DNA from: an uncultured Nitrospiraceae bacterium | GTDB taxonomy: Bacteria; Nitrospirota; UBA9217 | DNA length: 64,000 nt | Reading direction: 5' to 3' | Assembly: GCA_964586075.1 (NCBI GenBank) | Contig: CAZPGZ010000001.1 | Coordinates: forward strand, 149,099 to 213,098 | Part shown: one piece after another, positions 1 through 64,000 of the stretch | Position numbering within the stretch: position 1 is the first letter of the stretch | Layout of the letters: each line of letters opens with the position of its first letter | The notes under the pieces: model-generated | What the model was told of the DNA's origin: nothing | What the model saw: only the letters and a program-made list of their open reading frames with translations | Databases searched by the model: none | Made by a program: the position numbers and the translations under genes

Positions 1-1
1 G

Positions 2-76
2 GTCGTGGATAACGGGAGGCTGGTGGGCATCGTGACTCTTACGGACATTATCAACTATATTGGAGACAAACTCTAA
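2..76 (+). CDS. C-terminal fragment of a CBS-domain protein (5' end lies outside the window)
   Basis: The frame ends ...VVDNGRLVGIVTLTDIINYIGDKL*, a typical CBS-pair C-terminus. Only 25 codons are visible. Confidence 0.4.
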   Translation, partial: VVDNGRLVGIVTLTDIINYIGDKL

Positions 77-127
77 CGATGACCTCAGTTCGCTTGCGTC
101 ATCGGTTCGAATAACCTGCCCGGAGCG

Positions 128-1102
128 CTATGAAACCGGCTTCAGTGTTACATCCCCGGAAGCCACGTGGACCGCGCGTCCGTCATCAAGCGTGATGATA
201 AGCCTGCCTTCGCGATCGATTCCCTGCGCCAATCCTTCGAGAGTATCTTTCAGGCCGCGCACCGTGACCCGATTGCCGATCGTCACATTAAGCTTTTTCC
301 ACTCCGATAAAACGCGTTCTTCATCTTCGAGAAACACCCGGTACCAGTGTTCAAGATCCAGCAGCAATTGGCACAGCAGCGGTGTGCGCCGGAGGTTCTT
401 CCCGGTTTCCGCCGCCAGTGTCGTTATATTTCTGCGGACGTCGGACGGAAGTGCCTCAAGATCCATATTTACATTCAAGCCGATACCCAGCACGATATAT
501 TTGATGCGGTCCTGCTCCGCGCTCATTTCGGTAAGCAGTCCGCTGATTTTCTTTTGTCCGATAAGAACATCATTGGGCCATTTAATGACGGCTTGCTGGG
601 CGAGCATGGTTCGGACTGTGGAAGCAACTGCAACCGCCCCCATGAGAGTAAGAAGAGGGGCCTTCTGCAGCTGAATGTTCGGTTTCAGAACCACGCTGAA
701 ATAGAGATTTCCTTTCGGCGAAATCCATGTTCTGCCGATTCTGCCCTTACCGGCGGTTTGCGTTTCCGCAATGACCACGGTACCTTCAGGCGATGAGAGC
801 GACGCCATCTCCATGGCAAGCGTGTTGGTGGATGCGACCGCGGGATGCAGGTGGAGTGTTCGGCCCATGAATTTGGTCCTGAGCCCCTGGAGTATGTCGC
901 TTTTCCGCAGGGTATCAGGCTCGCTCAAGATTCGGTATCCCTGAGATGGGACGGCCTGGATTCCGAAGCCTTCCTGTTCGAGCGACTTGATATGCTTCCA
1001 GACCATGGTGCGTGAAATCCCTGTTTTCCTGGCTAATTCTTCTCCGGAAAGGAAATCGGCAGGTGATGATCTGAGGAGGCGCAGTATTTTGTCTTTATAC
1101 AT
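128..1102 (-). CDS. birA: Bifunctional biotin--[acetyl-CoA-carboxylase] ligase / biotin operon repressor BirA
   Basis: 324 aa. It has an N-terminal HTH region (ELARKTGISRTMVWKHIKSLEQEG), a BPL catalytic core with a GKGRIGRTW-type motif, and a C-terminal BirA domain. Confidence 0.85.
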   Translation of the reverse strand: MYKDKILRLLRSSPADFLSGEELARKTGISRTMVWKHIKSLEQEGFGIQAVPSQGYRILSEPDTLRKSDILQGLRTKFMGRTLHLHPAVASTNTLAMEMASLSSPEGTVVIAETQTAGKGRIGRTWISPKGNLYFSVVLKPNIQLQKAPLLTLMGAVAVASTVRTMLAQQAVIKWPNDVLIGQKKISGLLTEMSAEQDRIKYIVLGIGLNVNMDLEALPSDVRRNITTLAAETGKNLRRTPLLCQLLLDLEHWYRVFLEDEERVLSEWKKLNVTIGNRVTVRGLKDTLEGLAQGIDREGRLIITLDDGRAVHVASGDVTLKPVS

Positions 1103-1198
1103 TCTTTGAAAACCGGGGCGGCATTACCTCATGTGTGCTTTGCCCGCTGTGGAGTGAGCAAATATGGTGCCGGTGTTGCTCCCGATTGTCCTGCTGTT

Positions 1199-2035
1199 TT
1201 AATTGATGATTTTCATGCTGATATCGGCGGCAGGCGCCGAATGAGTCAGGCTTCCGCAGGATATAAAATCAACGCCTGTTTCCGCGATGGTCCGAATCGT
1301 ATCAAGGGTCACATTGCCTGATGCCTCCACCAGCGCCTGATGGTTGATCAGCGCCACCGCCTCGCGCATCATAGCAACCGTCATGTTGTCAAGCATGATT
1401 ACGTCAGCCTTTGCGGACAGCGCTTCCCGCACATCCTCAAGGGTCCTTGTTTCCACTTCGATTTTAAGCAGATGGTGGGATTTTTTTCTTACCAGGTTTA
1501 CAGCATTTGTAATGCCCCCCGCTGCCGCAATATGATTGTCTTTTATCAGCACGCCGTCGTTCAAACAATAGCGGTGGTTCCTGCCCCCTCCCAGCCGAAC
1601 GGCATATTTCTCAAGCTGGCGCAAACCGGGGTGGGTTTTTCTTGTGTCAAGCACCGCCACCTTCAGCCCCTTAATGCTGTCGAGATACCGGGCCGTCAGG
1701 GTCGCAATGCCGGACAGGTGCTGGAGCAGATTCAAAGCAACGCGTTCTCCCATCAGCAGCGCCCGTGTCTTGCCTGACAGGCGGGCGATCTCTGCACCGG
1801 CGTTCAGACAGTCTCCGTCCCGGGCAAGAGGCTCAAACTCTATTGAAGAGTCAAGGACGTGAAACACTTCCCGGCTTACGGAAATACCGGCGAGAATAAG
1901 AGACTGTTTGGCGGTTATTACCGCAACGGCTTCTGCTTCGGGCGATATCGTTGCCTCCGTGGTAACGTCTCCGGGGCCGATGTCTTCGAGCAGGGTCTGC
2001 TCGATCAGTTTTTTGAGCGCTAAATTGATCATCAA
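1199..2035 (-). CDS. nadC: Nicotinate-nucleotide pyrophosphorylase (quinolinate phosphoribosyltransferase) NadC
   Basis: 278 aa. The QPRTase fold is readable across the full length, with motifs LDTRKTHPGLR and VIMLDNM. Confidence 0.85.
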   Translation of the reverse strand: MMINLALKKLIEQTLLEDIGPGDVTTEATISPEAEAVAVITAKQSLILAGISVSREVFHVLDSSIEFEPLARDGDCLNAGAEIARLSGKTRALLMGERVALNLLQHLSGIATLTARYLDSIKGLKVAVLDTRKTHPGLRQLEKYAVRLGGGRNHRYCLNDGVLIKDNHIAAAGGITNAVNLVRKKSHHLLKIEVETRTLEDVREALSAKADVIMLDNMTVAMMREAVALINHQALVEASGNVTLDTIRTIAETGVDFISCGSLTHSAPAADISMKIIN

Positions 2036-2084
2036 ATCCTAGCTATTCTTGCGGTTCGCTGCAGCATACAGCGCGCGTTTTTAT

Positions 2085-4817
2085 CTAGTTCAGAATCTTC
2101 AGGCTTGTTGCCAGCTTTTCATATTTTGACTTCAGCTCGGCGAGCTTTTCCCGGTTTTTTGCCACGACGTCCTGCGGCGCTTTGTCTACAAAATTTCTGT
2201 TCAGGAGTTTCTTTGACAGGACTTCAATCTCTTGCGATATCTTCGCCATGTCCTTCTGCAAACGCTCGCGCTCCTGGCCCAAGTCAAGAAGACCTTCCAG
2301 CGGGACATACACCTCCGCGCCTTTGATGACGGCCGTAGCGGTTATTTTCGGCTTGCATTCCTCCGTGCCGATGCGAAGATCATTCACGCGCGCAAGCGTT
2401 TTCACATAGGTTGCGCTTTGTTCGAGGTGCTCCCCAAGCTTCGCGTGATCTACCTTTACGATTGCCGTTATCTGCAACGAGGGTGCAATATTCATTTCGC
2501 CGCGAATATTCCTGATCGCCAAAATCAGGTCCATGACCATCTGCATGTCCTGCTCGATCTCGGGATTGATCAGCTTTTCGTCTGCAACAGGATACGGCGA
2601 GACCATGATGGAATCATACTGTTTCCCCGCCTTTGCATGTTCCCCGCAGGACTGGCGGTTTCTGGCCTGTTCGGGCAGGGTCTGCCATATTTCCTCCGTG
2701 ATGAACGGCATAAGGGGATGCAGCAGCCGGAGTGCGGTTTCCAGTACCTGGGCAAGCACCGCCTGGGTCGCCGTGCGGCTGGGAGAATCTTTCTCCTGGT
2801 TCAAGGTCGGTTTTGACAATTCGAGGTACCAGTCGCAGTACTCGTGCCAGATGAACTGGTAGAGCGAAGAAGCAACATCATTAAACCGATATTCAGAGAG
2901 GGCGCATTGTATGTCTTTCGTAACGGAATTCAGCCGCGAAAGAATCCAGCGGTCTGCAAGAGACAGTGGTGCTGTTGCGGACGCAGGAGCCGGAGCAAAA
3001 TCCTGATCCAGATTCATGAGCACGAACCTGCTGGCATTCCAGATCTTGTTTGCAAAGTTTCTATAGCCTTCTATTCGTTCGGGCGAGAGTTTAATATCGC
3101 GCCCCTGCGCCGCAAAAGCGGAAAGAGTGAAGCGGAAAGCATCGGTTCCATACTGGTCTATCATCACCAGCGGATCGATGACATTTCCCCTGGACTTGCT
3201 CATTTTCTGGCCTTCCGCATCGCGTACCAGCGCATGAATATATACATCCCGGAAGGGGACTTCTTTCATGAAGTGAAGGCCCATCATGATCATCCGGGCC
3301 ACCCAGAAGAAGATGATATCAAAGCTTGTGACAAGCACCGAGGTCGGATAGTAAACCTTCAGCTCTCCGGTTTTATCGGGCCATCCCAGCGTCGAGAACG
3401 GCCATAACGCGGAGGAGAACCAGGTGTCGAGGACGTCGGTTTCCTGTCGTATGTTCTTGCTTCCGCATTTTTTGCAGGCAGCGGCGTCCGTCCGCGTTAC
3501 CATAAGTTCACCGCAGTCGTCGCAATACCAAGCAGGAATGCGGTGCCCCCACCAGATCTGGCGCGAGATGCACCAGTCTTTTATATTCCGCATCCAGTCA
3601 AAATAGGTGTTTTCCCAGCCCTTGGGGATGATTCTCACCGCCCCGTCCTCAACAGCTTTGATTGCAGGTTCTGCCAGCGGCGTTGTCTTCACAAACCATT
3701 GCGGTGAGAGGTAAGGCTCAACCACTGCTTTGCAGCGGTAGCATTTGCCGATGGAATGGGCGTGGTCCTCAGTTGTAATAAGAAAACCCCGCTCCTGAAG
3801 AAGCTCCACAACCATGCCGCGCGCTTTCTTGGCTGGTTTGCCGGCAAGGTGCTTCAACACATCAGGCAGCACATCCGGAATATCGGAAAGAATTTCCGCC
3901 TTTTCATTAAGCATCTTTATCCGCAGCAACTCCGGTTTTTGGCGCTGGCCTGCTTCGTAATCGTTGAAATCATGCGCCGGAGTCACCTTGACGGCACCGG
4001 TCCCGAATTCGAGATCAACAAGGATTGAATCGCCGATAATCGGAATTTTGCGCCTCGTGAGCGGAAGATCTACGCTCTTGCCGATGAGACTTTTATACCG
4101 CGGGTCCAGCGGGTGCACGGCAACGGCGGTGTCTCCCAGCATGGTCTCCGGTCTGGTGGTCGCCACCGTCAACCGAATGTTCGGGTCATGGCTCAACGGG
4201 TAGGCAATATGATACAGCTTGCCTTTTTCATCTTCATGCTCAACTTCAATATCGGACAATGCAGTATGGCAGCGCGGGCACCAGTTGATCAGCCGTTCAC
4301 CGCGGTAAATCAGACCTTCTTCATAGAGCGTGACAAAAACTTCCCGCACGGCCCGCGACAGACCTTCATCCATGGTAAACCGTTCGCGTTCCCAGTCGCA
4401 GGAGGCACCCAGGCGCTTCAACTGGCCGATGATCTTGCCGCCATATTCCTTTTTCCACTCCCAGACTTTTTCGATGAATTTTTCTCGGCCAAGACTTTGG
4501 CGGTCAATATGGTCCTTGGCAAGCTGGCGTTCCACTACGTTCTGGGTGGCTATCCCCGCATGGTCCGTACCGGGCAGCCAGAGCGCGTTCCTGCCGCTCA
4601 TGCGCATCCACCGCGTCAAAATATCCTGCAGTGTGGAGTTCAGCGCGTGGCCGATGTGCAGCGACCCGGTCACATTCGGCGGGGGGATTACAATGGAGAA
4701 CGGTGTGCCGGCTGCGTTTTTATCAGCATGAAAATAATTTTTTGATTGCCAATCATGGTACCATTTCTGTTCGACCTGTTGAGGATCATATGTTTTCGGC
4801 AGTTCTTTTCCCGACAT
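2085..4817 (-). CDS. valS: Valine--tRNA ligase
   Basis: 910 aa class I aaRS with a HIGH motif (PNVTGSLHIGHAL), a KMSKS motif and a C-terminal coiled-coil. An AAGGAG RBS precedes the ATG. Confidence 0.95.
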   Translation of the reverse strand: MSGKELPKTYDPQQVEQKWYHDWQSKNYFHADKNAAGTPFSIVIPPPNVTGSLHIGHALNSTLQDILTRWMRMSGRNALWLPGTDHAGIATQNVVERQLAKDHIDRQSLGREKFIEKVWEWKKEYGGKIIGQLKRLGASCDWERERFTMDEGLSRAVREVFVTLYEEGLIYRGERLINWCPRCHTALSDIEVEHEDEKGKLYHIAYPLSHDPNIRLTVATTRPETMLGDTAVAVHPLDPRYKSLIGKSVDLPLTRRKIPIIGDSILVDLEFGTGAVKVTPAHDFNDYEAGQRQKPELLRIKMLNEKAEILSDIPDVLPDVLKHLAGKPAKKARGMVVELLQERGFLITTEDHAHSIGKCYRCKAVVEPYLSPQWFVKTTPLAEPAIKAVEDGAVRIIPKGWENTYFDWMRNIKDWCISRQIWWGHRIPAWYCDDCGELMVTRTDAAACKKCGSKNIRQETDVLDTWFSSALWPFSTLGWPDKTGELKVYYPTSVLVTSFDIIFFWVARMIMMGLHFMKEVPFRDVYIHALVRDAEGQKMSKSRGNVIDPLVMIDQYGTDAFRFTLSAFAAQGRDIKLSPERIEGYRNFANKIWNASRFVLMNLDQDFAPAPASATAPLSLADRWILSRLNSVTKDIQCALSEYRFNDVASSLYQFIWHEYCDWYLELSKPTLNQEKDSPSRTATQAVLAQVLETALRLLHPLMPFITEEIWQTLPEQARNRQSCGEHAKAGKQYDSIMVSPYPVADEKLINPEIEQDMQMVMDLILAIRNIRGEMNIAPSLQITAIVKVDHAKLGEHLEQSATYVKTLARVNDLRIGTEECKPKITATAVIKGAEVYVPLEGLLDLGQERERLQKDMAKISQEIEVLSKKLLNRNFVDKAPQDVVAKNREKLAELKSKYEKLATSLKILN

Positions 4818-4849
4818 GAAATACTATCTCCTTTACTGCACATATCGCC

Positions 4850-4882
4850 TTCAAACTAAAAGAGGGGAACTAGTCCCCTCGT
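4850..4882 (-). terminator. Rho-independent terminator at the end of the chemosensory operon
   Basis: Hairpin GAGGGGA-actag-TCCCCTC (4862..4881), followed on the minus strand by TTTTAGTTT. It lies between the receiver-protein stop codon and the valS promoter region. Confidence 0.5.
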
Positions 4883-4912
4883 CCGGCACTCAGTTATTTT
4901 CGTTATTTGGTT

Positions 4913-6187
4913 CTACGGTGTTTTCTTTAAACGCTCAATCTCTTCTTTGATCAGGTGCTCTGCCAACTGCGGAATTACTTCCCATGCCACCTGCTCAATT
5001 ATGCCCCGCGCAAGCTCCCGGGCCACAGTCATAACCGCTTCCTGGATGCCTCGCTTGATTGTTTCGTCGGATATTTTAGGAATGGGAGGAGGAGGCATAT
5101 CCTTCAATGCATTCATGGTCAACTTTGATGCCGTTTCCGCCACCAGTTTGCGCATATCCTCCATCGGCAATGCCGGTTGCGGAAGCGGCATGCTTTTCAG
5201 GCCATCCGCTACCTGCTTTGATACGGTCTCCGTCACCAGTTTGCGCACGTCGTCCAGCGAGAAAGGCGGCTGTTGCACCGGCGGAGGCACGTTTTTCAGG
5301 GCATCTGCTACCTGTTTTGATACGGTCTCCGCCACCAGTTTGCGCACATCGTCCATCAACAATACCGGCTGCGAAGTCGGCGGCATGGCTGGTTGTAAAA
5401 CGGGTGCGTGTCCCTGCGGCGTGAGAGGCACGGCAGACTGCGCTGTTTCGAACGTTGTATCGAACGATTCGAACGTGACAATCTCCGGCTTGATTTCGTC
5501 AGTTATTTCCGTCAGGCCTAAATTGGCCCGCATCTCTTCCACAGCTTTTGCGCCGGTCGGCAATGCCTGTTCTTCCTGAAGAGATGGCGCTTCGATTTCC
5601 TCGACAACAGGCTCAACCTCGAAAACCGAATCCTCTTCAACGGAGGCGGCAGCCTGTTTGAGATCCGCGCGCGTAGGCGCGCTGCTGATAATGTCGAAAA
5701 TAGATGTCGGCGCCTGCTTTGGTTCACTTGCGGTAACGGAAGGTCGAACGGTACGAGTCTCCTGCTTTGCCGCCTGCTGCTGCGGCTTCGGAGCGACAGG
5801 CGCTTCTCTGCGCGGCGGCGCTGATGCAAGCACTTTTTTCACCTTGCCGATGAGCTCTTGAGATTCGAACGGTTTGACGATTTTATCGGTGATTCCGGCC
5901 TGCTTGCCCTTCGCGGTATCATATACATCGTCTCTGCTCATCATCAGAACAACCGGAATGTGGGAAAGTTTCGGATTATTTTTGAGCTGCGTGGCAACCC
6001 CGTAGCCATCTACCCGCGGCAGATCTATATCAACCAGCACAACGCCCGGAACGGTCCTCTCCACCTCGTGCAGAGCAGCCTCTCCGTCGCTCACACAGAT
6101 GACTTCATACTCTCTTCCGGAAAACAGCATCTCCACGACCTTCTGGATGGTGATGCTTTTATCTGCCAATAGTAATTTAACCGGCAT
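4913..6187 (-). CDS. Response regulator (CheY-like receiver) with a Pro/Gln-rich linker, three 33-aa tandem repeats and a C-terminal amphipathic helix
   Basis: N-terminal REC domain (KLLLADKS...D...K). The C-terminal half contains three copies of D(D/M)VRKLVxETxSKxxxxALK...PPP. The track start at 6202 is a TTG codon, and the first ATG is at 6187. Confidence 0.8.
   Translation of the reverse strand: MPVKLLLADKSITIQKVVEMLFSGREYEVICVSDGEAALHEVERTVPGVVLVDIDLPRVDGYGVATQLKNNPKLSHIPVVLMMSRDDVYDTAKGKQAGITDKIVKPFESQELIGKVKKVLASAPPRREAPVAPKPQQQAAKQETRTVRPSVTASEPKQAPTSIFDIISSAPTRADLKQAAASVEEDSVFEVEPVVEEIEAPSLQEEQALPTGAKAVEEMRANLGLTEITDEIKPEIVTFESFDTTFETAQSAVPLTPQGHAPVLQPAMPPTSQPVLLMDDVRKLVAETVSKQVADALKNVPPPVQQPPFSLDDVRKLVTETVSKQVADGLKSMPLPQPALPMEDMRKLVAETASKLTMNALKDMPPPPIPKISDETIKRGIQEAVMTVARELARGIIEQVAWEVIPQLAEHLIKEEIERLKKTP
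5084..5353. repeat. Three tandem in-frame repeats of about 99 nt (about 90% identical) inside the receiver-protein gene
   Basis: The string tgatacggtctccg(t/c)caccagtttgcgcac recurs. The plus-strand shadow ORF 5107..5424 shows the same periodicity. Confidence 0.8.
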
Positions 6188-6629
6188 GGAACAACCTTTC
6201 AAAATCGAGGATCATGATCGACAGGTCGTTTTCAAAAACGACCCCTTTTACATAGTGTGGATCGACATCAGGCGCCGCTTCTGCCGGGGAGGATGTGCTT
6301 TCTTCCAGCATGGCCATTCGTGCTACACCGTCCACAACAATTCCGAACGGTATCTTTTTTTCTTCAAGCAGAATAATACTTTGTCCGGCACCGGTACTCT
6401 CGTTTGTTTCCGCCGCAAAGCCGATCGGCGCCGATCTGTTCAGGGCCAGCCTTTTTATCAGACTAAAGATCGGGTACACGGTCCCCCGATAATCGATCAG
6501 CCCCTCCACATAAGGATACGACAGCGGCACGGAACGAGACGCGCGCCACGGAAAGATCTCAATAGCACCGTGCAGCTTTGCACCAAAAAGCCTGCCGGCC
6601 AGATGGAACACCAGAAAGCTGCTGATCAT
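6177..6629 (-). CDS. cheW: Chemotaxis coupling protein CheW
   Basis: 150 aa single CheW-like domain. Its stop/start overlaps the adjacent che genes. Confidence 0.8.
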   Translation of the reverse strand: MISSFLVFHLAGRLFGAKLHGAIEIFPWRASRSVPLSYPYVEGLIDYRGTVYPIFSLIKRLALNRSAPIGFAAETNESTGAGQSIILLEEKKIPFGIVVDGVARMAMLEESTSSPAEAAPDVDPHYVKGVVFENDLSIMILDFERLFHAG

Positions 6630-7036
6630 GGCAGCAAACCGTCCTCGTTCAGCAGCAGAACAAGATTGTCTCCGTGCCGCAGAACGCCATTGTAGCAGTG
6701 GAGCCCCGGTGCGACAACTCCTTTCGGCATCGGAATTACGTTTTGGACAGAATCCAGGATATCGGTTACTGCATCGACGAGGATTCCGAAGGTCCGCTTT
6801 TTGTTTTTGACGACCAGAAGCGTCTCCAGCGGGCTGCTGGGAAGTTTGAATAATTTTTTAATGTTCAAAACCGGAATAGGCGACCCGCGATATTCAAACT
6901 TCCCTTCAAAAAAATCATCGAGGCTCGGATCGTTCTGAATATTGCGTGCAACCGTAATCTCCAGAAGCCTCGTGATGGGAATGGCGTACTGTTCGTGTTC
7001 CAAAGACAATATCAAAAACCGTTTGTTTTCAGCCAT
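6626..7036 (-). CDS. cheW: Chemotaxis coupling protein CheW
   Basis: CheW-like domain (FLILSLEHEQYAIPITRLLEI...). The ATG at 7036 sits 4 nt after the CheA stop codon. The track start at 7111 would overlap CheA. Confidence 0.8.
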   Translation of the reverse strand: MAENKRFLILSLEHEQYAIPITRLLEITVARNIQNDPSLDDFFEGKFEYRGSPIPVLNIKKLFKLPSSPLETLLVVKNKKRTFGILVDAVTDILDSVQNVIPMPKGVVAPGLHCYNGVLRHGDNLVLLLNEDGLLP

Positions 7037-7040
7037 AACG

Positions 7041-9725
7041 TTATGTCCGACTGGTAAGTACGGCTCCGCTGAGGAGTTTTTTGAGCGCATCGAGCATTTC
7101 CTGCTCTTCAAACGGTTTTACCAGATAATCCTGCGCTCCCATGTCCTGAGCCTTCTGGCGGTGTTTATCACCGGCCCGGGACGTAAGCACGATGATTGGA
7201 ATATTCGCGAGTTCGGGATTCTTTTTCATCTCGACCATCAGATCATATCCATGCATGACAGGCATTTCCAGGTCGGTAATAACGGCATCAAATTTCACCC
7301 GTCCCATGACGTTCAGGGCCTCCATGCCGTCTGGCGCCACGTGAACTTCATAGCCGGTCCGGTCAAGAAACCGCTGCACATATTTCCGGATGCTTATGGA
7401 GTCGTCAACAACAAGCACTCGCGGCTTTCTTGTAGAAATCTCAGGCGTTGATTCCGGTTTTGCCGATCCTACCGTCGTTCGGGATGCCATCGCAGCCTCA
7501 TCACCGAACAGCGACGCAATATTAAGAATAAGCCGCACGTTGCCGTCGCCGGAAATCGTCGCACCGGAAAACATCCTTATTTCCTTGAGGTAGTCTCCCA
7601 GCGTTTTGACCACGATTTCTTCCCGGCCGATAATGTCTTCCACCATAAGCGCGAGACGTTTTTCCGCCGAGCCGAGAATCAGCGTCGGCTGCCGGAATGT
7701 CTCCTCTTTTTTCGGCAATTTCCCGAGGCCGAGCAGTTCATTCAGTTTCAGAAGTTTTACCAAGGATCCGCGCAGGTTTACCATTTCCTCTCCTGCGGCA
7801 TGCTGAATATCTTTCGAAGAGAACCGTGTGGTTTCTTCGACCAGGTTCATGGGGACGGCTATTTCCTGGTCTTTAAGCTTTACAATAAGCGCTTGTGCAA
7901 TGGCCAGCGTGAGAGGAAGCCTGATCGAGAACTTCGTGCCGATATTTTTTTCCGTTTTTATTTCTATCCGGCCGTGAATGCGGACCAGTTGGTTCGCCAC
8001 CACGTCCATGCCCACGCCTCTTCCGGAAATCTTGCCTATGGTTGCAGCCGTGGAAAACCCGGGCTGAAAAATAAGATTAATGGCTTCCGGGTCTGTGAGA
8101 GCCTGGGCCGCCCCCGGAGTAATGAAACCCTTCTCAACAGCCGTGCTCCGGAGCATGGCCGGATCCATTCCGCGTCCATCATCCTCAATTTCAATAATGA
8201 TGCTGTTTCCCTCATGCCGCGCCTTCAGGACGAGAAGTCCGGTCGGATCCTTTCCGAGTGCCGTGCGCTCCGCAGCCGGTTCGATTCCATGCGATACCGC
8301 ATTTCTGATCATGTGCATAAGCGGATCAGATATGATTTCGAAGACCGTTTTATCGATCTTCGTTTCCCCGCCCGAAAGCACGATGTTTACCTGTTTCCGT
8401 TCTGCCTGCGCAAGATCGCGCACCAGCCTCGGAAACAGCTGATAGAGCTTGTCCATCTCAACCATGCGGGCCAGGGTAATTTCGTCCTGCAGGTTTGTTG
8501 TGATGGTGGAAATTCTCGCCGTATCAACCTCAAACGAGTCAAAGAATCCGGCAAGATCTGTCATGATTTCATTCGTGTCGTTCGTAATTTCCGTGAGTTT
8601 TCGGGAAAGCAGGTTAAAATCATCGTAGCGGTCGAATTCCAGCTCGAGAAAATCGCCGGTCTGTTCCGCCGGTTTTTCACTGGTCCCGGGCGCCTCTATG
8701 CTCAGCGTATATTCGTATTTTTCCTCGAATTTTTTGATCTCGTGCAGCAACCGGTTCTGGCTGAATGCAAGCTCCTCCCGCAGCACTTTTATAAAATCGA
8801 CCTGGTGCGCCAGACGGTTCCGGCTTACAATCATTTCCCCAACCAGATTCATCAGATTGTCGAGGCGATCAATGTTGACCCGAATAAACTGCTTTTCCAG
8901 ATCAGCAACGTCTGTAGCGCGGCGGTTGAAACCTCGCTTTTCAGAAACGCCCGATTTCTTTGCCTCGTCTATTTCCTGCTGAAGCGGCGATTTGTGCGCA
9001 GTCGAAGGCAAATCCGCACGGACTGCTGGAGTCTCCGGCAAGACATCCTGTTCTTCAATTTCCTCAACGGCTGTTTCAATTGCATCGATTTCCTCAAGTT
9101 CTTCCGGCTTTTCAACCTCATTAAGGGCTTGCAGTTCAGCCTCTGCCTCGGATTCCGGCTCCGTCTGAGGCCCTCCGACAGGTTCGAGGGCAGGTTCAGT
9201 AATTGGTTCAGCGACAATCGGCTCTTCCTCGAGACTAAAGGCTTGCTCCCAAGGCAAATTAAGATCTTCGGTCAGGATGGGTGCAACATCGAGATCCGGA
9301 ACGGCCGGGGAGGGAGTAACGGTCTTTTGCAGGCTCTCGGTAACGTCCTTGTATGCTCTGGCGATGCTGTCCACTACCAGCATGTCTTCAGGATCGTTGA
9401 CCGCGACACTGTCGACCATCAGTTTTATTGCGTCTACACTGTCAAAAAGAAAATTGAGGGATTCTTTGCAGATAGGAATGGTTCCTGAACGGAATTGGCC
9501 GAGCATGTCTTCGGCCTTATGCGCCACATCGCTGATGCCCTGGAACCCCATCATGGCAGCCGAGCCCTTCAGCGTATGTGCTGCGCGGAAAAGTTCGTCG
9601 ATCTGGGCAGTGTCAGATGGATCCTTCTCAATAGACAACAGTCCCTTATTCAGGTTCTGGAGGTGATCACCAGCTTCTACGAGAAAAAATTCAATAATGC
9701 CTGCTTTATCTGATGGCCCAGCCAT
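7041..9725 (-). CDS. cheA: Hybrid chemosensory histidine kinase CheA with a C-terminal receiver domain (FrzE-like)
   Basis: 894 aa. Domain order is Hpt (HTLKGSAAMMGF), acidic linker, dimerization domain, HATPase_c (EIEDDGRGMD, GRGVGMD), CheW-like domain, then REC (VLVVDDSISIRK...DLEMP...K). Confidence 0.9.
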   Translation of the reverse strand: MAGPSDKAGIIEFFLVEAGDHLQNLNKGLLSIEKDPSDTAQIDELFRAAHTLKGSAAMMGFQGISDVAHKAEDMLGQFRSGTIPICKESLNFLFDSVDAIKLMVDSVAVNDPEDMLVVDSIARAYKDVTESLQKTVTPSPAVPDLDVAPILTEDLNLPWEQAFSLEEEPIVAEPITEPALEPVGGPQTEPESEAEAELQALNEVEKPEELEEIDAIETAVEEIEEQDVLPETPAVRADLPSTAHKSPLQQEIDEAKKSGVSEKRGFNRRATDVADLEKQFIRVNIDRLDNLMNLVGEMIVSRNRLAHQVDFIKVLREELAFSQNRLLHEIKKFEEKYEYTLSIEAPGTSEKPAEQTGDFLELEFDRYDDFNLLSRKLTEITNDTNEIMTDLAGFFDSFEVDTARISTITTNLQDEITLARMVEMDKLYQLFPRLVRDLAQAERKQVNIVLSGGETKIDKTVFEIISDPLMHMIRNAVSHGIEPAAERTALGKDPTGLLVLKARHEGNSIIIEIEDDGRGMDPAMLRSTAVEKGFITPGAAQALTDPEAINLIFQPGFSTAATIGKISGRGVGMDVVANQLVRIHGRIEIKTEKNIGTKFSIRLPLTLAIAQALIVKLKDQEIAVPMNLVEETTRFSSKDIQHAAGEEMVNLRGSLVKLLKLNELLGLGKLPKKEETFRQPTLILGSAEKRLALMVEDIIGREEIVVKTLGDYLKEIRMFSGATISGDGNVRLILNIASLFGDEAAMASRTTVGSAKPESTPEISTRKPRVLVVDDSISIRKYVQRFLDRTGYEVHVAPDGMEALNVMGRVKFDAVITDLEMPVMHGYDLMVEMKKNPELANIPIIVLTSRAGDKHRQKAQDMGAQDYLVKPFEEQEMLDALKKLLSGAVLTSRT

Positions 9726-9733
9726 ACGGTCGT

Positions 9734-11590
9734 TTATTTAATCAGTCCGAGCTTTATTTCTTCGTCGCTTGTAGTAACATTTTCCGTAGCAGACGGGTAC
9801 CGCTCGAGTTCAGGAAGCGGTGCCTCCTGCTCTTTGCTGGTCTTGAATCTGCCGATTGCTTCTGTCAGGCGCGTGGTCAGGTCTGCCAGCTTGCTGATCG
9901 TCGTCACCGTGTCCTGCACGCCCTGGGTGGTTTCCTGTGTCAGTTTCGAAATACTGTCCATCGTATGCACAACGCCTTCTGTTGATTTCACCTGGTCTCC
10001 GGCGGCCCTGGTGATGTCCGTCATGAGACTTGCGGTCTGCTTCACGATTTGTTCGATTTCACGCAGCGCGGCGCCGGCCTGGTCGGCGAGCTTGGTTCCT
10101 TCCTCCACTTCCCGCGTGCCTTCCTCCATGACCGCCACAGCTTCGCTTGTTTCAACCTGAATGCCTTTAATGAGGCCGGTAATATCTTTCGTTGAGCGGG
10201 CAGCCCGTTCAGCCAGTTTTCGCACTTCGTCCGCAACGACGGCAAAGCCCCTGCCCTGCTCACCGGCGCGGGCGGCTTCGATTGCGGCATTCAATGCAAG
10301 CAGGTTCGTCTGTGTAGCGATTTCGCTGATCACCTCGATAATGGCGCCGATTTCGAGCGATCGCTCGCCCAGTCCCTTGATTTTCTTTCCGGTGGATTGC
10401 ACAGTGGCCCGGATACGCTGCATACCTTTGATCGTTTCCGCCACGGCCGTTCCGCCCTTGACCGCCGCCTGGGTCGCCTTCACTGATGTCTGCGTGGCCG
10501 CTTCGGCGTTCTCGGCCATGTGCTGGGTAGTAAGCGACATGGCGTTGACCGCCTCTGCCGCGTTTCTGATCTGGGCAGTCTGCTGTGAAGCGCCGGACCG
10601 CATGCGTTCGGATGACTGCAAAATTTCCGAGGTAGAGCGCTGCACCTCGACCGCCACGGTACTGGCCTGCGTGATCAGCGACGTAAGACCGGTGATCATG
10701 AGGTTGAACGCGTCGGCAACCGATCCGAGTGCGTCGGCGGTAACTTCTGCTTTCGCGGTAAGGTCGCCTTCCGCGGCCGTACTCACGACTGAAAGAAGTC
10801 CGATGACCTGGCTCTGCATCTTATCGCGGTCGGTCTCTGACTGAACAAGGCCCTGCAGGCGTTCGATGGTCTGGTTCAGGGTGATTGCCAGCTGCCCGAG
10901 TTCATCGCCGGTGTCAACGACGGCCTTGTTTGAAAGATCTCCGCGCCCCACGGCTTCCGCCACCCGGATAAGCTCCTTGGTCGGCGCGACAGTGCGTGAC
11001 GACATGTACAGACTGAGAATGGTCAAAACGATCAGCGATACTGCGCCAAGTCCCATGATATTCAGAAGAATGGACCTGATATGATAATTGATTGCCGTCA
11101 TGTTCAGACCTATATGCACCGTGCCGAGGGTTCCTCCGGATATCGGCGTGGCGATATCGATTACGCTGAGCGGGTTTCCTTTTAGAACAATGTCTGCCGG
11201 CTGCGTTCCATACGCGACGCCGGGCATCAGTTTGTTTATCTGCTGGAGATCTGCGGGGACGGCGTTCCCTTCAAAGGAGGACGAGAGCACCCGCCCTCTG
11301 GCGTCACGAATAAAGGAGTAGGCCACTTCCGGCTGCGACGCAGCTTCGTTTCTGAACATCTGAAGCGCGTTGATGTCCTCAACCTGCATCGCCTCCACAA
11401 CCTTTGAACTCAGACCATCGGCCATGATGATGGTTCTATTGATCACATCATCCCGCTGGGAAGCCTGTATCTGGTTGTATATGTAAAAGAGGATGAAACC
11501 ACCAAAAACGACTGAGAGGAAAACAATATGGGCCACTATTTTGGCTCGGATGCTCCACCCATAAAAAGGATTCAGCGTTTTCTTGTTCAT
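9734..11590 (-). CDS. Methyl-accepting chemotaxis protein with two transmembrane helices, a periplasmic sensor, HAMP and an MCP signalling domain
   Basis: 618 aa. It contains the conserved MCP signalling core (...[40 protein letters not shown]...). Confidence 0.9.
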
Positions 11591-11675
11591 AAAATTACTC
11601 CTTCGTAGCGTTCTGGTTTCGTGAATTCGGTGGCTTTGCGTTAGCCGTGCGATTCGTTGTCGGAATGCTGACGGT

Positions 11676-12170
11676 TCAAGTCAGTTTTATCTCTTCTATA
11701 AGGCGCTCGATATTCAAAACTGCGGCCAAACCGGTCTCTCGCTGTAAAATTCCTCTAAAAAAACGGCTGCGGCTTTTGCTGGCTTTCGCGCCATAATCAG
11801 CCGGAATGGCCAGCACACTGCTTACGGGAACCGAAATAACTTCGGAGACATTATCAACAACAATGCCCAGCGTAATGGTGCCCTGTTTTATAATGGCAAT
11901 CTGGTTCGTGGTCGCGGGATTTTGTGTGAGCGAAAGTGTTTCTCGTATATCAACAATGGGAACAATGTTTCCACGAAGGTTAATAACGCCGAGCACATGA
12001 GGCGGGGTGGTCGGGACAGGAAAAATATTCTGAGGAATGATGATTTCCGTCAGCAATTCGACCGGTATGGCATACGTGTCCTCGCCAATAGTGAAGAGGC
12101 AAACTCGAATTTCCTCTTCCGGTTGTGTACTGTTTACCTCGACGGTGACGTCGCTGTCAGTCTCGGCCAA
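11676..12170 (-). CDS. cheW: Chemotaxis coupling protein CheW
   Basis: 164 aa CheW-like domain. Confidence 0.8.
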
Positions 12171-12192
12171 ACGGGCCCCCTTTTTTAGGGAT

Positions 12193-12552
12193 TTAGATAT
12201 ACTTTTTAACTGCCTTCAGCAGATCCTCGGGCTTGAACGGCTTGGTCAAATACTCATCCGCACCCTGCTTCATTCCCCAGAATTTATCGCTTTCCTGGTC
12301 TTTGGAGGTTACCATGATAACAGGTATTTTTTTGTATTGGTCATTGCTCTTGATGTCTCTGCAGACCTGAAAACCATTTTTTTTAGGCATGATGACATCT
12401 AAAATGATCAAGTCGATTTTTTCCGATTTGATCTTCTCCTCTGCCGCTTCTCCATCGAGAACGGTTATGATCGAATGGCCCGTAGGTTGAAGGGTTTGCT
12501 GGAGGATTTGAAGCTCAGCCACGCTATCATCCGCAATGAGTATTTTGGCCAT
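12193..12552 (-). CDS. cheY: Single-domain response regulator (CheY-like)
   Basis: 119 aa receiver only (KILIADDS...DLIILDVIMP...MVTSK). Confidence 0.85.
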   Translation of the reverse strand: MAKILIADDSVAELQILQQTLQPTGHSIITVLDGEAAEEKIKSEKIDLIILDVIMPKKNGFQVCRDIKSNDQYKKIPVIMVTSKDQESDKFWGMKQGADEYLTKPFKPEDLLKAVKKYI

Positions 12553-12683
12553 GCCAGTCTCCTTTTTCTCCTGATTACAGGTTACTAAAAATTAACACAT
12601 TTCTTTGGTTCTGTCAAGTTTTCGTTTTATTCGGCACGTGATCGGTGAAGAAAAACAGGGGATTATCGTGCCGGCAAAAAAGT

Positions 12684-13983
12684 TCAGCGCCGTTTCCTGA
12701 TAAGATTGACCGAAAGCAGGATAAACAGGCTTTTGGCCACATCAAACTCGCTCAAATCAGCCTGGTCAATAATTTTCTGGACGGTTTTCCGCCCGTCGAC
12801 CAGGGAAAAAACTTTCATATCGATATCGCTCATGCCGCGGGTCGTAAGTTCTTCTGCATCGCCGATTATCGGTTCAAACACAATGTTGAAATCCGGCATT
12901 TTTTGCTGGATCAGGCTCCATTCATCCGCCCGCCGGGCGCCTTCCAGAAGCAAATCGTCCACTTTCAGTTGCACGTGGTTGGTAAACACCGGCGGTGCAA
13001 CTTTTTCAAAGAAAAAAGCGCCTTGCTTCCAGGTCATGACCCGGTAGACTGCGGCCTCGGTATAGCGTTTCAGGGCCTCGCAAAAAGCCGCGGCACCAAG
13101 CAGTTTCTCCTGGATAAGAATGCTGTCAAGAGACTGCTGCGTCATTTTTGCAATACGCAAAACATGCTGCAGGCTGTCCTCTTCAAGCCTGCACGCTTTC
13201 CTGAGAAACCCTTCCATGGCGACACTGTCACTGCCGTTGCTGTTGGGTGACGCAAAAACAACCTGTCCGTCTTTAAAGCAAATCGCGACGCTGCTGCCCG
13301 GTTTGTTGACGACTAATTTTCCGGTCTGGCGCTGCAGCCCGAGCATCTGTATCACTTCCACGATCGGCACGCTTGCAAGATTCCCCTGGATGCCGGTGCT
13401 GCCGCCGCCCGGCCGCACCTTCGCCAGCTCCTGCTGTATTTTCTGCGGAAGCGTGTTCTTTACGAAGTCGTCGAGCAGTTGTTCGACGATATTTTTCACC
13501 ATGGATTCAATAACGCCTTGCGCAGCCTGCACACCCGGACCCGGGGCCGGTGCGGGCCGCCCGCCCGGTTCTCTAACCGGAGGCGGGGCCGCAGGCTGCA
13601 CCGCCGGCTTGCTCTTGTCGATTACTTCCCGAATTTTGGCAAGAAGCTCTTCGGGCTGAAACGGCTTGGTAAAATATTCGGTAATGCCGAGAACATCGAC
13701 GAATTTGCTGCCGACCTTGTCGCCCTTGGACGTTACCAGGATAATAGGCGTGTCTTTGAACTCCGGGTCTTCTTTCAGGATCTTGCAAACCTGGAATCCG
13801 TTCATCTTCGGCATGACAAAGTCAACAAGAATCACGGCGGGACGTTCGGACCGGGCTTTCGCAATGCCTTCATCGCCGTCGGACGCCAGAACGACCTGAT
13901 AGCCTTGCGTCGTCAGAATCATCTCGATCAGTCGTTGGACTGTCGGACTATCATCTATGTCAAGTATTTTTTCCCCTGCCATG
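12684..13983 (-). CDS. Response regulator with an N-terminal receiver, a Pro/Ala-rich linker and a C-terminal DUF4388 (PATAN-like) domain
   Basis: REC domain (KILDIDDSPTV...DFVMP). The signature GNLASVPIVEVIQMLGLQRQTGKLVV...ICFKDGQVVFA matches the DUF4388 consensus (GxL..L.DLLQ.L....TG.L). The ATG at 13983 follows a GGGGG RBS. The track start at 14009 adds 9 aa. Confidence 0.75.
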
Positions 13984-14149
13984 TATGCCCCCGAAGTGCA
14001 GCTTCCCAAATTTTAGAATATTAGCATGATAAAAAAGTCATTGTCAACTGCTTATATATGCATTTGGAAGAAGCCCGCTGCGCTTATTCGTTGCGTCACG
14101 GAACGCAGCAGTATGCGGCAGAGAGATCAGGTGAATACAGCCACCGGAA

Positions 14150-15202
14150 CTATTGTTGCCGGGACGCTTCTATAATGCCGCCACCCAGTACGATATCGTC
14201 TGTATAAAAAACCGCTGCCTGGCCGGGGCAGACTCCCGTCGCCGCGTCCTGCAACTCCACCAGGACATCATTCGGTCCTTGGGGTGCTATCACGGCGGGA
14301 ACGGATCGCGAACGATACCGTATTTTAACGGAAACGTTCATGCCGGTGCGGAGGGTGGTAAACGGAATGAAATGCGCGTTTGACACGACCATTCTCCGGG
14401 TTCGCAGTTCCGACAACGTTCCGAGCACCACCCGCCGTGAGGATGGTTCGATTCTGACTACGTACATTCGTTCTCCGGCAGCGTACCCCAGCTTTCTCCG
14501 CTGTCCGACGGTGAAGAAGGCGATGCCCGTATGACGGCCGATGATTTTTCCATCGCTTAAAACCAAATCGCCCGCCTGAAGCGTTTCGGGTGCATGCTTT
14601 TTTAAAAAACCCCGGTAGTCATTTCCCGGCACAAAGCATATTTCCTGGCTTTCCGGACGTTCTGCAGCCGGAAGGCCGAGCTCGTGCGCGATTGAACGCA
14701 CATCCTCTTTCCGCATCCCGCCGAGAGGAAAGAGAATGTTCGGCAGCTGCGCCTGGGAAAGACGATACAAAAAATAGCTTTGGTCCTTCCCGGAATCAAC
14801 ACCTTTCTTAAGCTGAAACAACGGCTCCTGCGGCACCGGTTCTATTTGCGCATAATGCCCCGTAGCGAGAAAGTCGAACGACTGCGATCGCGCATATTCC
14901 AGGAGCAGGTGAAATTTTATCATTTCGTTGCACCGGATGCAGGGGTTCGGTGTGCGGCCCTGCTGATATTCCAAAATAAAATTTCGTATGATACCGTCTG
15001 TAAATTCCGCCTGTGCATCAAGCATGCCGTGGGGAATTCCCAGGTGCTCGCAAACAGCCTGGGCCGAGCCGATATCGCAGCATTGCCCCGGGGTCAATTT
15101 CAGGGTCACGCCTTTGACCTCAAAACCCTGCCTGAGCAGCACTGCGGCGGCAACCGAACTGTCGACGCCGCCGCTCATCGCAATCAGTACGCGTTTGTTC
15201 AT
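14150..15202 (-). CDS. mnmA: tRNA-specific 2-thiouridylase MnmA
   Basis: 350 aa with a PP-loop (SGGVDSSV) and conserved catalytic cysteines. Confidence 0.9.
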   Translation of the reverse strand: MNKRVLIAMSGGVDSSVAAAVLLRQGFEVKGVTLKLTPGQCCDIGSAQAVCEHLGIPHGMLDAQAEFTDGIIRNFILEYQQGRTPNPCIRCNEMIKFHLLLEYARSQSFDFLATGHYAQIEPVPQEPLFQLKKGVDSGKDQSYFLYRLSQAQLPNILFPLGGMRKEDVRSIAHELGLPAAERPESQEICFVPGNDYRGFLKKHAPETLQAGDLVLSDGKIIGRHTGIAFFTVGQRRKLGYAAGERMYVVRIEPSSRRVVLGTLSELRTRRMVVSNAHFIPFTTLRTGMNVSVKIRYRSRSVPAVIAPQGPNDVLVELQDAATGVCPGQAAVFYTDDIVLGGGIIEASRQQ

Positions 15203-15255
15203 AGGAAACCCTTTTTCTCGGTAGTTATACCATGCTCAAAAACATTTTGCACATT

Positions 15256-15300
15256 TTCTTTTCAAAAAAGAAAAGGCATCCCGATGCGCGGGATGCCTTT
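15256..15300 (-). terminator. Rho-independent terminator downstream of the HU gene
   Basis: Hairpin AAGGCATCCCG-atgcg-CGGGATGCCTT (15272..15299), followed on the minus strand by TTTTCTTTTTT. Confidence 0.55.
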
Positions 15301-15333
15301 CTTATAACGCCGTTACTACTAAGGGGGAAAAAA

Positions 15334-15621
15334 TTATTTTTTGCCGAGAATTGCTTCTTTCGCTGCCTTGGCAACACGAAATTTTACGACTTTCTTGGCC
15401 GGGATCTTGATAGCTTCGCCGGTCTGGGGGTTCCTGCCCATGCGGGCCTTGCGCTGCACGAGTACCAGCTTGCCAAGCCCGGGGAGCGTAAATGCATTCT
15501 TGGCTTCCTTGTATGCAAGTGCTGCAATGTCTTCCAGAATCTGTACTGCTACCTTCTTTTTAATGTCAGCCTTTTTCGCGATGTGATCCGCAATCTGCGA
15601 CTTCGTCATGGCCTTTGCCAT
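15334..15621 (-). CDS. hup: HU family nucleoid-associated DNA-binding protein
   Basis: 95 aa with the canonical HU fold sequence (MTKSQIADHIA...GLGKLVLVQRKARMGRNPQTGEAIKIPAKKVVKF). Confidence 0.9.
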   Translation of the reverse strand: MAKAMTKSQIADHIAKKADIKKKVAVQILEDIAALAYKEAKNAFTLPGLGKLVLVQRKARMGRNPQTGEAIKIPAKKVVKFRVAKAAKEAILGKK

Positions 15622-16037
15622 AAATCTACCTCCTTTAGGATAATTAAAATAAAAATTCTGAAAACATCCGCTGTGGACTATGTAATTCGTCGAAAAGTAT
15701 ATACAGGAAAGAGTAAAATAGCAAGTGAAATTTTATTTCTTTTATTTTTTTCAAAATCCTGTTGCTTAAAAAACCTTGAAAATGGCGCCGAAAACATGCC
15801 TTGTTTCGCAACTCTTGCACGCAAAGCCGGTCCTGGTTTTCAGTGTTGACTTGCACGCTCGATTTATGATACTTTATTTCTGCTTGACCAAGGAATGACT
15901 TCTGCATTATATCAGTATGACGGTGCGCTCTCACGAACATAAAATACTATTTTATGTTCTTTTTCATTTGAGCATTTTTTTTCAAACCAGGTATTTAGTA
16001 TGTCCACAATTCTGCTATATTTAGAGTATGGCCACGT

Positions 16038-16316
16038 ATGAAAGTTACGCTTCCTGATCTCGAAAAGATCGCACTCGCGCTGTCCGTCAAAATATCGTAC
16101 GACGATCTTAAAACGTCAAAGGGCGGATCGTGCAGAGTCGTCACCACCAGACGGATTATTATCAACAAGCACCTTCAAAACAGTGAGAAGATCAATCTTT
16201 TAGCGAAGGAACTCGGCAACTTTGACCTTACCGGTTTGGACATTCCGGAAAAAGTCAGAAAGAAAATAGAACACGAATCGGAGCGGCACCAGCCGACGAA
16301 CATCGATGCGCGGTAA
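16038..16316 (+). CDS. Hypothetical small protein (92 aa)
   Basis: An ORF in an otherwise non-coding stretch. It has no recognisable domain and only a weak RBS. Confidence 0.3.
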   Translation: MKVTLPDLEKIALALSVKISYDDLKTSKGGSCRVVTTRRIIINKHLQNSEKINLLAKELGNFDLTGLDIPEKVRKKIEHESERHQPTNIDAR

Positions 16317-16357
16317 TGTTCCGGCAATGAGTATAACCCTTTGGTGAGAGGTGTTCC

Positions 16358-16861
16358 TTGGCACATCCTGTCGGACTTCTGTTCATAGCCGTCCTGCTGC
16401 TCAGCGGGTGCACATCCGTGCTTTCTTCAGCCGTGGTTGACAAGGCGGACAAAAGCATAACCTTCGAAATGCTGCGTTCGGATCCCAATCTCTATACGGG
16501 AAAAATCCTCATCCTGGGCGGCACCATAGAACAGGTTGCCGATGCGAAGCAGGGTTCCTTATTGACCGTCGTGCAGAAACCCCTCGACTACTGGGACAAG
16601 CCTGTCCGTACGACCAGCTCGGGCGGATATTACCTCGTGTTTTCCTACCGTCACCTGGATTCGTTGGCCTATGCTCTCGGACGCGATATCACGGTAGCAG
16701 CCGAAGTGGCTGGCACCCGGCTGAAAGCCCTTGGTGACAATGAATTTGATTATCCTCTCCTCATTTTAAAAGAGTTGAAACTCTGGCAGAAAGACCAAAC
16801 ACGGCCCGGCGCTCAGACGCAGTGGGGCGATCCCCTGTACGATCCGCAGCGGCAACCCTGA
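16358..16861 (+). CDS. Outer-membrane lipoprotein, Slp/YeaY-like
   Basis: Signal peptide with a lipobox (LLLSGC). Size and sequence pattern resemble the Slp family. Confidence 0.5.
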   Translation: MAHPVGLLFIAVLLLSGCTSVLSSAVVDKADKSITFEMLRSDPNLYTGKILILGGTIEQVADAKQGSLLTVVQKPLDYWDKPVRTTSSGGYYLVFSYRHLDSLAYALGRDITVAAEVAGTRLKALGDNEFDYPLLILKELKLWQKDQTRPGAQTQWGDPLYDPQRQP

Positions 16862-16980
16862 CAGCCCGGCCATTGTGAATATGTCCCTAATAGGTTGTAT
16901 TTTTTGAAACGTCGTTCTTCCAGCAGTCACTCACAGGAAAACCTGCCTAACCTTACTACGTCTGCACGGACGAGGGCAGC

Positions 16981-18807
16981 ATGAAAAGAAACTACCTTCT
17001 TTTTTTCTATATTGCGCTGTTCCTGGTGACAATCACGCTGTTTCGCATGTATGCCGAACCATCGGCAACGGACATCCCTTACAGTACGTTTAAAACGCTC
17101 CTCGCGGAAAAGCAGGTCAAAAACCTCGTGCTTACCCGCGATTCCATTAAAGGGGTCCTCCTCCCGCAGAAATCCGGCGAAAAGGAAAAACCGTTTACCG
17201 TTGTCCGCATCGAAGACAGCGACCTGGTAAAATTGCTCGACAGCACCGGCATTTCCTACCGCGGCGAACTCTCGGACAACTTTTTAAAGGATTTTTTCCT
17301 CGCCTGGATTCTTCCTCTTATTATTCTCGTAGTCATCTGGAGTTTTGTTTTTCGGAAAATGAGCGGCGCAGGCGGGGCGGGTGAACGTTTTATGAGCTTC
17401 GGGAAGTCTCACGCAAAGATATACGAGGAGAGCGACATAAAAGTCACGTTCGCCGATGTCGCGGGCGTCGATGAGGCAAAGGACGAACTTGTCGAAATCA
17501 TCGATTTTCTGCAGCATCCGGAAAAGTTCACCCGGCTGGGAGGCCGCATACCGAAAGGCGTGCTGCTGGTGGGGCCGCCGGGCACGGGAAAAACGCTGCT
17601 TTCGAAGGCTGTGGCAGGAGAAGCAAAAGTTCCTTTTTTCTCCATGAGCGGCTCCGAATTCGTCGAGATGTTCGTCGGCGTCGGCGCGTCGCGCGTGCGC
17701 GACCTGTTCCAGCAGGCCGAACAAAAGGCGCCGTGCATCATTTTCATCGATGAACTGGACGCACTCGGACGTGCGCGCGGCGTGGGCATAGCGGGGGCCC
17801 ATGAAGAGCGGGAGCAGACCCTTAACCAGCTCCTGGCGGAGATGGACGGTTTCGATGCGCGAAAAGGCGTGATCATCATGGCGGCGACCAACCGGCCGGA
17901 GATCCTCGATCCCGCGCTGCTGCGACCCGGCCGCTTCGACCGCCACGTGCTGGTTGACCGTCCGAATATCAAGGACCGGGAAGACATTCTCAAAATCCAC
18001 ATACGCGGCGTGAAGCTCTCGAAGGAAGTGGATATTTCCGTCCTTGCGGCCCGGACCCCGGGTTTTGTCGGTGCGGACCTGGCCAACATCGTGAATGAAG
18101 CCGCGCTTCTGGCCGCGCGCAAAAACAAATCGGAAGTGGACATGACGGACTTCGAAGCCGCCATCGACCGCATCGTTGCGGGTCTTGAAAAAAAGCGGCG
18201 CGTCATGAATAAAAAGGAAAAGGAAATAGTGGCATACCACGAATGCGGCCATACGATCGTTGCCGAGCTTCTGCCGACCACCGATCCGGTACACCGGGTT
18301 TCGATCGTGCAACGCGGCATTGCGGCCCTCGGCTATACGCTTCAGTTGCCGACCGAGGACCGGTATTTGATGACAAAATCCGAACTCCAGGACAAACTGT
18401 GCGTCATGCTCGGCGGCCGCGTCGCGGAGGAACTCATGTTCAGGGAAGTTTCGACCGGCGCGCAGAATGACCTGCAGCGGGCGGCTGTTATTGCTCGCAG
18501 CATGGTGACGGAATACGGCATGACCGACGCATTCGGACCGCTTACCTTTGAACGGGAACGCCGTCCGCTCTTTCTGGACCTTGGAATGCCGCAAGGATCG
18601 AGGGAATACAGCGAGGAAACGGCGAGAGAGATCGATCAGGAGGTAAAACGGATTGTAGACGCCGCGTATAAAAAAGTGCAGAAACTGCTGAAGTCCAACC
18701 AGAGCAACCTGAAGACGCTTGCCGCGGCACTGCTCGAAAAGGAAACCATAGAAGGGGAGGAAATCCGGAAGATTCTGCGGCTGCCTGACAAAAAAGAGCC
18801 GCGCTGA
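16981..18807 (+). CDS. ftsH: ATP-dependent zinc metalloprotease FtsH
   Basis: 608 aa. It has an N-terminal TM region, an AAA+ domain ([16 protein letters not shown]) and an M41 peptidase domain with an HEXXH motif (HECGH). Confidence 0.95.
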
Positions 18808-18810
18808 TTC

Positions 18811-19503
18811 CTATTCTTTTTTCTTCGACTTCAGAAATATCACAAACGCGCCGCTGCCGCCCCGGTTCTGCGGCGCGGGAAAAAATTCGGATACCAGCGC
18901 TTTTCCCTGCCCCCGCAGCCACGCGGCAACCGCCCCCTGCAGCACCGGCCCTTCCGGCGAATTGATCCCCTTCCCCGTGATTACCAAGACCGCCTTCTGG
19001 CCCCGGCTGAAAGCATCGCCGATAAAATGTCCAAGCCGGACGATTGCCTCCTCCTTCAAATACCCGTGCAGGTCGAGTTCCTGGCTGATCCGGATTGTTC
19101 CGCGTTTTAATTGGCGCATGCGGTTCGATGATGACCGGAATTCCGTGTCTTCGTTGTCGGTTTTCTGAAATGAATCCCGGAAGGTCGTTCCCATCTTCTG
19201 CATCGCCTGCAGAAAGAGTTTTCCGTCCTCCTCTGCAGCGGCCGCAGGGGTTGACGATGTTTTTTGCCTGGGGGAAGCCGTCACGGTTTTGTGCGATTCG
19301 TGCATCGGCCTGGCGCCTTCCATGGCGCGCAGAAAAAGCGCCTCGTCGTTTGCTCCGTGTTCACCGCTCTTGCCCGTGCTTTTCTTGTGGACAGCCTTTG
19401 TTTTCTCCGGCGCGCCAGTTGTTGGTTTGAATTGCTTGAGCATCCCGAACGGTTTGTTCTTGAAATCACCGGAAAGGGAATCAGGGGTTTTGTTTTTTTT
19501 CAT
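18811..19503 (-). CDS. Smr-domain protein
   Basis: C-terminal Smr domain (LDLHGY...VLVITGKG...LQGAVAAWL) with a basic low-complexity N-terminus. Confidence 0.75.
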   Translation of the reverse strand: MKKNKTPDSLSGDFKNKPFGMLKQFKPTTGAPEKTKAVHKKSTGKSGEHGANDEALFLRAMEGARPMHESHKTVTASPRQKTSSTPAAAAEEDGKLFLQAMQKMGTTFRDSFQKTDNEDTEFRSSSNRMRQLKRGTIRISQELDLHGYLKEEAIVRLGHFIGDAFSRGQKAVLVITGKGINSPEGPVLQGAVAAWLRGQGKALVSEFFPAPQNRGGSGAFVIFLKSKKKE

Positions 19504-19556
19504 GAGAGTATGGAAGTCAGGCCGCTATCGCCTTTGCGCTGGATTTTGTTCGGGTT

Positions 19557-20786
19557 TTAATCAGGATACCGCTCGGTAATGTTGTGGATGGTGTCTATGC
19601 AGGTGAAAAACATTTCAACGACTTCCGGATCGAACTGCGTTCCGCTGTGGGTTTTTACCTCATCAAGAATGCGCGTCTCGTCCCATTCTTCCTTGTAAAC
19701 CCTGTGCGACTTGAGCGCATCGTACACATCGGCCAGCGCGACAAGCCTCGCGAAAAGCGGGATTTCCTCCCCTTTCTTCGGCCTCGGCGATCCGTCATGG
19801 TTTTCATACCCGCAGATAACGGATCCATCACACGGGTTCACGTGCCCCGGATAGCCGGTCCCGTCCCATTTTTCGTGATGGTTCAGGGCGACGACTGCCG
19901 CTGCTTCATCGAACTCTGAATACCGCTCCTGAAAGAGCTTCGCGCCCGCGCACGCGTGCTGCATCATGATTTTGCGCTCTTCATCGCTCAGACGGGCAGG
20001 CTTTTTGAGGATGGTGTCTGAAATTGCGACCTTGCCCACATCGTGCAGCATTGCCGCCATGCGCAGTATGTCGCGGTTTTTTTCGACCTCCGCCAGCGGC
20101 ACCTTCCGCTTCATCGCCCACGCCTCGTAAATGGCCACCGCATAGGCGGCAACGCGGTTTACATGCGCGCCGGTTTCCTTGGGGTCCCGCAGCTCCGCCA
20201 TCTTGATGGTGCGCAGAATCATCGTGCGCGTCATGAGCGCCCGCTCGATGGCGACAGCCGCCATATTGGCAAAATAGAGAAGGGTGAGCTGGTCTTTTTT
20301 CTTGAACGAGACGATCCTTCCTCTTTCGCTTTTCCCGTTGATCAGCTGAAGCACGCCGACGGTAACGCCCTGATTGGTCCTGAGCGGAAACGTCAGCATC
20401 GATTGCGTGCGGTAGCCCGAAATGCCGTCATAGGACTTGTTGAACGTGAACGGAAGCCCGGGTTCCAGTTTGTACACGTCCGCAATATTTAAAACTTCCC
20501 CGGTGTTTGCCACATATCCGGCAATTGACTGGTTGTTGATCGGTATCGAAAACGTGGAATAGATCAGTTTTTTACCCGGCGGGAGCTTCTTCTGCAGCGT
20601 GTCATTCTGGGTATAGCTGAACTTCAGGGAATTATCTTCCTTTATATAAATGGAGCCCGCGTCGGCGTTCACCAGCTGCCGCGCCTCCCGAAGAATGCGC
20701 TCCATAAGGACATCGACATCCTTGATCTCCGTGATTTCAGCGCCTAACTTTATGATTTTCGCGAGTTTTTGCTTTTCATTTTTCAT
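19557..20786 (-). CDS. GAF-domain HD-GYP phosphodiesterase (c-di-GMP)
   Basis: N-terminal GAF domain. The HD domain has H..HD.GK and the motif HHEKWDGTGYP. Confidence 0.85.
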   Translation of the reverse strand: MKNEKQKLAKIIKLGAEITEIKDVDVLMERILREARQLVNADAGSIYIKEDNSLKFSYTQNDTLQKKLPPGKKLIYSTFSIPINNQSIAGYVANTGEVLNIADVYKLEPGLPFTFNKSYDGISGYRTQSMLTFPLRTNQGVTVGVLQLINGKSERGRIVSFKKKDQLTLLYFANMAAVAIERALMTRTMILRTIKMAELRDPKETGAHVNRVAAYAVAIYEAWAMKRKVPLAEVEKNRDILRMAAMLHDVGKVAISDTILKKPARLSDEERKIMMQHACAGAKLFQERYSEFDEAAAVVALNHHEKWDGTGYPGHVNPCDGSVICGYENHDGSPRPKKGEEIPLFARLVALADVYDALKSHRVYKEEWDETRILDEVKTHSGTQFDPEVVEMFFTCIDTIHNITERYPD

Positions 20787-20870
20787 ACGTTATTTTTATG
20801 ATATCGGGAACAGGGTTCTTTGTCAAATTGTAACAGCAAACCACGATGTTCACTCGGTTGTTTTTAGCAA

Positions 20871-20899
20871 TTGACTCGTCCGCTTTTTTTTGGTATAGT
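20871..20899 (+). promoter_or_regulatory. Sigma-70-type promoter for the DksA-family gene
   Basis: TTGACT (20871-76), a 17-bp spacer, then TATAGT (20894-99). The ATG lies about 35 nt downstream and is preceded by an AAAGGGG RBS. Confidence 0.5.
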
Positions 20900-20933
20900 A
20901 GCACTTTGTATTTTACCTGTAAAGGGGTTGCAC

Positions 20934-21302
20934 ATGGTAACGGATGCAAAACTGCAAATAATAAAAAAGAAACTCCTGAAACAGCGGCAGGACCTTCTGG
21001 CTGAAGCAGGCCAGACCCTCAATACGAAAATCAGCACCGAAAAAGAGAGTTTTCCCGATCCAACGGACCAGGCAGTGGCGGAACTCGACAACAATTTCCT
21101 GCTGCGGCTGCGCGGCCGGGAACAGAAGCTGCTCAAAAAAATCGATGAGGCCATAGCGCGCATCGACGACGGAACGTACGGCGTCTGCGAATCCTGCGGC
21201 GGTGAAATCGGCGTCAAGCGGCTCGAAGCGCGTCCCGTGACCACGCTCTGCATTGAATGCAAGACCCGCCAGGAAGAGGAAGAAAAAATCCAGGCAGGGT
21301 AA
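20934..21302 (+). CDS. dksA: DksA/TraR-family C4 zinc-finger protein
   Basis: Coiled-coil region followed by CESCGGEI...CIEC. The ATG at 20934 has a good RBS. The track start at 20871 adds 21 aa. Confidence 0.8.
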   Translation: MVTDAKLQIIKKKLLKQRQDLLAEAGQTLNTKISTEKESFPDPTDQAVAELDNNFLLRLRGREQKLLKKIDEAIARIDDGTYGVCESCGGEIGVKRLEARPVTTLCIECKTRQEEEEKIQAG

Positions 21303-21333
21303 GTAACTGCTGCTTCATCATATCTTTCTAAGC

Positions 21334-21370
21334 AAAGGGCTGTCCGAATCCGGGCGGCCCTTTTGTTGTT
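21334..21370. terminator. Probable bidirectional terminator between the convergent dksA and radical-SAM genes
   Basis: Hairpin AAAGGGC-(16 nt)-GCCCTTT, followed by TTTTGTTGTT. Confidence 0.4.
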
Positions 21371-21393
21371 CAGGGACAGACCGGGAGCTCCGG

Positions 21394-22149
21394 TCAGAGT
21401 ATCCGGCAGGGAATGCCCGCCTGTTCAAACTGTATTTTCAACTCCTCGCTTTTCAGGCGGTAGAATTCCCTCTGCATCGCCTTCTGCAGCCCCTGCTTTT
21501 TATACACCCAATCCGCGTAATGATAATTCATCCTGTCAACAAGCACGGACGTCACGTGTCCCTTCAGCAATTCAGGCAGGCCTTCAACACCGGGCAGCAT
21601 CGGTGCGATCATCACAAACGTAGTGATCCCTTCCCGGCGAAGCGCAACCAATGCCTCCACTCTTTTCCGTATCAGCGGAGCCCGGGGTTCAAAAACCTTT
21701 CGTATTGCTTCGTCCGCCGTGGCAATGGAAAACCCGACTTCGCAATCGCCGGATTTCTTCAGGATATCGATGTCCCTGCACACCAGAGGGGATTTGGTCT
21801 GCACGACAATGGGCCAGTGGTTTTCAACGAGGATTTCAAGACACTTTCTGGTAAGTTGATATTTCTCTTCCAGGGGCTGGTAGGCATCGCAGACGCCGCT
21901 TATCCAGACGGTTCCCGGTTTCTTGGTTTTTACCTCTTTTGCCAGCAGGTCCGGGGCATTTATTTTTGCGTCTACAAAATCTCCCCAGGCTTCCGGGTGC
22001 CCTGTGTACCGCTTCATAAACCGCGCGTAGCAGTACGTGCACGCGTGCTCACAGCCGATATAGGCATTCAAGGCGTAGTCATTGATCTTTGATTTTGACA
22101 GGATGCCCTTTGCCTTGACTTCTTTGACGATCATTTTTCCAAGGTCCAC
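21394..22149 (-). CDS. Radical SAM protein (SplB / COG1533-like)
   Basis: CEHACTYC (CxxxCxxC) cluster motif near the N-terminus. Confidence 0.75.
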   Translation of the reverse strand: MDLGKMIVKEVKAKGILSKSKINDYALNAYIGCEHACTYCYARFMKRYTGHPEAWGDFVDAKINAPDLLAKEVKTKKPGTVWISGVCDAYQPLEEKYQLTRKCLEILVENHWPIVVQTKSPLVCRDIDILKKSGDCEVGFSIATADEAIRKVFEPRAPLIRKRVEALVALRREGITTFVMIAPMLPGVEGLPELLKGHVTSVLVDRMNYHYADWVYKKQGLQKAMQREFYRLKSEELKIQFEQAGIPCRIL

Positions 22150-22185
22150 TTGTTCCGCCGCGAAGACTGGACGCGCCGCACGCGG

Positions 22186-23328
22186 CTATCGAGCGGCCTG
22201 CCCGCCGGCATGAACGGTTTGAAGAACAAAACGGCCTTCGTTGTCCACCCGGTATAAACCGTGCAGGTCATTCATCACGTCGCCTTTATAATTGAAGTAC
22301 TGCTTGCCCGTGAGCGCGCCGGTATTGAAATAACTGCGGTGCAGATAATCCGAAACCAGGTCCGGGTCTGTTGACTGCACTTTCGCGATGCCTTCCATAA
22401 CGGCGATCATGGCATCGCCGGCAAAGAGGGCGAAAATCGAGGACAGCTTTGTGCCGTAGGTTTTTTGGTAACGGTCGAGAAATGTTTTTGTTCTCGGAGA
22501 AGAAAGGTCTTCAGGCGCCGGATGGCTGATAAAATAAAAACCTGCCGCGGCTTTTTTCCCGGCGATTTCGACAAGGTCGCTGTTATTGGCCCCGTCCCCG
22601 CCCATGAAAGGCACTGTCCAATTCAGCCGGCTGCGGGCCGAAAGAAGTTTCGCGGCTTCGGGATAATAGCCGGCAAAAAAGACCAGTTCCGGACCTGCTG
22701 CCTTCACGTGCTCCACGAGCGAAAGATAATCCGGCGGACCGACTTTCAGCTGCCCGTCATACACGACATCGATCATCCAGTTGAACAGCTCTTTGCGCAC
22801 CGCATCGGCCAGATCCTGTCCATAGAGGCTGCCGTCATGAATCAGGGCCGCCTTTTTAATATTCATCTTCCGGATGCTCTTTATCACTGCCTTTGCCTGG
22901 TCGTTGTTCTGGGGGCAGGTGCGGAAAAAATATTTATACCCCTTTTCCGTCAGCGGCATCGCCGTGGCGGCGTGTGATATATGGATGATTTTGCGGTCGT
23001 TGAAGACGGGTTGCAGGGCTTCCGTAATGGTCGAGGTCTGGGTACCGATGACGGCAACGGGGTTCCGGAGAAGCATTTTTTTCGCCGCTGTCAGCGCAGC
23101 CTTCGGGCTGCCGCCGTCGTCTTCGAAGAATAATTCAATGTTCCGTCCAAGCAGCCCGCCCTGGTCGTTAATGTCCGCGGCAAGCAGCGTCAGTACCTGC
23201 GTTGCTTCCTTGCTTGCGTCCGCAAAGCTGCCGGTCATGGGGCCGATAAAGCCTATTCGCAGCGGTTCCGCGGCCCAGCCGGTATGCACACCCAGAAGCA
23301 GCACCAGAACGCAGAATATTTTTTTCAT
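22186..23328 (-). CDS. ABC transporter substrate-binding protein, branched-chain amino acid (LivK) family
   Basis: Signal peptide plus a type I periplasmic binding fold (LRIGFIGPMTGSFA...). No cognate permease or ATPase genes are adjacent. Confidence 0.8.
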   Translation of the reverse strand: MKKIFCVLVLLLGVHTGWAAEPLRIGFIGPMTGSFADASKEATQVLTLLAADINDQGGLLGRNIELFFEDDGGSPKAALTAAKKMLLRNPVAVIGTQTSTITEALQPVFNDRKIIHISHAATAMPLTEKGYKYFFRTCPQNNDQAKAVIKSIRKMNIKKAALIHDGSLYGQDLADAVRKELFNWMIDVVYDGQLKVGPPDYLSLVEHVKAAGPELVFFAGYYPEAAKLLSARSRLNWTVPFMGGDGANNSDLVEIAGKKAAAGFYFISHPAPEDLSSPRTKTFLDRYQKTYGTKLSSIFALFAGDAMIAVMEGIAKVQSTDPDLVSDYLHRSYFNTGALTGKQYFNYKGDVMNDLHGLYRVDNEGRFVLQTVHAGGQAAR

Positions 23329-23359
23329 TTTCCACTCCTCACTCGCTGTCCCTGTTTTG

Positions 23360-24688
23360 TCACGGCTGGACCGTCTCCAAAAGCCGGTAAAACTCCCGCC
23401 TCACTGCTTCGTCATTCAGAATCCCGACGTGGGTCGTATCGAATCCGTATGTCTTGATGGCTTTCATGTGAATCCGCGAATCGAGCTGGCTCTTCAGGGC
23501 AATCACCCCGTCGCCGCTGGCCCCGGACCGGTTCCGATAGCTGAAAAACATGTAAAAGGGTAGGTTCTGCGGAGTTTCCTGCTGGTACAGCCGTGTCAGA
23601 AATACGCTCTCTGTCGCGACATCGCGCCAGGAAGGGACCACAACAGGCGCCGATTTGAGGCCGCTGTTCGCGTCCTCCACGCCGCCGTATGGCGACGACA
23701 TCGAAATATACATCTTCAGATAAGCCGGCTTGTCACGCTTGCTCAGCGTGTCGATGGCCGACCGCGCCACGAGGCCGCCCATGCTGTGCGCGACAATAAC
23801 CAGCCGGTTAATAGTATGTCTGCTGTTCCTTTCGATAATGGAATTGGCCAGATGCGATTCGAGCTGCGCCAAGGGCAGGCCGGAGGGGTAGTAGTAAAAC
23901 CAGGGCTGAAAGCGGCTGCGGTCCAGACCGTCCACTATATACTTCCAGTCCTGCGGCGTTCCTTCCATGCCGTGCACAAACAGAACAACTGTTTTCTTGG
24001 CATCATACTCTTCCAATGAGAATATCGACCCCTGGGTATGGGTCAGCAGCTGTGTGGGACGGTAGACTCCCATGGTGCCGTACCGGGAATCAAAGAAATC
24101 ATCATCGAGGGAAGTATATTTATAGCTGTTCACCGTCACTTTCGTATTAACCGGAATCTCCGCTTTTTTGGTGACGTTGAAATCGAGCTTGACTTCCGGG
24201 CCGAGCACCGTGATACCGTCGATGGTCAAGGAACGATTGACAGCAGCCCGCTTCCCCACCGGTGTCCACCCGATCATTTCCTGAGATTCGAAGTAATTGT
24301 TGTTGTTCAGATCGACAAAGGCCAGAAGATCGTACTCTCCTTCCGGCAGGAAGAGCGAGTAAAACGTGGCAGGGCTTCGAAGGATGCGGGTAGCGACAAT
24401 TTCGCGCTGCGCATACCGGTCAGACACCGCGACAATCAGCACCGGGCCGTTGTAGGGACGGTTCATCAAAATTCTGCCGCTCAGATAGAAGCAGTCTTCC
24501 GGATACAGTTCCCGTCTTGCTTCCAGACTGGGATGAGATTGAAATGAGGATTCCAGGGATTTATGCCTTCCCATGAAGGCGAGGTAATCGGTCGCGGCGC
24601 CGCATCCGGATAGCACTATCACCAGCAGTATTAAGAGCGCCGAAACCGTCAGCAATTTATGTTTGGTGTTCAGCCAAATATAACCCAA
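23360..24688 (-). CDS. Alpha/beta-hydrolase lipoprotein (lipase/esterase-like)
   Basis: Lipobox LSGC, plus VVLFVHGMEG and the nucleophile-elbow motif AHSMGG. Confidence 0.7.
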   Translation of the reverse strand: MGYIWLNTKHKLLTVSALLILLVIVLSGCGAATDYLAFMGRHKSLESSFQSHPSLEARRELYPEDCFYLSGRILMNRPYNGPVLIVAVSDRYAQREIVATRILRSPATFYSLFLPEGEYDLLAFVDLNNNNYFESQEMIGWTPVGKRAAVNRSLTIDGITVLGPEVKLDFNVTKKAEIPVNTKVTVNSYKYTSLDDDFFDSRYGTMGVYRPTQLLTHTQGSIFSLEEYDAKKTVVLFVHGMEGTPQDWKYIVDGLDRSRFQPWFYYYPSGLPLAQLESHLANSIIERNSRHTINRLVIVAHSMGGLVARSAIDTLSKRDKPAYLKMYISMSSPYGGVEDANSGLKSAPVVVPSWRDVATESVFLTRLYQQETPQNLPFYMFFSYRNRSGASGDGVIALKSQLDSRIHMKAIKTYGFDTTHVGILNDEAVRREFYRLLETVQP

Positions 24689-24962
24689 AATAGGCCCTCC
24701 CTGTAAACGCTGAAGACTTGCAGCACGGTGTTAAACTGACGGAAGATTATACCCTTGTTTTCATATTGCAATCAAGTTCTTGTTTTGTACAAGTGCTGTT
24801 TTGTTCTTTGAAAACAGTCTGAATCCGAAGAAAAAATTCTTGCCCCCTTCGCGAAAGTATAGTAACCTCACTCCATTGGGAGGAACTTCAGCTCAGAGGT
24901 TTTCCCATCTCACCTTGCATCCTCCTGACGATTAAATAGAACAACAGTTGAGGAAAAATATT

Positions 24963-25790
24963 ATGATTACGAACATGCCAAGGACTCTTTCGGCTGGTTT
25001 GTTATTCGCGGCACTCGCCATGGTTCTTTGCATACCCGTGGCCGGGGCGCAGGCGGGAGGGGCAAAAGCAATGACCATTTATCAGATGACCTGGGAAGGC
25101 GATAACGTCGAAGGGGAGCTTTATATCAATGATTTTTTCATCAACAACTTCAGCGGCGCGCAAGCCTTCGGCGGCCTGCCCCTGAACCCCTATCTCGTGG
25201 GAGAAAACGAAGTGCGGGCCGAAGTGCGCAAAAAAAACACTACAAAGCCGGCGCAGCTGACGATCAATGTGTCCGCGATGACCCAGGGAGAGATCGCTGC
25301 GAGCAACCAGCCCGGAAGCGTGACCTCGCTTGAAATTAAAGACGCTGAATTAAAACCCGCCACTACGGTCAAGGCCGTCAAAAAATTCAGCGCTCCCCTG
25401 GATTTCAGCAGCCATCTGCGCCCGACCGGAACTGCCAGCGGGAAAGAAGCGACTGAATACACCAAAATGATTTACGAGCTTTTCAGGGCGAAGAAGATCG
25501 AGGCTCTCATGAAGGAATTAGAGGTCAAGATCAGCGACTACGCAGCCGCCTACCCGGGGCATGATTTTGCAACGGAATTCCGGTCCGTTCTCACCGATAT
25601 GCTTCGGGGAAAACTCGCGCCGATCGATCTCAATCAACTGAGGGCCAGAAAAGCCGGCCCCGGCGGCAAAGTGTGGCAGATCCTCGAAGGGAAAAAAGAA
25701 TTGATCCGCATAATCGCCCCCGACGGTTCCGAAAGCGACATGGCCGTCTACGTTGGTGTGATCGATAGGAAACTGAAGGTCGTACGGTAG
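24963..25790 (+). CDS. Secreted hypothetical protein
   Basis: Signal peptide (LLFAALAMVLCIPVAGAQA) with a GAGG RBS before the ATG at 24963. Confidence 0.5.
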   Translation: MITNMPRTLSAGLLFAALAMVLCIPVAGAQAGGAKAMTIYQMTWEGDNVEGELYINDFFINNFSGAQAFGGLPLNPYLVGENEVRAEVRKKNTTKPAQLTINVSAMTQGEIAASNQPGSVTSLEIKDAELKPATTVKAVKKFSAPLDFSSHLRPTGTASGKEATEYTKMIYELFRAKKIEALMKELEVKISDYAAAYPGHDFATEFRSVLTDMLRGKLAPIDLNQLRARKAGPGGKVWQILEGKKELIRIIAPDGSESDMAVYVGVIDRKLKVVR

Positions 25791-25850
25791 CCAAGGACAA
25801 TTTTCTGCATGCACGAGGACTTAAAAGGACACTTAGGACACAACGTCCCC

Positions 25851-27788
25851 AAAGATTCCCCTCGGCTGAAATAACGTTCTCTGTGTTTACTCTACTTTTT
25901 ATTTATAGACGTAAAATAAGGGCTGAGAGGATTATCCCTACCAAATAATAGATGTTTATAGGTATTACTAGAACACTCTATGCTGCCACAATTCAAATTT
26001 TCTAAATAGGCCTTTTCATGTAACTGCAGCATTCTTAATGATGTTTCAATGCTTAACCGCACGCTAATCTTATCACTTAATCTAATCAAAGCATTCATAA
26101 GAATATCGAAATATGTATGGAGGTTTTCAACAAGTGTATTTAAATACGGCAAAGCTGAAGCGGAGTGAACTATTTGGTTTCTAGTCGTATAAATTCTTTG
26201 AATATGCCACGCTACCCGTTGACGGTGAGAGGAAATAGTTTCCTTGATTATTTCTGGTTTGTGAAATTTTTCATGACACCAATAGCATCGATTCTTCAAA
26301 AGTGGGTGTTTTTCTAATAAACCGTAAATGTGCAATCTGCAATCTTTCAAATCTGATGAAATGAGAAGACAAATGGATTTATCGAAAAAATTACCTTCCA
26401 CTGGAAGCTCTTCTATATAATTGCGTACAGAATAACCACCATGAAATAGATTTTCGCTTGTATCCTTAAATATTTTTTCAACATACGTTAGTGTAAGTGA
26501 AGGCAATAAATAGTTAAGGTATTGAGTAATTCTTGCCTGTCCATCATCTTCTCTTGGAGGTGGCAAAAAGCCTTCGAGTGCTGCCCATAAACTTACAAGT
26601 TGGTTTTCCGGAGCTACCCCCTCGATTGCTGTCCGGTGATAATCCATTGCCTTTACAAATAAATTTATAGAAGACTCGTCGAATTTACCTTTACCAAGCG
26701 TTTCTATAGTTTCATCAAAGTTTCCAACAAACTTGGCCCTTGTTACTGTGCCACGCTCCATAGGTGCGGGTGGTGATTTAACAACAAAATATTCCTCCTC
26801 ACCATCCCTTTTTACAACACAATTTTGCAACCACGTTGGCTTTCGGTGATGATCATAAAAGCGGTAGATATCGGCAAGCAATTCAATAGATGAGTTTGCT
26901 AATTGACGTGCTATAAACCTGTCTTTTGTTTTGATTTTATCAAATATGATATATTGCGTGTATTGTTCATTTATTCCTAGCAAACCATGCAGGTGTTTCC
27001 TAGATTCTATTTCACTCGGTAACGTATCCAATATTTTAACATCAAGGTTTTCCGCGACCTTTTTAAGTTGACTAAATTCCGCTGATCCTCTAAATATAAT
27101 TTTCCAGGAAATATCCTTTCCTTCAAAAATATCTAAAAATGCTTTTATCTGAGAATGCGAATTTATTTTCCTGGGTAGTGCGGTCCAATTAAAAAAATAA
27201 TTAAGCGTCATAAAGTACAGAAATTGTTTGCTATAACCTCGTAGTTCAATTTCAGCGGTTAAAGCTACTGCCAGTTCTGTGAGCTTTTTTTTCTCATTCG
27301 GATACGCTACGGTCTGCTCAATCTTTCTTCTTAACAAGTACCAATACTTATCTGCAATTTCCGTAAGGAGTGCTCTAGTCGTTGCTCTCAAATCCTCCGG
27401 ATTTTTTGTAAGTTCTTTGAGGTTTTTCAAATATTGCGTACTCAGTTCGGGCATATCTTCTTTAATGATAGGATCGTTCTTAAATCGATTTTCAAGTTCC
27501 TCTACAACTGGATTAAGAGCAGCGGGCTTGACTCGCCCTTTAATTAATTCTGATGCCAGCAAATTTAGCTCTAGAATATTTGTGTGCGTATTCAATGCGG
27601 GAGCCTTGAAAGAGTCAATCGTGTGATGAAATAATAATTCCTCTAATATCTGCGCAAAAAATAGCAAACCCATAGAAGCATCACTCAAATCCCATTTATA
27701 AAGACGCGGCTTAATCATATATGATTTCTCCTTTTTTCAGACCTACTTGGAGATACTGAGGCATTTAAGAAGCGCTTTGGGGACGTTG
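25851..27788. mobile_element. AT-rich cassette of about 1.94 kb bounded by 14-bp perfect inverted repeats (CTTTGGGGACGTTG). No transposase is present.
   Basis: Left copy CAACGTCCCCAAAG at 25851-64. Right copy CTTTGGGGACGTTG at 27775-88, plus an imperfect tandem copy at 27799-813. GC content is visibly much lower than the flanks. Confidence 0.35.
25892..27718 (-). CDS. Large hypothetical protein with a C-terminal HEPN-type Rx4H motif (RNQIVH), proposed here as a candidate abortive-infection or defence RNase
   Basis: 608 aa filling the AT-rich cassette. The motif ...IYTTRNQIVHSASALPYLNTLVENL is HEPN-like (R-x4-H). A CYWCHEKFH Cys/His cluster sits just upstream of it. Confidence 0.55.
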   Translation of the reverse strand: MIKPRLYKWDLSDASMGLLFFAQILEELLFHHTIDSFKAPALNTHTNILELNLLASELIKGRVKPAALNPVVEELENRFKNDPIIKEDMPELSTQYLKNLKELTKNPEDLRATTRALLTEIADKYWYLLRRKIEQTVAYPNEKKKLTELAVALTAEIELRGYSKQFLYFMTLNYFFNWTALPRKINSHSQIKAFLDIFEGKDISWKIIFRGSAEFSQLKKVAENLDVKILDTLPSEIESRKHLHGLLGINEQYTQYIIFDKIKTKDRFIARQLANSSIELLADIYRFYDHHRKPTWLQNCVVKRDGEEEYFVVKSPPAPMERGTVTRAKFVGNFDETIETLGKGKFDESSINLFVKAMDYHRTAIEGVAPENQLVSLWAALEGFLPPPREDDGQARITQYLNYLLPSLTLTYVEKIFKDTSENLFHGGYSVRNYIEELPVEGNFFDKSICLLISSDLKDCRLHIYGLLEKHPLLKNRCYWCHEKFHKPEIIKETISSHRQRVAWHIQRIYTTRNQIVHSASALPYLNTLVENLHTYFDILMNALIRLSDKISVRLSIETSLRMLQLHEKAYLENLNCGSIECSSNTYKHLLFGRDNPLSPYFTSINKK

Positions 27789-27878
27789 ATGCAGGGTGCT
27801 TTAGGGACGTTGTTACTTACGTTACTTCCCTTTTTTCTATGACCAGCTTCAGGGCGTTGATGCGTCTGATGTTTTTAG

Positions 27879-28142
27879 GTGCCCAGGTATATTTTCTCTC
27901 GAACGGTTTTAGATATGCAGGCGTCACGCGTTCGGCTCTGGGTGGTGCGAAACGATGCGATTTCGAAGGCTATCGTGGAAGGATGGCTTGATTATATGTA
28001 TATGCGGACATCTTGTCAAGGGAGGTGCTGCAAGATGTCCTTTGGGGTCACCCATTTGAAAGCACTCTACCAAGTGAAAAAGCTCCACCTTGAGACGAGA
28101 AAAGAGCCCTCGGGGCGTTTAGGGTCGGACTTGAATCTGTAG
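27879..28142 (+). CDS. Hypothetical 87-aa ORF
   Basis: ORF spanning the junction of the X and Y repeats. It has no recognisable domain. Confidence 0.15.
   Translation: MPRYIFSRTVLDMQASRVRLWVVRNDAISKAIVEGWLDYMYMRTSCQGRCCKMSFGVTHLKALYQVKKLHLETRKEPSGRLGSDLNL
27969..28025. repeat. Repeat X1 (about 57 bp, about 75% identical to X2 at 30390..30446)
   Basis: GCTATCGTGGAAGG...TTGA.TATA...CTGTCAAG.AGG is shared with 30390..30446. Confidence 0.45.
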
Positions 28143-28180
28143 TTATTGACAATCCTGAAGCAACCTACGCTGTGTCCCAC
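28124..28180. repeat. Repeat Y1 (57 bp, one mismatch to Y2)
   Basis: GTCGGACTTGAATCTGTAGTTATTGACAATCCTGAAGCAACCTACGCTGTGTCCCAC. Confidence 0.8.
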
Positions 28181-28255
28181 GAGGCCTCTGGGGTCAAAAT
28201 CTTTATTGCCAGCATCACTGCCATCGGAAAAGCATTGGCCCTCATTACTCCGCTG

Positions 28256-28732
28256 TCAGATACTTTTGAAAACGGTTGTAATGTACGGATTAAACCCCAT
28301 CTTCCGCCAGAATGCCGTGGAAGTCTCATTGGCCACGACGACGCGAAGTTCTATCCGGTGAACGCCATGGCCCACAAACCATGTCTGTACCGCGCGGAAT
28401 AGGCTCTCGCCGATGCCGTTTCTCCGGCACCTCTCGGTCACGGCAAGATCGCACACCATTCCATACTCCTGGTTCTCGAACACCGGCGGATGCTTGGCCA
28501 ATGCCGCCAAGCAGTAACCAACGGCTTCTCCATCCTGCTCGGCGACCAGAACACACGAGGTCTCTGACATCATGTGACCGGAGATAAACTCCTTGAACCG
28601 CTCATGGCCGTCGGCTGCGCGGGTAAAATGGGGATCGCGCTTCTTATGGAAATCAACGAACTCTTTCCAGAGCTCCTCGATAGCCGGTAGATCGGCACTC
28701 ATTGCTTTCCTTATTAATGTATGACTTTTCAT
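28256..28732 (-). CDS. GNAT-family N-acetyltransferase
   Basis: 158 aa acetyl-CoA-binding fold (...RRNGIGESLFRAV...). Confidence 0.85.
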   Translation of the reverse strand: MKSHTLIRKAMSADLPAIEELWKEFVDFHKKRDPHFTRAADGHERFKEFISGHMMSETSCVLVAEQDGEAVGYCLAALAKHPPVFENQEYGMVCDLAVTERCRRNGIGESLFRAVQTWFVGHGVHRIELRVVVANETSTAFWRKMGFNPYITTVFKSI

Positions 28733-28756
28733 TCATCGTCCTTGAGGGTGTATAAA

Positions 28757-28813
28757 GTCAGACTTGAATCTGTAGTTATTGACAATCCTGAAGCAACCTA
28801 CGCTGTGTCCCAC
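28757..28813. repeat. Repeat Y2 (57 bp direct repeat of Y1)
   Basis: Identical to Y1 except for one base. It also causes the duplicated MTILKQPTLCPT shadow ORFs. Confidence 0.8.
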
Positions 28814-28850
28814 ATGCCTTATTCATTTTGCAGCGCTCGCTCCGTCACCA

Positions 28851-29276
28851 CTAATAAGGCTCAATCTTATACTTCTCCTTTTTCACCGTCTCATCCTCAA
28901 CCTTAAGTTCGTAATAAGTCCCTCCAATACCTCCGACACGTTCATGCCTGACAACATAGGTTTTTCCAGCCTCGACAATGAAATCCAGCTTCCGCTCAAA
29001 ACTCTGATACCCCCGAAGCCAGACATACACAACGATTGAGTGCTTGCCCGGCAAAAATTCTATTTGCCCGCTGCCGTCCCAGAGGCTGCCGTAAAAATTC
29101 CCCCGCCTTACGCCGTCGACCTCCTTGATGCGAACTGTTTCTGAGGTATCAATGCCACCGGGAATCTTCAAGAGGCCGATTTTTTCCGGAGGCAGGGCAT
29201 CGCCCTGATATATCCGATACGTCGCGCCACAGGAGGTGAGCGATACGAAAAGCAGGACAAGAACTGCTGTGTGCAT
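28851..29276 (-). CDS. Hypothetical lipoprotein
   Basis: Signal peptide with a lipobox (VLVLLFVSLTSCG) from the ATG at 29276. The track start adds 27 aa. Confidence 0.5.
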   Translation of the reverse strand: MHTAVLVLLFVSLTSCGATYRIYQGDALPPEKIGLLKIPGGIDTSETVRIKEVDGVRRGNFYGSLWDGSGQIEFLPGKHSIVVYVWLRGYQSFERKLDFIVEAGKTYVVRHERVGGIGGTYYELKVEDETVKKEKYKIEPY

Positions 29277-29379
29277 GTTGTGTGCGAGAAATCTGTTGCC
29301 TATTTTTATTATCCGAGTCAGTCTGATTTCCATACCATGACCCCTTTGCAGGAACAAACAGCATTATGAAAGGATTTAT

Positions 29380-30339
29380 CTATTTGCTGTTCTTCACAGC
29401 GCGAACAGCTGCCTGCTTCAGATCATCACTGGAGCTCGTGCGGATGATTTCGTTCGCGCCGGCCACAGAGAGGGCTGAGTTCACCAGAACATTGTACAGT
29501 ATCTCTGACGGATTCAGCTCGACCCGCTTGATTGTTCCTTTTTGCTGGCCCTCGTTTGCTTTTATCTTTGCGATGACATCGCTCCCACCCAGAGGATATC
29601 CGACGGCAAATACCGTCATCTGGCCGGAAGCCATCGGTGTTCTCGTTTTCAAGGTCGAATGCTCTTCTCCTTTGGCAAGCACTTTTTCCCCGGCCTTGAT
29701 GGCAATGGTCACAAAATAGCCTTCTGATAATGCTTCGTTAAACCTGTTATACCTTGTCTCACTTTCCACGGACATGTCCGGTTCGCGGGTCAGCTGTTTT
29801 TGAACAACGGGGTCCAGCAGTCCGAGACGGACGCGCGCAATCCTGCCGACTACGTCCTGCGTTCGGGAAATCTGACCAAGCAGCTCAGGATTGCTCAGCC
29901 GTGCGGCAGCGATGCAGCGCACTTCTATTAACGCGTCATTCCGGACAGCCTGCTGAATGGTTTGTTGATCTCTGATCTCGCGGAAGGCAACGAGGCGGAT
30001 GAGAGGATTTTCACTTTTGAACAATTCCGACAGCTGTTGTTCCGCGGCTGTCCTGACGCGGGCGTCCTTGTCTTGCCGGCTTAACCGGCCCAGGTCTCCA
30101 CCTGATGTATTCAGTCTTTTGACGATGTCATTTTTGTCCCAGAAACTCAGAGACCGTATCCAATAGCGCTCACCCAGAGAGCGGATACTTTCGGCCTCTT
30201 TCCTGATTCCCTTCAGCCGATCATCAGGATCATCGCTTTGCATAAGCGGCACCGAGGAGCAGGCTTGAGCCATTACCAGAAGCATGATAATAAACAGCGG
30301 GAAAAATGTTCGGAATCGCGCGGTCAGGTCTTGTGTCAT
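29380..30339 (-). CDS. Hypothetical lipoprotein, helical-repeat (HEAT-like) region
   Basis: Lipobox (MAQACSS) and repetitive alpha-helical content. Confidence 0.55.
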   Translation of the reverse strand: MTQDLTARFRTFFPLFIIMLLVMAQACSSVPLMQSDDPDDRLKGIRKEAESIRSLGERYWIRSLSFWDKNDIVKRLNTSGGDLGRLSRQDKDARVRTAAEQQLSELFKSENPLIRLVAFREIRDQQTIQQAVRNDALIEVRCIAAARLSNPELLGQISRTQDVVGRIARVRLGLLDPVVQKQLTREPDMSVESETRYNRFNEALSEGYFVTIAIKAGEKVLAKGEEHSTLKTRTPMASGQMTVFAVGYPLGGSDVIAKIKANEGQQKGTIKRVELNPSEILYNVLVNSALSVAGANEIIRTSSSDDLKQAAVRAVKNSK

Positions 30340-30389
30340 GGCAATATCCTCTTTTGGCGCTGGGGTAAATATTTTTTTTGAGAATGGGA

Positions 30390-30446
30390 GCTATCGTGGA
30401 AGGCTGATTTGAGTATAGGGATAAGTCGACACCCTGTCAAGAAGGA
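30390..30446. repeat. Repeat X2 (partner of X1)
   Basis: See X1. Confidence 0.45.
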
Positions 30447-30793
30447 AGGATTTTCGGCAAAGTGTCATGAATCTTCAGATCCGCTTATTTTCCTCGAGCA
30501 CATAAAAGTTCCTTAGCCGAAGGCCAAGGGTGCGAGAGACCTAGAATAAAACCCATGCGAAAATATAGGCGGACGACCGAGGACGAGGGTTAAACATTTC
30601 GGACTGTTTGAGCCCAAAGGGGGAGTTTCCGAAATGTACCGAGGACGACCGAGTCAGCCGTAAAGGATTTTCGCCGGGCGCCCTTCTGAGGAGGACCTTC
30701 AATCTGAGCCGAAGGCTCCTGATAAAGCGACCTCCCCGCGACTAACCCGGCCCCGGCCAAATCCGGAATCATATGTCGCAGGGGATTGGCTTA

Positions 30794-30903
30794 CCTTTCT
30801 TGGAGCGAGCAAGAAAGGTGACAAAAAGAAATCATTATGTTATTACTGTTGATTATGCAACCGCCACGCATCATTCAGAATTTATTTGTGATCAAAAGCT
30901 GTC
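30794..30903. repeat. Repeat Z1: a degenerate copy of the 3' end of the NUDIX gene, including the CCTTTCTTG...CAAGAAAGG hairpin
   Basis: It aligns to 32374..32463. The coding fragment is decayed (FDHK*ILNDAWRLHNQQ*). Confidence 0.65.
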
Positions 30904-30918
30904 ATAGAAGCGATTTGC

Positions 30919-32103
30919 TCAGAAGAGATCGAGGACTGTCTGGGCCGCCTGTGATGAGAGGCTGAGCGAGGTGGTGCCGAGCGATTCCCGGGTCTGGAGC
31001 ATCAACATGTTGGCCCCTTCCTGGTTCATGTCGGCAAGGGTAAGCTCGTCAACCCCGACCTGCAGGCTGTTGACCATGCTGGTCGTGAAATCCTCGCGCG
31101 TCGTAACAATGCTCAGATTGGAAGAGAGGCTTGCAGAGTAGTTCTGGAGGGTGGTCACGGCGGAATTCAGCTCGTTTATCGAGGCCTGTATGCCGCCGGA
31201 AGCGAGCCAGGAGTTGCTGCCGGGCGTGGTTACGGTTATGGAGTTCGGCGCGCCGGTTGTGTGGTTGAAACCGCTCGCGTCGTACTGAATCGAGACCGCG
31301 TCGCCGATGTTGAACGTGCCGGACACCACCAGGGCCCAATAGTCTCCACCAATGGAAGGCGGCTGATAACCACTGGCATCCACGGAATCGCCGGTTGCTA
31401 TTGCTCCTGTCACGGAATCGACAATTCTGTAATTGAACGGATTCGCGTTCATGAGATTTCCCAGCGCGGCCGTTACCGTGCCGGCGCCGAGCTTGACAAT
31501 GTGATAGGTAGAGTCATAACTTGACACTGTCGCCGTCTGGAGAGTTGTGACCGTGCTCGTGACGATCTGCGTGCTGCTTGCCGTGTTCGCCGCGTGCAGG
31601 CCGAGCCCGGTGCTCGAGCCGTCGAACCCGTTGATCTGAAGCGAATTCCCGCTCGTGCTGTCGAAGATGACGGTCAGATTCTGGGACGCGAGAAAGTCGG
31701 TGCCGGAATAGCCAGAGTCGCGGGACATCTGCGTGATCTGGCCCAAAATTGTGTCAAACTGCGCGGCGTAAGAGTTGATCGCAGTCGTGTCGGACGTGGC
31801 AAGCGCGGACTGGGCCAGGCCTTTTGCGGCATCGATCAGCCTGGTAATGCCGGAGATGCCGTCGTTCGCGGCCTGAATGGTGCTGACCGCGTTCGACATA
31901 GAGTCTTTCAGACCCGTCAGATTGGAGGCACGCATATTGAGCGTCTGGGCCGCGAAAAAGCTGGTGGGATTATCAAGGGCGGTGTTCACTTTTTTCCCGG
32001 TGGCAAGACGCTCCTGTGTCCTGTTCAGGAGACTTGACGTCTTCTGCAGGCTGATGAGATTCGACCTCATTCCCGTTGTCAGCGATATGTCATTGATGCC
32101 CAT
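30919..32103 (-). CDS. fliC: Flagellin (divergent FliC-like)
   Basis: Conserved flagellin N-terminal domain (...LATGKKVNTALDNPTSFFAAQ...ANDGIS) and C-terminal domain (...ANMLMLQTRESLGTTSLSLSSQAAQTVLDLF). The ATG at 32103 follows a GAGG. Confidence 0.85.
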   Translation of the reverse strand: MGINDISLTTGMRSNLISLQKTSSLLNRTQERLATGKKVNTALDNPTSFFAAQTLNMRASNLTGLKDSMSNAVSTIQAANDGISGITRLIDAAKGLAQSALATSDTTAINSYAAQFDTILGQITQMSRDSGYSGTDFLASQNLTVIFDSTSGNSLQINGFDGSSTGLGLHAANTASSTQIVTSTVTTLQTATVSSYDSTYHIVKLGAGTVTAALGNLMNANPFNYRIVDSVTGAIATGDSVDASGYQPPSIGGDYWALVVSGTFNIGDAVSIQYDASGFNHTTGAPNSITVTTPGSNSWLASGGIQASINELNSAVTTLQNYSASLSSNLSIVTTREDFTTSMVNSLQVGVDELTLADMNQEGANMLMLQTRESLGTTSLSLSSQAAQTVLDLF

Positions 32104-32223
32104 TTCCCTGGCCTCGACCTCTTGGCAGAACAATCACGCCCGATTTCTAATATCGTTGCGACCTTTCGCGTAACTAATTTAAAAAAAGCACACGAATCCC
32201 GTGTTTTGCTCTTGCTGCTATGC

Positions 32224-32250
32224 TTATCGGCAGATTGGTTGATTACTTTA
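32224..32250 (-). promoter_or_regulatory. Sigma-28 (FliA) consensus promoter upstream of the flagellin gene
   Basis: On the minus strand the sequence reads TAAA, 15 nt, GCCGATAA. This is an exact match to the sigma-28 consensus. Confidence 0.55.
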
Positions 32251-32373
32251 GGGTGATTGAGGGCGGATGGCGACGATGAGAAGTCTGAAGGGTCAACTTA
32301 AAGAGGGTGTTTTATTTTGTGTTTTTTGCCGCTATCATCGTGTTTCGTTTATTTTTTACTGCACCTTTCTTGT

Positions 32374-32463
32374 TTGCCCGAAGAAAGGTGACAAAATCCT
32401 GTTACCGTTGATTATGCAACCGCCACGCGTCATTCAGAATTTTCTTATGATCAAACGCTATCT
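32374..32463. repeat. Repeat Z2: the native 3' end of the NUDIX gene plus its downstream hairpin
   Basis: Partner of Z1. Confidence 0.65.
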
Positions 32464-32824
32464 CGGCATGCTGCCAGTCAACAACCAGCTCCGCTGCGCT
32501 CGCGTCATCGCCCGCCTTGAGAGAGGAGATGTCAGCTTCGCCGAGAAAGGCCACGGAGACAGTGTGCCTGCGGGGGTCTCTCGCAGGGTCGGAATAGACG
32601 CCAATAAGCCGCAGGTCTTTGACGATGAGGCCGGTTTCCTCGCGCGTCTCGCGACGGCACGCATCCTCAACGGTCTCCCCAACTTCCACAAAACCGCCGG
32701 GCAGCGCGTACCACCCCTTGAACGGATCGTACGCCCGCCGAATAAGAACAACTGCACCGTTGTGAAACACGACGCAGTCAACTGTCAGAAAAGGTCGTTC
32801 GTTCATAGATAGCCATGGACACAA
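32402..32824 (-). CDS. NUDIX hydrolase
   Basis: Nudix box GGFVEVGETVEDACRRETREETG. Confidence 0.85.
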   Translation of the reverse strand: MCPWLSMNERPFLTVDCVVFHNGAVVLIRRAYDPFKGWYALPGGFVEVGETVEDACRRETREETGLIVKDLRLIGVYSDPARDPRRHTVSVAFLGEADISSLKAGDDASAAELVVDWQHAEIAFDHKKILNDAWRLHNQR

Positions 32825-32842
32825 AACGCTGTCATGTTCCTG

Positions 32843-33193
32843 CTACATCTCGCGCGTCAACTGCACTACGACCTCATTCACTTTCATACCTTCATCATGG
32901 AGTGTCCAGGTCTGCGTGATGCTGTACTTGCCTTCAATGGTTATGCCATGAGCGGGCATGTGCACTTTTTTCAACGAAACGAGGTTCGGCGCTTTTTTCG
33001 ACAAGGCAAACTGCATGGTGTTGTCTCCGGATTTCGCGAGCTCCATATGAGGCTGGTTCCCGACGGAACAAGAATGGGTCATGGCAAGCTTTCCATTATT
33101 GTCATGTATACGGTTGGCCCGTCGCAAACTTTTCGACAATCGCGTTCCCTGCAGACGCGAGTTCATAAGTGACCTTTGTGCAAAAGCCTTCAT
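32843..33193 (-). CDS. Hypothetical 116-aa protein translationally coupled to the caspase gene
   Basis: Its start overlaps the caspase stop codon (ATGA-type overlap at 33193). It has no recognisable domain. Confidence 0.4.
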   Translation of the reverse strand: MKAFAQRSLMNSRLQGTRLSKSLRRANRIHDNNGKLAMTHSCSVGNQPHMELAKSGDNTMQFALSKKAPNLVSLKKVHMPAHGITIEGKYSITQTWTLHDEGMKVNEVVVQLTREM

Positions 33194-34560
33194 TATCTAT
33201 TCGGCCCGATCAATTGCGGTATTTGTTCATTGTTATACTGTTTTCTGGCTATCCGCTCCACTTGGGGTTTCATGTAGCTAAACAGATCCTGTATCGCGAG
33301 CGAGCCGTCCTGTTTTACAACATTCTCATTCTTGATTCCCTTGAGTAAAAAATAGGTAAAGAGACCGTGGCCCTTCTCGTCATAGGTCGAGCTGCTCTGT
33401 TCGCCCGAGGAAGCTGCAAGAACAGTTATGTTTTTTGCCATTACTGCGTCATGCTTGAGATTCATGACAAGAGGACGGGCGCCTTTCGCAAGGACCGATC
33501 TGCCGCCCGCGCCCGAGAAGCATGAATCAAGCACAACAATGATTTCCTTTGCCGGTAGCTTTCCCAGGGCGTCGTACATTCTCTTCAGCGAATAACCCGT
33601 CTCCGCGATAAACGTCGGGTCGCCGTCATAGGGAACAAGATAAGCATCCCCCGTCTTGGTGTTGGGAGCCCCGTGTCCCGAATAGTAGATGAAAACAGTA
33701 CTCCCGTGTTCTATATTATTCGGGAGCCATCGCTCGATGTATTTTACAAAATCCCCCAACGCCGCCCGGTCATTTGTGAGGGTAATGATGTTTTCCGCCG
33801 GATACCCCATGGCTTTCGTCAGGTAGTCGGTCACGGTCTGCGCGTCGCTCACGGCAAAATCTGCCGCGGGTAGTTTCTGGCGGTACTGCTCGATTCCGAT
33901 GACAACGGCGTACGCGTTGGGATTCGTCTTCGATTTTGTGATCTGGATGTCGTCGACATCGGATCTGATGAGCGGTTTTGCAGCCTGAGGAAGAGCATCC
34001 TGCCGGCCAAGCTTTGCCAGGATCAACGGACGGCTCTCTTCGATCCTCAGACAGAGATTTTCAATTGCCTGCACCATGGCGCTGTTCATCGGCTCGACGT
34101 CAGCGCTCGCGGAAAACCTCGTCATGCCGCCTTGTACTGTGCTTTGTCCTGAAAACGAACCGAGATCACGCCCGTCCTTCGAAATCAACGCCGCCTTCAA
34201 ATTCGCGGCGTATTGAAAAGAATTGCCTTGCCGCAAGTGGTAGGTGACGTCAATGTTCAGCACGCTGTCCGCAAGGCCGTCCAAAACACGGTCGAATGTC
34301 GAGCGGGCCGCGAGATACCGTACGATCATCCTCTTCAACGATTCCTTGTCTACAGCGATCGGGGTCACTGGATTTGGATCTTCCTCCTTGACCCCCCGAA
34401 TTTCCACATGCACCGAAAACGGCACGGGAACCAGGCTCCTTGACGGAGAATCGACGGGCGCGATCATGACCGTGCGGGACGTGGCGCACCCGCTGAGCAC
34501 AACGGCCGCAAGTAGCATCAGGATCACACTGATTGAGGATATCTTACGCGTTCTGTTCAT
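33193..34560 (-). CDS. Lipoprotein with a C-terminal caspase (peptidase C14) domain
   Basis: Lipobox (LSGC). The caspase His-Cys dyad sits in YYSGHG ... VLDSCFSGAG. An N-terminal domain of about 200 aa is unassigned. The ATG at 34560 follows a GGGGG. Confidence 0.8.
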   Translation of the reverse strand: MNRTRKISSISVILMLLAAVVLSGCATSRTVMIAPVDSPSRSLVPVPFSVHVEIRGVKEEDPNPVTPIAVDKESLKRMIVRYLAARSTFDRVLDGLADSVLNIDVTYHLRQGNSFQYAANLKAALISKDGRDLGSFSGQSTVQGGMTRFSASADVEPMNSAMVQAIENLCLRIEESRPLILAKLGRQDALPQAAKPLIRSDVDDIQITKSKTNPNAYAVVIGIEQYRQKLPAADFAVSDAQTVTDYLTKAMGYPAENIITLTNDRAALGDFVKYIERWLPNNIEHGSTVFIYYSGHGAPNTKTGDAYLVPYDGDPTFIAETGYSLKRMYDALGKLPAKEIIVVLDSCFSGAGGRSVLAKGARPLVMNLKHDAVMAKNITVLAASSGEQSSSTYDEKGHGLFTYFLLKGIKNENVVKQDGSLAIQDLFSYMKPQVERIARKQYNNEQIPQLIGPNR

Positions 34561-34814
34561 AACCTGCCCCCTGGCGGATCGTTGTGTTTGACGGACAACC
34601 AACACGCATTGTCTCTCTAAAAACCAAGCACGCAATAGCAACCCACACTTTTTATGAAATATTATATTTTTCTTTCCCGGCTTTGTAAAGTTATTTACGC
34701 CGATGTTATATGTATCCTACATTGCTGCTTACTGTGTACCTCTATCTTTTTAAAAACTTCGTCTCGCAGGGATTGACTTTTCCCTCTCTTCAATCGTATA
34801 CTTCTTCACGCGCC

Positions 34815-35411
34815 ATGAACTACCTCGCCCACATGCTCTGCAGCAACGATACTCCTGCTTCGATGCTGGGGAACCTTCTTGCCGATTTCGTAAAAGGCGA
34901 TGTGGAAGGACGTTTTCCCAGCGAAGTGGCGGAAGGCATCCGCAATCACCGCAGGGTGGACTTTTTCACCGACTCGCACGAAGTCTTTGCCGCCAGCCGC
35001 CGGCTTGTGAGCGATTCCCGGCGTCGCTACGCGGGCATCATCGTCGACGTGGTCTATGACCACTTTCTGGCAACAAACTGGGACCGATACAACTCCTTAA
35101 CGCTTGATGAGTTCGTCGACCGTGTTTATGAAAATCTGGGCCGGCATCATGTGGCTGTCCCCCACCCCGTGCCGCTGGTGATCAAGAAGATGGTCAGTGA
35201 GGACTGGCTGCGAAGCTACCGGTCCGTGGACAGCATCGACCGGACGTTCAGAAGAATCTCCCGAAGGCTGCGGCACGAAAACCCTCTGGCCACGGCCATT
35301 GAAGAACTGGAGCAAAACTACGATTCCCTGCAGGGCCATTTCCACTCCTTCTTTCCCCAGGTCGTGGGGCGGTTCTGTTCCTGCGAGGCGGCAAAAGAGT
35401 ATTATACCTGA
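34815..35411 (+). CDS. acpH: Acyl carrier protein phosphodiesterase AcpH
   Basis: MNYLAHML...GNLLADFVKG...HRRVD...DHFL matches the AcpH N-terminus and conserved blocks. Confidence 0.7.
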   Translation: MNYLAHMLCSNDTPASMLGNLLADFVKGDVEGRFPSEVAEGIRNHRRVDFFTDSHEVFAASRRLVSDSRRRYAGIIVDVVYDHFLATNWDRYNSLTLDEFVDRVYENLGRHHVAVPHPVPLVIKKMVSEDWLRSYRSVDSIDRTFRRISRRLRHENPLATAIEELEQNYDSLQGHFHSFFPQVVGRFCSCEAAKEYYT

Positions 35412-35447
35412 TCCGTCCTGCATCCCCTCCCATGCAAAGGAGCCCTT

Positions 35448-36311
35448 ATGATCGCCATTACTGGAGCAACCGGCAGGCTCGGCAGATTGGTCATCTCAGA
35501 GCTTCTTAAAAAGATGCCGCCATCCGAAATCATCGCCACAGTACGGAACGCAGATAAAGCCAGGGATCTTGCGGCCAAGGGTGTAGTGGTGCGTATCGCT
35601 GACTACAATACCCCTTCGGCCTGGGACGCCACGCTCAAGGGTGTTGATAAATTGCTTCTGATCTCTTCGAGCGAAGTGGGGCACCGGCTGAGACATCACA
35701 GCTCCGTGATCGACGCGGCAAAGCGCGCGGGTGTCACGCTCCTTGCGTACACGAGCATTCTGCGACCGGAAACCTCGGCGCTCGGTCTTGCTGGTGAAGA
35801 CAAGGATACGGAATCGTATATCCGCACATCCAACGTGCCGTATGCAATGCTTCGGTACGGCTGGTTCACTGAGAACTATACCCTGAATATTCCCGCGATC
35901 CTGAAGGCCGGGATACTGTATGGCTGCGCGGGCAATGGCCGTGTTTCCTCTGCTGCGCGGATTGACTGTGCAGAAGCGGCCACTGCTGTCCTGACCCGGC
36001 CGGACCAGGCTGGAACGGTGTATGAACTCGCTGGCGACAACGCGCACACACACGCGGAATTCGTTGAAGAAATTTCACGCCAGACAGGCAGAGCGATCAG
36101 CTATGTCGATCTGACCGAGGCGGAGTACCAGGATACTCTCAAGAAGGCGGGAATGCCGGACAAGATTGCTGCACTAATCGCTGATTTCGACACGGCAGCT
36201 TCCAAAGGCGCACTGTACGACGCAGGCCGGGCAATGAGCATGCTGATCAACAGGCCGACAACGCCGATGTCAGCCTCTATCGCAGCGGCGCTGGGGGGGC
36301 AGGATTTTTAA
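35448..36311 (+). CDS. NmrA-like / SDR-family NAD(P)H-dependent oxidoreductase
   Basis: Rossmann motif IAITGATGRLG. Confidence 0.8.
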   Translation: MIAITGATGRLGRLVISELLKKMPPSEIIATVRNADKARDLAAKGVVVRIADYNTPSAWDATLKGVDKLLLISSSEVGHRLRHHSSVIDAAKRAGVTLLAYTSILRPETSALGLAGEDKDTESYIRTSNVPYAMLRYGWFTENYTLNIPAILKAGILYGCAGNGRVSSAARIDCAEAATAVLTRPDQAGTVYELAGDNAHTHAEFVEEISRQTGRAISYVDLTEAEYQDTLKKAGMPDKIAALIADFDTAASKGALYDAGRAMSMLINRPTTPMSASIAAALGGQDF

Positions 36312-36388
36312 ACATTACTGGCGCCAACTCAACAGACGGCAGCGTTTTATGAAACCATTAGGTTGTATTTCGCCCGCGTGATGCTGTA

Positions 36389-37033
36389 TTACTTTTTTGC
36401 CGTGACAACAAATAAGGCGCTTTTCCTTCCGACTTCAGGGTGAATATTTTGAAGTGCAGTGCTTTCCCCTATTTTCATTCCACGCAGCTCGCTTTCTAAT
36501 TCATCGGACGAAAAAAAATGAAAGAGTTTGCCTGTTCCGTCATCATACGTATTCGTTTCTATTTCCTTCCATTCGTGTCTCGGATATGATTCGTCCTCCA
36601 GTGACAGCACGCTCATAAACAAGCAGCCATCTTGCTTCAGCACCCGTTTTGCCTGCGTGAGCACCGCTCCTCGTTCTTTTTCGGTCAAACAGTGGAGTGA
36701 ATTCAGCATGACCACCAGGTCAAATGAATCATTCGGCATGCTCTTCGGAATGGAATCGTGCCTGATAAAGCTGCATTTCCCTCCGGGATTTTCATTTTTA
36801 TACGACTTTGCCTTTTCGATTGCTTTGACGGAAATGTCGATTCCGGTGACGTCAAAACCTTCTTTGGTCATAAGAACGGAATAGGCGCCGTCACCGCAAC
36901 CGAAATCCAGTATTGTTTTAACCGGAACTCTATGGAGAAATTGTTGAAGCATGCTCCAGAGGGGTTCATAAATCGGCGTGGACTTGCTTTCTTCGTAGTC
37001 TTTGTCCCATGGATTTACACTATTCGCTGCCAT
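36389..37033 (-). CDS. Class I SAM-dependent methyltransferase
   Basis: Motif I ILDFGCGDG. Confidence 0.8.
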   Translation of the reverse strand: MAANSVNPWDKDYEESKSTPIYEPLWSMLQQFLHRVPVKTILDFGCGDGAYSVLMTKEGFDVTGIDISVKAIEKAKSYKNENPGGKCSFIRHDSIPKSMPNDSFDLVVMLNSLHCLTEKERGAVLTQAKRVLKQDGCLFMSVLSLEDESYPRHEWKEIETNTYDDGTGKLFHFFSSDELESELRGMKIGESTALQNIHPEVGRKSALFVVTAKK

Positions 37034-37136
37034 ATTTCTGCCTTCTTTATCCGGCTGTCAATACTTTTTCAAGAAAAAAAGTACCACCATTGCTATCTGC
37101 CTGCGGTATTGACGAGGTCCTGGCACAGTCTTCCCG

Positions 37137-37715
37137 CTATTTCAGCTTGTTTAAATAATCGGCAAGCCCCACGCGGTCATCGCGCTTATCGCGCATTTCA
37201 TTGACGATTTTTTTTACCCATACATCACCGGTTCCTGCATTCAGAACAATCTTTCTCCCCTGCTTTCCGCCCGTGTCCTCTGCTACCAGTTTCAATTTGT
37301 ATTTATCGATGAGTATGTGCGCCATTTCGATATTTTGCTTCCCTATGGACTTTGTGGGATAGGCCACCTTGAGCACATCAGCGCCGCCGAAAATTTTCAC
37401 ATCCAGCTCGTGCGGCGCGACGCCCAGAGATTGGATTGTATCGATCAGCGTTTCGGTGGAACCGGCCACATACTTGAGAGGGTTGTCTTCAGTCGCGGCA
37501 TTGCACTTTACCGGGCAGTTGTCAACACAGCAGTGATGTGTTTTTTCCATGGGAAGCTGCGCGTGAGACAACGCGGCAAGACGGCGTCGTTTGCTGTATA
37601 AAACAAAAGACAGGCACGAACCCAGAATCGTGGTTATGATAAGCGGTTTGTCGGTAATGTACGCTTCTCCGGGCATGAGCGTTACATCAGCCTTGTTTTC
37701 CAGGTCATGTCTCAT
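37137..37715 (-). CDS. cheD: Chemoreceptor glutamine deamidase CheD (orphan, far from the che operon)
   Basis: ILGSC...KIFGGA...EDTGGKQGRKI are CheD hallmarks. There is a Cys-rich insertion (HCCVDNCPVKC). Confidence 0.8.
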   Translation of the reverse strand: MRHDLENKADVTLMPGEAYITDKPLIITTILGSCLSFVLYSKRRRLAALSHAQLPMEKTHHCCVDNCPVKCNAATEDNPLKYVAGSTETLIDTIQSLGVAPHELDVKIFGGADVLKVAYPTKSIGKQNIEMAHILIDKYKLKLVAEDTGGKQGRKIVLNAGTGDVWVKKIVNEMRDKRDDRVGLADYLNKLK

Positions 37716-37735
37716 ACGCGTATCCCGCGAAGCGT

Positions 37736-38350
37736 TTATGCTTCGCCAAGCGGCGGCACAGGGAAGCTATCGCGAACAGAAACAATCGCTTTGCCGAGCC
37801 ACGCGATTGTCTGTCCAAGATGATTCATGTTGCGCATTGCTTCATCATCGCGAAGGACTTCTTCCTTGCCGAGCCCCACCCCCATGTTCCAGTAGATGGA
37901 GCCGGGCACGATCATGGAAGACATGAGGAACATGTGGTTGATGCTGTCGAACACATGCGTGGCACCGCCGCGCCGGACGGCCACGACCGCGGCGCCGATC
38001 TTTCCCTTGAGCAGGGCGCCATTGGCCAGCGACACCAATCCCGCCCGGTCAAGCAGGGCCTTCATTTCGGCAGTCACGTCTGTGAAATAGGTTGGTGAAC
38101 CGAGAATGATCGCGTCGGCGTCATACATTTTTTCCAGGTATCCGTTCATGGAATCCTGCTGTATTACGCACCGCTTGTCCTTCTTTTCAAAACATTTGAA
38201 GCAGGCCATGCACCCGCGCACGGGCTGGCCGCCGATTTTCAGGTACTCCGTGCTCCAACCCGCAGCGTTCAGCGGCTCCAGCACTTTTTTGAGCAAAATT
38301 TCCGTGTTGCCGCCTGTTCTCGGGCTGCCGTTTATTGCGATAGCTTTCAT
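37736..38350 (-). CDS. NADPH-dependent FMN reductase / iron-sulfur flavoprotein (Isf-like)
   Basis: Flavodoxin-like fold with the compact Cys motif C-x2-C-x2-C-x7-C (CMACFKCFEKKDKRC). Confidence 0.75.
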   Translation of the reverse strand: MKAIAINGSPRTGGNTEILLKKVLEPLNAAGWSTEYLKIGGQPVRGCMACFKCFEKKDKRCVIQQDSMNGYLEKMYDADAIILGSPTYFTDVTAEMKALLDRAGLVSLANGALLKGKIGAAVVAVRRGGATHVFDSINHMFLMSSMIVPGSIYWNMGVGLGKEEVLRDDEAMRNMNHLGQTIAWLGKAIVSVRDSFPVPPLGEA

Positions 38351-38443
38351 TCAAGCCTCCTTTTGTCAGGGTGCATACTGACTTCGGGACCCGCCATTGC
38401 CGGGTCCCGGCGGTCCCATGATGATCCGCTTGTTTGCTCCCGT

Positions 38444-38676
38444 CTATTGTAATGGATTATATCCGGGCTTCTTATAAAGCTTCTCCTGGTTATTCAGGAT
38501 ATCCGGTTTATACACTTTTTCCACCCAGTCTTCCGGTTTGATTTCTTCAACAGCCACGGAAACGGATTTCTCTTCACACTTGGCTATTGCCACAACATCT
38601 TTCACGATTGTTTCGACAAGCTGAGTCTTCTGCTGCTCCGATCTTCCGGGATACAGCTTACAATAATGTGGGGCAT
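38444..38676 (-). pseudogene. Tautomerase (4-oxalocrotonate tautomerase family) gene with a 1-nt frameshift
   Basis: AAGGAGG, 5 nt, then ATG CCC CAC ATT ATT GTA encodes MPHIIV. The tautomerase frame continues +1 as KLYPGRSEQQK...EDWVEKVYKPDI. One missing A in ATTGTAA(A)GCTG would restore a 77-aa intact protein. Confidence 0.55.
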
Positions 38677-38699
38677 CGCTACCTCCTTTGTTTTTCTCT

Positions 38700-39746
38700 T
38701 TAAATGCCGAGCTTCCTGCGGGCCCAGTCCGCCATGCTTTTGATTTTTGGATCCCGGTCCTGACACGCCTGCCTGATATAGGGATGGTACCTGGAATCAT
38801 TGCTGTTTGCCATTGCGCGTATCGCGTTGGACTTCCAGAGCCAGATGCTTTCTTTGCCGATGTACCAAAATCTTGGTTGAATTGTCTCAAGGTACCTTTG
38901 TTCATCCATTTCTGCAATCTTGTCCGGAGTTAACAGTCCCGTGAGGGAATTCAACCTTGGAAACTCCTGTTCTTCTTTCCATAACCCTCTGTTTTTGGGA
39001 CACACATCCTGGCACACATCACAACCGTATAGCCAGGTCCCCATTTGCTCCCGCACCTGTTCTTCAGGAAGATCAGTGGAAAAAAAGGACTGCTGCGCTA
39101 TGCATAATCCCCTGTCCATTGCGTAGGGACCTGCCATTGCTCGCGTGGGACAGGCATCAATGCACGTGGTGCAGTTCGGCGGGCACGCGGAGCTGACTTC
39201 CTGCGGACCGTCATAGTCCAGCTCGGCGCTCACTGTCCAGGTATCGACAGTGACCCATGACCCGTACCGTGTATAGAGAAAATTATTCTTCCCAAAATGT
39301 CCCAGGCCTGCTTTCACCGCCGCCAATCTGGCTGCGGTCGAGTCCTTAAAACACTGCATTCCTTTGCCTTGAATATATTCTTCGAATAAGGCGGCGCTTT
39401 TGTAGCCTTCTGTGTATGGCAATCTGCGGTCAAACAAATACAATTTTCCAAAGTACCTGTCCGCGTCAGCCGGGATTTTGTATTTATTATAGCGTCGTAC
39501 ACAGACAACGATTGACTTCGCCCATGCTTCTTTTTTCTCGGGTGATCCCAGCGCGTAGAGTTGTTCGTATAAATGGCGCGATTGCGGAAACCGTTCCACC
39601 CGTTTATCGAGAAACGCTGTGTACTCGCTCAAGGAATCTGCCGGAATAATCCCGCATAAATCATAGCCAAGCGCATATGCCTTTTCTTTTATATCGGTAG
39701 TGGTATCAGATTTTTTCAAGGGCATCTCCTTGGAGGATACAGGCAA
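38700..39746 (-). CDS. queG: Epoxyqueuosine reductase QueG
   Basis: Two 4Fe-4S ferredoxin motifs (CPPNCTTCIDACP, CDVCQDVCP) with QueG-specific flanks. Confidence 0.85.
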   Translation of the reverse strand: MPVSSKEMPLKKSDTTTDIKEKAYALGYDLCGIIPADSLSEYTAFLDKRVERFPQSRHLYEQLYALGSPEKKEAWAKSIVVCVRRYNKYKIPADADRYFGKLYLFDRRLPYTEGYKSAALFEEYIQGKGMQCFKDSTAARLAAVKAGLGHFGKNNFLYTRYGSWVTVDTWTVSAELDYDGPQEVSSACPPNCTTCIDACPTRAMAGPYAMDRGLCIAQQSFFSTDLPEEQVREQMGTWLYGCDVCQDVCPKNRGLWKEEQEFPRLNSLTGLLTPDKIAEMDEQRYLETIQPRFWYIGKESIWLWKSNAIRAMANSNDSRYHPYIRQACQDRDPKIKSMADWARRKLGI

Positions 39747-39860
39747 TTCAAATGCAATATTCTAAATGTTCTTCAGTATTGCCTGAATTCAAAACAATTA
39801 TTTTGCTCACCAGATCCTGTTGTGTACAAACTGCAGGATAGCCAGGTACGACTTTTAAAA

Positions 39861-40418
39861 TCATTCAAATCTCTTTCCGTCTTTCCATGCTTCACCGATT
39901 TTTTTTCCAAAACTCCAGTAGGTATTGTCCATCATGGTCAGCAGGAACGCTCCCGCTTTTTCGTAGCTGAAATTATGATCAATCATGTATTTTGAGTCAG
40001 CATAGGCACCGACGATTTCGCCCACAAAAAGTGTATGCGTGGGAAAGTCCATTTTCTGAACCAGTTTGCATTCCAGAGATAAGGGACATTCCTCGATAAG
40101 CGGCGCTTTTTTAAGACTTTCATACCGCGCGGTATAAAGATGCGACTTGTCTTTTACGGCTCCTGACACAATGCCGACGTAGTCCGTTTTCTTTAGGTCG
40201 CTTGAAGACGGGAAGTTAACACTGAACTCACCACTCTCGGTTATCCCTTTCCACGTGTGGTGTTTATTGCCTATTCCGATTCCGATCATTGGAGGATTGC
40301 CATTCACTCTCGTGATCCAGCCTACTGCCATGTAGTTTTCTTTCCCATCGCATAGAGTACCCACAATACATACCGGCATGGGAATAAATATATTATTCCC
40401 GATTTTTTCTTTTGTCAT
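39861..40418 (-). CDS. Flavin reductase-like (FMN-binding split-barrel) protein
   Basis: 185 aa with a flavin reductase domain pattern. Confidence 0.7.
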   Translation of the reverse strand: MTKEKIGNNIFIPMPVCIVGTLCDGKENYMAVGWITRVNGNPPMIGIGIGNKHHTWKGITESGEFSVNFPSSSDLKKTDYVGIVSGAVKDKSHLYTARYESLKKAPLIEECPLSLECKLVQKMDFPTHTLFVGEIVGAYADSKYMIDHNFSYEKAGAFLLTMMDNTYWSFGKKIGEAWKDGKRFE

Positions 40419-40663
40419 ATCGGCCTCCTTCCGTTCCTGCGGTTTGGACTGAGTTTTTCTTTGCTGTTGAGTGACCGTATCATCTCATAATACATTTTGT
40501 CAAGTAGTTACAAAATAGTTAGACAGTTTCAGGAAGGTTACTATAACAAGACCATTTGCAGAATTAGCATCTAGAGTTTTATTTTGTTTTGTCAGTTCAA
40601 ATATTATTCCTCAGCTCCAAATACCCCGGACAACATGCTACTTCCAGCAATCTCTTGTAGATA

Positions 40664-40879
40664 TTAAGCCTGAACCTGAAAAATATCGTAATCCTTGGCA
40701 AAGTGTTTTGCAAGCGGCTGGTAGTGATAAAGACCGGTCGATCCGGACACCACGATGAGCACCCGCCCTTTTCCGCTCTCGGGCAAATATTCTTTCTGCT
40801 CAGGCAGAGGCGTTTCTGCATAAGCATTGTTCAACAATACAAAAATCAGGACAACGATTAGCCGGCACATTGTTTTCAT
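40664..40879 (-). CDS. Small secreted hypothetical protein (71 aa)
   Basis: Signal peptide. It lies in an AT-rich stretch and may be a gene remnant. Confidence 0.25.
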   Translation of the reverse strand: MKTMCRLIVVLIFVLLNNAYAETPLPEQKEYLPESGKGRVLIVVSGSTGLYHYQPLAKHFAKDYDIFQVQA

Positions 40880-40999
40880 GTATACTTTCTCCTTCCTGTG
40901 ATCTGAATTTTTATTGTTTAATCATTGCCTTAATGGTAAGTCAAGCGAAGAATCAATGTCGATAAAGGCAGGACGCTGACTACGCATACCTGCTGTTTC

Positions 41000-41186
41000 G
41001 GTTTGGAGAATGGCTTCTCTAAAAGTGCGAATAGATTTTATAAAGTCTCGATGCAATCGAAAGAACAGAAAAATACCCCCACTGCACTCACCAACTGCAT
41101 AAAACTATCCAAAAATAAAAAAGAGCCAGCAGAATCTGCCGGCTCTTTGATTTCAATGGTGGGCGCTACTGGGATTGAAGCAGTGG
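41000..41186. repeat. Direct repeat R1, a copy of the tRNA-Val 3' end (last 30 nt, one mismatch) plus its terminator hairpin and about 120 bp of degenerate flank. It is att-like.
   Basis: 41117..41186 is nearly identical to 44353..44422. The upstream roughly 120 bp are recognisably homologous (ggtttggagaatgg...aaagtgcgaa). Confidence 0.75.
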
Positions 41187-41220
41187 ACTTTGAAAATTAC
41201 ATTTCCAATGACAAATAGGC

Positions 41221-41278
41221 TTGACATCGAATTTAAAGAACAGTATTCTATAACGCGTTAAGCATTATTAACGCGTTA
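41221..41278 (+). promoter_or_regulatory. tetR promoter with a twin palindromic operator
   Basis: TTGACA, 17 bp, TATTCT (41221-49). It is followed by TAACGCGTTA, 8 bp, TAACGCGTTA (41251-78). Each 10-mer is itself palindromic, and the second ends 3 nt before the tetR ATG. Confidence 0.5.
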
Positions 41279-41281
41279 GAT

Positions 41282-41893
41282 ATGAATATCAAAGAACGTC
41301 GCCTTCTACATAAGAAGCTCTTCCGAGAAGAAATACTTGCTGCAGCGAGGGAATTATTTGCGCAGGAAGGATACCGTGGCTTCTCTATGCGTAAACTGGC
41401 TACTATGATTGAGCATTCCCCCACGGCCATTTATCTCTACTTTCATGATAAAGATGACCTGCTATACAATATTTGCGAAGATCTCTATTTGTCGTTTCTC
41501 AACAAGATCATTGAAATTCGCGAATCCGAACCAAATCCACGAGAAGCACTTCGATTAGTTCTCCACGAATATATTGTTTCCGGTTTGTCTAAACCAGATC
41601 ATTACAAAGTGGTTTTTTTTAGCAACCCGACAGTATATGGTACGCCGGATGATTTTATGAAAAAAGACACAATGGGCCGGCGCGTATATCTTTGTTTTCG
41701 AGAATTAGTAGCCGAATGCATGCAGCGAGGCATTCTGATCGGGAGTGATCCAGAGGTGCTTACCCAGGTATTCTGGTCTGCTGTACATGGTCTGGTTACG
41801 GCTATTATTTTTACCAAAGACTTTCCCCTCTCGAACACCAATATCCTAGCAGAGACAATGGTAGATGGCCTCTTAACAGGTCATGGAGCATAA
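41282..41893 (+). CDS. TetR/AcrR-family transcriptional regulator
   Basis: N-terminal HTH (ILAAARELFAQEGYRGFSMRKLATMIEHSPTAIYLYF). Confidence 0.85.
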   Translation: MNIKERRLLHKKLFREEILAAARELFAQEGYRGFSMRKLATMIEHSPTAIYLYFHDKDDLLYNICEDLYLSFLNKIIEIRESEPNPREALRLVLHEYIVSGLSKPDHYKVVFFSNPTVYGTPDDFMKKDTMGRRVYLCFRELVAECMQRGILIGSDPEVLTQVFWSAVHGLVTAIIFTKDFPLSNTNILAETMVDGLLTGHGA

Positions 41894-41944
41894 CATGGCG
41901 GCACCAAATAAAATCACAGTAAAGCAATATTTGAGGTTTGGTTT

Positions 41945-44086
41945 ATGGGTAAGAAAAAGAGACATTTATATGTCATTGCTGGCGGAAAATCAGGCAGTCA
42001 AATCAGCAGCGAAAAGTTCAACTTTATTCCCTGCGCCGCGGTGCTTGAGGAAGCATCCACTCTATTGTCCTCACTCCAGAAAGAAGACGGTCACTGGGTA
42101 TTCGAACTAGAAGCAGATGTAACAATTCCTGCAGAATATGTCATGCTGCAACGTTTTCTCGGGCGTCCGATAAATGATGATATACGGGAGCGGTTGACAT
42201 TATATTTACTTGATAGACAGTTACCGGACGGAGGTTGGCCGCTCTATGCCGTTGATGGTAATGCCGACCTGAGCGCATCGGTAAAAGCATACTTTGCTCT
42301 CAAAATTCTTGGTCATAATAAAAACGAGTCTTGCATGATTAAAGCTCGGCAGGTGATTTTGGCTCTTGGAGGGGCTGAATGTAGCAATGTTTTTACCAGA
42401 ATCGCGTTGGCAATTTTTGGACAAGTTCCGTGGCACACACCACCAGTCATGCCGGTGGAAATAATTCTGCTTCCCCGTTGGTTTTTTTTTCATCTCGGCA
42501 AAGTCGCCTACTGGTCGCGTACTGTAATAGCTCCTCTTTTAATCCTCTATGCACAAAAACCAATTTGCAGCCTACGCCCAGAAGAATGCATAACTGAACT
42601 CTTTATAGCTCGCCCGGAAACTCTTTTTAATATAGACAGATTTCGACCGCGAGCATGGCGAAAAAATTTTTTCATAGCTTTCGACCGGATACTAAAAGAC
42701 TCCGTTCACCTTATCCCTGCATTTATAAATAGAAGAGCGCAGAAAAAAGCCGAGCTCTGGACGCGCGAACGCATGCAGGGCGAGGGCGGTATCGGGGCAA
42801 TATTTCCCGCGATGGCTTATGCTGTCATGGCACTGAAAGTTCTAGGATGCAAAAATGACGATGCGGACTTTATGCGCGGAATAACGGCAATCGATGATTT
42901 GCTAATGCATCGAATACCGAATAAAAACGGCCCTTCTGACAACGGAATCCTAGGATATTGTTTAAGTCGATCATCCGCAGCACCAGAAATATTTCCCCGC
43001 AATAACGCTGCAACTTCGCGCAGTGAAGCAGTAACACTTTGCCAACCCTGCTCCTCGCCTGTTTGGGATACCTGTATGAGTCTTACCGCCTTGATGGAGT
43101 CTGGTTTCGCCCAAAAGTCATTTTCAGAAGATAAAACCATGCGATGGCTTTTCGACCGGCAGATTACTGCTCCCGGTGACTGGGCGACATATTCTCCCAG
43201 ACTTGAAGGTGGTGGTTGGGCCTTTCAATATGAAAATACCCGTTATCCTGATCTGGATGATACCTCAAAAGTATTGATGAGCCTTTTTCGAGCCAATGCC
43301 CTAAAGCATGAACAATATCAAGACAAGATCAATCGTGCAGTTATGTGGGTGATCGGCATGCAAAACTCTGATGGAGGTTGGGGCGCCTTTGATAAAGACA
43401 ACAACCGTCTGTATTTAAACGACATCCCATTTGCCGACCATGGGGCGCTTCTTGATCCGAGCACCTCAGATGTGACTGGCAGGTGTATCGAGATGCTGGG
43501 GATGTTAGGATACGGTAAAGCTTTTTCTCCCATTGCACGCGGAATCAACTTTCTGCGCAACAACCAGGAAAAATTCGGTGGTTGGTTTGGTCGCTGGGGA
43601 GTGAATTATATATACGGAACGTGGTCTGTACTATCGGGGCTTAAGCAGGCCGGTGAGGATATGCGGCAATCTTACGTTAAAAAGGCAGTTACATGGCTCA
43701 TGCATCATCAGAATCAGGATGGCGGATGGGGAGAAAGCTGTGCAAGTTACGACAATCCATCGTTGGCAGGCATGGGTGCAAGCACGGCGTCTCAAACCGC
43801 ATGGGCATTATTGGCACTTATGGCAGCGGGTGAGGTTGATAGTTCTTCTGTGCAACGAGGTGTAGAATATCTCGTAAAACATTTCACTCCTCATGTCGGT
43901 TGGGAAGAACCATATTTTACAGGCACAGGATTTCCACGAGTGTTTTATCTGCGCTACCACGGCTACAGTCTTTATTTTCCTATTTGGGCTTTAGGGGTAT
44001 ATCATCGCAAAAAAAATGGTTTAGATACCGTGCAGGAAAGTGTCCAAGGCAAGGGAAGCAGCGTAAAAATGAGCATCGGTTGTTGA
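41945..44086 (+). CDS. shc: Squalene-hopene cyclase
   Basis: 713 aa with multiple QW motifs and a catalytic DxDDT motif (DLDDTS). There is long collinear similarity to characterised SHC (WLFDRQITAPGDWA...). Confidence 0.9.
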   Translation: MGKKKRHLYVIAGGKSGSQISSEKFNFIPCAAVLEEASTLLSSLQKEDGHWVFELEADVTIPAEYVMLQRFLGRPINDDIRERLTLYLLDRQLPDGGWPLYAVDGNADLSASVKAYFALKILGHNKNESCMIKARQVILALGGAECSNVFTRIALAIFGQVPWHTPPVMPVEIILLPRWFFFHLGKVAYWSRTVIAPLLILYAQKPICSLRPEECITELFIARPETLFNIDRFRPRAWRKNFFIAFDRILKDSVHLIPAFINRRAQKKAELWTRERMQGEGGIGAIFPAMAYAVMALKVLGCKNDDADFMRGITAIDDLLMHRIPNKNGPSDNGILGYCLSRSSAAPEIFPRNNAATSRSEAVTLCQPCSSPVWDTCMSLTALMESGFAQKSFSEDKTMRWLFDRQITAPGDWATYSPRLEGGGWAFQYENTRYPDLDDTSKVLMSLFRANALKHEQYQDKINRAVMWVIGMQNSDGGWGAFDKDNNRLYLNDIPFADHGALLDPSTSDVTGRCIEMLGMLGYGKAFSPIARGINFLRNNQEKFGGWFGRWGVNYIYGTWSVLSGLKQAGEDMRQSYVKKAVTWLMHHQNQDGGWGESCASYDNPSLAGMGASTASQTAWALLALMAAGEVDSSSVQRGVEYLVKHFTPHVGWEEPYFTGTGFPRVFYLRYHGYSLYFPIWALGVYHRKKNGLDTVQESVQGKGSSVKMSIGC

Positions 44087-44217
44087 GTCAAGAGATAAGA
44101 ATTAAAAAACTGAAATTTCCTTTTAGACTTTATCTTCATTTATATCACAACTTGAAATCACATCCGCTTCAACTATCGCTTGATCAACATATACATGCTG
44201 TTTATCGCGGTTCGGCT

Positions 44218-44422
44218 TGAAGATTGGAGAACGGTATTTCCGAAAGTGCGAACAGCTTGTGCAAATTCTCGGTGCTATGCACAAACGATAAAACCGAAAA
44301 ACAGGAAGGTTGCTCTTTCTTATTAACTGTACAAAAACTGACACACGAAATAAAAAAAGAGCCAGCAGAATCTGCCGGCTCTTTGATTTCAATGGTGGGC
44401 GCTACTGGGATTGAACCAGTGG
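44218..44422. repeat. Direct repeat R2, comprising the native tRNA-Val 3' end, its terminator and a degenerate flank
   Basis: Partner of R1. Confidence 0.75.
44356..44392 (-). terminator. Rho-independent terminator of tRNA-Val
   Basis: On the minus strand it reads AGAGCCGGCAG-att-CTGCTGGCTCT followed by TTTTTT. Confidence 0.6.
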
Positions 44423-44467
44423 CCCCTGCCGTGTGAAGGCAGTGCTCTCCCGCTGAGCTAAGCGCCC
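44393..44467 (-). tRNA. tRNA-Val (anticodon CAC)
   Basis: 75 nt: GGGCGCTTAGCTCAGCGGGAGAGCACTGCCTTCACACGGCAGGGGCCACTGGTTCAATCCCAGTAGCGCCCACCA. It folds as a cloverleaf by manual inspection, with CAC at positions 34-36 of the anticodon loop TTCACAC. Confidence 0.85.
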
Positions 44468-44534
44468 TGAAACGGTTAACATCTTACCCAGAGGATGGGT
44501 GTTAGTCAAGCTAAAAAAGTATTTTTCCACAGCA

Positions 44535-45698
44535 TCAGTCAACAACCAGAATCGCGCATTTCAGATACTCGGTTTCCCGCGCCGCAAGAAGAATCGGATG
44601 GTCCCGGGACTGCGCGCGCATTTCCAGGAGCCTCGCCTGTCTGCCGGCGGAATATGCCGCATCGAGCAGCATTTCCCTGAACAACGCCTGGTCTATATGG
44701 TGCGAACACGAGCAGGACACGAGAATGCCGTGCGGTTCGAGCAGCTGCATCGCGCGCCGGTTGATTTCCTTATAGCCCTTCAGCGCTTCGCGCACTTTCG
44801 CCCTGTTTTTCACGAACGCAGGAGGATCAAGAATGATGCAGCCGAAGTGTTCCCGATTCTTTTCGAGCAACCGCAGTTCCTCGAAAACATCGGCTTTTTT
44901 GAATTGCACGGACAATCCGTTCAGTTCCGCGTTGAAGGAAGCGCTCGCGATGGCACGCTCTGATGAATCGAGGCCGATGACTTCGGAAGCACCGAAGCGC
45001 GCAGCAGCAAGCGACCAGGCGCCGACATAGCAGAAACAGTCGAGCACCCGTTCCCCGCTCACGTAATCCTTGATTGCCAGCCGGTTTTCCCGCTGGTCGA
45101 AAAAAAACCCTGTTTTCTGGCCCTGGAGCAGATCGACTTCGTACCGGATGCCTGACTCCTGAATAAGGACGGGCCCTCCGAGTTCTCCATGCAGGACGCG
45201 CGTTTCAAGGGCCAGTCCTTCCAGCTCGCGGGAGGCCATGTCGTTCCGGAGAACAATTGCGTTCGGGGAAAACTCCTGCTGCAGCGCGGGAATGAATTCC
45301 GGGAGAAGATTGTCCATGCCGGCCGTGGATGACTGCACGACCAGCGTGTCGGCGTATTTGTCCACGATCAATCCCGGCAGATTGTCCCCTTCGCTGAACA
45401 CGGCCCGGAATGAATCAGCAAGCCCGAGCGCGGTTCGCAGGGCGTGCGCCGTGGCCAGCCTCGTGTGAAAAAATGCCTGATTAATTGCTTCCTGTTTCCG
45501 CGTTAAAATGCGGACCGCTATCAGGGTATGGGGATTGACATATCCTCTGCCGACAAACCGGCCGGACGCGTCAAGCACGTCCACCAGCTCGCCGGCAAGA
45601 AACGTCTCTTTGGTGTGCTGGAGTTCGTTGCTGAACACCCAGGGGTGTCCGCGCAAAACGCGCCGCTCTTCTTTTTGCTTTAGCTTTATTGTTTTCAT
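44535..45698 (-). CDS. rlmI: 23S rRNA m5C1962 methyltransferase RlmI
   Basis: N-terminal PUA-like region followed by a SAM-methyltransferase domain. Confidence 0.8.
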   Translation of the reverse strand: MKTIKLKQKEERRVLRGHPWVFSNELQHTKETFLAGELVDVLDASGRFVGRGYVNPHTLIAVRILTRKQEAINQAFFHTRLATAHALRTALGLADSFRAVFSEGDNLPGLIVDKYADTLVVQSSTAGMDNLLPEFIPALQQEFSPNAIVLRNDMASRELEGLALETRVLHGELGGPVLIQESGIRYEVDLLQGQKTGFFFDQRENRLAIKDYVSGERVLDCFCYVGAWSLAAARFGASEVIGLDSSERAIASASFNAELNGLSVQFKKADVFEELRLLEKNREHFGCIILDPPAFVKNRAKVREALKGYKEINRRAMQLLEPHGILVSCSCSHHIDQALFREMLLDAAYSAGRQARLLEMRAQSRDHPILLAARETEYLKCAILVVD

Positions 45699-45792
45699 GC
45701 AGATTGATGAAAGAAAAATAAAGATAGAGAACGCTTGTTCGTAAAGGGTTTTTACCCCGCGTTTCTATTCAGAAAACCCGGATGCCCTGCTG

Positions 45793-46737
45793 CTACAGTT
45801 TGTTTTCTATATGCGAATCGCTTCTGAGTGTCTGGAGCCAGTTCCGGTAGGAATTATCCAGCTTCTGCTGATAGAGAATATTCAGAATCTCTTCCTTGAC
45901 GCTCTCGAACGGTTTGATCGGCGAGCGCGTCTCTTCAAGCAGGATAACATTATAGCCGCCGGCGCCGAGGAACGGTTTTGCAACCTCGCCGGGCTGAAGA
46001 TTCTGAATAGCCGCTGCAATCTCGGGAATCACCTGGTCTCTTTGCATGAAGCCCAGATCGCCGTCGTGCTGGGCAGTCACGCCTTCCGATGCCTCGCGGA
46101 CAAGGCCGGTAAAATCTTCTCCCTTTTTCGCACGTTCATACAATGCCTGTGCTTTTTCCTTTGCCGCGGCAATCTTGTCCGCTTTCGCTTTTTCCGGCAC
46201 CGGAATGAATATCTGCCGCACGCGGATTTCTTCAGGAAGAGAATATAATTTCAGGTTTTTCTGGTAAAATGCGCGTGCTTCCGCTTCGTCCACGGTAATG
46301 CTGGCGCGCACGAATTTGTTGAAAACGCGTGAAAGCGTCATCTGCTCCTTCAAGTCCGACTTGTATTGCTCAAGGGTCAGCCCTTCCTTGGCCAAGGCCG
46401 CCTCGAACTGTCTGCTGTCCATATTATTTCGTTTTTCTATGTCCGAAACGGCTTCGCTCAATTCCTTGTCCGTAACGTCCATACCGGCACGTTTTGCTGC
46501 CGTCATCTGCAGTTTTCTGTCAATCATGTCATCAAGAATATGGCGCGTGTCCAGTTTTGGTTCTTTTTTCTTATTGAGGGTCTCCTCTCGCTGCAGATCG
46601 GAAAGCGTGATAATCTCGCCGTTCACAACGGCAACCACCCGATCCACAACAAGGGAGCCGGTTGCGGCGCCCTGCAGGCCTGAGAAAAGAAAAAGGCCTG
46701 TTAACATTACAGTCGATAAGAGGATTTTTTTAGCCAT
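45793..46737 (-). CDS. SurA-like periplasmic chaperone / peptidyl-prolyl isomerase (parvulin type)
   Basis: Signal peptide, a SurA N-terminal-like region and a PpiC domain (GDLGFM...). Confidence 0.75.
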   Translation of the reverse strand: MAKKILLSTVMLTGLFLFSGLQGAATGSLVVDRVVAVVNGEIITLSDLQREETLNKKKEPKLDTRHILDDMIDRKLQMTAAKRAGMDVTDKELSEAVSDIEKRNNMDSRQFEAALAKEGLTLEQYKSDLKEQMTLSRVFNKFVRASITVDEAEARAFYQKNLKLYSLPEEIRVRQIFIPVPEKAKADKIAAAKEKAQALYERAKKGEDFTGLVREASEGVTAQHDGDLGFMQRDQVIPEIAAAIQNLQPGEVAKPFLGAGGYNVILLEETRSPIKPFESVKEEILNILYQQKLDNSYRNWLQTLRSDSHIENKL

Positions 46738-46835
46738 GTTTTAGTTTCCTGCTCGCTATAAATTTGGATTGGAAGAGCTGATTTTCTTTTTTATTGCCTT
46801 TTGAAACCAAGTTGATTATTATCCAGGAGTATATT

Positions 46836-47915
46836 ATGAAAAAAACCGTTGCTTCATTTCTTACTGCTATTACTGCGCTTGCTCTTGCATCATTCGCCCT
46901 TGCCGCGGAACCAACGGCGGCACAGCCGGAGGAAATCACGATTGCCGCAGTCGGCGACATCATGCTCGGGCATCGGACCGAACCGGTTTTAAAGAAGCTC
47001 GGTCCGCAGTATCCGTTTGTAGAGGTGCAACCGTTTCTCGACAAGGCTGATATTGTTGTAGGCAATCTTGAATCGCCGATTTCCACACGCGGTACTGCCG
47101 TGGCAAACAAGAAGTTCACGCTTCGCGCCGGGCCGGTCGCCGTAGAAGCTCTCACGGCCGCCGGCGTCCACGTGGTTACGCTTGCCAACAATCATTCCAT
47201 GGACTTCGGCCCGCTGGCGCTGCAGGACACGCTTGAAATTCTCGACGAAAACGAGATTCTCTATTCAGGGGCGGGGATGGACATTGAGGATGCCCGCGCA
47301 CCCGCGATCCTGAAAATCAAGGGAAAAACGATTGCCTTTCTTTCATATTCCCTTACCTTTCCGCTCGAATTCTACGCTTCTGCGAAGCGTCCGGGCACCG
47401 CGCCGGGGTATCAGGAATTTGTAAAAGCTGACGTGGAAAAAATCCGCCCTTTGGCTGATCTCGTGGTGGTCTCGTTTCACTGGGGTGCCGAACTGATGAC
47501 AGCGGCCAAAGAGTATCAGGTGGAACTGGGGCATCAGGCCATAGACTGGGGCGCAGACCTTGTGCTGGGCCACCATCCTCATGTACTGCAGGAAATCGAA
47601 ATTTACAAAGGCCGTCTCATAGCATACAGCCTCGGAAATTTCGTCTTCGGTTCCGAAAGCAACAATACAAACTGCAGTATCATACTCCTTTTGACCTTTC
47701 AGGGCAAGAGCCTTGTCAGGGCGGAGGCGGTTCCTCTGGATGTAAACAATTACCGGGTAAAGTACCAGCCGCGGGTGCTGAAAGGCAAGGCTGCTGCTGA
47801 GGTGCTGGAAGCGCTGCAAGACGCTTCGGAGCGTTTTGACACGGAGTTTGAAATCGAGTCGGACATCGGAAAAATTCAGCTCGCATCCGGGGAAACGACC
47901 ACGGCCGCTGAATGA
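46836..47915 (+). CDS. CapA-family (PGA_cap) metallophosphoesterase-like protein
   Basis: Signal peptide. The ATG at 46836 follows an AGGAG RBS. It carries the CapA signature regions. Confidence 0.75.
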   Translation: MKKTVASFLTAITALALASFALAAEPTAAQPEEITIAAVGDIMLGHRTEPVLKKLGPQYPFVEVQPFLDKADIVVGNLESPISTRGTAVANKKFTLRAGPVAVEALTAAGVHVVTLANNHSMDFGPLALQDTLEILDENEILYSGAGMDIEDARAPAILKIKGKTIAFLSYSLTFPLEFYASAKRPGTAPGYQEFVKADVEKIRPLADLVVVSFHWGAELMTAAKEYQVELGHQAIDWGADLVLGHHPHVLQEIEIYKGRLIAYSLGNFVFGSESNNTNCSIILLLTFQGKSLVRAEAVPLDVNNYRVKYQPRVLKGKAAAEVLEALQDASERFDTEFEIESDIGKIQLASGETTTAAE

Positions 47916-47967
47916 TAAAGGACAGCTTGCAACCGTTTGAAACGCTGCTGCATTCCGGATGTGAACG

Positions 47968-48912
47968 TTACTCCAAGACTTTGTAGTTTACTGCAAATTT
48001 CGTTTTTGCCCGCAGGTCTGTCAACCATTGTTTGTACCGTGCGTCTTCCTTTTCATGCCGCAGCTTTTCTTCGATTTCCTTCCGGGCTTCCTCGAAGGTG
48101 ATTTTCCCTGCATGTCGTTTGTCCACGAGTTTGAAGATATGGTACCCGTAGGGGCTCTTGATAATCCCGCTCACGCCGCCTTTGGGCAGCCCGAACACCA
48201 CGTTGAATTCCTTCGGCATATCTCCCATGGCAAAATAACCAAGATCGCCGCCCTTTGCGGCTTCCGGCGCCGTAGACTTGTCGTGCGCAATGGTGGCAAA
48301 ATCCCCGCCCGCATGCAGAAGCTCCAGTACTTTTTTCGCATCGTCCTCGGTAGGAACCACGATCTGGCGCACGCGCACCTGCTCTGGCTTTTCAAACTCC
48401 TGGGGATTGGCCTGGTAGTACCGGCGCACGTCAGCAGATGACAGGGAAACGCGCCGGTAGACCTCGCTTTCGAGCAAATGCTGAATCATGAGCTCTTCCC
48501 AGAGGTCGGATTTCCATTTTTCAAAATCGACACCGAGCCCCGCCAGTTCCGTTGCGATGTCTTTTCCGTGTTCGCTGCGGAACGCTTCAACCCGCTTGTC
48601 TATTTCCGGCGTGCCGACTTTGATTCTTTTCCGCTGGGCTTCGCGCAGCAACATCGTGCGCTCGATCAGCCGGTTTAAAAATTCTTCTTTCACGGCACGG
48701 CTCGCGTCTCGCTCGGCCTTAAGCCCGGCGCGGGCAAATCGCTCCTGAAACTCGGAAAGCGTTATCGGGTCTCCATTTACGGTTGCCACCACTTTTGCAT
48801 CAGCCGTGGCCGCGCGCCCCTGATCGCCTTCTTCCTTTTTTTTGCAGGAAAAAAACAATAACCCCAGCAGCAGCACTGGGGTTATATATTTTGTCATCGG
48901 CAGCATGTTCAT
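47968..48912 (-). CDS. Parvulin-type peptidyl-prolyl isomerase (SurA/PpiD-like)
   Basis: PpiC domain (GGDLGYFAMGDM...). The internal ATG chosen avoids overlap with the upstream gene. Confidence 0.75.
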   Translation of the reverse strand: MNMLPMTKYITPVLLLGLLFFSCKKKEEGDQGRAATADAKVVATVNGDPITLSEFQERFARAGLKAERDASRAVKEEFLNRLIERTMLLREAQRKRIKVGTPEIDKRVEAFRSEHGKDIATELAGLGVDFEKWKSDLWEELMIQHLLESEVYRRVSLSSADVRRYYQANPQEFEKPEQVRVRQIVVPTEDDAKKVLELLHAGGDFATIAHDKSTAPEAAKGGDLGYFAMGDMPKEFNVVFGLPKGGVSGIIKSPYGYHIFKLVDKRHAGKITFEEARKEIEEKLRHEKEDARYKQWLTDLRAKTKFAVNYKVLE

Positions 48913-48922
48913 GGTGGATGTG

Positions 48923-49630
48923 TTATTTAGCTCCTTCTTTGGACGGTGCCGTCGTTTGCGACCAGTTTGCAACGGCTGCGTCCAGCGCCTTGTCGTCCAC
49001 GGACACGTTTGCTTTGGCTCTCAGATTCTTGGTGTATTCAATATAGATCGGACGTTGTTTCTCCTGGATAAGCCGCATTTTTATCTGCGGCGCTACGTCC
49101 TTAAAACTGATCTGCTTGCCGTCCGGCGTGCGGATTTTATCCTTGTTCTTGTTGTAGAAATCCAGTGCCTCCTTGTCGGTCGGCGCCGGCAGGCTGTTCA
49201 GTTTTTCGCTCAGATCTTTTTTCAACATGCTGTTAAAGAGCTCGTCCCGGGTTGCGGTTTGCAGCTGTTCATCGAGCTGCTTTTTCTGCTGGTCAAGCTG
49301 TTTTTTGAATTCCTCGATTTTTTTCTTCCGTGCATCCATGTTCTTTATGAATTCCGCGTCTTTGTCGAGTCCCTGCTTTTTTGCTTCCTGGATCACCAGC
49401 TCAATGCCGATAAGGTCTTCGATATAGTCCTTGCGCATTTTGGGATCGGCGGCCACGGCCTCCTGCAGCTGCGGGGCCAAATCATCATATTGTTTTTTTA
49501 AATCGGCAACAGTGATTTTCTCCCTGTTTATTTTCGCCAGTACGGTATTGTCGGATCCTTTATTGCAGCCCGGCAGCAGAACGGCCAGTGCGATGACGAA
49601 AACACTCAATGCTCTATAAATGGTTGTCAT
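48923..49630 (-). CDS. SurA N-terminal-domain lipoprotein (chaperone-like)
   Basis: Lipobox LLPGC and a Lys/Glu-rich helical body. Confidence 0.6.
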   Translation of the reverse strand: MTTIYRALSVFVIALAVLLPGCNKGSDNTVLAKINREKITVADLKKQYDDLAPQLQEAVAADPKMRKDYIEDLIGIELVIQEAKKQGLDKDAEFIKNMDARKKKIEEFKKQLDQQKKQLDEQLQTATRDELFNSMLKKDLSEKLNSLPAPTDKEALDFYNKNKDKIRTPDGKQISFKDVAPQIKMRLIQEKQRPIYIEYTKNLRAKANVSVDDKALDAAVANWSQTTAPSKEGAK

Positions 49631-49709
49631 GTAGCGATATCCTCCACTCTTTTTATAGTCACGGTTTTGTTTCCTGACTGTATCGTGCAGTGTGGTTCTT
49701 ATAACACAC

Positions 49710-52700
49710 TTATAACAGCTCCTGCAAGCACTTTTTCACGGCGTTGGATGCCGTTGCAAGCGATTGATCGGGCAGTGCAAGCTGGAGCGTGTATTCCGGA
49801 ATTAGTTTGATCCGTCCTTTGTTCTTTTTAAGCAGAGACATGACCTTCTCCGGCGCAACGGCAGCATGCTCCGCAAAGGTTATATTGACGAACTCTTTCG
49901 CAGCGTCGATTCTTGCCACGGAAGCGCGGCGGGCGATGCACTTGACGCTCATGATCTCGATCAGGTTCTCCACCGGTTCAGGCAGTCTGCCGTACCGGTC
50001 CTGCAGCTCTTCTCTGATGGCGGCGAGGCCTGACTCGTCCGTTTCTCCCGCGATTTCCTTATAGGCGGCAAGCCGCAGGCTGACATCGTTGATGTAATCC
50101 TCAGGAATAAACGCCGATGCGCGCAGGTTGATGAGCGTGTCCGGTTTCGTTTCGAACGTTTCGCCGCGCTGTTCTGCGATGGCCTCTTCCATCATCTGGG
50201 TGTAAAGGTCGATCCCTACCGCAGCAATGTGGCCCGACTGCTGCTTACCGAGCAAATTCCCGGCTCCGCGCGTTTCCAGATCCTGTGCCGCGATGCGGAA
50301 TCCTGCTCCGAGCTCGGAAAGCTCCTGAATTGCCCTGAGCCGTTTGCGCGCCGTGTCCGAAAGCAATTCGTCGGACGGCGTGAGCAGGTATGCGTAGGCC
50401 TTTTCCCGGCTTCTGCCGACCCTGCCTTTGATCTGGTACAGGTCGGCGAGGCCGAAGCGGTCAGCACGGTTTATGATTATGGAATTCGCGGTCGGAATAT
50501 CGATGCCGGATTCGATGATGGTTGTGGTCACCAGCACGTTCAGCGCGCCGTGAATAAACCGCGACATCACGTCTTCGATTTCCTCATCCCCCATTTGTCC
50601 ATGGGCGATTCCGACTTTTGCCTCCGGTACAAGGTTCTGGACAAATGACGCCATTCGCTCGATGCCCTGTACGCGGTTATGCACGAAGAAAACCTGGCCG
50701 TTCCGTTCGAGCTCGCGCAGAATGGCCTCCCGGATCACCCGTTTTCCGAAACGCGCCAGCACGACCTGGATCGCCTGCCGGTCCAGCGGCGGGGTTTGAA
50801 TGATGGAGAGATCCCGCAAACCCGCAAGCGACATGTGCAGCGTCCGGGGGATCGGCGTGGCGGTAAGCGTCAGCACATCCACCAGCTTTTTGAATTCCTT
50901 GATGCGTTCCTTGTGGCGCACTCCGAATTTGTGCTCTTCGTCCACGACCAGAAGGCCGAGATTTTTGAACGAAACATCCTTTTGAAGCAGACGATGCGTC
51001 CCTATCACGATGTCCACGCTGCCGCGCTTGAGACCTGCGATGGTCTCCTTAATTTCTGCTTTTGTGCGGAACCGTGAAAGCATCTCCACCCGGGCTGAAA
51101 ACGGCGCGAGCCGTTCGGAGAACGTCCTGCAGTGCTGATCCGCAAGCAGCGTTGTCGGCACGAGCACCGCGGCCTGAAAACCGTCCTCCACTGCCTTGAA
51201 TGCGGCCCGGAGCGCCACTTCCGTCTTACCGTATCCCACATCACCGCAAACGACCCGGTCCATCGGCCGCGGACGCTGCATGTCAGCAAGGACCTCTTCA
51301 ATGGCCTTCTGCTGATCCGGCGTTTCCTCGAAAGGAAATGCTCCTTCAAACTCGCGATACAGGTTGTCGGGAGGCGAGAAGGCCGTCCGCTGCATTGCCT
51401 CGCGTGCCGCGTAAATGGCCACAAGCTCCTGGGCCATCTCGAGGATGTCTTTTTTAACCTTTTCCTTGGTTTTTGCCCATGCGGGCGCCCCGAGCCGGTT
51501 GAGCCTGGGCTGCATCCCTTCAACGCCGATGTACTTCTGGACCTTGTCGAGACTGTACAGCGGGACATAGAGCTTGGCATCCGGTTCATAGCGCAGCACG
51601 AGAAAGTCGGTCTCAAAACCATCCACGTTTATGTGCGTAAGGCCCTGGTATTCACCGACGCCGTAATCCGTGTGGACGACAAAATCCCCGGGCTTGAGCT
51701 CTTTAAACGTCGAGAGAAACGGCGTTATGCGCGATTTTCTGGGCGCAATACGGTGTACTTTTTTGCCGAATATTTCCTCTTCGGTGATAATCGAGATTCC
51801 GAGGTCAGGCCACGAAAACCCTTCGGAAAGCCTGCCGCTTGTCGCAATAACGGTCCAGGGCCCTTCCTCCCGGTTGTCGCTTGCCGGGCCGAGCAGGATG
51901 CCGAGATCATAATCCTGAAACAGTTTTTTGATCCGGGCAGCTGCTTCATCCGTGCCGCAGACGATCCAGACTCGGTTCGTCCGGCGCAGCTGTTTCAGCT
52001 TTTCAACCAGAGCAGTCATCGTGCCGTCGCGGGGTCCTGCCGCATCACGGTCCGTATCCAGCGGTTTGGTAAGCTTCATGCCGAGCCATGCGGCGGATTT
52101 TGTATCCATGCGATGTCCGGCATTGCTGCCGAGCAGTAACAAATCTACCCCTGAAAACCGTTCCATGTCGGACTCGACGCCGTCCGGGTCAAGGTACATC
52201 TCCTGCGCATCGGGAAGCTGCCGCCCCTCGTTGACTTCTTCCTGCCGGCCTTCGGTTATTTTCAGCATTCTTTCCGTCAGCGCCTGTTTGATGTCGTCAG
52301 GTTCGATGCGCACAAAGAGACTTTCCTGCGGCAGGTAGTCGAACAGGGTCCCCATGTCATAGAAAAAGGGTGCGAGAAACTCCGCGCCCTGCGGGAGGTT
52401 TCCATCCCGGACCTGATTGATGAGCGCTTCGTTGTTAACCCGGTTTGCAAAGCGTTCGATCTGTTCCTGTCCGAGCAGGAGCTCCCGCACGGGCAGTATG
52501 ATGGCGCTGCGGATTTCCGCAAGAGAACGCTGCGTATCGTTGTCAAACTCACGTATTGATTCCACGACATCACCCGCGAATTCCAGCCGTACCGGATTTT
52601 CGTGCAGCGGCGAAAAAAAATCCAGAATTCCTCCCCGCCTGCTGAACTCTCCTGTCCGCGTCACGAGCGACGCGGATTCATAACCGGCAGACACGAGCGT

Positions 52701-53213
52701 CTGCACAATGCTGTCCGGATCGCTTTCGGTCCCCGGCGTAATGGTCTTTACAGCGTCGGCAAAGAGTTCCCAGGGCGGAAGCTTCTGCATGAGCGCGGGG
52801 GCGGGAACCACGTGGATACCCGGAGCGCGGGTGATAAGGTTATACAGAAACCGCATGCGCTCGCCCACGGTTCTGCTGTCAGGCGAATCAGTTTCGAAGG
52901 GAAGAATGCTCCAGGAAGGGAACAGAAAAATTCCGGCGTCTACGCGGGATTCGGTTTCTTTTTCTTCTTTGTTTTGAAACTGTTCATCGAAGGAAAGGAT
53001 TGGACGCTGTTTAAAAAAAGCGAGATCTTCTGCCACGGTCACGGCTTCTTCCTCGTGAGCCGTTACGATGACGATGGGACGGCCTGTCAGGCGCTGAAGA
53101 CTGAACAAAAAAAGGGCTTTTGCCGCCCCCCAAAGCTCGCTCACCTCTGTTTTTTTTCGTTCTGCCCGAATATCATTGACAACAGGCAAAATTATGTCTG
53201 CTAACTTTTTCAT
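49710..53213 (-). CDS. mfd: Transcription-repair coupling factor Mfd
   Basis: About 1170 aa. It has a UvrB-homology region, an RNAP-interaction region, an SF2 helicase core (GDVGYGKTEVA, DEEH) and a TRCF C-terminus. Confidence 0.95.
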   Translation of the reverse strand: MKKLADIILPVVNDIRAERKKTEVSELWGAAKALFLFSLQRLTGRPIVIVTAHEEEAVTVAEDLAFFKQRPILSFDEQFQNKEEKETESRVDAGIFLFPSWSILPFETDSPDSRTVGERMRFLYNLITRAPGIHVVPAPALMQKLPPWELFADAVKTITPGTESDPDSIVQTLVSAGYESASLVTRTGEFSRRGGILDFFSPLHENPVRLEFAGDVVESIREFDNDTQRSLAEIRSAIILPVRELLLGQEQIERFANRVNNEALINQVRDGNLPQGAEFLAPFFYDMGTLFDYLPQESLFVRIEPDDIKQALTERMLKITEGRQEEVNEGRQLPDAQEMYLDPDGVESDMERFSGVDLLLLGSNAGHRMDTKSAAWLGMKLTKPLDTDRDAAGPRDGTMTALVEKLKQLRRTNRVWIVCGTDEAAARIKKLFQDYDLGILLGPASDNREEGPWTVIATSGRLSEGFSWPDLGISIITEEEIFGKKVHRIAPRKSRITPFLSTFKELKPGDFVVHTDYGVGEYQGLTHINVDGFETDFLVLRYEPDAKLYVPLYSLDKVQKYIGVEGMQPRLNRLGAPAWAKTKEKVKKDILEMAQELVAIYAAREAMQRTAFSPPDNLYREFEGAFPFEETPDQQKAIEEVLADMQRPRPMDRVVCGDVGYGKTEVALRAAFKAVEDGFQAAVLVPTTLLADQHCRTFSERLAPFSARVEMLSRFRTKAEIKETIAGLKRGSVDIVIGTHRLLQKDVSFKNLGLLVVDEEHKFGVRHKERIKEFKKLVDVLTLTATPIPRTLHMSLAGLRDLSIIQTPPLDRQAIQVVLARFGKRVIREAILRELERNGQVFFVHNRVQGIERMASFVQNLVPEAKVGIAHGQMGDEEIEDVMSRFIHGALNVLVTTTIIESGIDIPTANSIIINRADRFGLADLYQIKGRVGRSREKAYAYLLTPSDELLSDTARKRLRAIQELSELGAGFRIAAQDLETRGAGNLLGKQQSGHIAAVGIDLYTQMMEEAIAEQRGETFETKPDTLINLRASAFIPEDYINDVSLRLAAYKEIAGETDESGLAAIREELQDRYGRLPEPVENLIEIMSVKCIARRASVARIDAAKEFVNITFAEHAAVAPEKVMSLLKKNKGRIKLIPEYTLQLALPDQSLATASNAVKKCLQELL

Positions 53214-53331
53214 GCGAAAACAATATAACATAGCGCCAAAACCAATTCAACTAATGCGGGTTTCTTCTGCGTGCTCTGAGATTCTTCTTGATATACCCTT
53301 TTCAATTCTATAAAATTCACAACAGGCTGCG

Positions 53332-53598
53332 ATGAACAAGAAAACCTCAAAACAATGGTTTCTCTATATCCTAAAATGTTGTGATGGCTCGCTATATACC
53401 GGCATTACAAACGACCTTGCGCGGCGGATGAAGCAACATTCAGAAGGAACAGCTTCACGCTACACGCGGAGCCGTTTGCCGGTGCGCTTTCTTTTTCAGG
53501 AGCCATGCCGCGGAAAATCTGAAGCGTTAAGGAAGGAATATGCGATGAAAGCCTTAACACGCAAACAAAAGGAGCTGTATATCAAAAATCATGAATGA
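53332..53598 (+). CDS. GIY-YIG nuclease-family protein (UPF0213)
   Basis: 88 aa (WFLYILKCCDGSLYTGITNDLARRMKQH). Confidence 0.8.
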   Translation: MNKKTSKQWFLYILKCCDGSLYTGITNDLARRMKQHSEGTASRYTRSRLPVRFLFQEPCRGKSEALRKEYAMKALTRKQKELYIKNHE

Positions 53599-54748
53599 AC
53601 GATACTTCACCTCCTATCGACAGGAATTCCCGATTACGAAAAAATACCTCTACTTCGATCATGCGGGGGTGTCGCCTGTCCCTCTCAGGGTAAAAGCAGC
53701 TGTCCAATCTTTTTTAGCGGAATCATCGAAAAACGGCGCCTTCTTCTACCCGCAATGGTCACAGCGAATAACTGAAGTCAGAAAAGCATGCGCGGCGCTG
53801 GTCAATGCAGAGGAGCAGGAGATTGCCTTCGTAAAAAATACTTCTCACGGTTTGTCAATCGTGGCGGAAGGTCTCGACTGGAAGCCTGGAGACAACCTTC
53901 TCGTTTATGAGCAGGAGTTCCCCGCAAATCTGTATCCCTGGATGCATGTTCAGCGAAAAGGCGTGGACGTCAAGATCATTCCCTCGCGCAACGGGTACAT
54001 ATGTCTTGAGGACTTGGAGAGCCGGATGGACGCGGGAACGCGTCTCGTGTCCCTGAGTTCGGTACAGTTTACTAACGGATACCGCGCTGATCTGAAAAAA
54101 ATCGGCGAGCTTTGCAGAAGCAGAGGGGTTCTTTTCTGTGTCGATGCGATCCAAAGCCTGGGCATAATCCCGATGGATGTAAAAAACTATTACATCGATT
54201 TTCTCTCTGCGGATTCACATAAATGGCTCCTTGGCCCTGAAGGCATCGGGATTTTTTTCTGCAGAGCCGCTCTCGCTCAAAAGTTGATGCCGCCGCTTAT
54301 TGGTTGGAAATCGGTGAGAACGGAATTCGATTTTGAACACCCGGTTTTTTCTCTCAAGCCCGACGCTTTGCGTTTTGAAGAGGGATCTCTCAACCTTATG
54401 GGTATTTTCGGTCTTGGAGCCGCTCTGGACCTTCTTTTCGAAGTGGGAATAGAAAATATCGAGGAACGCGTGCTGGAACTTGGTGATGAGATTTTCAAGG
54501 AAGCGGAGAAAAGAAACTACCGGATGCTGACTCCTCAAACCCGCACAGAGCGGGGTGGCAGTATTACATTTTCCGGCAATTTCGACCCTGTACAGATGAA
54601 AGATGCGCTGCTGGAAGCGGGGGTCATGGTCAATGTGCGCGGCGGTGGTCTTCGCGTATCACCGCATTTTTACAATACCAAGGTAGAAATCAGGCAATTA
54701 TTTCGAACCATGGACCGATTGGCTCGGAAGAAGCATCTTGCGCCGTAA
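53591..54748 (+). CDS. Class V aminotransferase-fold PLP-dependent enzyme (cysteine desulfurase/selenocysteine lyase-like)
   Basis: 385 aa with a conserved Lys region (SADSHKWLLGPEG). Confidence 0.8.
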   Translation: MNERYFTSYRQEFPITKKYLYFDHAGVSPVPLRVKAAVQSFLAESSKNGAFFYPQWSQRITEVRKACAALVNAEEQEIAFVKNTSHGLSIVAEGLDWKPGDNLLVYEQEFPANLYPWMHVQRKGVDVKIIPSRNGYICLEDLESRMDAGTRLVSLSSVQFTNGYRADLKKIGELCRSRGVLFCVDAIQSLGIIPMDVKNYYIDFLSADSHKWLLGPEGIGIFFCRAALAQKLMPPLIGWKSVRTEFDFEHPVFSLKPDALRFEEGSLNLMGIFGLGAALDLLFEVGIENIEERVLELGDEIFKEAEKRNYRMLTPQTRTERGGSITFSGNFDPVQMKDALLEAGVMVNVRGGGLRVSPHFYNTKVEIRQLFRTMDRLARKKHLAP

Positions 54749-54861
54749 CATAGGAATCAGCCGGAGCAAAGCGGTCGATTGTATTGCCTGGTTGGTCAAT
54801 GCTTAAATAGCATCGTCCCCTTTATTTTGTTTCCTCGAAATATACAAGATCGAGTTTATTT

Positions 54862-56934
54862 TTATGGCGTTGTCAGATTAAGCGTTATTTCCGTTCCCGC
54901 TGTGCCGCATAAAAGCAGGTATTTGGAGCCGGCTCCGGAAAAAGAAGCCGTACCGCTTCCAATTCCGGACGACAGCTCATTAAAGTCGGCATCATAGACA
55001 AACCAGTAGGGGGCCTGGCTGACGGAAAGTGAACCTGTGGACGGCAGGCGGCGCCATTCGGAGAATCCGTCGCTGTCTATCACCACGGTGCCGGCACCCG
55101 ATGTAAGAAGCGGCAGGCCGGACAGGGGACGATAGAGATAACTGCCAACTCGAAGCCAGTTTTCACTGTTCCAGGTTTCAATTCCCGCATCCATCAAGTC
55201 TGTTGCGCTGTCCGGCAGTGTCAGATACATTCCATCAAGCCGGTTGTCAGAAGTCGGGGTCATGTCGCGCAGAACCTTGTTGCCGAACAAATAACCGATC
55301 AGGTCAGTGATCGTTCTTAGCCCGAAGACAGCATTGCCTTTCAAGATCAAAAAATACCAAGGGTCGGCGTTGACCGGAAGCCATGCCTCACCTATCCGTG
55401 CCTGCCAGGCAGCGGAGATTGCCGCTCTGTTCTCTAAGCGTTGTGCGAAGAGAAAGGCAACGCTGTAATGTCCCATTCCCCGTTTCAGACGGAGGGCTAA
55501 ATATTGATATCCTCCCCGTGTGAGCAGGCGCAGTGCGGTAAACGGATCGTCATCAGCAGCGTACCAGCCGTCGCTGCGCAGTTTGAAGTTTACATATTTC
55601 GGCGTCCAGTCGCTTCGATATTCGGATACCGAGAGGGAGTCATCCGCTCCAAAACTCAGGCGATATGCGCCGCTTCCAGCAGCATAAAATCCCGTGTAAG
55701 TGCTTTTCTCCTCCGCCGTGACGGTTTGCACTGGAAGCGAGGCGCCAGCCAGCTGCGCCGGCATTGCGGAAAGCCGGCCGCTTTCAACCAGCGCGCGAAG
55801 CAGAATGCGCTCCGAAATTTTCACGGCGTGTCTGGAGGCAAACTGATTGGATGCGCCCATGACCACGACGCCCAGTTTCTCATTGGGCAGTACGGCGATA
55901 TTGGCTCCATACAATCCGCTCATATCGCCTGTTTTTTGCCATGCCGTAAAGCCCGCTGCCGAGAGACCCGGCTGCGCAACCGTATCCCACCCCAGACCGA
56001 ACCGGTTTTCTTCAAACGAAACTGGGTTAAAAGATCCCAGCCGCTGATCTTGCGCCATGGCGGCGATGGATCTTGCGGTAAGAATCCGGGAAGTACCGTA
56101 AACACCATTATTAATAAACAGGGTGGCCAGACGGGATAATTCTTCGGGGGTGGTAAACAGACCTCCCGAGCTGTATACGTTGACGTAATATTGCGTAAGT
56201 TTGGTATCCCCGGAGTAGGCCCGGGCGTATGAGCCGTCGGGCAGAGGTTCAATATGGTACCGGCTGGAATTCATACCCAGCGGGGTCAGGATGTTTTCTC
56301 GGACAAAATTCTGGTAATTCTGTCCGGTTACTGCTTTGACCAGGTTGGCAACCATCGTGAAGCCATCGTTGTTATACGCGCTGAATAATCCGGGATTGTG
56401 CTTCAATCTCTGATACTGCAATCCGTCCATCATCTGCTCGGCATAGCCGGGAAAGGGATTTACCGTGAGGGTGCCTCTCGAGTCGTTTCCAGGAAGTCCG
56501 GAAGAGTGGTTTAAAAGCATTCTGACCGTGATGTCACGGTAACGCCCGTCAAGTGGCATCATGAAACCGGGAATGTACGTCGTGACCGGATCTTCCAGTG
56601 ATACATCTCCCCGATCCACAAGAATCATGACAGAGACCGTAGCTAGCATCTTGCTGACCGAGCAGGCGGCATACAGGGTCGCGGGGGTTGCACTCCGGCC
56701 GGCCTCCCGGTCTGCACTACCGAAAGCTTCCGACCAGATGACTCCGTTGTTATCCACCAAAGCGACGGAAACCGACGTGGCGCCGGTTTCGGCCATAACC
56801 TCCTGCACTGCGGCGCGCCCTTCGACGATTGTCGCGTCGTATCGCGCATTAGAATTACTGCTGCTGCATCCGGAGAGCAGAAGGAATAAAAAGAAAAGTA
56901 AAAGCACTGCCGCATGTCGGAATATGAATTTCAT
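54862..56934 (-). CDS. Serine hydrolase of the beta-lactamase/PBP family, lipoprotein
   Basis: Lipobox LSGC. The SxxK active-site motif is CSVSK. The protein is 690 aa with a C-terminal extension. Confidence 0.8.
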   Translation of the reverse strand: MKFIFRHAAVLLLFFLFLLLSGCSSSNSNARYDATIVEGRAAVQEVMAETGATSVSVALVDNNGVIWSEAFGSADREAGRSATPATLYAACSVSKMLATVSVMILVDRGDVSLEDPVTTYIPGFMMPLDGRYRDITVRMLLNHSSGLPGNDSRGTLTVNPFPGYAEQMMDGLQYQRLKHNPGLFSAYNNDGFTMVANLVKAVTGQNYQNFVRENILTPLGMNSSRYHIEPLPDGSYARAYSGDTKLTQYYVNVYSSGGLFTTPEELSRLATLFINNGVYGTSRILTARSIAAMAQDQRLGSFNPVSFEENRFGLGWDTVAQPGLSAAGFTAWQKTGDMSGLYGANIAVLPNEKLGVVVMGASNQFASRHAVKISERILLRALVESGRLSAMPAQLAGASLPVQTVTAEEKSTYTGFYAAGSGAYRLSFGADDSLSVSEYRSDWTPKYVNFKLRSDGWYAADDDPFTALRLLTRGGYQYLALRLKRGMGHYSVAFLFAQRLENRAAISAAWQARIGEAWLPVNADPWYFLILKGNAVFGLRTITDLIGYLFGNKVLRDMTPTSDNRLDGMYLTLPDSATDLMDAGIETWNSENWLRVGSYLYRPLSGLPLLTSGAGTVVIDSDGFSEWRRLPSTGSLSVSQAPYWFVYDADFNELSSGIGSGTASFSGAGSKYLLLCGTAGTEITLNLTTP

Positions 56935-57012
56935 TAAAAACCCTCTTCCCTTCCTTTGTCAACACGCTTGCCAAAGACACGAAACTGCAACGTATAGACT
57001 TTCCACTCCTCT

Positions 57013-57384
57013 TCACCAAGTTTGAGTAGCTGAATCGATGGTTACCGCCAACGTGGCTCGCAGCCAATTGAACTTTGCTTTCATGAAATCAAAATCAGGT
57101 CCGGATGTTATGAAGGTTGCCTTTCCCTTGATCAAGAAACCGGCACCTGGTCCATGCAAGCCTTTAACTTTGCTGCTTCCCAGCGTAATCAGCACATTCG
57201 GGTTGTGAGCAATGTTAGCTTCTGTCTTATGCATGTAACCTGCAGGAATAAACAATCGTCCGTCTGATGATATTCTGAGGTAGCTATTCCAGGTGTTGAC
57301 CATATGCGGTCCATCTTTTCCCAATGTCGCAATGGCAATAACCCCATCCTGTTTCATAATTTCCAGCAGTTTTTCTGGGATCAT
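57013..57384 (-). CDS. Pyridoxamine 5'-phosphate oxidase-family (FMN-binding split-barrel) protein
   Basis: 123 aa with a PNPOx-like pattern. Confidence 0.65.
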   Translation of the reverse strand: MIPEKLLEIMKQDGVIAIATLGKDGPHMVNTWNSYLRISSDGRLFIPAGYMHKTEANIAHNPNVLITLGSSKVKGLHGPGAGFLIKGKATFITSGPDFDFMKAKFNWLRATLAVTIDSATQTW

Positions 57385-57524
57385 CGCATACCTCCCGTTG
57401 TTTAGTTTTTGTTCTGTCTAACAAAAAAATCAGCCGGAACATAGCGATCGGCTGGATTGCCGGGTTGGGCAAGTGGTTCTGCTATCGAGAGTACAAGAAA
57501 AATAGCACTCCTGGCTGCCTCTCA

Positions 57525-58106
57525 TTAATTACCTTTCATTACTGCCACAAAATCCCGATGCGTAACAATCTTGTTCACAAATTCATAAAAAGCAGGATTG
57601 GCAACCATAGATATTCCTCCTGGTGCAAATAATGGAAATACAAGCAGTCTATCGGCAGCAACAGGATAAATGATAACTTTCGACTCCCGTCCGGCGCTGT
57701 AAACCTCAACAGTAGCCTGCATATCTGCAATTTTATGAAAGGCTGATCCTCCGACTTCCTTAGTGCCGGCCCAAAATTGAGTAATTTTTATTTTGAGGAG
57801 GACCTGACCATTTTGACTGCCCGCGCCAACGACTCGGTGCCCGTTATTTTCGAGTTCCTTCTTTAAAGCAGAACCTAGGCTTATTGAGGAATATTGCGCT
57901 ATCGATGAATTCCTTTCAACAACATCTTTTTCAGCGGAGGGGCGCTGATCGATGACCTCAAGAGATACATTGACAGGTTTTAATGAACGCAGCACGTCGT
58001 TAACTGTGGGATCGTAATCCAAATTGACATTTCGGTGAATTCTCCCCGTAGCACAGCCAACGAGCAGAATGCTTGCAGAAATGATAATAAAGAAACCTCT
58101 AATCAT
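57525..58106 (-). CDS. Hypothetical lipoprotein (YajG-like size and features)
   Basis: Lipobox LLVGC from the internal ATG. The track start at 58241 adds an implausible 45-aa leader. Confidence 0.5.
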   Translation of the reverse strand: MIRGFFIIISASILLVGCATGRIHRNVNLDYDPTVNDVLRSLKPVNVSLEVIDQRPSAEKDVVERNSSIAQYSSISLGSALKKELENNGHRVVGAGSQNGQVLLKIKITQFWAGTKEVGGSAFHKIADMQATVEVYSAGRESKVIIYPVAADRLLVFPLFAPGGISMVANPAFYEFVNKIVTHRDFVAVMKGN

Positions 58107-58382
58107 TTTAACATGTTTAAGAATATATCCAGACGATAGCTTCATGAGATAGTAAAATTTCATTGTTTTTCTTTCGTCAAATAAAATAAGCCCAATTAAG
58201 AAGAACGATGATCTATACACACAGCGTGCTGAGCAAAACAATCACAGAAATAAAACTCCGCTTGGTTTTTAATCTCTTTTATATCAAGTTGCAAAACATT
58301 TGCATTGCTTTGTTCTTGATGCGGTATTGACACATCCATTGATAATGAAGCAAGATGAGATCTTATTTAAACCGACATGAAC

Positions 58383-59975
58383 TTATGAAAAGACCCGAAA
58401 CTTCGAATCAAACACCTTATTGCCCGCTGTCTTGCCCACCGAATGATCGGCATTCGCGCTCACATGCTCAAGAATCTTAAAAATAGATTCTACACTGTCT
58501 TGCGCATTGATACCCTGTGCGATCTCTTCGGCAGTAAATGACGCTCCGTTGTTCTTTCTTAAGTAAGCAATAATGTCACACTGCAGCGTGATCATGGCGT
58601 CGGCCATTTTCTTTCCAGCCTCCACCCCAGGCTGATGGTACGCGTTGATGTTCACCAGCGAGGCGTAAAATCCAACAGCCCGCTCATACAGGGCGATGAG
58701 CGCTCCGATGGACTGCGCGTCCAGTTTTTCGATTGATATCATAACGGACTCCCGCCCGTTTTCATACAGGGCATTTCGTGTCCCCTGCAGATATGCGTTT
58801 AAATAATCACCTGTGGTGACACCGGGCTCAATTTCAATCGATGTGCTGTCGTGGTCATGCAGAACCTGTATAAACGTGGCAAAAAAATTATTCACCCCAT
58901 CCCGAAGCTGCTGAACATAGGCATGCTGGTCTGTGGTTCCTTTGTTACCGTAAACTGTGATTCCCTGGTTCACGACGTTACCCGCAAGATCCTTTTCCTT
59001 GCCAAGCGACTCCATGACCAGCTGCTGGAGGTATTTCGAGAAGAGCTGCAGCCTGTCTTTATAGGGTAGTATCACCATATCTTTCTGACCGTTGCCTTTT
59101 GTGGCATGATACCAGGCAAGGGCCAAAAGGGCCGCGGGGTTTGAGAACGTCTTTTTGCTCCGCGTTGCCTCATCGCAGATGGCGGCACCGGTCAAAAGGC
59201 TATTTATATCCAGCCCCTGGAGAGATGCCGGAAGAAGGCCGACTGTTGATAATACTGATGTCCTCCCACCCACCCAGTCCCACATAGGGAAGGTAGCGAG
59301 CCAACCGCCTTTTTTTGCTATTTCATAAAGCTTACTTCCCACTCCAGTAATTGCGACCGCATGCCGTTCAAAAGATAGGTTCGCTTTTCGATAGGTTGCG
59401 GCCACTTCAAGCATCCCATTTCTGGTCTCTACTGTGCCGCCGCTTTTGGATATTACCAGTACAAGCGTGTCGCCCAGCTGATCCCCGAGCTGGGACAGCA
59501 CCCGGTCTATTCCGTCGGGGTCGGTATTATCCAGAAAATACGGCTTCATTTTGTCGGTTTGTGACCCGAGGGCATCTGCGATAAACTGCGGGCCGAGAGC
59601 TGAACCGCCGATGCCGATGCATAAGAAACGCGTAAACCGGGCACGTTTTCTCGGCATTATTTTTCCCGCGTGAACTGAGAACGTAAAATCTTTGACTGCC
59701 TGCAGCGTGGTTTCGATTTCTTTGCTGATTTCAACTGAGGGCGCCAACTGGGGCTTTCGAAGCCAGTAGTGTCCTACCATGCGGTTTTCGTCAGGATTCG
59801 CTATGGCTCCTGATTCCAGCGCATCCATTGCTTCATACGCTTTCTGTATTTTGGGCTCCATGCGGTCAAAAAAATCGTCACTGAACTTGATTCTGCTGAT
59901 GTCAAGGGTCATTCCGATTGACTGGCTTGTGCAGAGATATTTTTTATAGCGCTCCCAGAGAGCATGATCATCCAT
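58383..59975 (-). CDS. pgi: Glucose-6-phosphate isomerase
   Basis: About 530 aa with PGI family signatures (e.g. GGRTSVLS..., ...[25 protein letters not shown]). Confidence 0.9.
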
Positions 59976-60222
59976 TGTCTTTTTCCTTTCCATACACAGC
60001 GCGTATTTTTCTGCCCAGCTCCCGGAGTGCGTCCGAGAATGTCAATCCGCTGTCCATCATCTCGCGAACAACGCCTGCCTTGCTGAGTGCTTCGATAACG
60101 GCATCTGTCTTATCTATCACATTGCATTCATTTTCTCCTTTGGCAAGCTGCTGCTGAATGCAGGCGTCGATTTGTTCATAGGAAAAGTGTTCCACCAGTT
60201 TTCTTAACTCGGGTGTCTTCAT
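59968..60222 (-). CDS. Hypothetical 84-aa protein
   Basis: Compact ORF immediately upstream of pgi with no recognisable domain. Confidence 0.35.
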
Positions 60223-60378
60223 AGGCCACCATTTTGAAAGTTATTGTATCATAAAAAGGCGCTTCCAAGTAAAAAACTCCAAAAAAGCATACGGATACGT
60301 CTGGTTTTTTTGTACCACCCTGTCAGAACCGTTAAAAATGGCTTTTTCGTGCTTCTTCATTGTGGTAATATATGGTTT

Positions 60379-61755
60379 ATGCTTGAGCAGGACACAATTT
60401 GTGCGGTTTCTACTCCTCCGGGAGAGGGCGGCATCGGAATTATCCGCATCAGCGGCAGAACGTCTGTTGCAATTGCTGATAAAATTTTCAGGCTGCGCAG
60501 TGCAGAGGCGGGAAGCCTTGAAACCGCACCAACACATTCTCTCCACTACGGTTATATTATCGATCCGACTACCCAGGAACAGGTTGACGAAGTCCTGGCA
60601 AGTGTAATGCGCTCCCCAGCCACCTACACGCGCGAAGATGTCGTCGAAATAAACTGCCACGGCGGCATGATGCCGCTTTGGCGCACCCTGTCGTTGCTCA
60701 TCGCGGCCGGCGCCCGGCAGGCAGAGCCGGGGGAGTTTACAAAACGTGCTTTTTTAAACGGACGAATTGATTTGACCCAGGCTGAAGCGGTTATGGATAT
60801 CATCAAATCTAAGACGGCCCTGGCGCATCGTGCGGCGAACGATCAGTTGCTCGGCGGATTATCCTCCGAGGTTGCCTCGCTCCGCAATCAATTGCTTTCG
60901 TTCACTGCGGCGGTGGAGGCCTGGATAGATTTTCCGGAAGAGGACATTGAGTTTGGTACAGGCTCCCGGCCGGCTGACACTGTTGTGCAGCTGATTGGGG
61001 GAGTGGAATCCCTGCTTTCTACTTACAACTACGGCAGAATTCTTCGGGATGGATTCGCGACGGCCATTGTCGGCCGGCCTAATGTGGGCAAGTCTTCCCT
61101 GTTGAACACCCTTCTTAAGCAGAATCGCGCGATTGTTACGGACGTACCGGGCACAACAAGGGATCTGCTCGAGGAATATCTCAATGTTGCAGGAATTCCC
61201 TTAAAAATCATCGATACGGCCGGAATCAGGCATTCACACGATATCGTGGAAAAAGAAGGTATCCGCAGAACCCTTGCCGCAATTGAATCTGCGGATATTG
61301 TTTTGGTGGTGCTCGATGGCTCCCGAAAGCTTACGCCGGAGGATCGGCTGGTGCTGGAGTATGTAGCCGGAAAAAATGCCGTCGCGGTAATTAATAAGTC
61401 CGATTTGCCCAGGGAAATGGAAGCCCTGAATCAACCTGTAGTACAGGTGTCGATTTCCTGCATTACCGGGGAGGGTCTCGAAGAGCTGAAGGGTGCCATC
61501 CTAAATATGCAAAAACAGGGGGTTGCACTGGCGCGTGACCATGCCTGGACCGTAAATCTGCGCCATAAAACCGCACTGGAACAAACTCGTGAAAGCCTGC
61601 TCAAAGCGCACGCCTCGATTAAGGACAATGCTTCACCGGAATTTATCGCTCTTGATCTTCGCTGCGCCCTGGACAGTCTCGGCATTATTACCGGCGCAAC
61701 ATACACGGAAGATATTCTCGAAAGAATTTTTGAAAATTTCTGCATCGGAAAATAA
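60379..61755 (+). CDS. mnmE: tRNA modification GTPase MnmE
   Basis: The ATG at 60379 gives MLEQDTICAVSTPPGEGGIGIIRISG. There is a G-domain (GRPNVGKSSL, DTAG, NKSD) and a C-terminal CIGK. Confidence 0.9.
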   Translation: MLEQDTICAVSTPPGEGGIGIIRISGRTSVAIADKIFRLRSAEAGSLETAPTHSLHYGYIIDPTTQEQVDEVLASVMRSPATYTREDVVEINCHGGMMPLWRTLSLLIAAGARQAEPGEFTKRAFLNGRIDLTQAEAVMDIIKSKTALAHRAANDQLLGGLSSEVASLRNQLLSFTAAVEAWIDFPEEDIEFGTGSRPADTVVQLIGGVESLLSTYNYGRILRDGFATAIVGRPNVGKSSLLNTLLKQNRAIVTDVPGTTRDLLEEYLNVAGIPLKIIDTAGIRHSHDIVEKEGIRRTLAAIESADIVLVVLDGSRKLTPEDRLVLEYVAGKNAVAVINKSDLPREMEALNQPVVQVSISCITGEGLEELKGAILNMQKQGVALARDHAWTVNLRHKTALEQTRESLLKAHASIKDNASPEFIALDLRCALDSLGIITGATYTEDILERIFENFCIGK

Positions 61756-61829
61756 TAATACGAATAGTTTATACAGAAACAAACCGTATTACCACACTAT
61801 TGCTTCGTTTTCTCGCTTTGGGATGGTTC

Positions 61830-63725
61830 ATGGCTTATTCAAAAAAATATGATGTGATTGTCGTCGGCGCCGGCCATGCAGGATGTGAGGCGGCCCTGGC
61901 CTCCGCTCGCATGGGCTGTTCCACGCTTTTGCTCACGATGAATTTGGACACCATCGCGCATATGTCGTGTAATCCGGCAATCGGTGGCCTGGCCAAAGGA
62001 CATCTCGTGAAAGAAATAGATGCACTCGGCGGAGAAATGGCCAACATTATTGACCTGACCGGGATTCAGTTCAGAATCTTGAATGGAAGCAAAGGGCCCG
62101 CAGTACGGGGAACACGCGCTCAGGCCGATAAACAACGCTATCGGCTTGCGATGAAAGAAAAAATAGAAAATCAAAAACTCCTCGATGTGCACCAGGCTGA
62201 AGCAAGCAGGCTTATTGTAGAAAATGGTCGGGTGGCTGGCATTGAGACGAGCATCGGTGTCCAGTATCAATCCTCTGCTGTCATAATAACCACCGGCACT
62301 TTTTTGCAGGGATTAATACATATTGGATTGGTTCATTATCCGTCCGGCAGAGCAGGGGAGTTTCCTTCGGTCGGCCTCTCTGACAACCTGCGCAGTCTTG
62401 GCTTCGAAATTGGCCGGCTCAAAACAGGAACTCCGGCGCGGCTGGATGGCAAAACAATCGACTTCTCTAAAATGAAACTCCAGTATGGTGATGATCCGGC
62501 CCCATTTTTTTCTTTTGCCAGAAAGAAGCATCCGCTCCCACAACGACCCTGCTATTTAACGTATACAAATGCAAGTACGCATGAAATTATTCGCAATAAC
62601 CTTAGTCATTCCCCACTTTATGCCGGAGTTATAAAGGGGACCGGACCTCGGTATTGCCCATCCATTGAAGATAAGGTTGTCCGCTTTTCAAAAAGAGAAC
62701 GCCATCAGGTTTTTCTCGAGCCGGAAGGTTTGGATACAAAAGAATTTTATGCAAACGGCGTATCTACCAGTTTGCCCTTTGAGGTTCAGATGCAACTGTA
62801 TAGGTCGATAACAGGTCTCGAGGAAGTAGAAATTATGCGTCCGGCCTATGCAATAGAATATGACTTTGCACCGCCAACACAAATAAAGCATACATTGGAA
62901 ACGAAACATATTGAGGGACTCTATTTCGCCGGTCAGATCAACGGCACCTCTGGATATGAGGAAGCTGCTGCTCAGGGATTAGTCGCAGGTATAAACGCTG
63001 CACTTAAAATACAACAAAAACAGCCATTCATCCTTAAGCGTTCGGAAGCATACATTGCTGTTTTAATTGACGACCTGGTTACCCGTGGAACAAGCGAACC
63101 TTACAGAATGTTCACCTCACGGGCAGAATATCGGCTTATCCTGAGAGAGGACAATGCTGATATTCGACTGCGCACAAAAGGGCATGAACTTGGCCTCGTA
63201 TCTGATGATGTCTACCTACAATTTCTTGATAAGAAAAACCAGATTGAGCTCGAAGCAGCACGAATGAAAAAAACATGGATAAAACCCGGTCCGGATATCA
63301 ATTTAACTCTCTCGAGGCGTGGTTCCGCAGAGCTGATCCAGGAAGCTTCACTTGAGCAGCTCTTAAAACGGCCGGAACTGAATTATTCGGATATCGCTTC
63401 TATGTCTCCAGCTGAGAAGCCGATTATGGACGATGCAGCCGAGCAGGTTGAAATTCAGGTCAAATATGAAGGGTATATCAACCGCCAAATTCTGCAGGTT
63501 GCACGCTTTTCCACCTTGGAGCAGAAAAGAATTCCTCCTGATATTAACTTCGATGAAATTATCGGCCTCGGATCGGAAGTCCGCCAAAAACTCAAGCAGG
63601 TGCAGCCTGTTTCAATAGGCCAGGCATCAAGAATATCTGGTGTAACTCCCGCAGCCATTTCGCTTATTATGGTTGCTCTCGAAAAAAGAAAACGCTCACC
63701 AAAGCCGAAAAATGCAGACGAATAA
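61830..63725 (+). CDS. mnmG: tRNA uridine-5-carboxymethylaminomethyl modification enzyme MnmG (GidA)
   Basis: FAD motif DVIVVGAGHAGCEAA and full-length MnmG similarity. Confidence 0.95.
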   Translation: MAYSKKYDVIVVGAGHAGCEAALASARMGCSTLLLTMNLDTIAHMSCNPAIGGLAKGHLVKEIDALGGEMANIIDLTGIQFRILNGSKGPAVRGTRAQADKQRYRLAMKEKIENQKLLDVHQAEASRLIVENGRVAGIETSIGVQYQSSAVIITTGTFLQGLIHIGLVHYPSGRAGEFPSVGLSDNLRSLGFEIGRLKTGTPARLDGKTIDFSKMKLQYGDDPAPFFSFARKKHPLPQRPCYLTYTNASTHEIIRNNLSHSPLYAGVIKGTGPRYCPSIEDKVVRFSKRERHQVFLEPEGLDTKEFYANGVSTSLPFEVQMQLYRSITGLEEVEIMRPAYAIEYDFAPPTQIKHTLETKHIEGLYFAGQINGTSGYEEAAAQGLVAGINAALKIQQKQPFILKRSEAYIAVLIDDLVTRGTSEPYRMFTSRAEYRLILREDNADIRLRTKGHELGLVSDDVYLQFLDKKNQIELEAARMKKTWIKPGPDINLTLSRRGSAELIQEASLEQLLKRPELNYSDIASMSPAEKPIMDDAAEQVEIQVKYEGYINRQILQVARFSTLEQKRIPPDINFDEIIGLGSEVRQKLKQVQPVSIGQASRISGVTPAAISLIMVALEKRKRSPKPKNADE

Positions 63726-63756
63726 AAACCCTCAGGATTTGTTGAAATCAGGTTCA

Positions 63757-64000
63757 ATGGAGCTCGGAACTGCCCTTTCTCCCGCGCATCTTGATTCTTT
63801 TTTTATGTATTTTGCTGAACTCATTAAATGGAATAGTAAAATAAATCTGACAACTATTACTGATACGCATGAAATCATTATAAAACACGCTCTTGATTCT
63901 CTTTCCTATATAAAAGGTTTTGCTCCATCACCTGGGCTACGGTTGCTCGATTTGGGTTCAGGCGCAGGTTTTCCAGCATTGCCGATTAAAATTGTTCATC
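63757..64000 (+). CDS. rsmG: 16S rRNA m7G527 methyltransferase RsmG (GidB), 5' part (truncated by the window end)
   Basis: ...NLTTITDTHEIIIKHALDS...LLDLGSGAGFPALPIKI. Confidence 0.8.
   Translation, partial: MELGTALSPAHLDSFFMYFAELIKWNSKINLTTITDTHEIIIKHALDSLSYIKGFAPSPGLRLLDLGSGAGFPALPIKIVH

Follow-up and report, generated by a model that had tools for sequence, protein, structure and literature searches.

The eight genes at positions 4913–13982 of the minus strand (G1–G8 in transcription order) form a single transcription unit within the analysed 64-kb stretch of DNA from an uncultured Nitrospirota bacterium, hereafter the window. We propose that they encode a methylation-independent chemosensory pathway whose probable target is type IV pilus or cell-pole polarity and not the flagellar motor. 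Affinity with the type IV pilus class, represented by cyanobacterial Pix/Tax and by Pil-Chp, rather than with Frz is indicated by the order of the genes, the presence of a PATAN regulator, the length of the dimerization region in CheA and the gapless alignments of the chemoreceptor (MCP). An earlier sequence-only reading had placed the operon among non-flagellar pathways serving surface motility or polarity, and this assignment is very probably correct.

A conserved eight-gene operon next to valS

Pfam assigned the co-directional genes, in transcription order, to a REC-PATAN protein, CheY, CheW, a transmembrane MCP, a CheA-REC hybrid, two further CheW proteins and, last, a REC protein whose linker is rich in Pro. 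The same eight genes are present in an independent public gene call for the source contig. They are separated by 131, 22, 85, 8 and 4 nt, followed by overlaps of 4 nt (G6 with G7) and 11 nt (G7 with G8). A candidate sigma-70-type promoter (TTGACA, 18 nt, TG-TAATAT; 14018–14047, minus strand) with an extended −10 element ends ~35 nt upstream of the G1 ATG; its 10 of 12 matches are a consensus match only, and the count of such matches across the region equals chance expectation. At the other end, sequence inspection and a terminator scan revealed an intrinsic-terminator-like hairpin between G8 and valS (4862–4880, minus strand). It reads GAGGGGACTAGTTCCCCTC followed by TTTTAG from 4880 to 4862, with a 7-bp stem containing 5 GC pairs. 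The order, domains and terminator before valS proposed in the sequence-only reading were thus borne out by Pfam, the public gene call and the terminator scan.

The operon is kept together with valS in 46 Nitrospirota species genomes, and the arrangement is therefore not due to chance. No pilus, mglA, mglB, mglC or romX genes were found in the window or in the ~11 kb past its ends. A flagellin-like gene lies inside the window, and the organism is probably flagellated.

Receptor, kinase and coupling proteins

G4 (9734–11590, minus strand) is a transmembrane chemoreceptor with MCPsignal (E = 5e-47) and HAMP (E = 2e-11) domains in Pfam. Hydropathy analysis placed two hydrophobic segments at residues ~16–38 and 171–197, enclosing a periplasmic domain of ~130 aa; a weak sCache_3_2 match (E = 2e-4) falls under the Pfam cut-off. 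The best match of G4 is an MCP from a Deinococcus megaplasmid (37% identity over 393 aa, with 4 gaps). The alignment is gapless over 317 aa with the Allocoleopsis MCP and contains 5 gaps in 420 aa with PilJ, compared with 34 gaps against E. coli Tar. In addition, a 'DLTxR..VT.D..G.VAD' segment upstream of the signalling domain is common to G4 and the cyanobacterial, Deinococcus and PilJ receptors.

The methylation consensus pattern, which finds all four known sites in E. coli Tar, gave no match in G4. In tblastn searches, query sequences from E. coli, Deinococcales and Deltaproteobacteria returned REC matches only, and neither the window nor 47 related loci contain a CheB catalytic domain, a CheR or a CheZ. 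Adaptation by methylation would thus be absent from the pathway. These searches agree with the earlier statement that the window lacks CheB and CheR, and the position given for cheD (37137–37715) was confirmed. One small correction concerns a 214-aa generic SAM methyltransferase (36389–37033) adjoining cheD, whose CheR SAM-domain score is borderline (27.5 bits versus a cut-off of 27). It is unconvincing as a CheR, as the CheR N-terminal domain is missing.

G5 (7041–9725, minus strand) is a CheA-REC hybrid kinase with five Pfam domains, comprising one Hpt, an extended dimerization region, a kinase domain, a CheW-like P5 and a C-terminal receiver. Measured from the P3 start as far as the N-box, the dimerization region is 190 aa long versus 112 in E. 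coli CheA, making it ~78 residues longer than in classical CheAs; the corresponding spans are 185 aa in Marinobacterium ChpA, 149–224 in cyanobacteria and 166–191 in Deinococcus. According to PMC10782961, pilus-class CheAs from Cyanobacteria and Chloroflexota share such an extension. G5 homologues at 66–76% identity carry the name ChpA in JGI. In a neighbour-joining tree of the CheA core, the Nitrospirota clade was not nested within the cyanobacterial/ChpA group. It stood beside Deferribacteres CheA-REC proteins with a short dimerization region at 52–58% bootstrap, and 84% support was reached only by the wider grouping that unites every receiver-bearing CheA with related CheAs.

Three coupling proteins are encoded on the same strand. 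CheW1 (G3, 11676–12170; Pfam CheW, E = 2e-30) is kept in related loci. The accessory proteins CheW2 (G6, 6626–7036; E = 4e-18) and CheW3 (G7, 6177–6629; E = 6e-21) are present together in 28 of the 42 complete related loci, and both are missing in 11. Sequence comparison placed CheW1–3 at least as near to E. coli CheW as to the CheWs of pilus-class systems.

Response regulators and proposed signal flow

G1 (12684–13982, minus strand) consists of an N-terminal receiver (Response_reg, E = 4e-24), a Pro-rich linker and a PATAN domain (DUF4388/PatA_N, E = 1e-27). The DUF4388 match extends over residues 208–365 on a profile of 122 positions, indicating that the domain carries an insertion. The acidic pocket, phospho-acceptor Asp, Thr and Lys of the receiver are all kept. 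Found in 43 of 46 related loci, G1 is the candidate main output of the pathway. G2 (12193–12552, minus strand) is a single-domain CheY-like regulator of the PixH/PilH type (REC, E = 1e-28) with complete catalytic residues and 84–98% identity across the lineage. Among the reference loci, G2 matched best the CheY encoded in the Pix/Tax-type operon of Allocoleopsis (45% identity, 122 bits), compared with 26% identity to E. coli CheY.

RomR is a cell-polarity regulator of Myxococcus, and to our knowledge its kinase has never been identified. Judged by BLASTP, a C-terminal profile, AlphaFold2 and synteny, G8 (4913–6187, minus strand) is a RomR homologue, a point that goes beyond the sequence-only reading. 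Its receiver is followed by a Pro-rich linker with three ~33-aa helical repeats and a RomR-C helix. AlphaFold2 predicted a folded REC, a low-confidence and presumably disordered linker and a helix at residues 374–422. Against M. xanthus RomR, BLASTP gave 39% identity for REC (E = 1e-25) and 22/42 identical residues (52%; E = 3e-10) at the C-terminus, and the C-terminal profile matched all 24 of 24 Myxococcaceae RomR proteins with 36–50 bits. The conserved RomR interface positions E390, W394 and E402 are kept in G8; mutation of W394 has shown that MglC binding depends on this residue (PMC12719032). Moreover, the neighbourhood 2xCheW-romR-valS-nadC is common to the G8 locus and M. xanthus (Leonardy 2007), and romR-valS-nadC also occurs in a Thermodesulfobacteriota genome.

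The G8 receiver lacks one acidic pocket residue: the position of CheY D13 is taken by Lys in at least 90% of 46 G8 orthologues, so that G8 reads DK where the acidic pair of M. xanthus RomR is still DD. Read from the sequence, this lack argues against simple phosphotransfer to RomR, and the receiver may serve as a docking module instead of a phospho-acceptor.

A link of the operon to an MglA-type polarity module is plausible. The sequence-only reading had based such a link on DUF4388/PATAN, but PATAN genes only occasionally neighbour mglA/mglB (PMC4316618); the connection to MglA stands mainly through the identification of G8 as RomR. As of 2012, intact RomR was accompanied by MglA, MglB and type IV pili in all 26 genomes possessing it (PMC3441718).

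In Synechocystis, PixL phosphorylates the PATAN protein PixG, which binds PilB1 and has PixH as its antagonist; a role as sink has been proposed for the receiver of PixL (PMC11181946). By analogy with this and other homologous systems, a periplasmic signal would be sensed by the membrane receptor G4, which would control the kinase G5 through CheW1. G5 would in turn phosphorylate G1 and G2. Phosphorylation of G1 would free its PATAN domain to bind the pilus motor and/or MglB-type polarity proteins, with G2 acting as antagonist or phosphate sink and the receiver fused to G5 as a further sink in place of a phosphatase. G8 may form a polar scaffold whose C-terminal helix binds an MglC/MglB-type partner, and together with the two extra CheW proteins it would tie the pathway to the MglA polarity module.

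Alternatively, the operon may control some polar or developmental process besides motility, for example polar organelle placement, cell-division asymmetry, aggregation or matrix export, with RomR and PATAN serving as polar-targeting modules only. We consider this unlikely, though it has precedents in heterocyst patterning under PatA control (cited in PMC4316618) and in Bdellovibrio, where RomR serves prey invasion and phosphorylation is apparently not needed for its polar positioning or activity (PMC6428892). The change of D13 to Lys in the G8 receiver would suit such a scaffold role, and no motility genes lie close to the operon. However, wherever PATAN regulators of Che-like operons and RomR have been characterised, their targets are type IV pili or gliding polarity (PMC11181946, PMC3441718), and by Pfam none of the operon's proteins has an enzymatic output domain such as GGDEF or HTH.

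Flagellar input has to be reckoned with because the organism is probably flagellated, as the flagellin-like gene suggests. In this case, the operon would be an accessory pathway to the flagellar motor, of a flagellar class with CheA-REC such as F3 or F5 (PMC10782961), and G2 would be a motor-binding CheY. A RomR-C-bearing regulator downstream of fliA-flgM in one other lineage is consistent with this idea. Nevertheless, we judge it improbable: none of the 46 loci has flagellar or motor genes adjoining the operon, G2 shares only 26% identity with E. coli CheY, and the duplicated CheW domain that is near-universal in F5 CheAs (PMC10782961) is missing in G5. The outputs also speak against it, since PATAN and RomR are known from pilus and polarity systems (PMC11181946, PMC3441718), and the extended dimerization region and MCP register fit pilus-class systems.

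Comparison with known chemosensory systems

Steering of pili or polarity by a pilus-class pathway, the reading we prefer, also has to be set against Frz. The M. xanthus Frz pathway resembles the operon in being a Che-type pathway whose CheA-REC is functionally tied to RomR, although romR in M. xanthus adjoins no kinase gene (Leonardy 2007), unlike G8 in its Che operon. It is very improbable that the operon is a true Frz-type system (FrzE subfamily of the ACF class), orthologous to the Myxococcus reversal-control pathway with its methylation enzymes lost: the receiver-fused CheA, the multiple CheWs and the RomR homologue would agree with it, as the RomR/MglA/MglB module is a target of Frz in M. 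xanthus (PMC3441718), and the legend to Figure S6 of that paper mentions membrane-bound receptors in some putative Frz systems of other myxobacteria, one of them without FrzF/FrzG, but the published description of Frz is of a very small subfamily found in Myxococcales (PMC3441718), and the dimerization region of G5 exceeds the 85–120 residues of the ACF entries in the accessible part of Table S2 of PMC10782961. Furthermore, Frz has a cytoplasmic receptor (FrzCD), a CheR (FrzF), a CheB (FrzG) and the dual-receiver FrzZ. The operon has no FrzZ-like dual receiver, FrzF or FrzG, its receptor has two transmembrane segments, and its core order is of the Pix/Tax and Pil-Chp type, not frzA-B-CD-E-G-F. 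The label 'Frz-like', given earlier for the three CheWs and the CheA-REC, thus fits only in part and is not supported.

The Deinococcus megaplasmid cluster (L083) encodes CheY, CheW, two MCPs, CheA-REC, a DUF4388 protein and a response regulator. Like the operon, it combines a CheA-REC whose dimerization region is long (191 aa) with PATAN/DUF4388 and additional regulators. In contrast, its PATAN is a separate protein after the kinase and RomR-C is missing from the cluster; CheB is encoded at a related Deinococcales locus, unlike in the operon here.

Pil-Chp (PilG/H/I/J/ChpA/ChpC; Marinobacterium locus L074) is closely similar, with two regulators, a CheW, an MCP, a CheA-REC and a post-kinase CheW. 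The nearly equal dimerization spans (185 versus 190 aa), the register of G4 with PilJ and the ChpA naming in JGI support this likeness. Pil-Chp differs in owning a CheR (PilK) and a CheB (ChpB), in a PilG without PATAN and in having no RomR. Its kinase ChpA carries many Hpt domains (PMC10782961).

Among cyanobacterial Tax/Pix systems, a plasmid operon of Allocoleopsis PCC 7113 (L084) has the same order of PATAN regulator, CheY, CheW, MCP, CheA-REC and CheW, and likewise no cheB or cheR is annotated in that stretch. Synechocystis Tax1 (PixG-PixH-PixI-PixJ-PixL) shares the order through CheA-REC. The extended CheA dimerization region, the gapless MCP signalling domains and the 45% identity of the CheYs extend this likeness to the proteins, although the CheA is not nested among cyanobacterial CheAs. 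In PatA-type regulators of cyanobacteria, PATAN precedes the receiver, the reverse of the domain order in G1; the cyanobacterial receptor has a photosensory GAF module where G4 has a periplasmic domain, and PixL has two Hpt domains where G5 has one. To this shared core, the operon described here adds two CheW genes and a RomR gene.

Operon composition and surroundings

Pfam assigned to the eight minus-strand open reading frames (ORFs) at 4913–13982 exactly the domain content listed in the sequence-only reading. In transcription order, G1 (12684–13982) encodes a receiver (REC) with a DUF4388/PatA_N (PATAN) domain, G2 (12193–12552) a CheY-like REC, G3 (11676–12170) a CheW (CheW1), and G4 (9734–11590) an MCP with a HAMP domain and two hydrophobic segments. 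G5 (7041–9725) encodes a CheA with Hpt, dimerization, kinase and CheW-like domains and a C-terminal REC at residues 770–881, followed by two further CheW genes, G6 (CheW2, 6626–7036) and G7 (CheW3, 6177–6629), and by G8 (4913–6187), whose product carries a REC, a Pro-rich linker and three ~33-aa repeats. The widest gap between these genes is 131 nt, two junctions overlap by 4 and 11 nt, and the public gene call on the source contig matches all eight. The terminator proposed to close the operon before valS was also found, as a hairpin followed by a T-run at 4880–4862, between G8 and valS. A good sigma-70-like site ends ~35 nt upstream of the G1 start, in a region where sigma-70-like matches are no commoner than expected by chance. 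An NCBIfam scan of all eight proteins returned only generic CheA, CheW, MCP and receiver matches, all below their cut-offs, and thus cannot tell Che classes apart.

Conservation was assessed in a scan with one genome per species. The CheA was found in 46 Nitrospirota genomes at 63–97% identity; the closest is OY760142.1, a complete 3.26-Mb Nitrospirota metagenome-assembled chromosome whose CheA is 97% identical. G1 is present in 43 of the 46 loci, and valS lies directly downstream in 42. G2 is 84–98% identical across the lineage and is far more conserved than the kinase. CheA and G8 occur together in 42 loci, of which 28 carry both CheW2 and CheW3, three carry them in part and 11 carry neither (L010, L012–L015, L018, L027, L030, L031, L035 and L041). 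In these eleven relatives the G8-type gene directly follows the kinase, indicating that the CheW pair is dispensable in part of the lineage.

The absence of adaptation enzymes held up in the window and in 47 related loci. Queried by tblastn with the CheB, CheR and CheZ of E. coli and two other CheB proteins, these sequences gave receiver-domain matches only, and neither tblastn nor Pfam, the latter run on almost every large ORF of the window, detected a catalytic domain of CheB or CheR. The methylation-site consensus has no match in the receptor G4, while the same pattern recovers four known sites in E. coli Tar. The single cheD (37137–37715, minus strand) is a real gene and is unlinked to the operon. 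It lies directly upstream of a gene for a 214-aa class I SAM methyltransferase (36389–37033), with an FMN reductase gene and further redox genes on its other side. The methyltransferase was considered as a CheR and rejected: it is a class I enzyme of generic type whose match to the CheR SAM domain is partial and borderline (27.5 bits against a cut-off of 27). The two genes may represent an unusual CheD–methyltransferase pair.

Elsewhere in the window, a Flagellin_N domain (E 3.7e-11) is encoded by a 404-aa ORF (30919–32133, minus strand), so the organism probably has flagella and also swims. A flagellar Che system distinct from this operon is therefore expected at another site in its genome, and cross-talk between the two may occur. 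A 608-aa ORF (25892–27718, minus strand) matches no Pfam family and lies in a stretch of 38% G+C, compared with ~52% for the window; it is possibly of foreign origin. The C-terminal domain of a 482-aa protein (33193–34641, minus strand) is caspase-like (Peptidase_C14), and the N-terminal half has no assignment. At the high-coordinate end (60244–64000, continuing over positions 1–9615 of locus L094) lie mnmE, mnmG, rsmG, parA, parB and a bactofilin gene, a set that is usually found beside the chromosomal replication origin. The ~11 kb of contig covered beyond the window yielded only housekeeping and origin-proximal genes, and no pilus or mgl partner genes were found there or in the window.

Gene 8 and RomR

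Sequence comparison identifies gene 8 as a RomR homologue. Its non-receiver part belongs to no Pfam family, and a word-indexed search found this part only in Nitrospirota-type regulators. Comparison of the C-terminus with Pfam and the Protein Data Bank (PDB) gave nothing meaningful, and no RomR structure was among the PDB receiver matches. The relationship was therefore established through two successive searches. HMMER, given the final 83 residues as a query against 1.84 billion representative proteins, yielded 297 matches; receiver proteins made up 56 of the 66 longer ones, and these share the ending motif E-[KR]-[IV]-A-W-E-V-[IV]-P-x-L-A-E-x-x-I-[KR]-E-E. A second search started from one match (P0407) led to a 420-aa Myxococcus xanthus protein with the UniRef name 'motility regulator RomR'.

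Both ends of the protein resemble RomR. The receivers of G8 and M. xanthus RomR are 39% identical (E 1e-25; profile–profile E-value 1.9e-39) and have the motifs TIQKVV/TIRKVI and KPFESQ in common. The G8 receiver scores 92.8 bits against that of RomR, compared with at most 83.6 bits against the receivers of its own operon. The extreme C-terminus aligns with RomR residues 377–414 with 22 of 42 positions identical (E 3e-10), and a profile of the Nitrospirota C-termini matches every Myxococcaceae RomR sequence tested (24/24, 36–50 bits). RomR W394, which by mutation is needed for MglC binding, and two other conserved residues of the interface, E390 and E402 (PMC12719032), are kept in G8 at the same spacing, as a Trp with a Glu at −4 and a Glu at +8. 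AlphaFold2 modeled a confident receiver, a low-confidence linker containing three repeat helices, with low confidence over most of residues 127–277, and a long helix at 374–422 (pLDDT ~90). This modeled layout agrees with the published layout of RomR (PMC12719032). Orthologues of G8 range from 314 to 589 aa, and the length of the Pro-rich linker is lineage-specific.

The gene neighborhood of G8 matches that of romR. The order in the window is CheW2, CheW3, G8, valS, nadC and birA. It is mirrored from CheW2 to nadC in M. xanthus (L089, 9069–16117), where MXAN4462, a gene encoding two CheW domains, is followed by romR, valS and nadC; the romR flanks in M. xanthus were likewise given by Leonardy et al. 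(2007). In a Thermodesulfobacteriota genome (L088), valS, nadC and birA come directly after a RomR-like gene; a look for che genes in the 1.4 kb from that gene upstream to the contig end turned up no coding sequence. The shared neighborhood indicates that G8 is the positional orthologue of romR. The CheW2 profile matched the first half of the M. xanthus two-CheW protein weakly (18.6 bits) and the CheW3 profile gave no match to it; orthology of the CheW pair is thus suggested by position, not by sequence. In other lineages, regulators with RomR-C-type endings occur in different settings (L092, 814–3758, and L086, 2405–11320): one such regulator follows fliA–flgM, and another follows a PilC-like T2SSF gene and three FHA-domain genes.

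No catalytic residue is missing from the receivers of G1, G2 and G5. In G8, a Lys (in the sequence ADKS; codon 10, 6160–6162) occupies the position of CheY D13, where M. xanthus RomR has DD, and conservation of this Lys across 46 orthologues is at least 90%. In CheY, the D13K substitution abolishes phosphorylation and activates the protein. By this comparison, G8 may serve for docking instead of accepting a phosphoryl group.

Class of the chemosensory core

The sequence-only reading had called the operon Frz-like, and this label was not supported: the defining Frz parts, namely a cytoplasmic receptor, CheR, CheB and FrzZ, were sought and not found. FrzCD is cytoplasmic and has no transmembrane segments, whereas G4 has a HAMP domain and two hydrophobic segments. 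The Frz cluster includes FrzF (CheR) and FrzG (CheB), neither of which has a counterpart in the window or in the 47 related loci. FrzE is defined by a nearby dual-receiver protein, FrzZ (PMC3441718); here there are instead three stand-alone regulators with one receiver domain each. G5 does resemble FrzE in its fused C-terminal receiver, but that is a feature of the Tfp (type IV pilus), F3 and F5 classes as well (PMC10782961).

Several independent features point to the Tfp class rather than to Frz. The operon has the Tfp-type gene order of two regulators, CheW, MCP, CheA with a C-terminal receiver, and CheW. The same order is found in an Allocoleopsis PCC 7113 plasmid operon (PatA-type regulator, CheY, CheW, MCP, CheA-REC, CheW) and in Synechocystis pixG-H-I-J-L (PMC11181946), and the order of the Marinobacterium pilG-pilH-pilI-pilJ-chpA locus is parallel. 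The CheA dimerization domain is extended: the span from the start of P3 to the kinase N-box is 187–195 aa in the lineage, compared with 109–118 aa in classical CheAs (112 in E. coli), 185 in a ChpA, 149–224 in cyanobacteria and 166–191 in Deinococcus, and Berry et al. assigned the longest dimerization domains to Tfp-class CheAs (PMC10782961). No P2 domain was detected in G5 by Pfam. Many close homologues of this CheA bear the name 'chemosensory pili system protein ChpA', given automatically by the JGI pipeline.

The receptor and the CheY gave a similar picture. G4 aligns without gaps over 317 aa to the MCP of the Allocoleopsis operon, with 4 gaps in 393 aa to a Deinococcus MCP and with 5 in 420 aa to PilJ, compared with 34 gaps to E. 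coli Tar. The alignments to the cyanobacterial, Deinococcus and PilJ receptors take in a common segment upstream of the signaling domain, and the signaling domain of G4 belongs to the same length class as those of PilJ and the cyanobacterial Tax receptors. G2 is closest to the CheY of the cyanobacterial operon (45% identity, versus 26% for E. coli CheY).

Phylogeny was not decisive. In a neighbor-joining tree of the CheA core (381 columns, 200 bootstraps; no genuine FrzE or WspE among the sequences sampled), the Nitrospirota clade fell in a group with 84% support made up of CheAs with a receiver and CheAs related to them, weakly (58%) beside Deferribacteres and outside the cyanobacterial/ChpA/Deinococcus subgroup. 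The support around the clade is too weak for the tree to assign either Tfp or ACF. Among the rows of Table S2 of PMC10782961 that precede the Tfp ones, which do not cover this lineage, other Nitrospirota are listed with ACF or F1 CheAs. Collectively, the operon core is placed as one that works like the Tfp class and is probably a divergent representative of it.

Proposed working and comparison with known systems

By analogy with Tax1 and the RomR/MglA module, G4 would sense a periplasmic signal, and G5 would phosphorylate G1 as the output and G2 as an antagonist or sink. The fused receiver of G5 would stand in for a phosphatase (PMC11181946, PMC10782961). G8, possibly docked through CheW2 and CheW3, would link the array to MglC/MglB/MglA-type polarity proteins at a pole. 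In a 2012 survey, all genomes with an intact RomR (26/26) had MglA, MglB and type IV pili (PMC3441718). From the operon, an uncultured and widespread lineage of Nitrospirota is predicted to move on surfaces with its polarity under regulation; should pilus and Mgl genes prove absent, the same modules would serve another polar process.

RomR is a central piece of the front–rear polarity switch of Myxococcus. Its first description reported that no kinase gene flanks romR and left the cognate kinase unidentified (Leonardy et al. 2007). In the present operon, from another phylum, the gene in the position of romR is coupled in translation to the last genes of a CheA operon that also encodes a PATAN regulator, which makes G5, CheW2 and CheW3 a concrete candidate kinase and adaptor set for RomR. 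A joint reading, which we regard as somewhat doubtful, is that the Nitrospirota operon keeps an ancestral arrangement with RomR and a CheW-like pair in a CheA pathway, and that MXAN4462–romR–valS is what remains of an operon of this kind in M. xanthus. CheW2 and CheW3 would then be adaptors docking RomR on the chemosensory array, and a CheA-type kinase would be its long-sought signaling partner; the Lys at the D13 position would make the Nitrospirota RomR receiver permanently 'on' or a non-phosphorylatable docking module.

The components are all of known kinds, and the combination is new; the literature found by combining RomR with PATAN, or with terms beginning Nitrospir, contains no description of a RomR gene inside a Che operon. 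One new element is the RomR receiver with a Lys at the CheY D13 position, and another is the shared 2xCheW–romR–valS block. The third is the reversed PATAN regulator. The PATAN domain of G1 scores 97 bits and contains an insertion, spanning 158 residues against a 122-position profile; numbered on the 441-aa ORF from an upstream TTG (minus 9 for the 432-aa called protein), the receiver occupies residues 15–127 and PATAN residues 208–365. PatA-type proteins have the opposite order, with an N-terminal PATAN domain and a C-terminal receiver, as do two regulators of cyanobacterial operons, and in a Deinococcus cluster PATAN is a separate protein encoded after the kinase. In Synechocystis, output runs through the PATAN domain, which binds PilB1 and PilC, and the phosphorylated PATAN regulator localizes to the leading pole (PMC11181946); genes for PATAN proteins sometimes neighbor mglA or mglB (PMC4316618). 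The operon is of moderate relevance for work on bacterial polarity and surface motility. The two known modes of steering type IV pili come together in it, namely the cyanobacterial one, in which a PATAN regulator works on the pilus motor, and the RomR/MglA polarity of myxobacteria.

Follow-up and report, generated by a model that had tools for sequence, protein, structure and literature searches.

Repeat anatomy of an accessory region downstream of a NUDIX hydrolase gene in an uncultured Nitrospirota chromosome: a case for serial 3'-end displacement

We favour, with modest confidence, the view that the accessory region downstream of a NUDIX hydrolase gene in the chromosome of an uncultured Nitrospirota bacterium owes its growth to a series of duplicative insertions, each anchored by homology ("3'-end displacement"). 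This view draws on what the sequences show: the anatomy of the locus, longer duplicates in related genomes, pseudogene fragments, promoter motifs, the identity of an ApeA defence gene and the variation of the neighbouring slot; event order, promoter activity and, from the anatomy, the recombination pathway are proposed. The locus is a case of ordinary genome plasticity. The stretch of DNA analyzed, 64 kb in length, is called the window below.

Repeat pairs in the window and its relatives

Three repeat pairs were present in the region, as the earlier note had described:

28113-28180 and 28746-28813: repeat Y, 68 nt, 93% identical, exact run of 53 nt, 101 bits
30843-30903 and 32402-32462: repeat Z, 61 nt, 89% identical, 79.7 bits, a palindromic hairpin after each copy
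27969-28020 and 30390-30441: repeat X, 52 nt, 79% identical, 45.5 bits

All three exceed chance, since none of 60 dinucleotide shuffles of 24000-34500 produced a direct self-match above 31.9 bits (mean, 26.4). Each pair brackets the genes named for it (GNAT, 168-aa lipoprotein, 319-aa protein, flagellin; all on the minus strand). No third copy of X, Y or Z was found in the 64-kb window, and nhmmer matched them in 1.97 Mb of DNA only at their own locus and its orthologues; further copies of Y, Z, the hairpin (hp) and the neighbouring element E were absent from the 64 kb and from ~150 kb of lineage DNA. Over the 64 kb and the relatives, X, Y and Z are thus local rather than REP-like dispersed repeats, in agreement with the earlier description. 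The window contained five long repeat pairs, each spaced 0.6-3.2 kb. Neither integrase nor transposase was found among the called genes and their Pfam matches from about 18.9 to 42.8 kb, and no recombinase gene lay within about 7-10 kb of the repeat region; the region is, as proposed before, an accessory mosaic lacking a nearby recombinase gene. The independent Logan assembly L167 was 100% identical to 28157-24759, with its contig end within Y1; therefore, the window-specific arrangement is not an assembly artefact.

Syntenic relatives used for comparison were L162 (~96% identical), L163, L164 and L002 (a complete Nitrospirota MAG chromosome, ~90% identical). Judged against them, Y and Z are not the discrete 57-90-bp flanking repeats assumed earlier, but what trimming has left of 0.3-0.6-kb duplications in which the genes upstream contributed their 3' ends: Y and Z are apparently worn-down remnants of much longer duplications, and X is apparently a related promoter pair. 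The flagellin, 319-aa and 168-aa blocks were fixed in all four relatives, so those events are old. Whole blocks differed at two sites, the slot that holds ApeA and the position upstream of NUDIX, where the caspase gene was replaced in L162. Block-by-block differences between relatives, a point on which the earlier note is supported, include the three unrelated cassettes that three genomes carry in the slot next to GNAT and the loss of most of GNAT in L162. Recombination is judged to be active at the locus because the window and L162 are 100% identical over one stretch of ~590 nt but only 76% identical, measured per 100 nt, elsewhere.

The NUDIX anchor, flagellin, lipoprotein and GNAT genes

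The part of the region nearest to the anchor gene comprised the following features:

32402..32806, minus strand: NUDIX hydrolase gene (Pfam NUDIX, 2e-24), the conserved anchor, stop codon TAA at 32402-32404
32362..32390, no strand: hp2, palindromic hairpin CACCTTTCTT-N9-AAGAAAGGTG, 11 nt past the NUDIX stop
30919..32133, minus strand: flagellin gene (Pfam Flagellin_N, 3.7e-11), gene call of 394 aa from 32103, longest ORF from 32133
30843..30903, minus strand: Z1, displaced pseudo-copy of the final 20 NUDIX codons with in-frame TAA (…GATCACAAATAAATTCTG…), 89% identical to Z2
30791..30821, no strand: hp1, second hairpin copy, TTACCTTTCTTG-N7-CAAGAAAGGTGA
30688..30785, minus strand: structured module of 98 nt that separates hp1 from E, a clean indel between …CCCAA and AGAAGG…
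30552..30687, minus strand: E, conserved element of ~136 nt whose ends are inverted, CCCGGCGAAAAT…ATTTTCGCATGGG (alignments A1 and A4)
30511..30529, minus strand: terminator-like hairpin between E and X2, 8 pairs (5 G-C), followed by AACTTTTATG

The 134-aa NUDIX product matched exactly a protein on JGI contig Ga0248168_1000103. Z2 (32402-32462) is the last 61 nt of this gene, its true 3' end; orthologous copies of Z1 were found in L162, L163, L164 and L002. The flagellin gene, bracketed by Z2/hp2 and Z1/hp1, occupied the equivalent position in the same four genomes with 91-96% nucleotide identity. In L002 its flanks form a direct repeat of ~230-320 nt comprising the NUDIX 3' end, the hairpin and E. 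These flanks are similar direct copies, hairpin loop type included, which speaks against displacement and also fits simple duplication or later gene conversion. The GC content of the flagellin, GNAT and lipoprotein genes was native-like and bore no mark of import, a further point against displacement.

The hairpin pattern had two matches in the window against 0.00 expected, and two copies per genome surrounded flagellin in five assemblies; in L082 the two copies enclose other cargo of 2.6 kb. Hairpins flanking differing cargos in two lineages hint at a specific site and run counter to displacement. E folds as a long hairpin with a consensus structure of 35 pairs, four of them with compensatory changes, and had no match in Rfam. 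It adjoins the hairpin by the same end in every case, on either side of it; it is inverted beside NUDIX in L082-84 and L164, and L165 has a fragment of it in an unrelated setting. The 98-nt module was missing from L162 (96% identical) and present in the proximal E of L002 and the inverted E of L164.

Further downstream, the following features were recognized:

30390-30441, minus strand: X2, TTGACA-17-TATACT, 11/12, with the CTTCCACGATAG box, ahead of the 319-aa/168-aa(/GNAT) operon
29380..30339, minus strand: gene for a 319-aa protein with N-terminal signal sequence, without Pfam family, lineage-specific
28851..29357, minus strand: 168-aa lipoprotein gene with LTSC lipobox, gene call of 160 aa
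28830..28849, minus strand: NUDIX-like stub of ~20 nt resembling codons 'GDDASA', directly past the 168-aa stop codon
28746..28813, minus strand: Y2, conserved intergenic segment upstream of GNAT, single orthologous copy in L162, L164 and L002
28256..28732, minus strand: GNAT acetyltransferase gene (Pfam, 6.9e-18)
28113..28180, minus strand: Y1, second Y copy, in the window only
27969-28020, minus strand: X1, TTGACA-17-TATAAT, 12/12, with the CTTCCACGATAG box

By its motifs, X is a predicted family of strong sigma-70-type promoters rather than an insertion scar. Both copies have the architecture TTGACA-N17-TATAAT/TATACT with a conserved box, CTYCCRCGATAG, immediately downstream, and are the top two promoter matches within 8 kb (X1, 12/12; X2, 11/12). 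Within the window, X1 and X2 hold the sole exact occurrences of the box, and one more match, with a single mismatch, lies at 13355. X2 was kept in L162, L163, L164 and L002, and L162 has a third X member at a different locus, upstream of another accessory block and with the same box. X2 is thus the predicted promoter of the lipoprotein operon; X1, located in native-GC DNA ~250 nt upstream of the ApeA gene, probably drives that 608-aa gene. What had been read as X bracketing three genes is two transcription units in succession. Of the repeats taken as insertion flanks, X has to be set aside as a promoter family, and Z and Y are consistent with target-duplicating insertions.

Only six clusters of homologues were found for the 319-aa protein. 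The stub behind the 168-aa gene is what would be left of a NUDIX 3' end displaced earlier; longer versions were present in L002 at 14079-14126 (48 nt, 77%) and 15213-15311 (99 nt, 75%, E=6e-12). The GNAT unit ends ~70 nt past the stop codon, at …AAAGATTTGACCCCAGAG, on the same base in the window, L002 and L162. At the position of Y1, the relatives have a 235-300-nt copy of the 168-aa 3' end and NUDIX-like fragments: behind GNAT, L002 has a 300-nt copy (92%), then the 99-nt NUDIX-like fragment and a degenerate Y', the counterpart of Y1 after the long duplicate, and in L162 (~96% identical) a 235-nt copy (93%) stands behind a decayed GNAT, of which the first 87 nt remain. Y1 and Y2 would thus be the remains of a ~0.6-kb duplication around GNAT. 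The window junction CCCCAGAG/GCCTCGTGGGAC matches the spacer end AAGAGGACACGTGGGAC of L002, which is consistent with loss of the absent ~0.5 kb by a microhomology deletion. The Y core differs between genomes at 1-3 of 54 nt, against about 5-6 expected; it may be functional in its own right, a feature that displacement leaves unexplained.

The ApeA cassette and the variable slot

To the left of the repeats, the following features were found:

25831..27822, no strand: low-GC cassette between inverted repeats with arms of 24 nt at 25831-25854 and 27799-27822, extra inner copy 27775-27788
25892..27718, minus strand: 608-aa ApeA-family HEPN antiviral defence gene, GC 0.362, GC3 0.315
24948..25790, plus strand: 280-aa gene with signal sequence and no recognised family, in the window-specific slot, GC native-like
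24921..28112, no strand: variable slot, from just beyond Y1 (28113) to the conserved region upstream of a DUF676 esterase gene

The inverted-repeat-bounded HEPN cassette mentioned in the earlier note was confirmed. Its GC content was 0.30-0.42, against ~0.5 outside, and the perfect 14-mer CAACGTCCCCAAAG occurred only at three sites flanking the 608-aa gene (0.4 expected by chance). ApeA is a single-gene HEPN anti-phage system (PDB 9HXD Ec2ApeA; bioRxiv 10.64898/2026.01.26.701840). The profile of the 608-aa family matched Ec2ApeA over its full length (PDB 9HXD, E=7.5e-110), 21 of 24 family members matched PADLOC ApeA, and R513/N514/H518 were invariant in the family. The "HEPN" gene is therefore, by homology, a true ApeA defence gene. 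It shares with Ec2ApeA full-length homology, equal size and an invariant RN-x3-H motif, but its family forms a distant ApeA branch (nearest relative 48% identical, below Pfam detection) and its activity is putative.

In defence islands and core-genome hotspots of the E. coli and Pseudomonas pan-genomes, a shared pair of flanking genes can enclose different anti-phage systems. The slot that separates the GNAT block from the DUF676 esterase gene is likewise a defence-gene hotspot, with an unlike cassette in each of the three genomes compared (window, L002 and L162) and no mobility genes. The content of the window's slot was missing from the other two: L002 carries Vsr, UvrD/PD-(D/E)XK and Dcm (a Dcm/Vsr/helicase-nuclease set), and L162 a 781-aa ATPase (PADLOC Ppl, 3e-17; Ppl-like) and a 73-aa protein. 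Unlike those hotspots, this slot belongs to an uncultured Nitrospirota host and has three sampled occupants. Its left edge varies by genome, falling inside Y' for L002, inside the NUDIX-like spacer for L162 and just past Y1 for the window, while its right edge is near-constant, agreeing to a few bases across the genomes compared.

Origin of the region and comparison with known systems

According to the displacement model, an incoming segment would consist of a copy of a resident upstream gene with new downstream genes; it would recombine through the shared gene, and its other end would join illegitimately inside the 3' part of the resident gene. A circle integrating by one Campbell-type crossover would yield an identical outcome, with the upstream gene intact, the new block behind it and the old 3' end shifted downstream as a dead fragment. 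The first layer would have placed hairpin/E/X2 promoter/319-aa/168-aa behind NUDIX, followed by a NUDIX-like fragment; the second, flagellin behind NUDIX, followed by Z1 (dead NUDIX 3' end), hairpin and E; the third, Y and GNAT behind the 168-aa gene, followed by its dead 3' end, a NUDIX-like fragment and Y'. Later deletions would have trimmed the duplicates differently per lineage, the window keeping Z (61 nt with hairpin) and Y (68 nt). X1 would be a resident promoter behind which the foreign, low-GC, inverted-repeat-bounded ApeA gene now lies.

NUDIX-like fragments of ~20, 48, 65 and 99 nt trail successive blocks, and this variation in length argues for serial events rather than one att site. 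Hence, the insertions would not be independent, as had been proposed, but serial, on one shared anchor (NUDIX, then the 168-aa gene). The NUDIX-adjacent and displaced copies are unlike in E orientation, hairpin loop and presence of the NUDIX-like spacer, as expected if one copy was donor-derived and the other resident. The same signature recurs in the window, where a 75-nt repeat including the tRNA-Val 3' end brackets a low-GC block of TetR and squalene-hopene-cyclase genes, and two genes lie between the copies of a 54-nt repeat that begins at the stop codon of an aminotransferase gene. Against the model, neither donor nor intermediate was seen.

Empty sites with a single repeat copy, which the earlier note had suggested looking for, were found for neither flagellin nor GNAT in the relatives examined, and because of this lack of a clean empty site, insertion is inseparable from local tandem duplication with differential loss. 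In the latter history, which involves no DNA import and which we consider rather unlikely, the units NUDIX 3' end-hairpin-E-flagellin and 168-aa 3' end-spacer-Y-GNAT would have been doubled in tandem, and the second gene copies deleted or overwritten by turnover of the adjacent slot, leaving partial copies of the upstream genes. It predicts the same junction type (downstream gene end joined to upstream gene middle) and agrees with the native GC of flagellin and GNAT, the long collinear direct flanks in L002 and a slot left edge at a different point per genome, as expected from erosion. However, the second copy of each downstream gene would have to be lost in every lineage; beside NUDIX, L164, the window and L162 have E inverted or lack it; three of four genomes lack the spacer in the first copy; and the same signature at tRNA-Val brackets a GC-foreign block. 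That block, together with Z, which has the classic attL/attR anatomy (target 3' end duplicated, gene restored), favours instead site-specific integration of integrase-less islets by a tyrosine-type recombinase encoded elsewhere. The att site would be the NUDIX 3' end and hairpin (11-13-nt inverted arms, 7-9-nt spacer), with circular cassettes carrying a replacement 3' end integrating in tandem, as at tRNA genes. The hairpin pairs around flagellin in five assemblies and around the 2.6-kb cargo in L082, the loss of synteny directly after the hairpin in L082 and L083, and the constant end by which E adjoins the hairpin on either side fit this scheme. We nevertheless judge it unlikely: no integrase was found in 18.9-42.8 kb or at any relative's locus, the starts of displaced NUDIX fragments vary, which excludes a single crossover site, hairpin spacers differ within one genome (GAGCGAG vs GTTTGCCCG), the duplication around GNAT involves no hairpin and Y is unstructured, the repeats run hundreds of nucleotides past any plausible core site, and the empty site was not found.

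It is very improbable that X, Y, Z/hairpin and E are regulatory or REP/MITE-like families paired by coincidence and unrelated to gene arrival. Such a reading is right for X, with its third member elsewhere, and suits E (inverted ends, hairpin fold, both orientations, the fragment in L165) and a Y core conserved above its surroundings; Z, however, is NUDIX coding sequence, the partner fragments extend into long collinear duplicates in relatives, a 168-aa gene fragment occupies the Y1 position there, added copies of Y, Z, hairpin and E were absent from 64 kb and ~150 kb of lineage DNA, and all long repeat pairs are local.

Section 13 of PMC5361080, which refers to Jackson 2009, de Vries & Wackernagel 2002 and Prudhomme 2002, attributes the arrays of displaced 3' ends ("C-terminal" displacement) known from rhs, CDI and T6SS effector-immunity loci to homology-facilitated illegitimate recombination. 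As in those arrays, a conserved upstream gene would serve here as homology anchor and receive new DNA immediately after it, its former 3' end would be moved downstream, and repeated events would leave co-oriented orphan 3' fragments with no integrase. In contrast, NUDIX hydrolase and lipoprotein genes take the anchor role that polymorphic toxins have there, the displaced pieces survive as short dead stubs in place of reusable toxin/immunity modules, flagellin, lipoproteins and GNAT make up a mixed cargo, and the proposed pathway is read from anatomy. Islands integrated at tRNA or protein-gene 3' ends also have direct repeats holding the target 3' end, a restored gene and possible tandem accretion, and the tRNA-Val case in the window looks like a textbook example; unlike them, the present region has no integrase, variable fragment boundaries, repeats of up to 0.3-0.6 kb in relatives and, as one duplicated "target", the middle of a lipoprotein gene. 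Chromosomal integron arrays similarly hold co-oriented small accessory genes (here GNAT, NUDIX, lipoproteins and the defence gene) between repeats, with strong promoters, predicted in our case, at block heads; in contrast to them, the region has neither intI nor attI, several blocks have their own putative promoters and, unlike attC, Y is unstructured, X is a predicted promoter and Z is coding sequence.

Repeat pairs in the window and the loci compared

Three direct-repeat pairs, X1/X2, Y1/Y2 and Z1/Z2, had been claimed in the earlier note to bracket gene blocks. All of them were found and were non-random: the top self-match among 60 shuffled sequences reached just 31.9 bits, below the score of each pair. 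Y1 and Y2 share 53 nt of exact identity. X, Y and Z gave no REP/BIME-like scatter outside the locus in the DNA searched; the 64-kb window had no third copy, and orthologous loci only were recovered from the 1.97 Mb searched. The genes of the region lie on the minus strand throughout; for the NUDIX and GNAT genes, the start codons as called differ from those of the longest ORFs.

Features of the region (window positions)
24921–28112: variable slot
25892–27718, minus strand: 608-aa gene of the ApeA family (HEPN)
28256–28732, minus strand: GNAT gene
28851–29357, minus strand: 168-aa lipoprotein gene
29380–30339, minus strand: 319-aa gene
30919–32133, minus strand: flagellin gene
32402–32806, minus strand: NUDIX gene
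27969–28020 and 30390–30441: X pair, 52 nt, 79% identity, 45.5 bits
28113–28180 and 28746–28813: Y pair, 68 nt, 93% identity, 101 bits
30843–30903 and 32402–32462: Z pair, 61 nt, 89% identity, 79.7 bits
30791–30821 and 32362–32390: palindromic hairpins hp1 and hp2
30552–30687: element E, ~136 nt, conserved, with inverted ends, beyond hp1
30688–30785: 98-nt structured module, a presence/absence indel between 96%-identical genomes

The statement that neither integrase nor transposase is present agreed with our search, since no recombinase was found among the called genes with Pfam hits at 18.9–42.8 kb. Doubts raised in the note about integron attC sites and about an IS origin were also borne out. 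Neither intI nor attI was found among these called genes, in the scanned ORFs, or in the loci of the relatives L002 and L162. An attC after each cassette was absent: Y is unstructured, X is a promoter, Z is NUDIX coding sequence, and the hairpin hp occurs at the two flagellin flanks only. Regarding the marks of an IS or transposon (target duplication of 2–14 bp, terminal inverted repeats, transposase), X, Y and Z are direct repeats of 52–68 nt without inverted ends; the ApeA cassette is bounded by imperfect 24-nt inverted repeats, yet no target duplication was visible and no transposase was found. A scan of the whole window at Rfam gathering thresholds gave tRNA-Val as the sole match, and permissive Rfam scans of 30350–30950 and 27700–28900 gave chance snoRNA-like matches only (E 2–8).

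The nearest reference genomes carry the labels Nitrospirota/Nitrospiraceae, and at least three relatives of the lineage were among the listed matches of the metagenome scan. The window forms part of JGI metagenome contig Ga0248168_1000103 (sample 3300022666, 172 kb). Locus L001 had 99.99% identity to window 42806–22402, and L167, an independent Logan assembly, had 100% identity to window 28157–24759, its contig ending within Y1. The relatives compared were L162, a 99.7-kb contig from the sister sample 3300022663 (~96% identity to the window); L163, a Logan contig of the same type; L002, the complete MAG chromosome OY760142.1 (~90% nucleotide identity); L164, GCA_964610425.1 (about 88–90%); and L082–L084, a more distant group (NUDIX identity ~82%).

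Nature of the X, Z and Y repeats

X, described earlier as an insertion-flanking repeat, is a promoter family. Read on the minus strand, X1 contains TTGACA-17-TATAAT (12/12 sigma-70-type match) and X2 contains TTGACA-17-TATACT (11/12); these were the top two sigma-70-type matches across 8 kb. An identical box, CTTCCACGATAG (also written CTYCCRCGATAG), lies ~10 nt downstream of both promoters; its copies without mismatch were found in the window at X1 and X2 only, with a one-mismatch match at 13355. X2 is conserved ahead of the 319-aa gene in all relatives; X1 was found in the window only, in native-GC DNA outside the low-GC cassette. A third member with the same layout heads a different, L162-specific gene block. 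Thus, the X pair "brackets" three genes only because its two members stand at the heads of consecutive transcription units. From the promoter matches we infer that the X-type promoters fire, and the family may co-regulate accessory genes.

Z2 consists of the last 20 NUDIX codons including the stop codon, and Z1 is a copy of it with an in-frame TAA. The hairpin hp follows Z1 and Z2 alike; it was found at this locus only, in two copies per genome around flagellin, in five assemblies. The consensus of E forms a long hairpin of 35 pairs, 4 of them with compensatory changes, and across genomes E adjoins hp by one constant end, whichever the side or orientation. The flagellin-flanking repeat of L002 spans the NUDIX 3' end, hp and E (~230–320 nt in total); in L164 and L082–L084, E is inverted and located between NUDIX and hp, and the NUDIX-adjacent copy of the window and L162 has lost E. 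The 61-nt Z pair is thus what is left of a longer duplication of complex structure.

Flagellin was present in 4/4 syntenic relatives, and L082–L084 have NUDIX-E-hp with wholly different neighbours, few genomes being compared. Between two hp copies of L082 (3842–3884 and 6519–6572) lie a DnaJ-like and a YchJ/SEC-C gene, and the second hp copy is preceded by a short NUDIX-3'-like stub. The hp of L083 lies at 1645–1683; L082 and L083 are 92% identical and lose synteny directly after hp, beyond which L083 carries nif-like genes. Selection was rejected as the explanation for the 100% identity of E to L162; because the same tract runs ~590 nt into the 319-aa gene, it represents a recent recombination tract. 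No match to E was found in Rfam, phages, plasmids or viral contigs, and the modular element of hp, E and the 98-nt module likewise had no Rfam, phage or plasmid match. It is lineage-specific and may represent a small RNA or else a new MITE-like element.

In L002, the segments around Y follow the order 160/168-aa gene, NUDIX-like fragment, spacer, Y, GNAT, copy of the 168-aa 3' end (300 nt, 92%), NUDIX-like fragment (99 nt), spacer and a degenerate Y'. In L162, Y is followed by the first 87 nt of GNAT, a trace of the GNAT-unit end and then 235 nt copied from the 3' end of the 168-aa gene. L162, L164 and L002 have one full Y each, and a ~20-nt NUDIX-like stub lies right after the 168-aa stop codon in the window. 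The end point of the GNAT unit is identical, to the base, in 3/3 genomes (window, L002 and L162); in the window this end is joined to Y1 via CCCCAGAG|GCCTCGTGGGAC, which resembles the end of the L002 spacer, AAGAGGACACGTGGGAC. The junction fits a later microhomology deletion of the missing ~0.5-kb segment, possibly at AGAG. Y is what remains of a ~0.6-kb duplication, and Y and Z both represent eroded remnants of long duplications of neighbouring genes.

Y as a structured attC/REP-like site was rejected, as its folding did not exceed that of shuffled sequences (z −0.85 to +1.6), and no promoter was found in Y by the promoter scan. The Y core (28761–28813, ~54 nt) has 1–3 differences between genomes ~4–10% diverged. 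Together with 28733–28745 it forms an open 26-codon frame (GTG…TGA), the stop of which adjoins the GNAT ATG, a possible uORF that overlaps the start of GNAT. In L162, whose GNAT is dead, GCG stands in place of the GTG, and the start codon is thus not conserved there. The core may act as a regulatory element or encode a leader peptide.

Proposed addition of gene blocks behind anchor genes

An intact anchor gene, new DNA and then a co-oriented 3' fragment of the anchor without its 5' part were found in three arrangements: NUDIX, flagellin and Z1; the 168-aa gene, GNAT and the 168-aa 3' copy (L002 and L162); and the 168-aa stop codon followed by a NUDIX-like fragment. The pattern is repeated in L002, where three NUDIX-like fragments differing in length (12078–12142, 14079–14126 and 15213–15311) lie downstream of the real gene, together with one 168-aa fragment. 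Every successive block is followed by co-oriented dead 3' fragments of upstream genes. The same anatomy is described for rhs, CDI and T6SS loci in section 13 of PMC5361080, as 3'-end displacement by homology-facilitated illegitimate recombination. By such a process, blocks would have been added behind the NUDIX and 168-aa anchors. The layers with flagellin, the lipoprotein genes and GNAT are old; four lineages share them.

Similar junctions would be expected from a Campbell-type crossover and from tandem duplication followed by loss. Import is favoured over local duplication by the differing organisation of the NUDIX-adjacent and displaced copies, by the same signature around a clearly foreign tRNA-Val block (GC 0.43–0.47), and by the strongly mosaic identity between the window and L162. 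The two are 100% identical over ~590 nt (30100–30687), a tract whose start coincides exactly with the 98-nt indel, and identity is down to 76% over 100 nt within the 319-aa gene (29800–29899); such swings indicate patchy imports by homologous recombination between co-occurring relatives. No donor or empty site was found among the relatives compared; distant 319-aa homologues (L165 and L168), in which empty sites were sought, had unrelated contexts and were uninformative.

As in an integrase-type island, the direct repeats hold the NUDIX 3' end and leave the gene intact (Z2; Z1 is displaced). The evidence nevertheless points against a site-specific system: no integrase or other recombinase was found among the called genes at 18.9–42.8 kb or in the L002 and L162 loci, the NUDIX-like fragments (~65 nt, ~99–115 nt and 48 nt) start at differing codons and their boundaries vary, the hairpin spacers are unlike within one genome, and Y is unstructured. 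It is very improbable, in our estimation, that hp, E and the 98-nt module form a dedicated palindrome-anchored acquisition site downstream of NUDIX, capturing gene blocks repeatedly. Were this true, capture would be the work of the element itself or of a recombinase encoded at another place, X-type promoters with their shared box would express the captured blocks, and E would represent either a new structured RNA or a new non-autonomous element that targets palindromes; Nitrospirota would then possess an integron-like platform with no linked integrase.

Under 3'-end displacement, the locus would be a worked example of chromosomal gene addition without mobile-element machinery, in which the upstream gene serves as landing pad and nothing but short direct repeats is left afterwards. 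The process, so far known from toxin loci, would be extended to housekeeping anchors in an uncultured phylum; current understanding is not overturned. Gene-flanking repeats of 50–70 bp should not be taken for attachment sites before relatives are compared. Of the mosaic reading in the earlier note, a recombination-built mosaic without mobility genes stood, but the flanking families proved to be one promoter and two duplication remnants. The block-wise variation that it had expected among related genomes was confined, at the level of whole blocks, to the ApeA slot and, in L162, the caspase position upstream of NUDIX; the flagellin, lipoprotein and GNAT layers were shared.

The defence slot and other rearrangement points

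Window positions 24921–28112 had no counterpart in L002 and L162, and differing defence cargo was found between the GNAT block and the DUF676 gene in the three genomes.

Content of the slot
Window: X1; low-GC inverted-repeat-bounded unit 25831–27822 (gene GC 0.362, GC3 0.315); 280-aa gene
L002: Vsr, UvrD-helicase/PD-(D/E)XK nuclease and Dcm
L162: 781-aa ATPase (PADLOC Ppl, 3e-17) and a 73-aa protein

The slot is a defence-gene hotspot. Its DUF676-side edge agrees within a few bases in 3/3 genomes; the opposite edge lies at a different point in each. An imperfect palindrome (TGGGAAAACCT…GAAGTTCCTCCCA, ~24870–24915) lies inside the conserved edge, upstream of the DUF676 esterase gene, and is kept in L002 and L162. 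An integrase candidate in the L002 slot was rejected; the 367-aa protein is a Dcm methylase.

The 608-aa protein is a member of a rare family (24 clusters); its closest relative there has 48% identity. A family profile of 24 homologues matched E. coli Ec2ApeA (PDB 9HXD) over the full length (E=7.5e-110, residues 1–593 to 1–583), 21/24 members matched PADLOC ApeA, and the HEPN motif RN-x3-H (R513, N514 and H518; class motif Rx4-6H) was invariant. From this homology to a characterised ApeA we infer an ApeA function; a Nitrospirota defence-gene hotspot with a distant ApeA homologue is identified here. The HEPN label and the inverted-repeat boundary given earlier to this cassette were both correct. 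A conserved terminal inverted repeat moving with ApeA homologues was not found in two other genomes.

Upstream of NUDIX (window interval 32807–34792, L162 interval 1974–7630), four other genes take the place of the window's caspase-like gene in L162 and also in L003: two genes of 474 and 172 aa, a Big_2 gene and a trypsin-like gene. They are accompanied by ACP-phosphodiesterase fragments and by 156 nt copied from the 5' end of NUDIX, and an X-type promoter (L162 2097–2152) lies upstream of the new block. Both NUDIX ends are therefore rearrangement points.

A 75-nt direct repeat (96%; 41112–41186 and 44348–44422), comprising the 3' 30 nt of tRNA-Val(CAC) and a terminator, brackets 41187–44347 (GC 0.43–0.47), which encodes a TetR regulator and squalene-hopene cyclase and no integrase. 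At the tRNA-Val site, L002 carries the intact tRNA and then unrelated sequence, which makes the site a second variable slot. The neighbouring 387-aa gene was rejected as an integrase, being a PUA/SAM methyltransferase. A further direct repeat, of 54 nt (80%; 54746–54799 and 57419–57472), encloses a 690-aa gene of the beta-lactamase family together with a PNPOx-like gene; its first copy begins with the stop codon of an aminotransferase gene (class V), again the signature of a block lying behind the 3' end of a gene. The five long repeat pairs of the 64 kb are all spaced 0.6–3.2 kb apart. Additionally, three tandem repeats of 93–99 nt (67–83% identity) were found at 5087–5371, probably within a coding region.

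Follow-up and report, generated by a model that had tools for sequence, protein, structure and literature searches.

A probable divergent ApeA-family antiphage protein encoded in an AT-rich segment of a strain-variable slot in an uncultured bacterium

The 608-aa protein encoded on the minus strand at 25892..27718 of the window, by which we mean the whole stretch of 64,000 nucleotides that was analysed, is in all likelihood (probability about 0.87) a divergent representative of the single-protein antiphage family ApeA, belonging to the Ec2/Ec3ApeA-like branch, acquired horizontally and located in a strain-variable slot of an otherwise housekeeping region. The ApeA family was named in a 2013 survey of HEPN proteins (PMC3710099); subsequent work established it as a defence system and yielded cryo-EM structures, deposited as PDB 9hxb and related entries, five family members being protective against phages (bioRxiv 10.64898/2026.01.26.701840). 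The initial annotation had proposed a single-gene HEPN protein of the defence or abortive-infection type, and this is supported by the full-length homology to ApeA. Its suggestion that the protein belonged to no known Abi family and might be undescribed has to be abandoned, since the family had been named, validated and structurally solved.

In phmmer searches the protein matched Ec2ApeA (593 aa; 9hxb/9hxi) with an E-value of 3e-56, residues 5-590 of the query aligning with residues 5-579 of the chain, and Ec3ApeA with an E-value of 4e-48. Ec2ApeA is the protein of E. coli 2-156-04_S4_C1 with the structures PDB 9hxb, 9hxd, 9hxe and 9hxi, and Ec3ApeA is that of 9hxj. A profile of the 24-member clade matched Ec2ApeA at 7.5e-110 and Ec3ApeA at 8.5e-99, and placed Ec1ApeA (1.1e-33; PDB 9hxn) and Ec4ApeA (6.5e-32; PDB 9hxm) in the same family at a greater distance than Ec2 and Ec3. 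The nearest characterised protein, Ec2ApeA, is 27% identical to the 608-aa protein, and the nearest relative among 5.8 billion sequences only 48%. At E<=1e-3 the family has 1512 cluster representatives, of which almost all are about 600 aa long. Of the profile-HMM checks that had been proposed earlier, Pfam gave no meaningful match to the 608-aa protein, as did NCBIfam and PHROGs; in PADLOC the ApeA HMM PDLC02157 was the top match, albeit a weak one (E 1e-4, 19 bits) covering residues 478-544 only. Foldseek of the whole chain against the PDB returned nothing significant, and the 9hx* ApeA structures are apparently missing from the fold libraries. Routine annotation probably overlooks this ApeA.

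Structural evidence was taken from an AF2 monomer model (pLDDT 88), whose secondary structure and domain order agree with published ApeA, that is, a helical N-terminal domain, an alpha/beta Mid domain and a split HEPN domain:

27119..27718, minus strand: N-terminal all-helical domain, about residues 1-200 (AF2 helices across 13-199; aligns with Ec2ApeA 1-198)
26759..27118, minus strand: Mid alpha/beta domain, about residues 201-320 (counterpart of the Ec2ApeA Mid domain, 199-309)
25937..26683, minus strand: split HEPN domain, about residues 346-594
26165..26182, minus strand: catalytic HEPN motif R513-N-Q-I-V-H518 (aligned with Ec2ApeA R502-N-L-I-V-H507)

The beta strands of the Mid domain were modelled at residues 203-211, 228-230, 255-264, 300-304 and 310-313. 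The HEPN part forms a four-helix up-and-down bundle carrying the Rx4-6H motif in the AF2 model, and the structure prediction that had been suggested as a check thus returned a HEPN fold. The RNQIVH motif (R-x4-H), earlier picked out from the translation, coincides with R513-H518 and with the catalytic motif of Ec2ApeA; the catalytic arginine corresponds to R502 in Ec2 and R521 in Ec1. R513, N514 and H518 are invariant among 24 relatives, and their counterparts in Ec2ApeA are R502, N503 and H507, of which the R502A alteration abolished defence (bioRxiv 10.64898/2026.01.26.701840). The CYWCHEKFH cluster noticed ahead of the motif is present at residues 478-486, but is no family feature, with C478 occurring in 10/24 and C481 in 9/24 relatives and Ec2ApeA lacking Cys at this place. 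Zinc binding by the cluster as a property of the family was rejected because of this poor conservation.

The core of the predicted activator pocket is conserved as well. Its residues E74, Y412, H498, R501 and Y536 align with E74, Y401, H487, R490 and Y525 of Ec2ApeA, and E74, Y412, H498 and Y536 are invariant in the 24 relatives, position 501 being occupied by R in 16 of them and by K in 7. One wall of the pocket is predicted to come from the N-terminal domain (S36, F37, P40, A41, L42 and E74). The periphery is altered relative to Ec2ApeA at five positions, Y37 to F37, S40 to P40, Y469 to W480, Q494 to H505 and H521 to N532, and these altered residues are conserved across the clade of the 608-aa protein. 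F37 is native here, although Y37F impairs Ec2ApeA (bioRxiv 10.64898/2026.01.26.701840). Since several pocket positions are unlike those of Ec2ApeA, the activator of which is the deoxydinucleotide pdNG (bioRxiv 10.64898/2026.01.26.701840), the 608-aa protein may respond to a ligand other than pdNG.

Like Ec2ApeA and Ec3ApeA, the protein is the product of a standalone single gene of about 600 codons and aligns collinearly from end to end, sharing with them the three-domain order, the placement of the R-N-x3-H motif and the pocket core (E74, Y, H, R, Y). The Ec2ApeA oligomerisation residue R551 has its counterpart in R562, whereas the equivalents of R148 and R152 are K144 and E148, most inter-dimer contact residues are changed, and the regulatory-loop arginines R334 and R336 are replaced by K345 and D347. 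The host is an uncultured anaerobe-type MAG here, as against an enterobacterium for Ec2/Ec3ApeA. Ec1ApeA, the ApeA that Gao et al. 2020 described originally, differs further by an RNKITH motif, another pocket, no deoxydinucleotide activation and an ability to cleave RNA-phage genomes without cell killing. Compared with minimal HEPN toxins and HEPN effectors (HepT/MntA, Csm6/Csx1, the HEPN domains of AbiA and AbiV, and RnlA/LsoA), the present locus has no cognate antitoxin, CARF domain or partner gene, and its HEPN domain is split by insertions and joined to N-terminal and Mid domains of about 340 aa that are specific to ApeA.

By analogy with the ApeA homologues for which a mechanism has been described (bioRxiv 10.64898/2026.01.26.701840), the most likely function of the 608-aa protein would be that of an infection-activated oligomeric HEPN RNase cutting tRNA anticodon loops. 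Dimerisation would occur via the C-terminal split HEPN domain, such that R513, N514 and H518 of two subunits form one composite RNase site, and the dimers would probably assemble into a ring, as the HEPN dimers of characterised ApeA do into decameric or dodecameric rings (bioRxiv 10.64898/2026.01.26.701840). A small nucleotide-derived infection signal would bind in the surface pocket that the N-terminal and HEPN domains form between them (E74, Y412, H498, R501, Y536), and ligand binding would activate the RNase allosterically, leading to cuts in tRNA anticodon loops and to translation arrest in the manner of abortive infection, presumably with protection against phages. The homologue Thr1ApeA is dimeric and was inactive in E. 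coli (bioRxiv 10.64898/2026.01.26.701840), and Ec1ApeA cuts RNA-phage genomes non-abortively, so that both target and outcome are uncertain for the 608-aa protein.

The gene and its expression signals are arranged as follows:

25892..27718, minus strand: ApeA-family gene, standalone, 608 aa, ATG start (ORF call, full-length phmmer match and clade profile)
27728..27733, minus strand: Shine-Dalgarno AAGGAG, 9 nt 5' of the ATG (read off the sequence)
27991..28019, minus strand: predicted sigma-70 promoter, TTGACA, 17 nt, TATAAT (12/12 consensus matches; putative in function)

The ORF is the sole gene of a segment, 25855-27774, that has a GC content of 36.4% against 51.3% in the remaining window, and that is the GC minimum among all 1.92-kb stretches of the 64 kb (sliding mean 0.509, sd 0.039). 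The gene call and the low GC of the initial annotation were hence confirmed, whereas its background estimate of 55-60% was too high. The segment is compositionally foreign and carries a single horizontally acquired gene. An ApeA gene that is AT-richer than its flanks was found at 7/8 loci examined, the exception being locus L038. The candidate promoter precedes the start codon by about 270 nt, lies outside the repeat-bounded segment described below, and is part of a 52-nt repeat with 79% identity to 30390-30441, upstream of a 319-aa gene. Local folds of the ApeA leader and trailer were no better than those of shuffled sequences (z +1.2, +0.35 and -0.56) and Rfam gave no match in either; a structured RNA or known RNA family was dropped as a candidate on these grounds.

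Comparison with the closest genome, a MAG labelled Nitrospirota, showed that the gene occupies a variable position:

24921..28111, no strand: strain-variable slot relative to OY760142.1 (blastn synteny)
24948..25790, plus strand: 280-aa hypothetical gene (native GC; N-terminal hydrophobic stretch, signal-peptide-like by eye)

Blastn synteny with OY760142.1 (93-95% identity) ends at 24920 and restarts at 28112/28186. The slot holds the 280-aa gene, the ApeA gene and its candidate promoter here, and is regarded as strain-variable because in the relative it is filled by a Dcm methylase, a UvrD/PD-(D/E)XK nuclease and Vsr. Neither the 280-aa gene nor ApeA is present in the only close genome (L008), which for that reason cannot define the ends of the ApeA insertion. 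An empty site was sought by scanning metagenomes; the 280-aa protein gave no match, and the GNAT protein led to distant, non-syntenic loci only. Genes next to ApeA are either convergent with it or unrelated to it, and they do not accompany other members of the clade. A two-gene system with the convergent 280-aa gene was rejected on its native GC, the lack of a Pfam family and the lack of a homologue beside 24 other ApeA loci. An integron cassette, considered on account of the GNAT neighbour and the surrounding repeats, was likewise rejected, there being no attC-like palindrome and no integrase; the GNAT gene is surrounded by repeats that represent a local duplication, which the sister genome has too. 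ApeA relatives were found on 17 IMG/VR viral contigs, whereas phage GenBank records held no relative of the 608-aa protein and plasmids only distant ones (22-25% identity).

An inverted repeat flanks the gene and has three copies:

25841..25854, no strand: left arm, CAACGTCCCCAAAG, 37 nt past the stop codon (extends to 25831 versus the outer right copy)
27775..27788, no strand: inner right arm, CTTTGGGGACGTTG, 56 nt ahead of the start codon (perfect 14-bp pair with the left arm)
27799..27822, no strand: outer right copy, CTTTAGGGACGTTG, with a 10-nt extension (14-mer part 27799-27812, one mismatch)

The two right-hand copies are direct copies 24 bp apart in the ApeA leader and the inverted copy follows the stop codon; the outer right copy together with 25831-25854 makes up a 24-nt inverted repeat at 79% identity. 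The initial annotation had the right arm in place but put the left arm at 25851-64, which is off by 10. Chance was assessed from the longest perfect inverted repeat between the 150-nt flanks of each of the 46 gene-like ORFs of the window, among which the runner-up to the 14 nt of the ApeA gene reached 9 nt. None of 3000 shuffles of the ApeA flanks reached 14 nt, the maximum being 12. The 14-bp inverted repeat is thus real and statistically non-random, and, like the GC minimum, it stands out within the 64-kb window. Perfect inverted repeats with arms of 14 nt or more lying within 3 kb nevertheless form five distinct pairs in the window, and what sets the ApeA repeat apart is its placement at the two ends of the gene and at the GC step, not its existence.

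What the repeat does has several conceivable answers. The initial annotation saw an undescribed HEPN defence protein on a non-autonomous MITE-like cassette, mobilised through terminal inverted repeats. The perfect 14-bp pair exactly at the gene ends and the GC step, growing to 24 bp at 79% with the outer copy, does look terminal, but MITEs are by definition short and non-coding. They stay below about 1 kb, while nearly all of the present unit of about 1.95 kb is the 608-aa ORF, a full-length protein gene within 1.9 kb, and the protein belongs to an already described family. No direct repeat that could be a target-site duplication abuts the 14-bp or 24-bp arms, and no transposase, recombinase or invertase is encoded within +-10 kb of the ApeA gene. 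The 64 kb contain no further copy of the 14-mer besides a 2-mismatch match inside a gene at 24166, the termini were not found in 21 kb of the sister genome either, and neither the 14-mer nor any flanking inverted repeat is present at seven other clade loci. With the closest protein relative so distant, the cassette has no known second copy, and the slot breakpoints (~24920 and ~28112) differ from the repeat. Such mobilisation is therefore extremely improbable. The repeats also bracket the whole gene with its ribosome-binding site, leaving the only strong, predicted promoter just beyond the right arm, and they offer two alternative right-hand copies, as would suit an invertible segment in which the ApeA gene flips relative to the fixed external promoter 28019-27991 and is expressed in a phase-variable ON/OFF fashion; ApeA overexpression is toxic in E. 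coli (bioRxiv 10.64898/2026.01.26.701840). We give this inversion hardly any credence, as the segment had one and the same orientation in the window, in JGI contig L001 and in Logan contig L002, which are three independent assemblies, the arms measure a short 14 bp, and the search for an invertase or recombinase gene within +-10 kb was negative. The 14-mer could instead be a cis-regulatory element of the ApeA unit, either as operator sites of a regulator or by pairing between the 5'UTR and 3'UTR of the mRNA. All three copies of this non-random repeat are in the non-coding leader or trailer of a single gene, and both leader copies would be transcribed if transcription begins at the predicted promoter. 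The unremarkable folds of leader and trailer, the negative Rfam result, the absence of the motif from homologous loci and the lack of an adjoining regulator gene nevertheless make this unlikely. Quite unlikely, too, is the combined proposal that the repeat is a gene-sized invertible switch or other cis-control of a toxic defence gene and that the altered pocket reflects a different infection signal than pdNG.

A HEPN RNase with a non-antiviral role, such as a toxin or an RNA-processing enzyme, or an inactive relic, has to be weighed against the antiphage assignment as well. In a heterologous host one homologue of ApeA showed no activity, and the gene is outside any large defence island with housekeeping genes as its neighbours in the window. 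The ORF is however intact and of full length, its catalytic residues and pocket core are kept across the clade (with mostly R or K at position 501), and its distribution is patchy, AT-rich and strain-variable with a restriction-modification-like module in the slot of the sister genome; phage protection by five family members has moreover been reported by others. A non-antiviral enzyme or relic is accordingly very unlikely, and a divergent antiphage ApeA remains the preferred reading.

The defence system itself was already known, and the current understanding of the ApeA family is unchanged by these findings, which add to it a divergent ApeA of an environmental lineage that is uncultured. This branch of ApeA is under-detected by the standard models for defence annotation. 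At the locus, two nearly identical strains differ in the defence-type cargo of one small chromosomal slot. The clade keeps the catalytic and pocket cores and alters the periphery, which makes it useful for probing the ligand range of ApeA.

The gene under study encodes a 608-aa protein that adds a divergent new member to the known ApeA family of HEPN proteins. The initial annotation read it as a HEPN defence protein that acts as a single gene and lies on foreign DNA, which was right, and as possibly undescribed, a novelty claim that the family membership leaves unsupported. Searches of Pfam, NCBIfam and PHROGs with the protein gave no matches, and the PADLOC ApeA model matched weakly and locally (E 1e-4, residues 478-544). 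Among PDB sequences, Ec2ApeA (593 aa) aligned end to end, query 5-590 against 5-579, with an E-value of 3e-56, and Ec3ApeA followed with 4e-48. A profile built from the 24 closest relatives, the clade referred to below, recovered Ec2ApeA at 7.5e-110, Ec3ApeA at 8.5e-99, Ec1ApeA at 1.1e-33 and Ec4ApeA at 6.5e-32, and an exhaustive search with a cutoff of E<=1e-3 yielded 1512 cluster representatives, almost all of them collinear and about 600 aa long. In the whole-chain AlphaFold2 model (pLDDT 88, pTM 0.86) a helical N-terminal domain reaches to about residue 200, an alpha/beta Mid domain spans about 203-313, and the C-terminal domain is again helical; this predicted layout matches the published ApeA architecture. 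Foldseek found no match to this model in the PDB, the fold libraries apparently not including the 9hx* entries of the reference ApeA proteins.

A 2013 study (PMC3710099) established ApeA/BMEI1217 as a HEPN family, and two preprints cite its later validation as a single-gene defence system (10.64898/2026.01.26.701840; 10.64898/2026.03.20.713152). According to the first of these, from 2026, ApeA proteins are abortive-infection RNases that cut tRNA anticodon loops, assemble as HEPN dimers in decameric or dodecameric rings and are activated when a ligand binds a conserved pocket away from the active site; in that study Ec2ApeA, but not Ec1ApeA, senses 5′-phosphorylated deoxydinucleotides (pdNG) (10.64898/2026.01.26.701840). 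The second shows that Ec1ApeA is also able to cleave the genomes of RNA phages while the cell survives (10.64898/2026.03.20.713152).

By residue mapping, the RNQIVH motif, present as first described (R513-H518, nt 26165-26182), supplies R513, N514 and H518 as the counterparts of the catalytic Ec2 R502, N503 and H507. The pocket core E74, Y412, H498, R501 and Y536 corresponds to Ec2 E74, Y401, H487, R490 and Y525, and is invariant in the clade except for R501, which 16 of the 24 relatives share and 7 replace by K. The mapped periphery departs from Ec2 (Y37 to F, S40 to P, Y469 to W, Q494 to H, H521 to N), changes that are typical of the entire clade. The oligomerisation residue Ec2 R551 maps to R562, whereas the regulatory-loop arginines of Ec2ApeA and the majority of its remaining interface residues differ in the window protein. 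The CYWCHEKFH cluster, also pointed out initially, is present and lacks conservation among relatives. Its CxxC pair (residues 478-481), in a predicted helix, is common to about 10 of these 24 relatives and absent in Ec2ApeA, and might be a metal site particular to the clade, other than the Zn site that has been reported for Ec2/Ec3ApeA.

The gene and the elements around it are as follows.

24948-25790, plus strand: 280-aa ORF of native GC, with a hydrophobic N-terminal stretch that is signal-peptide-like by eye
25841-25854: left arm of a perfect 14-bp inverted repeat
25892..27718, minus strand: ApeA gene, 608 aa, ATG start, as initially annotated
9 nt upstream of the ApeA start, minus strand: ribosome-binding site AAGGAG, read from the sequence
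27775-27788: right arm of the 14-bp repeat
27799-27812: third copy with one mismatch, extending to a 24-nt, 79% inverted repeat with 25831-25854
28019-27991, minus strand: predicted sigma-70 promoter of perfect consensus, just outside the right arms
27969-28020 and 30390-30441, minus strand: 52-nt repeat, 79% identical, with TTGACA-17-TATAAT and TTGACA-17-TATACT
28113-28180 and 28746-28813: 68-nt direct repeats, 93% identical, flanking a GNAT acetyltransferase gene
30783-30903 and 32362-32462: 61-nt direct repeats (89% identical) and a 38-nt inverted repeat, bracketing the flagellin gene 30919-32133

Between the repeat arms (25855-27774) the GC content is 36.4% against 51.3% elsewhere in the window, the lowest of any 1.92-kb stretch of the 64 kb (sliding mean 0.509, sd 0.039); the low GC first noticed thus stands, and the background of 55-60% assumed with it was too high. 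The other low-GC patches in the window are housekeeping genes as well, for instance squalene-hopene cyclase, PGI and MnmE/MnmG.

The inverted repeat had likewise been recognised with its right arm correctly placed, its left arm lying at 25841-25854 rather than 25851-64. When the longest perfect inverted repeat between two 150-nt flanks was determined for 46 gene-like window ORFs, the next best was 9 nt, and 14 nt was reached in none of 3000 shuffles of the ApeA gene flanks; the repeat is therefore real and not due to chance. The window nevertheless contains four further perfect inverted-repeat pairs of at least 14 nt whose arms lie within 3 kb of each other (14-15 nt; 6839/6891, 18752/19761, 36156/38914 and 54607/55670), where about 0.7 would be expected in random sequence.

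The earlier proposal that these repeats mobilised a MITE-like cassette is not supported. The unit is protein-coding and 1.9 kb long, with neither a target-site duplication nor a transposase nearby, and the repeat is not conserved at homologous loci. No further copies occur in the available sequence (the 64-kb window, 21 kb of the sister genome and seven homologous loci), and the databases hold no second cassette copy, the nearest relative there sharing only 48% identity. An invertible ON/OFF arrangement of the repeat-bounded segment is conceivable, given the perfect promoter consensus just beyond the right arms, although all three assemblies (the window, a JGI contig and a Logan contig) show a single orientation and no recombinase is nearby. 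Each copy of the 52-nt repeat carries a sigma-70-like promoter, one upstream of ApeA and the other of a 319-aa gene, so the ApeA promoter may be a copy of a native one. Leader and trailer RNA folded no better than shuffled sequences and had no Rfam match.

Within 10 kb on either side the neighbours are housekeeping genes, among them CheD, a methyltransferase, flagellin, a GNAT acetyltransferase, a DUF676 protein, a periplasmic binding protein, a radical SAM protein, DksA and FtsH; no transposase, integrase or recombinase was found in this range. The closest genome, the MAG 'Nitrospirota bacterium' OY760142.1 (locus L008; 93-95% identical), is collinear with the window up to 24920 and again from 28112/28186. 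In place of window 24921-28111, positions 4734-9764 of L008 encode a C-5 cytosine methylase (PF00145), a 981-aa UvrD/PD-(D/E)XK helicase-nuclease and Vsr, whereas the window carries the 280-aa hypothetical gene and ApeA; the slot is thus strain-variable, with defence-type cargo in both strains. The methylase, nuclease and Vsr look like a restriction-modification-like or defence module that is exchanged for the 280-aa gene and ApeA. Neither slot breakpoint falls at the inverted repeat. The 280-aa ORF, inside the slot and missing from the sister genome, had no Pfam family and no relative in the metagenome scan. The duplication seen as the 68-nt repeats is longer in OY760142.1, where it takes in a second, partial copy of the C-terminal part of the 168-aa gene (L008 4723-5046), which indicates local duplication beside the slot. 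The repeats around the flagellin gene may be duplicated regulatory regions of tandem flagellin genes.

At seven other clade loci the ApeA gene is inserted alone between unrelated neighbours such as alaS and bamD, and at six of them, L038 being the exception, it is 4-31 points more AT-rich than its flanks. Neither the repeat motif nor a comparable flanking inverted repeat occurs at any of the seven. What remains novel is the unexplained repeat and the clade-specific pocket. More distant ApeA relatives lie on 17 IMG/VR viral or prophage contigs (24-27% identity) and a few plasmids; part of the family therefore travels on phages.

Follow-up and report, generated by a model that had tools for sequence, protein, structure and literature searches.

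A sigma-28-type flagellin gene beside a NUDIX gene in an uncultured Nitrospirota bacterium, flanked by the remains of an old partial duplication

Class III flagellin genes (the fliC/hag type, with sigma-28 known as FliA or SigD) are monocistronic, have an exact TAAA-N15-GCCGATAA promoter and a leader with a stem-loop, and encode proteins with D0/D1 helices. The extra flagellin loci of enterobacteria (fljB and flk/fll/flm) lie away from the other flagellar genes, as does the gene described here; those loci show presence/absence polymorphism and are accompanied by mobility or inversion genes, whereas this one is fixed in the sampled relatives and has neither. Genomic islets with duplicated target 3' ends (att sites, tRNA genes) are bounded by direct repeats of a gene 3' end plus its downstream hairpin and keep the target intact, and the remnants of tandem (segmental) duplication combine same-orientation junctions with decaying partial gene copies, several examples of which may be nested in one region. 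The locus that we analyzed lies in a 64-kb stretch of DNA (64,000 nucleotides, hereafter the window), and it joins known kinds, being a sigma-28-driven flagellin gene together with a segmental-duplication scar. Our literature search gave no paper specific to this locus. The features are collected in Table 1.

Table 1. Features of the flagellin locus and its neighbors, in window coordinates.
Feature	Position	Strand	Basis or remark
GNAT gene (28256-28732) between 68-nt direct repeats 28113-28180 / 28746-28813, 93% identical	28113..28813	(-)	
319-aa putative lipoprotein gene	29380..30339	(-)	lineage-specific, 6 homologues found; downstream neighbor
Sigma-70-like promoter (TTGACA-17-TATACT) of the 319-aa gene	30412..30440	(-)	outside the duplication
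Core of element E: AGAAGGGCGCCCGGCGA ... stem ACATTTCGGA/TCCGAAATGT ... CGCATGGG	30552..30687	(-)	part of the ancestral duplicated unit
98-nt structured segment	30688..30785	(-)	precise presence/absence
Z1: decayed NUDIX 3' end (30843-30908, internal stop) and hairpin (30790-30822)	30790..30908	(-)	
Flagellin gene, 394 aa	30919..32103	(-)	Flagellin_N match, fold, dN/dS ~0.1
Flagellin leader (5' UTR)	32104..32216	(-)	terminator-like site; conservation
Sigma-28 (FliA)-type promoter, TAAA-N15-GCCGATAA	32224..32250	(-)	exact match
A-rich spacer, ~95 nt	32267..32361	(-)	in the window and L009; L002 keeps a long copy of element E there
Z2: last ~18 NUDIX codons and stop, then hairpin (32362-32392)	32362..32466	(-)	
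NUDIX hydrolase gene, 134 aa, intact	32402..32806	(-)	Pfam NUDIX, 86.5 bits

The class of the gene was tested with Pfam PF00669 and PF00700. Flagellin_N matched residues 17-141 with 43.7 bits against a cut-off of 26.6, and Flagellin_C was covered over its full model with 18.1 bits, below its cut-off of 23. Alignment to Caulobacter flagellins (FljK-N) covers residues 1-192 and 306-394; the first of these segments matches the N-terminal helical region (D0/D1) of FljN, and the second matches the FljN C-terminus with an i-Evalue of 2.7e-5. Between these N- and C-terminal helical regions lies a beta-rich central domain of about 115 aa. An AlphaFold model built with 19 homologues (mean pLDDT 74.8) shows the same layout of long terminal helices, including a single long helix at residues 302-393, around a beta-rich middle. 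When this model was compared with the PDB by Foldseek, the best 46 matches were all flagellin chains, mostly from solved flagellar filaments, with E-values down to 1e-9 and a probability of 1.00. More than 4,000 homologues were found, the full-length ones with identities of up to 59%, and the terminal regions are 58-67% identical to flagellins of 270 aa, some of them named as Nitrospirota and Geobacter-type proteins. The protein is thus closest in sequence to the short Caulobacter/Geobacter-type flagellins, yet has the central domain that was described above. Comparison with the orthologue in the related genome L002 gave the dN/dS ratio of Table 1, indicative of purifying selection, and the GC content of the gene is ordinary, with no anomaly. 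Judged from its sequence and predicted fold, this appears to be an ordinary, working-looking flagellin and not an aberrant one. The first-pass annotation of this DNA had called it a divergent flagellin; the open reading frame and its class stand, as the 394-aa frame and the Flagellin_N match agree with it, but "divergent" was an overstatement, given that solved flagellins can be aligned with each of the two terminal helical regions and that a flagellin fold is predicted. That annotation had also described it as the sole flagellar gene in 64 kb, and Pfam scans of the other large open reading frames of the window returned no further flagellar structural gene.

The window also carries a chemotaxis cluster at 4.9-14 kb (CheA, three CheW, an MCP and response regulators) and a cheD gene at 37137-37715.

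The promoter upstream of the flagellin gene (TAAAGTAATCAACCAATCTGCCGATAA) lies 121 nt ahead of the ATG. The exact motif occurs once in 64 kb where 0.02 occurrences would be expected by chance, so that the FliA consensus reported in the first pass is confirmed and is unique in the window. It is kept at the same position in L002, L009, and L010; the TAAA and GCCGATAA elements are unchanged in L002 and L009, with two substitutions in the L002 spacer. Counted from a point just ahead of the promoter down to the ATG, the window and L002 are identical at 162 of 167 nt (97%) although dS of the flagellin gene is 0.19, as one would expect if promoter and leader were functional. Within the leader, a stem-loop (ACACGGGATTCGTGT) followed by a U-run at 32181-32204 is fully conserved, and a GAGG stands 8 nt ahead of the ATG. 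The flagellin would accordingly be transcribed alone, probably from the sigma-28 (FliA) promoter and by way of this conserved leader of ~110 nt. Compared with the class III genes, the host here is an uncultured Nitrospirota, and the FliA-type assignment comes from the promoter motif; for this phylum the locus offers a clean example of a sigma-28-type flagellin promoter with a conserved leader. A known RNA family was considered for the leader and for the intergenic element and was dropped, as an Rfam search of 30200-32500, which covers both, gave no match at E <= 1.

The flagellin gene is flanked by two copies of a sequence that includes the 3' end of the NUDIX gene, and these copies (Z1 downstream, Z2 upstream) bracket exactly one promoter-plus-gene unit. 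Direct repeats at 30843-30903 and 32402-32462 are 89% identical over 61 nt, an exact block of 16 nt is common to 30811-30826 and 32381-32396, a 22-mer is exact in both Z1 and Z2 (0 expected by chance), and overall the two are ~80% identical over 104-116 nt. The hairpin arms CCTTTCTT...AAGAAAGG occur in the window only at 30794-30818 and 32364-32388. As the first-pass annotation had it, Z2 is the intact, in-frame end of the NUDIX gene plus the hairpin, which the complete gene and its Pfam match bear out, and Z1 is a decayed copy of the same sequence, translating to FDHK*ILNDAWRLHNQQ*. Z1 begins 10-12 nt past the flagellin stop and there joins the end of that gene to about codon 117 of NUDIX in a same-orientation junction. 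Over 55-63 nt it matches the NUDIX C-terminus codon for codon in all three genomes compared, so that the similarity is not limited to the hairpin and reaches into the coding sequence.

In order to place the duplication in time, the window (identical to L001) was compared with L009, with the Logan contig L010 (the same sequence as L009) and with L002. Nucleotide identity to the window is ~96% for L009 and 90-94% for L002. When a genome collection was queried with the 319-aa gene, the only match was the metagenome-assembled genome of L002 (Nitrospirota bacterium, chromosome OY760142.1, 3.25 Mb). In the window, L009, and L002 alike, NUDIX is followed by the flagellin, the 319-aa gene, and the 160-aa gene, in that order; besides the value given above for flagellin, dS between the window and L002 is 0.40 for NUDIX and 0.27 for the 319-aa gene, and across the related Nitrospirota genomes that share the arrangement (three independent assemblies) it ranges from 0.1 to 0.4. 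An assembly artefact was rejected, as short-read, long-read, and Logan assemblies all show the arrangement. Both Z copies are present in all three lineages, and the duplication therefore predates their divergence. Over the 63 nt derived from coding sequence, Z1 and Z2 agree at 54 positions, Z2 of the window and of L002 at 55, and Z2 and the outgroup L020 at 53. Since Z1 is about as close to Z2 as the L002 orthologue is, it would derive from the NUDIX gene of its own lineage or of a very close relative, and its age would lie roughly at or before the lineage split. By these comparisons the duplication is old and fixed. The first-pass annotation had itself named such an arrangement in relatives, with Z copies equally divergent, as refuting its view, and L009, L010, and L002 do have it, their two Z copies having diverged already.

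The extent of the duplication is also different from what the window suggests. Whereas the repeat within the window is ~100 nt, across genomes it is much longer: sequence past the window Z1 hairpin (~30790 to 30626) matches that after the L002 NUDIX hairpin at 88% over 224 nt and for 23 nt more, and the two copies within L002 match out to L002 positions 9786 and 11427. The ancestral unit thus measured at least 330 nt and comprised NUDIX from about codon 117, the stop, a hairpin with a 12-bp stem, and a conserved, structured element of ~270 nt (E) that is intergenic and ends near CGCATGGG. The copies have since lost different parts. In the NUDIX-proximal copy of the window and L009, E is replaced by the A-rich sequence and the hairpin loop is inverted (relative to Z1, L002, and L019 in the case of the window Z2), and in that of L002 the 3' half of the E stem is lost. 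Between the distal copies there is a precise 98-nt indel, and the L002 Z1 copy has ~46 nt extra at the apex of the E stem-loop. That the duplication is long, old, and one of several is visible only by reading across the three genomes.

Other scars surround it. The repeats around the GNAT gene (Table 1) lie ~2 kb from the flagellin locus, and in L002 the distal one measures 307 nt and duplicates the 3' end of the 160-aa gene that lies upstream (12900-13206 versus 14016-14322, 92%), directly after which stands a third and more decayed NUDIX 3' fragment (Z3, L002 14336-14434). In addition, L009 has an internal NUDIX fragment at 12182-12247 and, at 5832-6162, a piece of the NUDIX 5' end joined to fragments of ACP_PD, and in the window the 3' end and terminator of a tRNA-Val gene are duplicated (97%, 75 nt) around TetR and squalene-hopene cyclase genes. 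The flanks of the conserved block from NUDIX to the 160-aa gene hold different genes in each genome: one slot is occupied by a caspase-like gene in some genomes and by Big_2/trypsin genes in another, and the other slot by a low-GC 608-aa gene, by Vsr, helicase, and methylase genes, or by a 781-aa gene. The small region bounded by ACP_PD and DUF676 is thus one whose gene content turns over between close relatives. In the local junctions, the end of one unit abuts the interior of a gene that lies upstream and has the same orientation, which reads as the signature of tandem duplication.

Taken together, these results suggest that Z1 and Z2 probably stem from an old local rearrangement of the duplicative type, by tandem duplication with loss of one copy or by single-crossover integration. 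Three stretches would have been copied, namely the last ~18 NUDIX codons, the hairpin with its 12-bp stem, and the ~270 nt of E. Tandem duplication and subsequent loss would be the most economical origin: a segment running from the NUDIX 3' end through the hairpin and E to the promoter and flagellin would have been duplicated, the junction falling 10-12 nt beyond the flagellin stop, and the second copy of promoter and flagellin would then have been deleted. Alternatively, a circle carrying this unit and derived from a close relative may have been integrated by a single crossover of the Campbell type, which would give an identical product. Following either event, different parts of both copies would have been lost in each lineage. 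Both pathways need a flagellin already downstream of NUDIX and E in the source, so the repeats would not record the arrival of the flagellin. A duplicative rearrangement is favored because it also accounts for the neighboring scars, because the duplication is far too long for a target duplication of the transposition type, because there is no mobility gene, and because composition and selection are ordinary. What counts most against it is that the stretch between E and the lipoprotein promoter, where local alignment was no better than with shuffled sequence, has no vestige of a second flagellin or promoter. A TGAA-N15-GCCGAAAA ahead of the lipoprotein gene, which matches at 10 of 12 positions, was considered as a relic promoter and rejected, since its region aligned to the real promoter region no better than shuffles did. 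As in known tandem-duplication remnants, the partial gene copy is decaying here, but the second copy of the duplicated gene has left no trace, so we infer the exact pathway. Neither two tandem flagellins at this site nor an empty state, with NUDIX directly followed by the lipoprotein gene, was found in the relatives examined, all close relatives carrying the flagellin; the ancestral state is thus unobserved.

The first-pass annotation had taken the repeats as direct evidence that the flagellin, with its promoter, was inserted or swapped as a unit at the NUDIX 3' end, with the flanking duplication arising from it, and had considered this consistent with a horizontal replacement of the antigenic filament subunit. 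Part of this holds, in that a duplication derived from the NUDIX gene does surround a single unit, but direct repeats around a gene do not prove insertion, because tandem duplication and loss give the same structure. We regard such a cassette insertion as unlikely. It would agree with the bracketing of exactly one promoter-plus-gene unit by the Z repeats, with outgroup NUDIX loci that have no flagellin, and with the unrelated contexts of the closest flagellin homologues, by which the flagellins of this clade do move. Against it, the arrangement, its two Z copies having already diverged, is fixed among all the relatives sampled; a duplication of at least 330 nt is far above any transposase or integrase target duplication; no mobility genes, terminal inverted repeats, or GC shift accompany the unit; the dN/dS of 0.1 gives no sign of diversifying selection; and the best-named homologues are Nitrospirota and Geobacter-type flagellins. 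These sequence comparisons thus lend no support to a recent horizontal replacement of the flagellin, and nothing points to one, given ordinary GC content, purifying selection, the closeness of Z1 to the lineage's own NUDIX, and the lack of an integrase or transposase. Specific vehicles fared no better. A transposon or insertion sequence was rejected for the length of the duplication and the lack of terminal inverted repeats and a transposase, the only inverted repeats around the unit being the two hairpins, which match each other; an integron cassette was rejected because the unit has its own promoter and Pfam scans of the long open reading frames of the window gave no integrase domain; and a foreign origin was not detected by composition (GC).

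In the outgroup loci, which are NUDIX orthologues of 78-89% aa identity on contigs L011-L018, L019, L020, and L021, neither a flagellin nor the 319-aa gene lies downstream, and since the neighbors differ in every lineage, NUDIX marks the edge of a region that changes fast. The closest flagellin homologues (56-59% identity) lie in unrelated contexts, so the flagellin genes of the clade would change position over long timescales. An older relocation of the flagellin to this site is possible and would fit the outgroup NUDIX loci that lack it. Two further searches looked for synteny: the contigs that carry lipoprotein homologues of 45-60% identity do not extend far enough to include the upstream gene, and the caspase-like gene, used as a synteny anchor in metagenomes, gave one locus, which was non-syntenic.

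A reading in which defense genes, then the lipoproteins with GNAT, and then the flagellin were integrated serially and site-specifically at the NUDIX 3' end, with Z3 and Z1 as displaced copies of that end, much as islands accrete at tRNA genes, draws on L002, where three same-orientation copies of the NUDIX 3' end show decay that rises with distance (Z2 intact, Z1 ~80%, Z3 ~66-75%), on modules beyond Z3 that differ in every genome, and on the classic-looking tRNA-Val 3'-end duplication in the same window. We give it little credence, as none of the modules contains or adjoins an integrase gene, the copies do not share a left end (about codon 117 in one, codon 104 in another, and a third that is an internal fragment of codons 85-106), the repeat runs ~270 nt beyond the gene, and the NUDIX 5' fragment and the duplicate of the 160-aa gene cannot stem from one att site. 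Pfam annotations around the locus in the window, L002, and L009 include no integrase, recombinase, or transposase. The same points separate the locus from islets of the att type and speak against an integrative element or genomic islet: target-gene 3'-end repeats are present, but no integrase accompanies them, close relatives show no empty site, typical att cores are several times shorter than the repeat, and the boundary of the repeat is variable.

More speculative still, and in our judgment very improbable, is that the NUDIX 3' end, the covarying 12-bp hairpin, and E form a reusable recombination or landing site of this Nitrospirota lineage, at which a mechanism that is possibly independent of an integrase captured the flagellin, then the lipoproteins with GNAT, and then the defense genes. 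If this were true, Z1 and Z3 would mark module boundaries, and E with its optional 98-nt insert would count as a novel structured element of RNA or DNA. Finally, that Z1 and Z2 are alike only through a dispersed hairpin/E repeat, with no NUDIX duplication, is scarcely credible: the hairpin and E do occur in L019, 133 nt after the NUDIX orthologue, and inverted in another context in L007, but the codon-for-codon alignment of Z1 with the NUDIX C-terminus in three genomes refutes this as a full explanation, and the 64-kb window has no further copies besides the two.

Under the duplicative rearrangement that we favor, the hairpin and E are parts of the copied unit, and together with the recurrent scars they are the parts of this locus that deserve further attention. 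Among the outgroup NUDIX loci only L019 has the hairpin and E after NUDIX. The window and the NUDIX-proximal copy of L002 have the 98-nt segment, which is lacking in L019 and in the Z1 copy of both L009 and L002. Pairing is kept in each of the three variants of the hairpin stem, GTCACC/GGTGAC, GTTACC/GGTAAC, and GCCACC/GGTGGC, and the E stem ACATTTCGGA/TCCGAAATGT becomes ACATTTCAGA/TCTGAAATGT in L019 and L007 by compensatory changes. Such changes, in three independent lineages only, point to a selected structure, and the hairpin with E is a candidate for an uncharacterized structured element. No U-run follows the hairpin in either orientation. The Z1 hairpin occupies the place that a 3'-end stem-loop of the flagellin mRNA would take, and the hairpin may serve as a 3'-end or stability element of both the NUDIX and the flagellin mRNAs.

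The GNAT locus is identical in kind, in its architecture, to the flagellin locus, in which the flagellin gene lies between an intact NUDIX 3' end with its hairpin (Z2) and a decayed copy of the same sequence (Z1). The direct repeats on either side of the GNAT gene derive from the 160-aa gene upstream, namely its 3' end and the flank that follows it, and their length is 68 nt in the window compared with 307 nt in L002, a locus of a related Nitrospirota genome with the same NUDIX - flagellin - 319-aa - 160-aa order. At L009, a second such locus, most of GNAT is gone and the duplicate has been retained. Both relatives also carry further NUDIX fragments, which are listed with the other features in the table below.

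Features of the window and of related loci
Locus	Feature	Coordinates	Remark
Window	Chemotaxis-type cluster	4913-14009	CheA-CheW-receiver hybrid, three CheW, MCP, response regulators including DUF4388 type
Window	cheD and CheR-like methyltransferase genes	36389-37715	apart from the cluster
Window	GNAT acetyltransferase gene	28256-28732	within direct-repeat-bounded segment 28113-28813
L002	GNAT-locus repeat pair	12900-13206 and 14016-14322	
L009	GNAT-locus repeat pair	11272-11510 and 11735-11968	
L002	Third NUDIX 3'-end copy	14336-14434	directly after duplicated 160-aa gene end
L009	Internal NUDIX fragment	12182-12247	
L009	NUDIX 5' fragment (155 nt) fused with ACP_PD gene fragments	5832-6162	inside called 172-aa ORF
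Window	Hairpin and element E	30552-30822	minus
L019	Hairpin and element E	8553-8720	
L007	Hairpin and element E	2218-2295	inverted
L005	Flagellin gene	7434-8585	adjoins flbT/flaF and two further flagellin genes
Window	tRNA-Val	44393-44467	minus
Window	TetR gene	41282-41893	between the two tRNA-Val 3' copies
Window	Squalene-hopene cyclase gene	41945-44086	between the two tRNA-Val 3' copies

The hairpin, with its 12-bp stem, and the structured element E beyond it (~140-270 nt) are kept across distinct Nitrospirota lineages and contexts, including L019, a more distant NUDIX locus, and L007, where element E stands in another context. Compensatory substitutions occur in the stems of both, and a comparison with Rfam gave no match to either. 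The pair may be an RNA not yet characterised, or else a dispersed repeat. A 98-nt self-complementary segment (window 30688-30785) shows exact presence or absence between copies, with no target duplication. It is carried by the Z1 copy of the window and by the NUDIX-proximal copy of L002, the two being ~90% identical. Neither L019 nor the Z1 copy of either L009 or L002 has it, a distribution at odds with strain relatedness. In the window, the loop of the NUDIX-proximal hairpin (32362-32392) reads CGGGCAAAC in the NUDIX sense and corresponds to the L019 loop type, GCTTGCCCG, in reverse complement. The loops in Z1 and L002 have the L019 orientation; the loop has thus flipped between its own inverted arms in the window/L009 lineage.

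The flagellin leader contains a terminator-like stem-loop, ACACGGGATTCGTGT followed by U7, at 32181-32204 (minus), ~12-35 nt downstream of the predicted start site. It is completely conserved in L002 and L009; possible functions are 5' stabilisation and attenuation. At L005, from another organism in the sample that yielded L002, TAAA-N15-TCCGATAA (7259-7285) stands 149 nt upstream of a flagellin gene; together with the neighbouring flagellin genes, this indicates that sigma-28-like promoters and clustered multiple flagellin genes occur in the same flagellin family. The chemotaxis gene set of the window fits a motile organism, short of proof. Within the cluster, the 429-aa response-regulator gene (4913-6202) has internal repeats at 5123-5381 that are 78-82% identical and offset by ~93-100 nt.

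Defence or mobile genes probably have a hotspot in the slot that separates GNAT from the DUF676 gene (window 24948-27718). In the window it holds a 280-aa ORF and a 608-aa gene of low GC (0.34-0.39) with no Pfam domain and a weak PADLOC match to ApeA (E = 1e-4). In L002 their place is taken by Vsr, a UvrD/PD-(D/E)XK helicase-nuclease and a DNA methylase, and in L009 by a 781-aa protein. Elsewhere, the 3' part of tRNA-Val(cac) with its terminator hairpin is present twice (41113-41186 and 44348-44422; 97% over 75 nt), and the segment with the TetR and squalene-hopene cyclase genes resembles an att-type islet that lacks an integrase. A different gene, encoding a caspase-ankyrin protein, follows the same tRNA-Val in L002.
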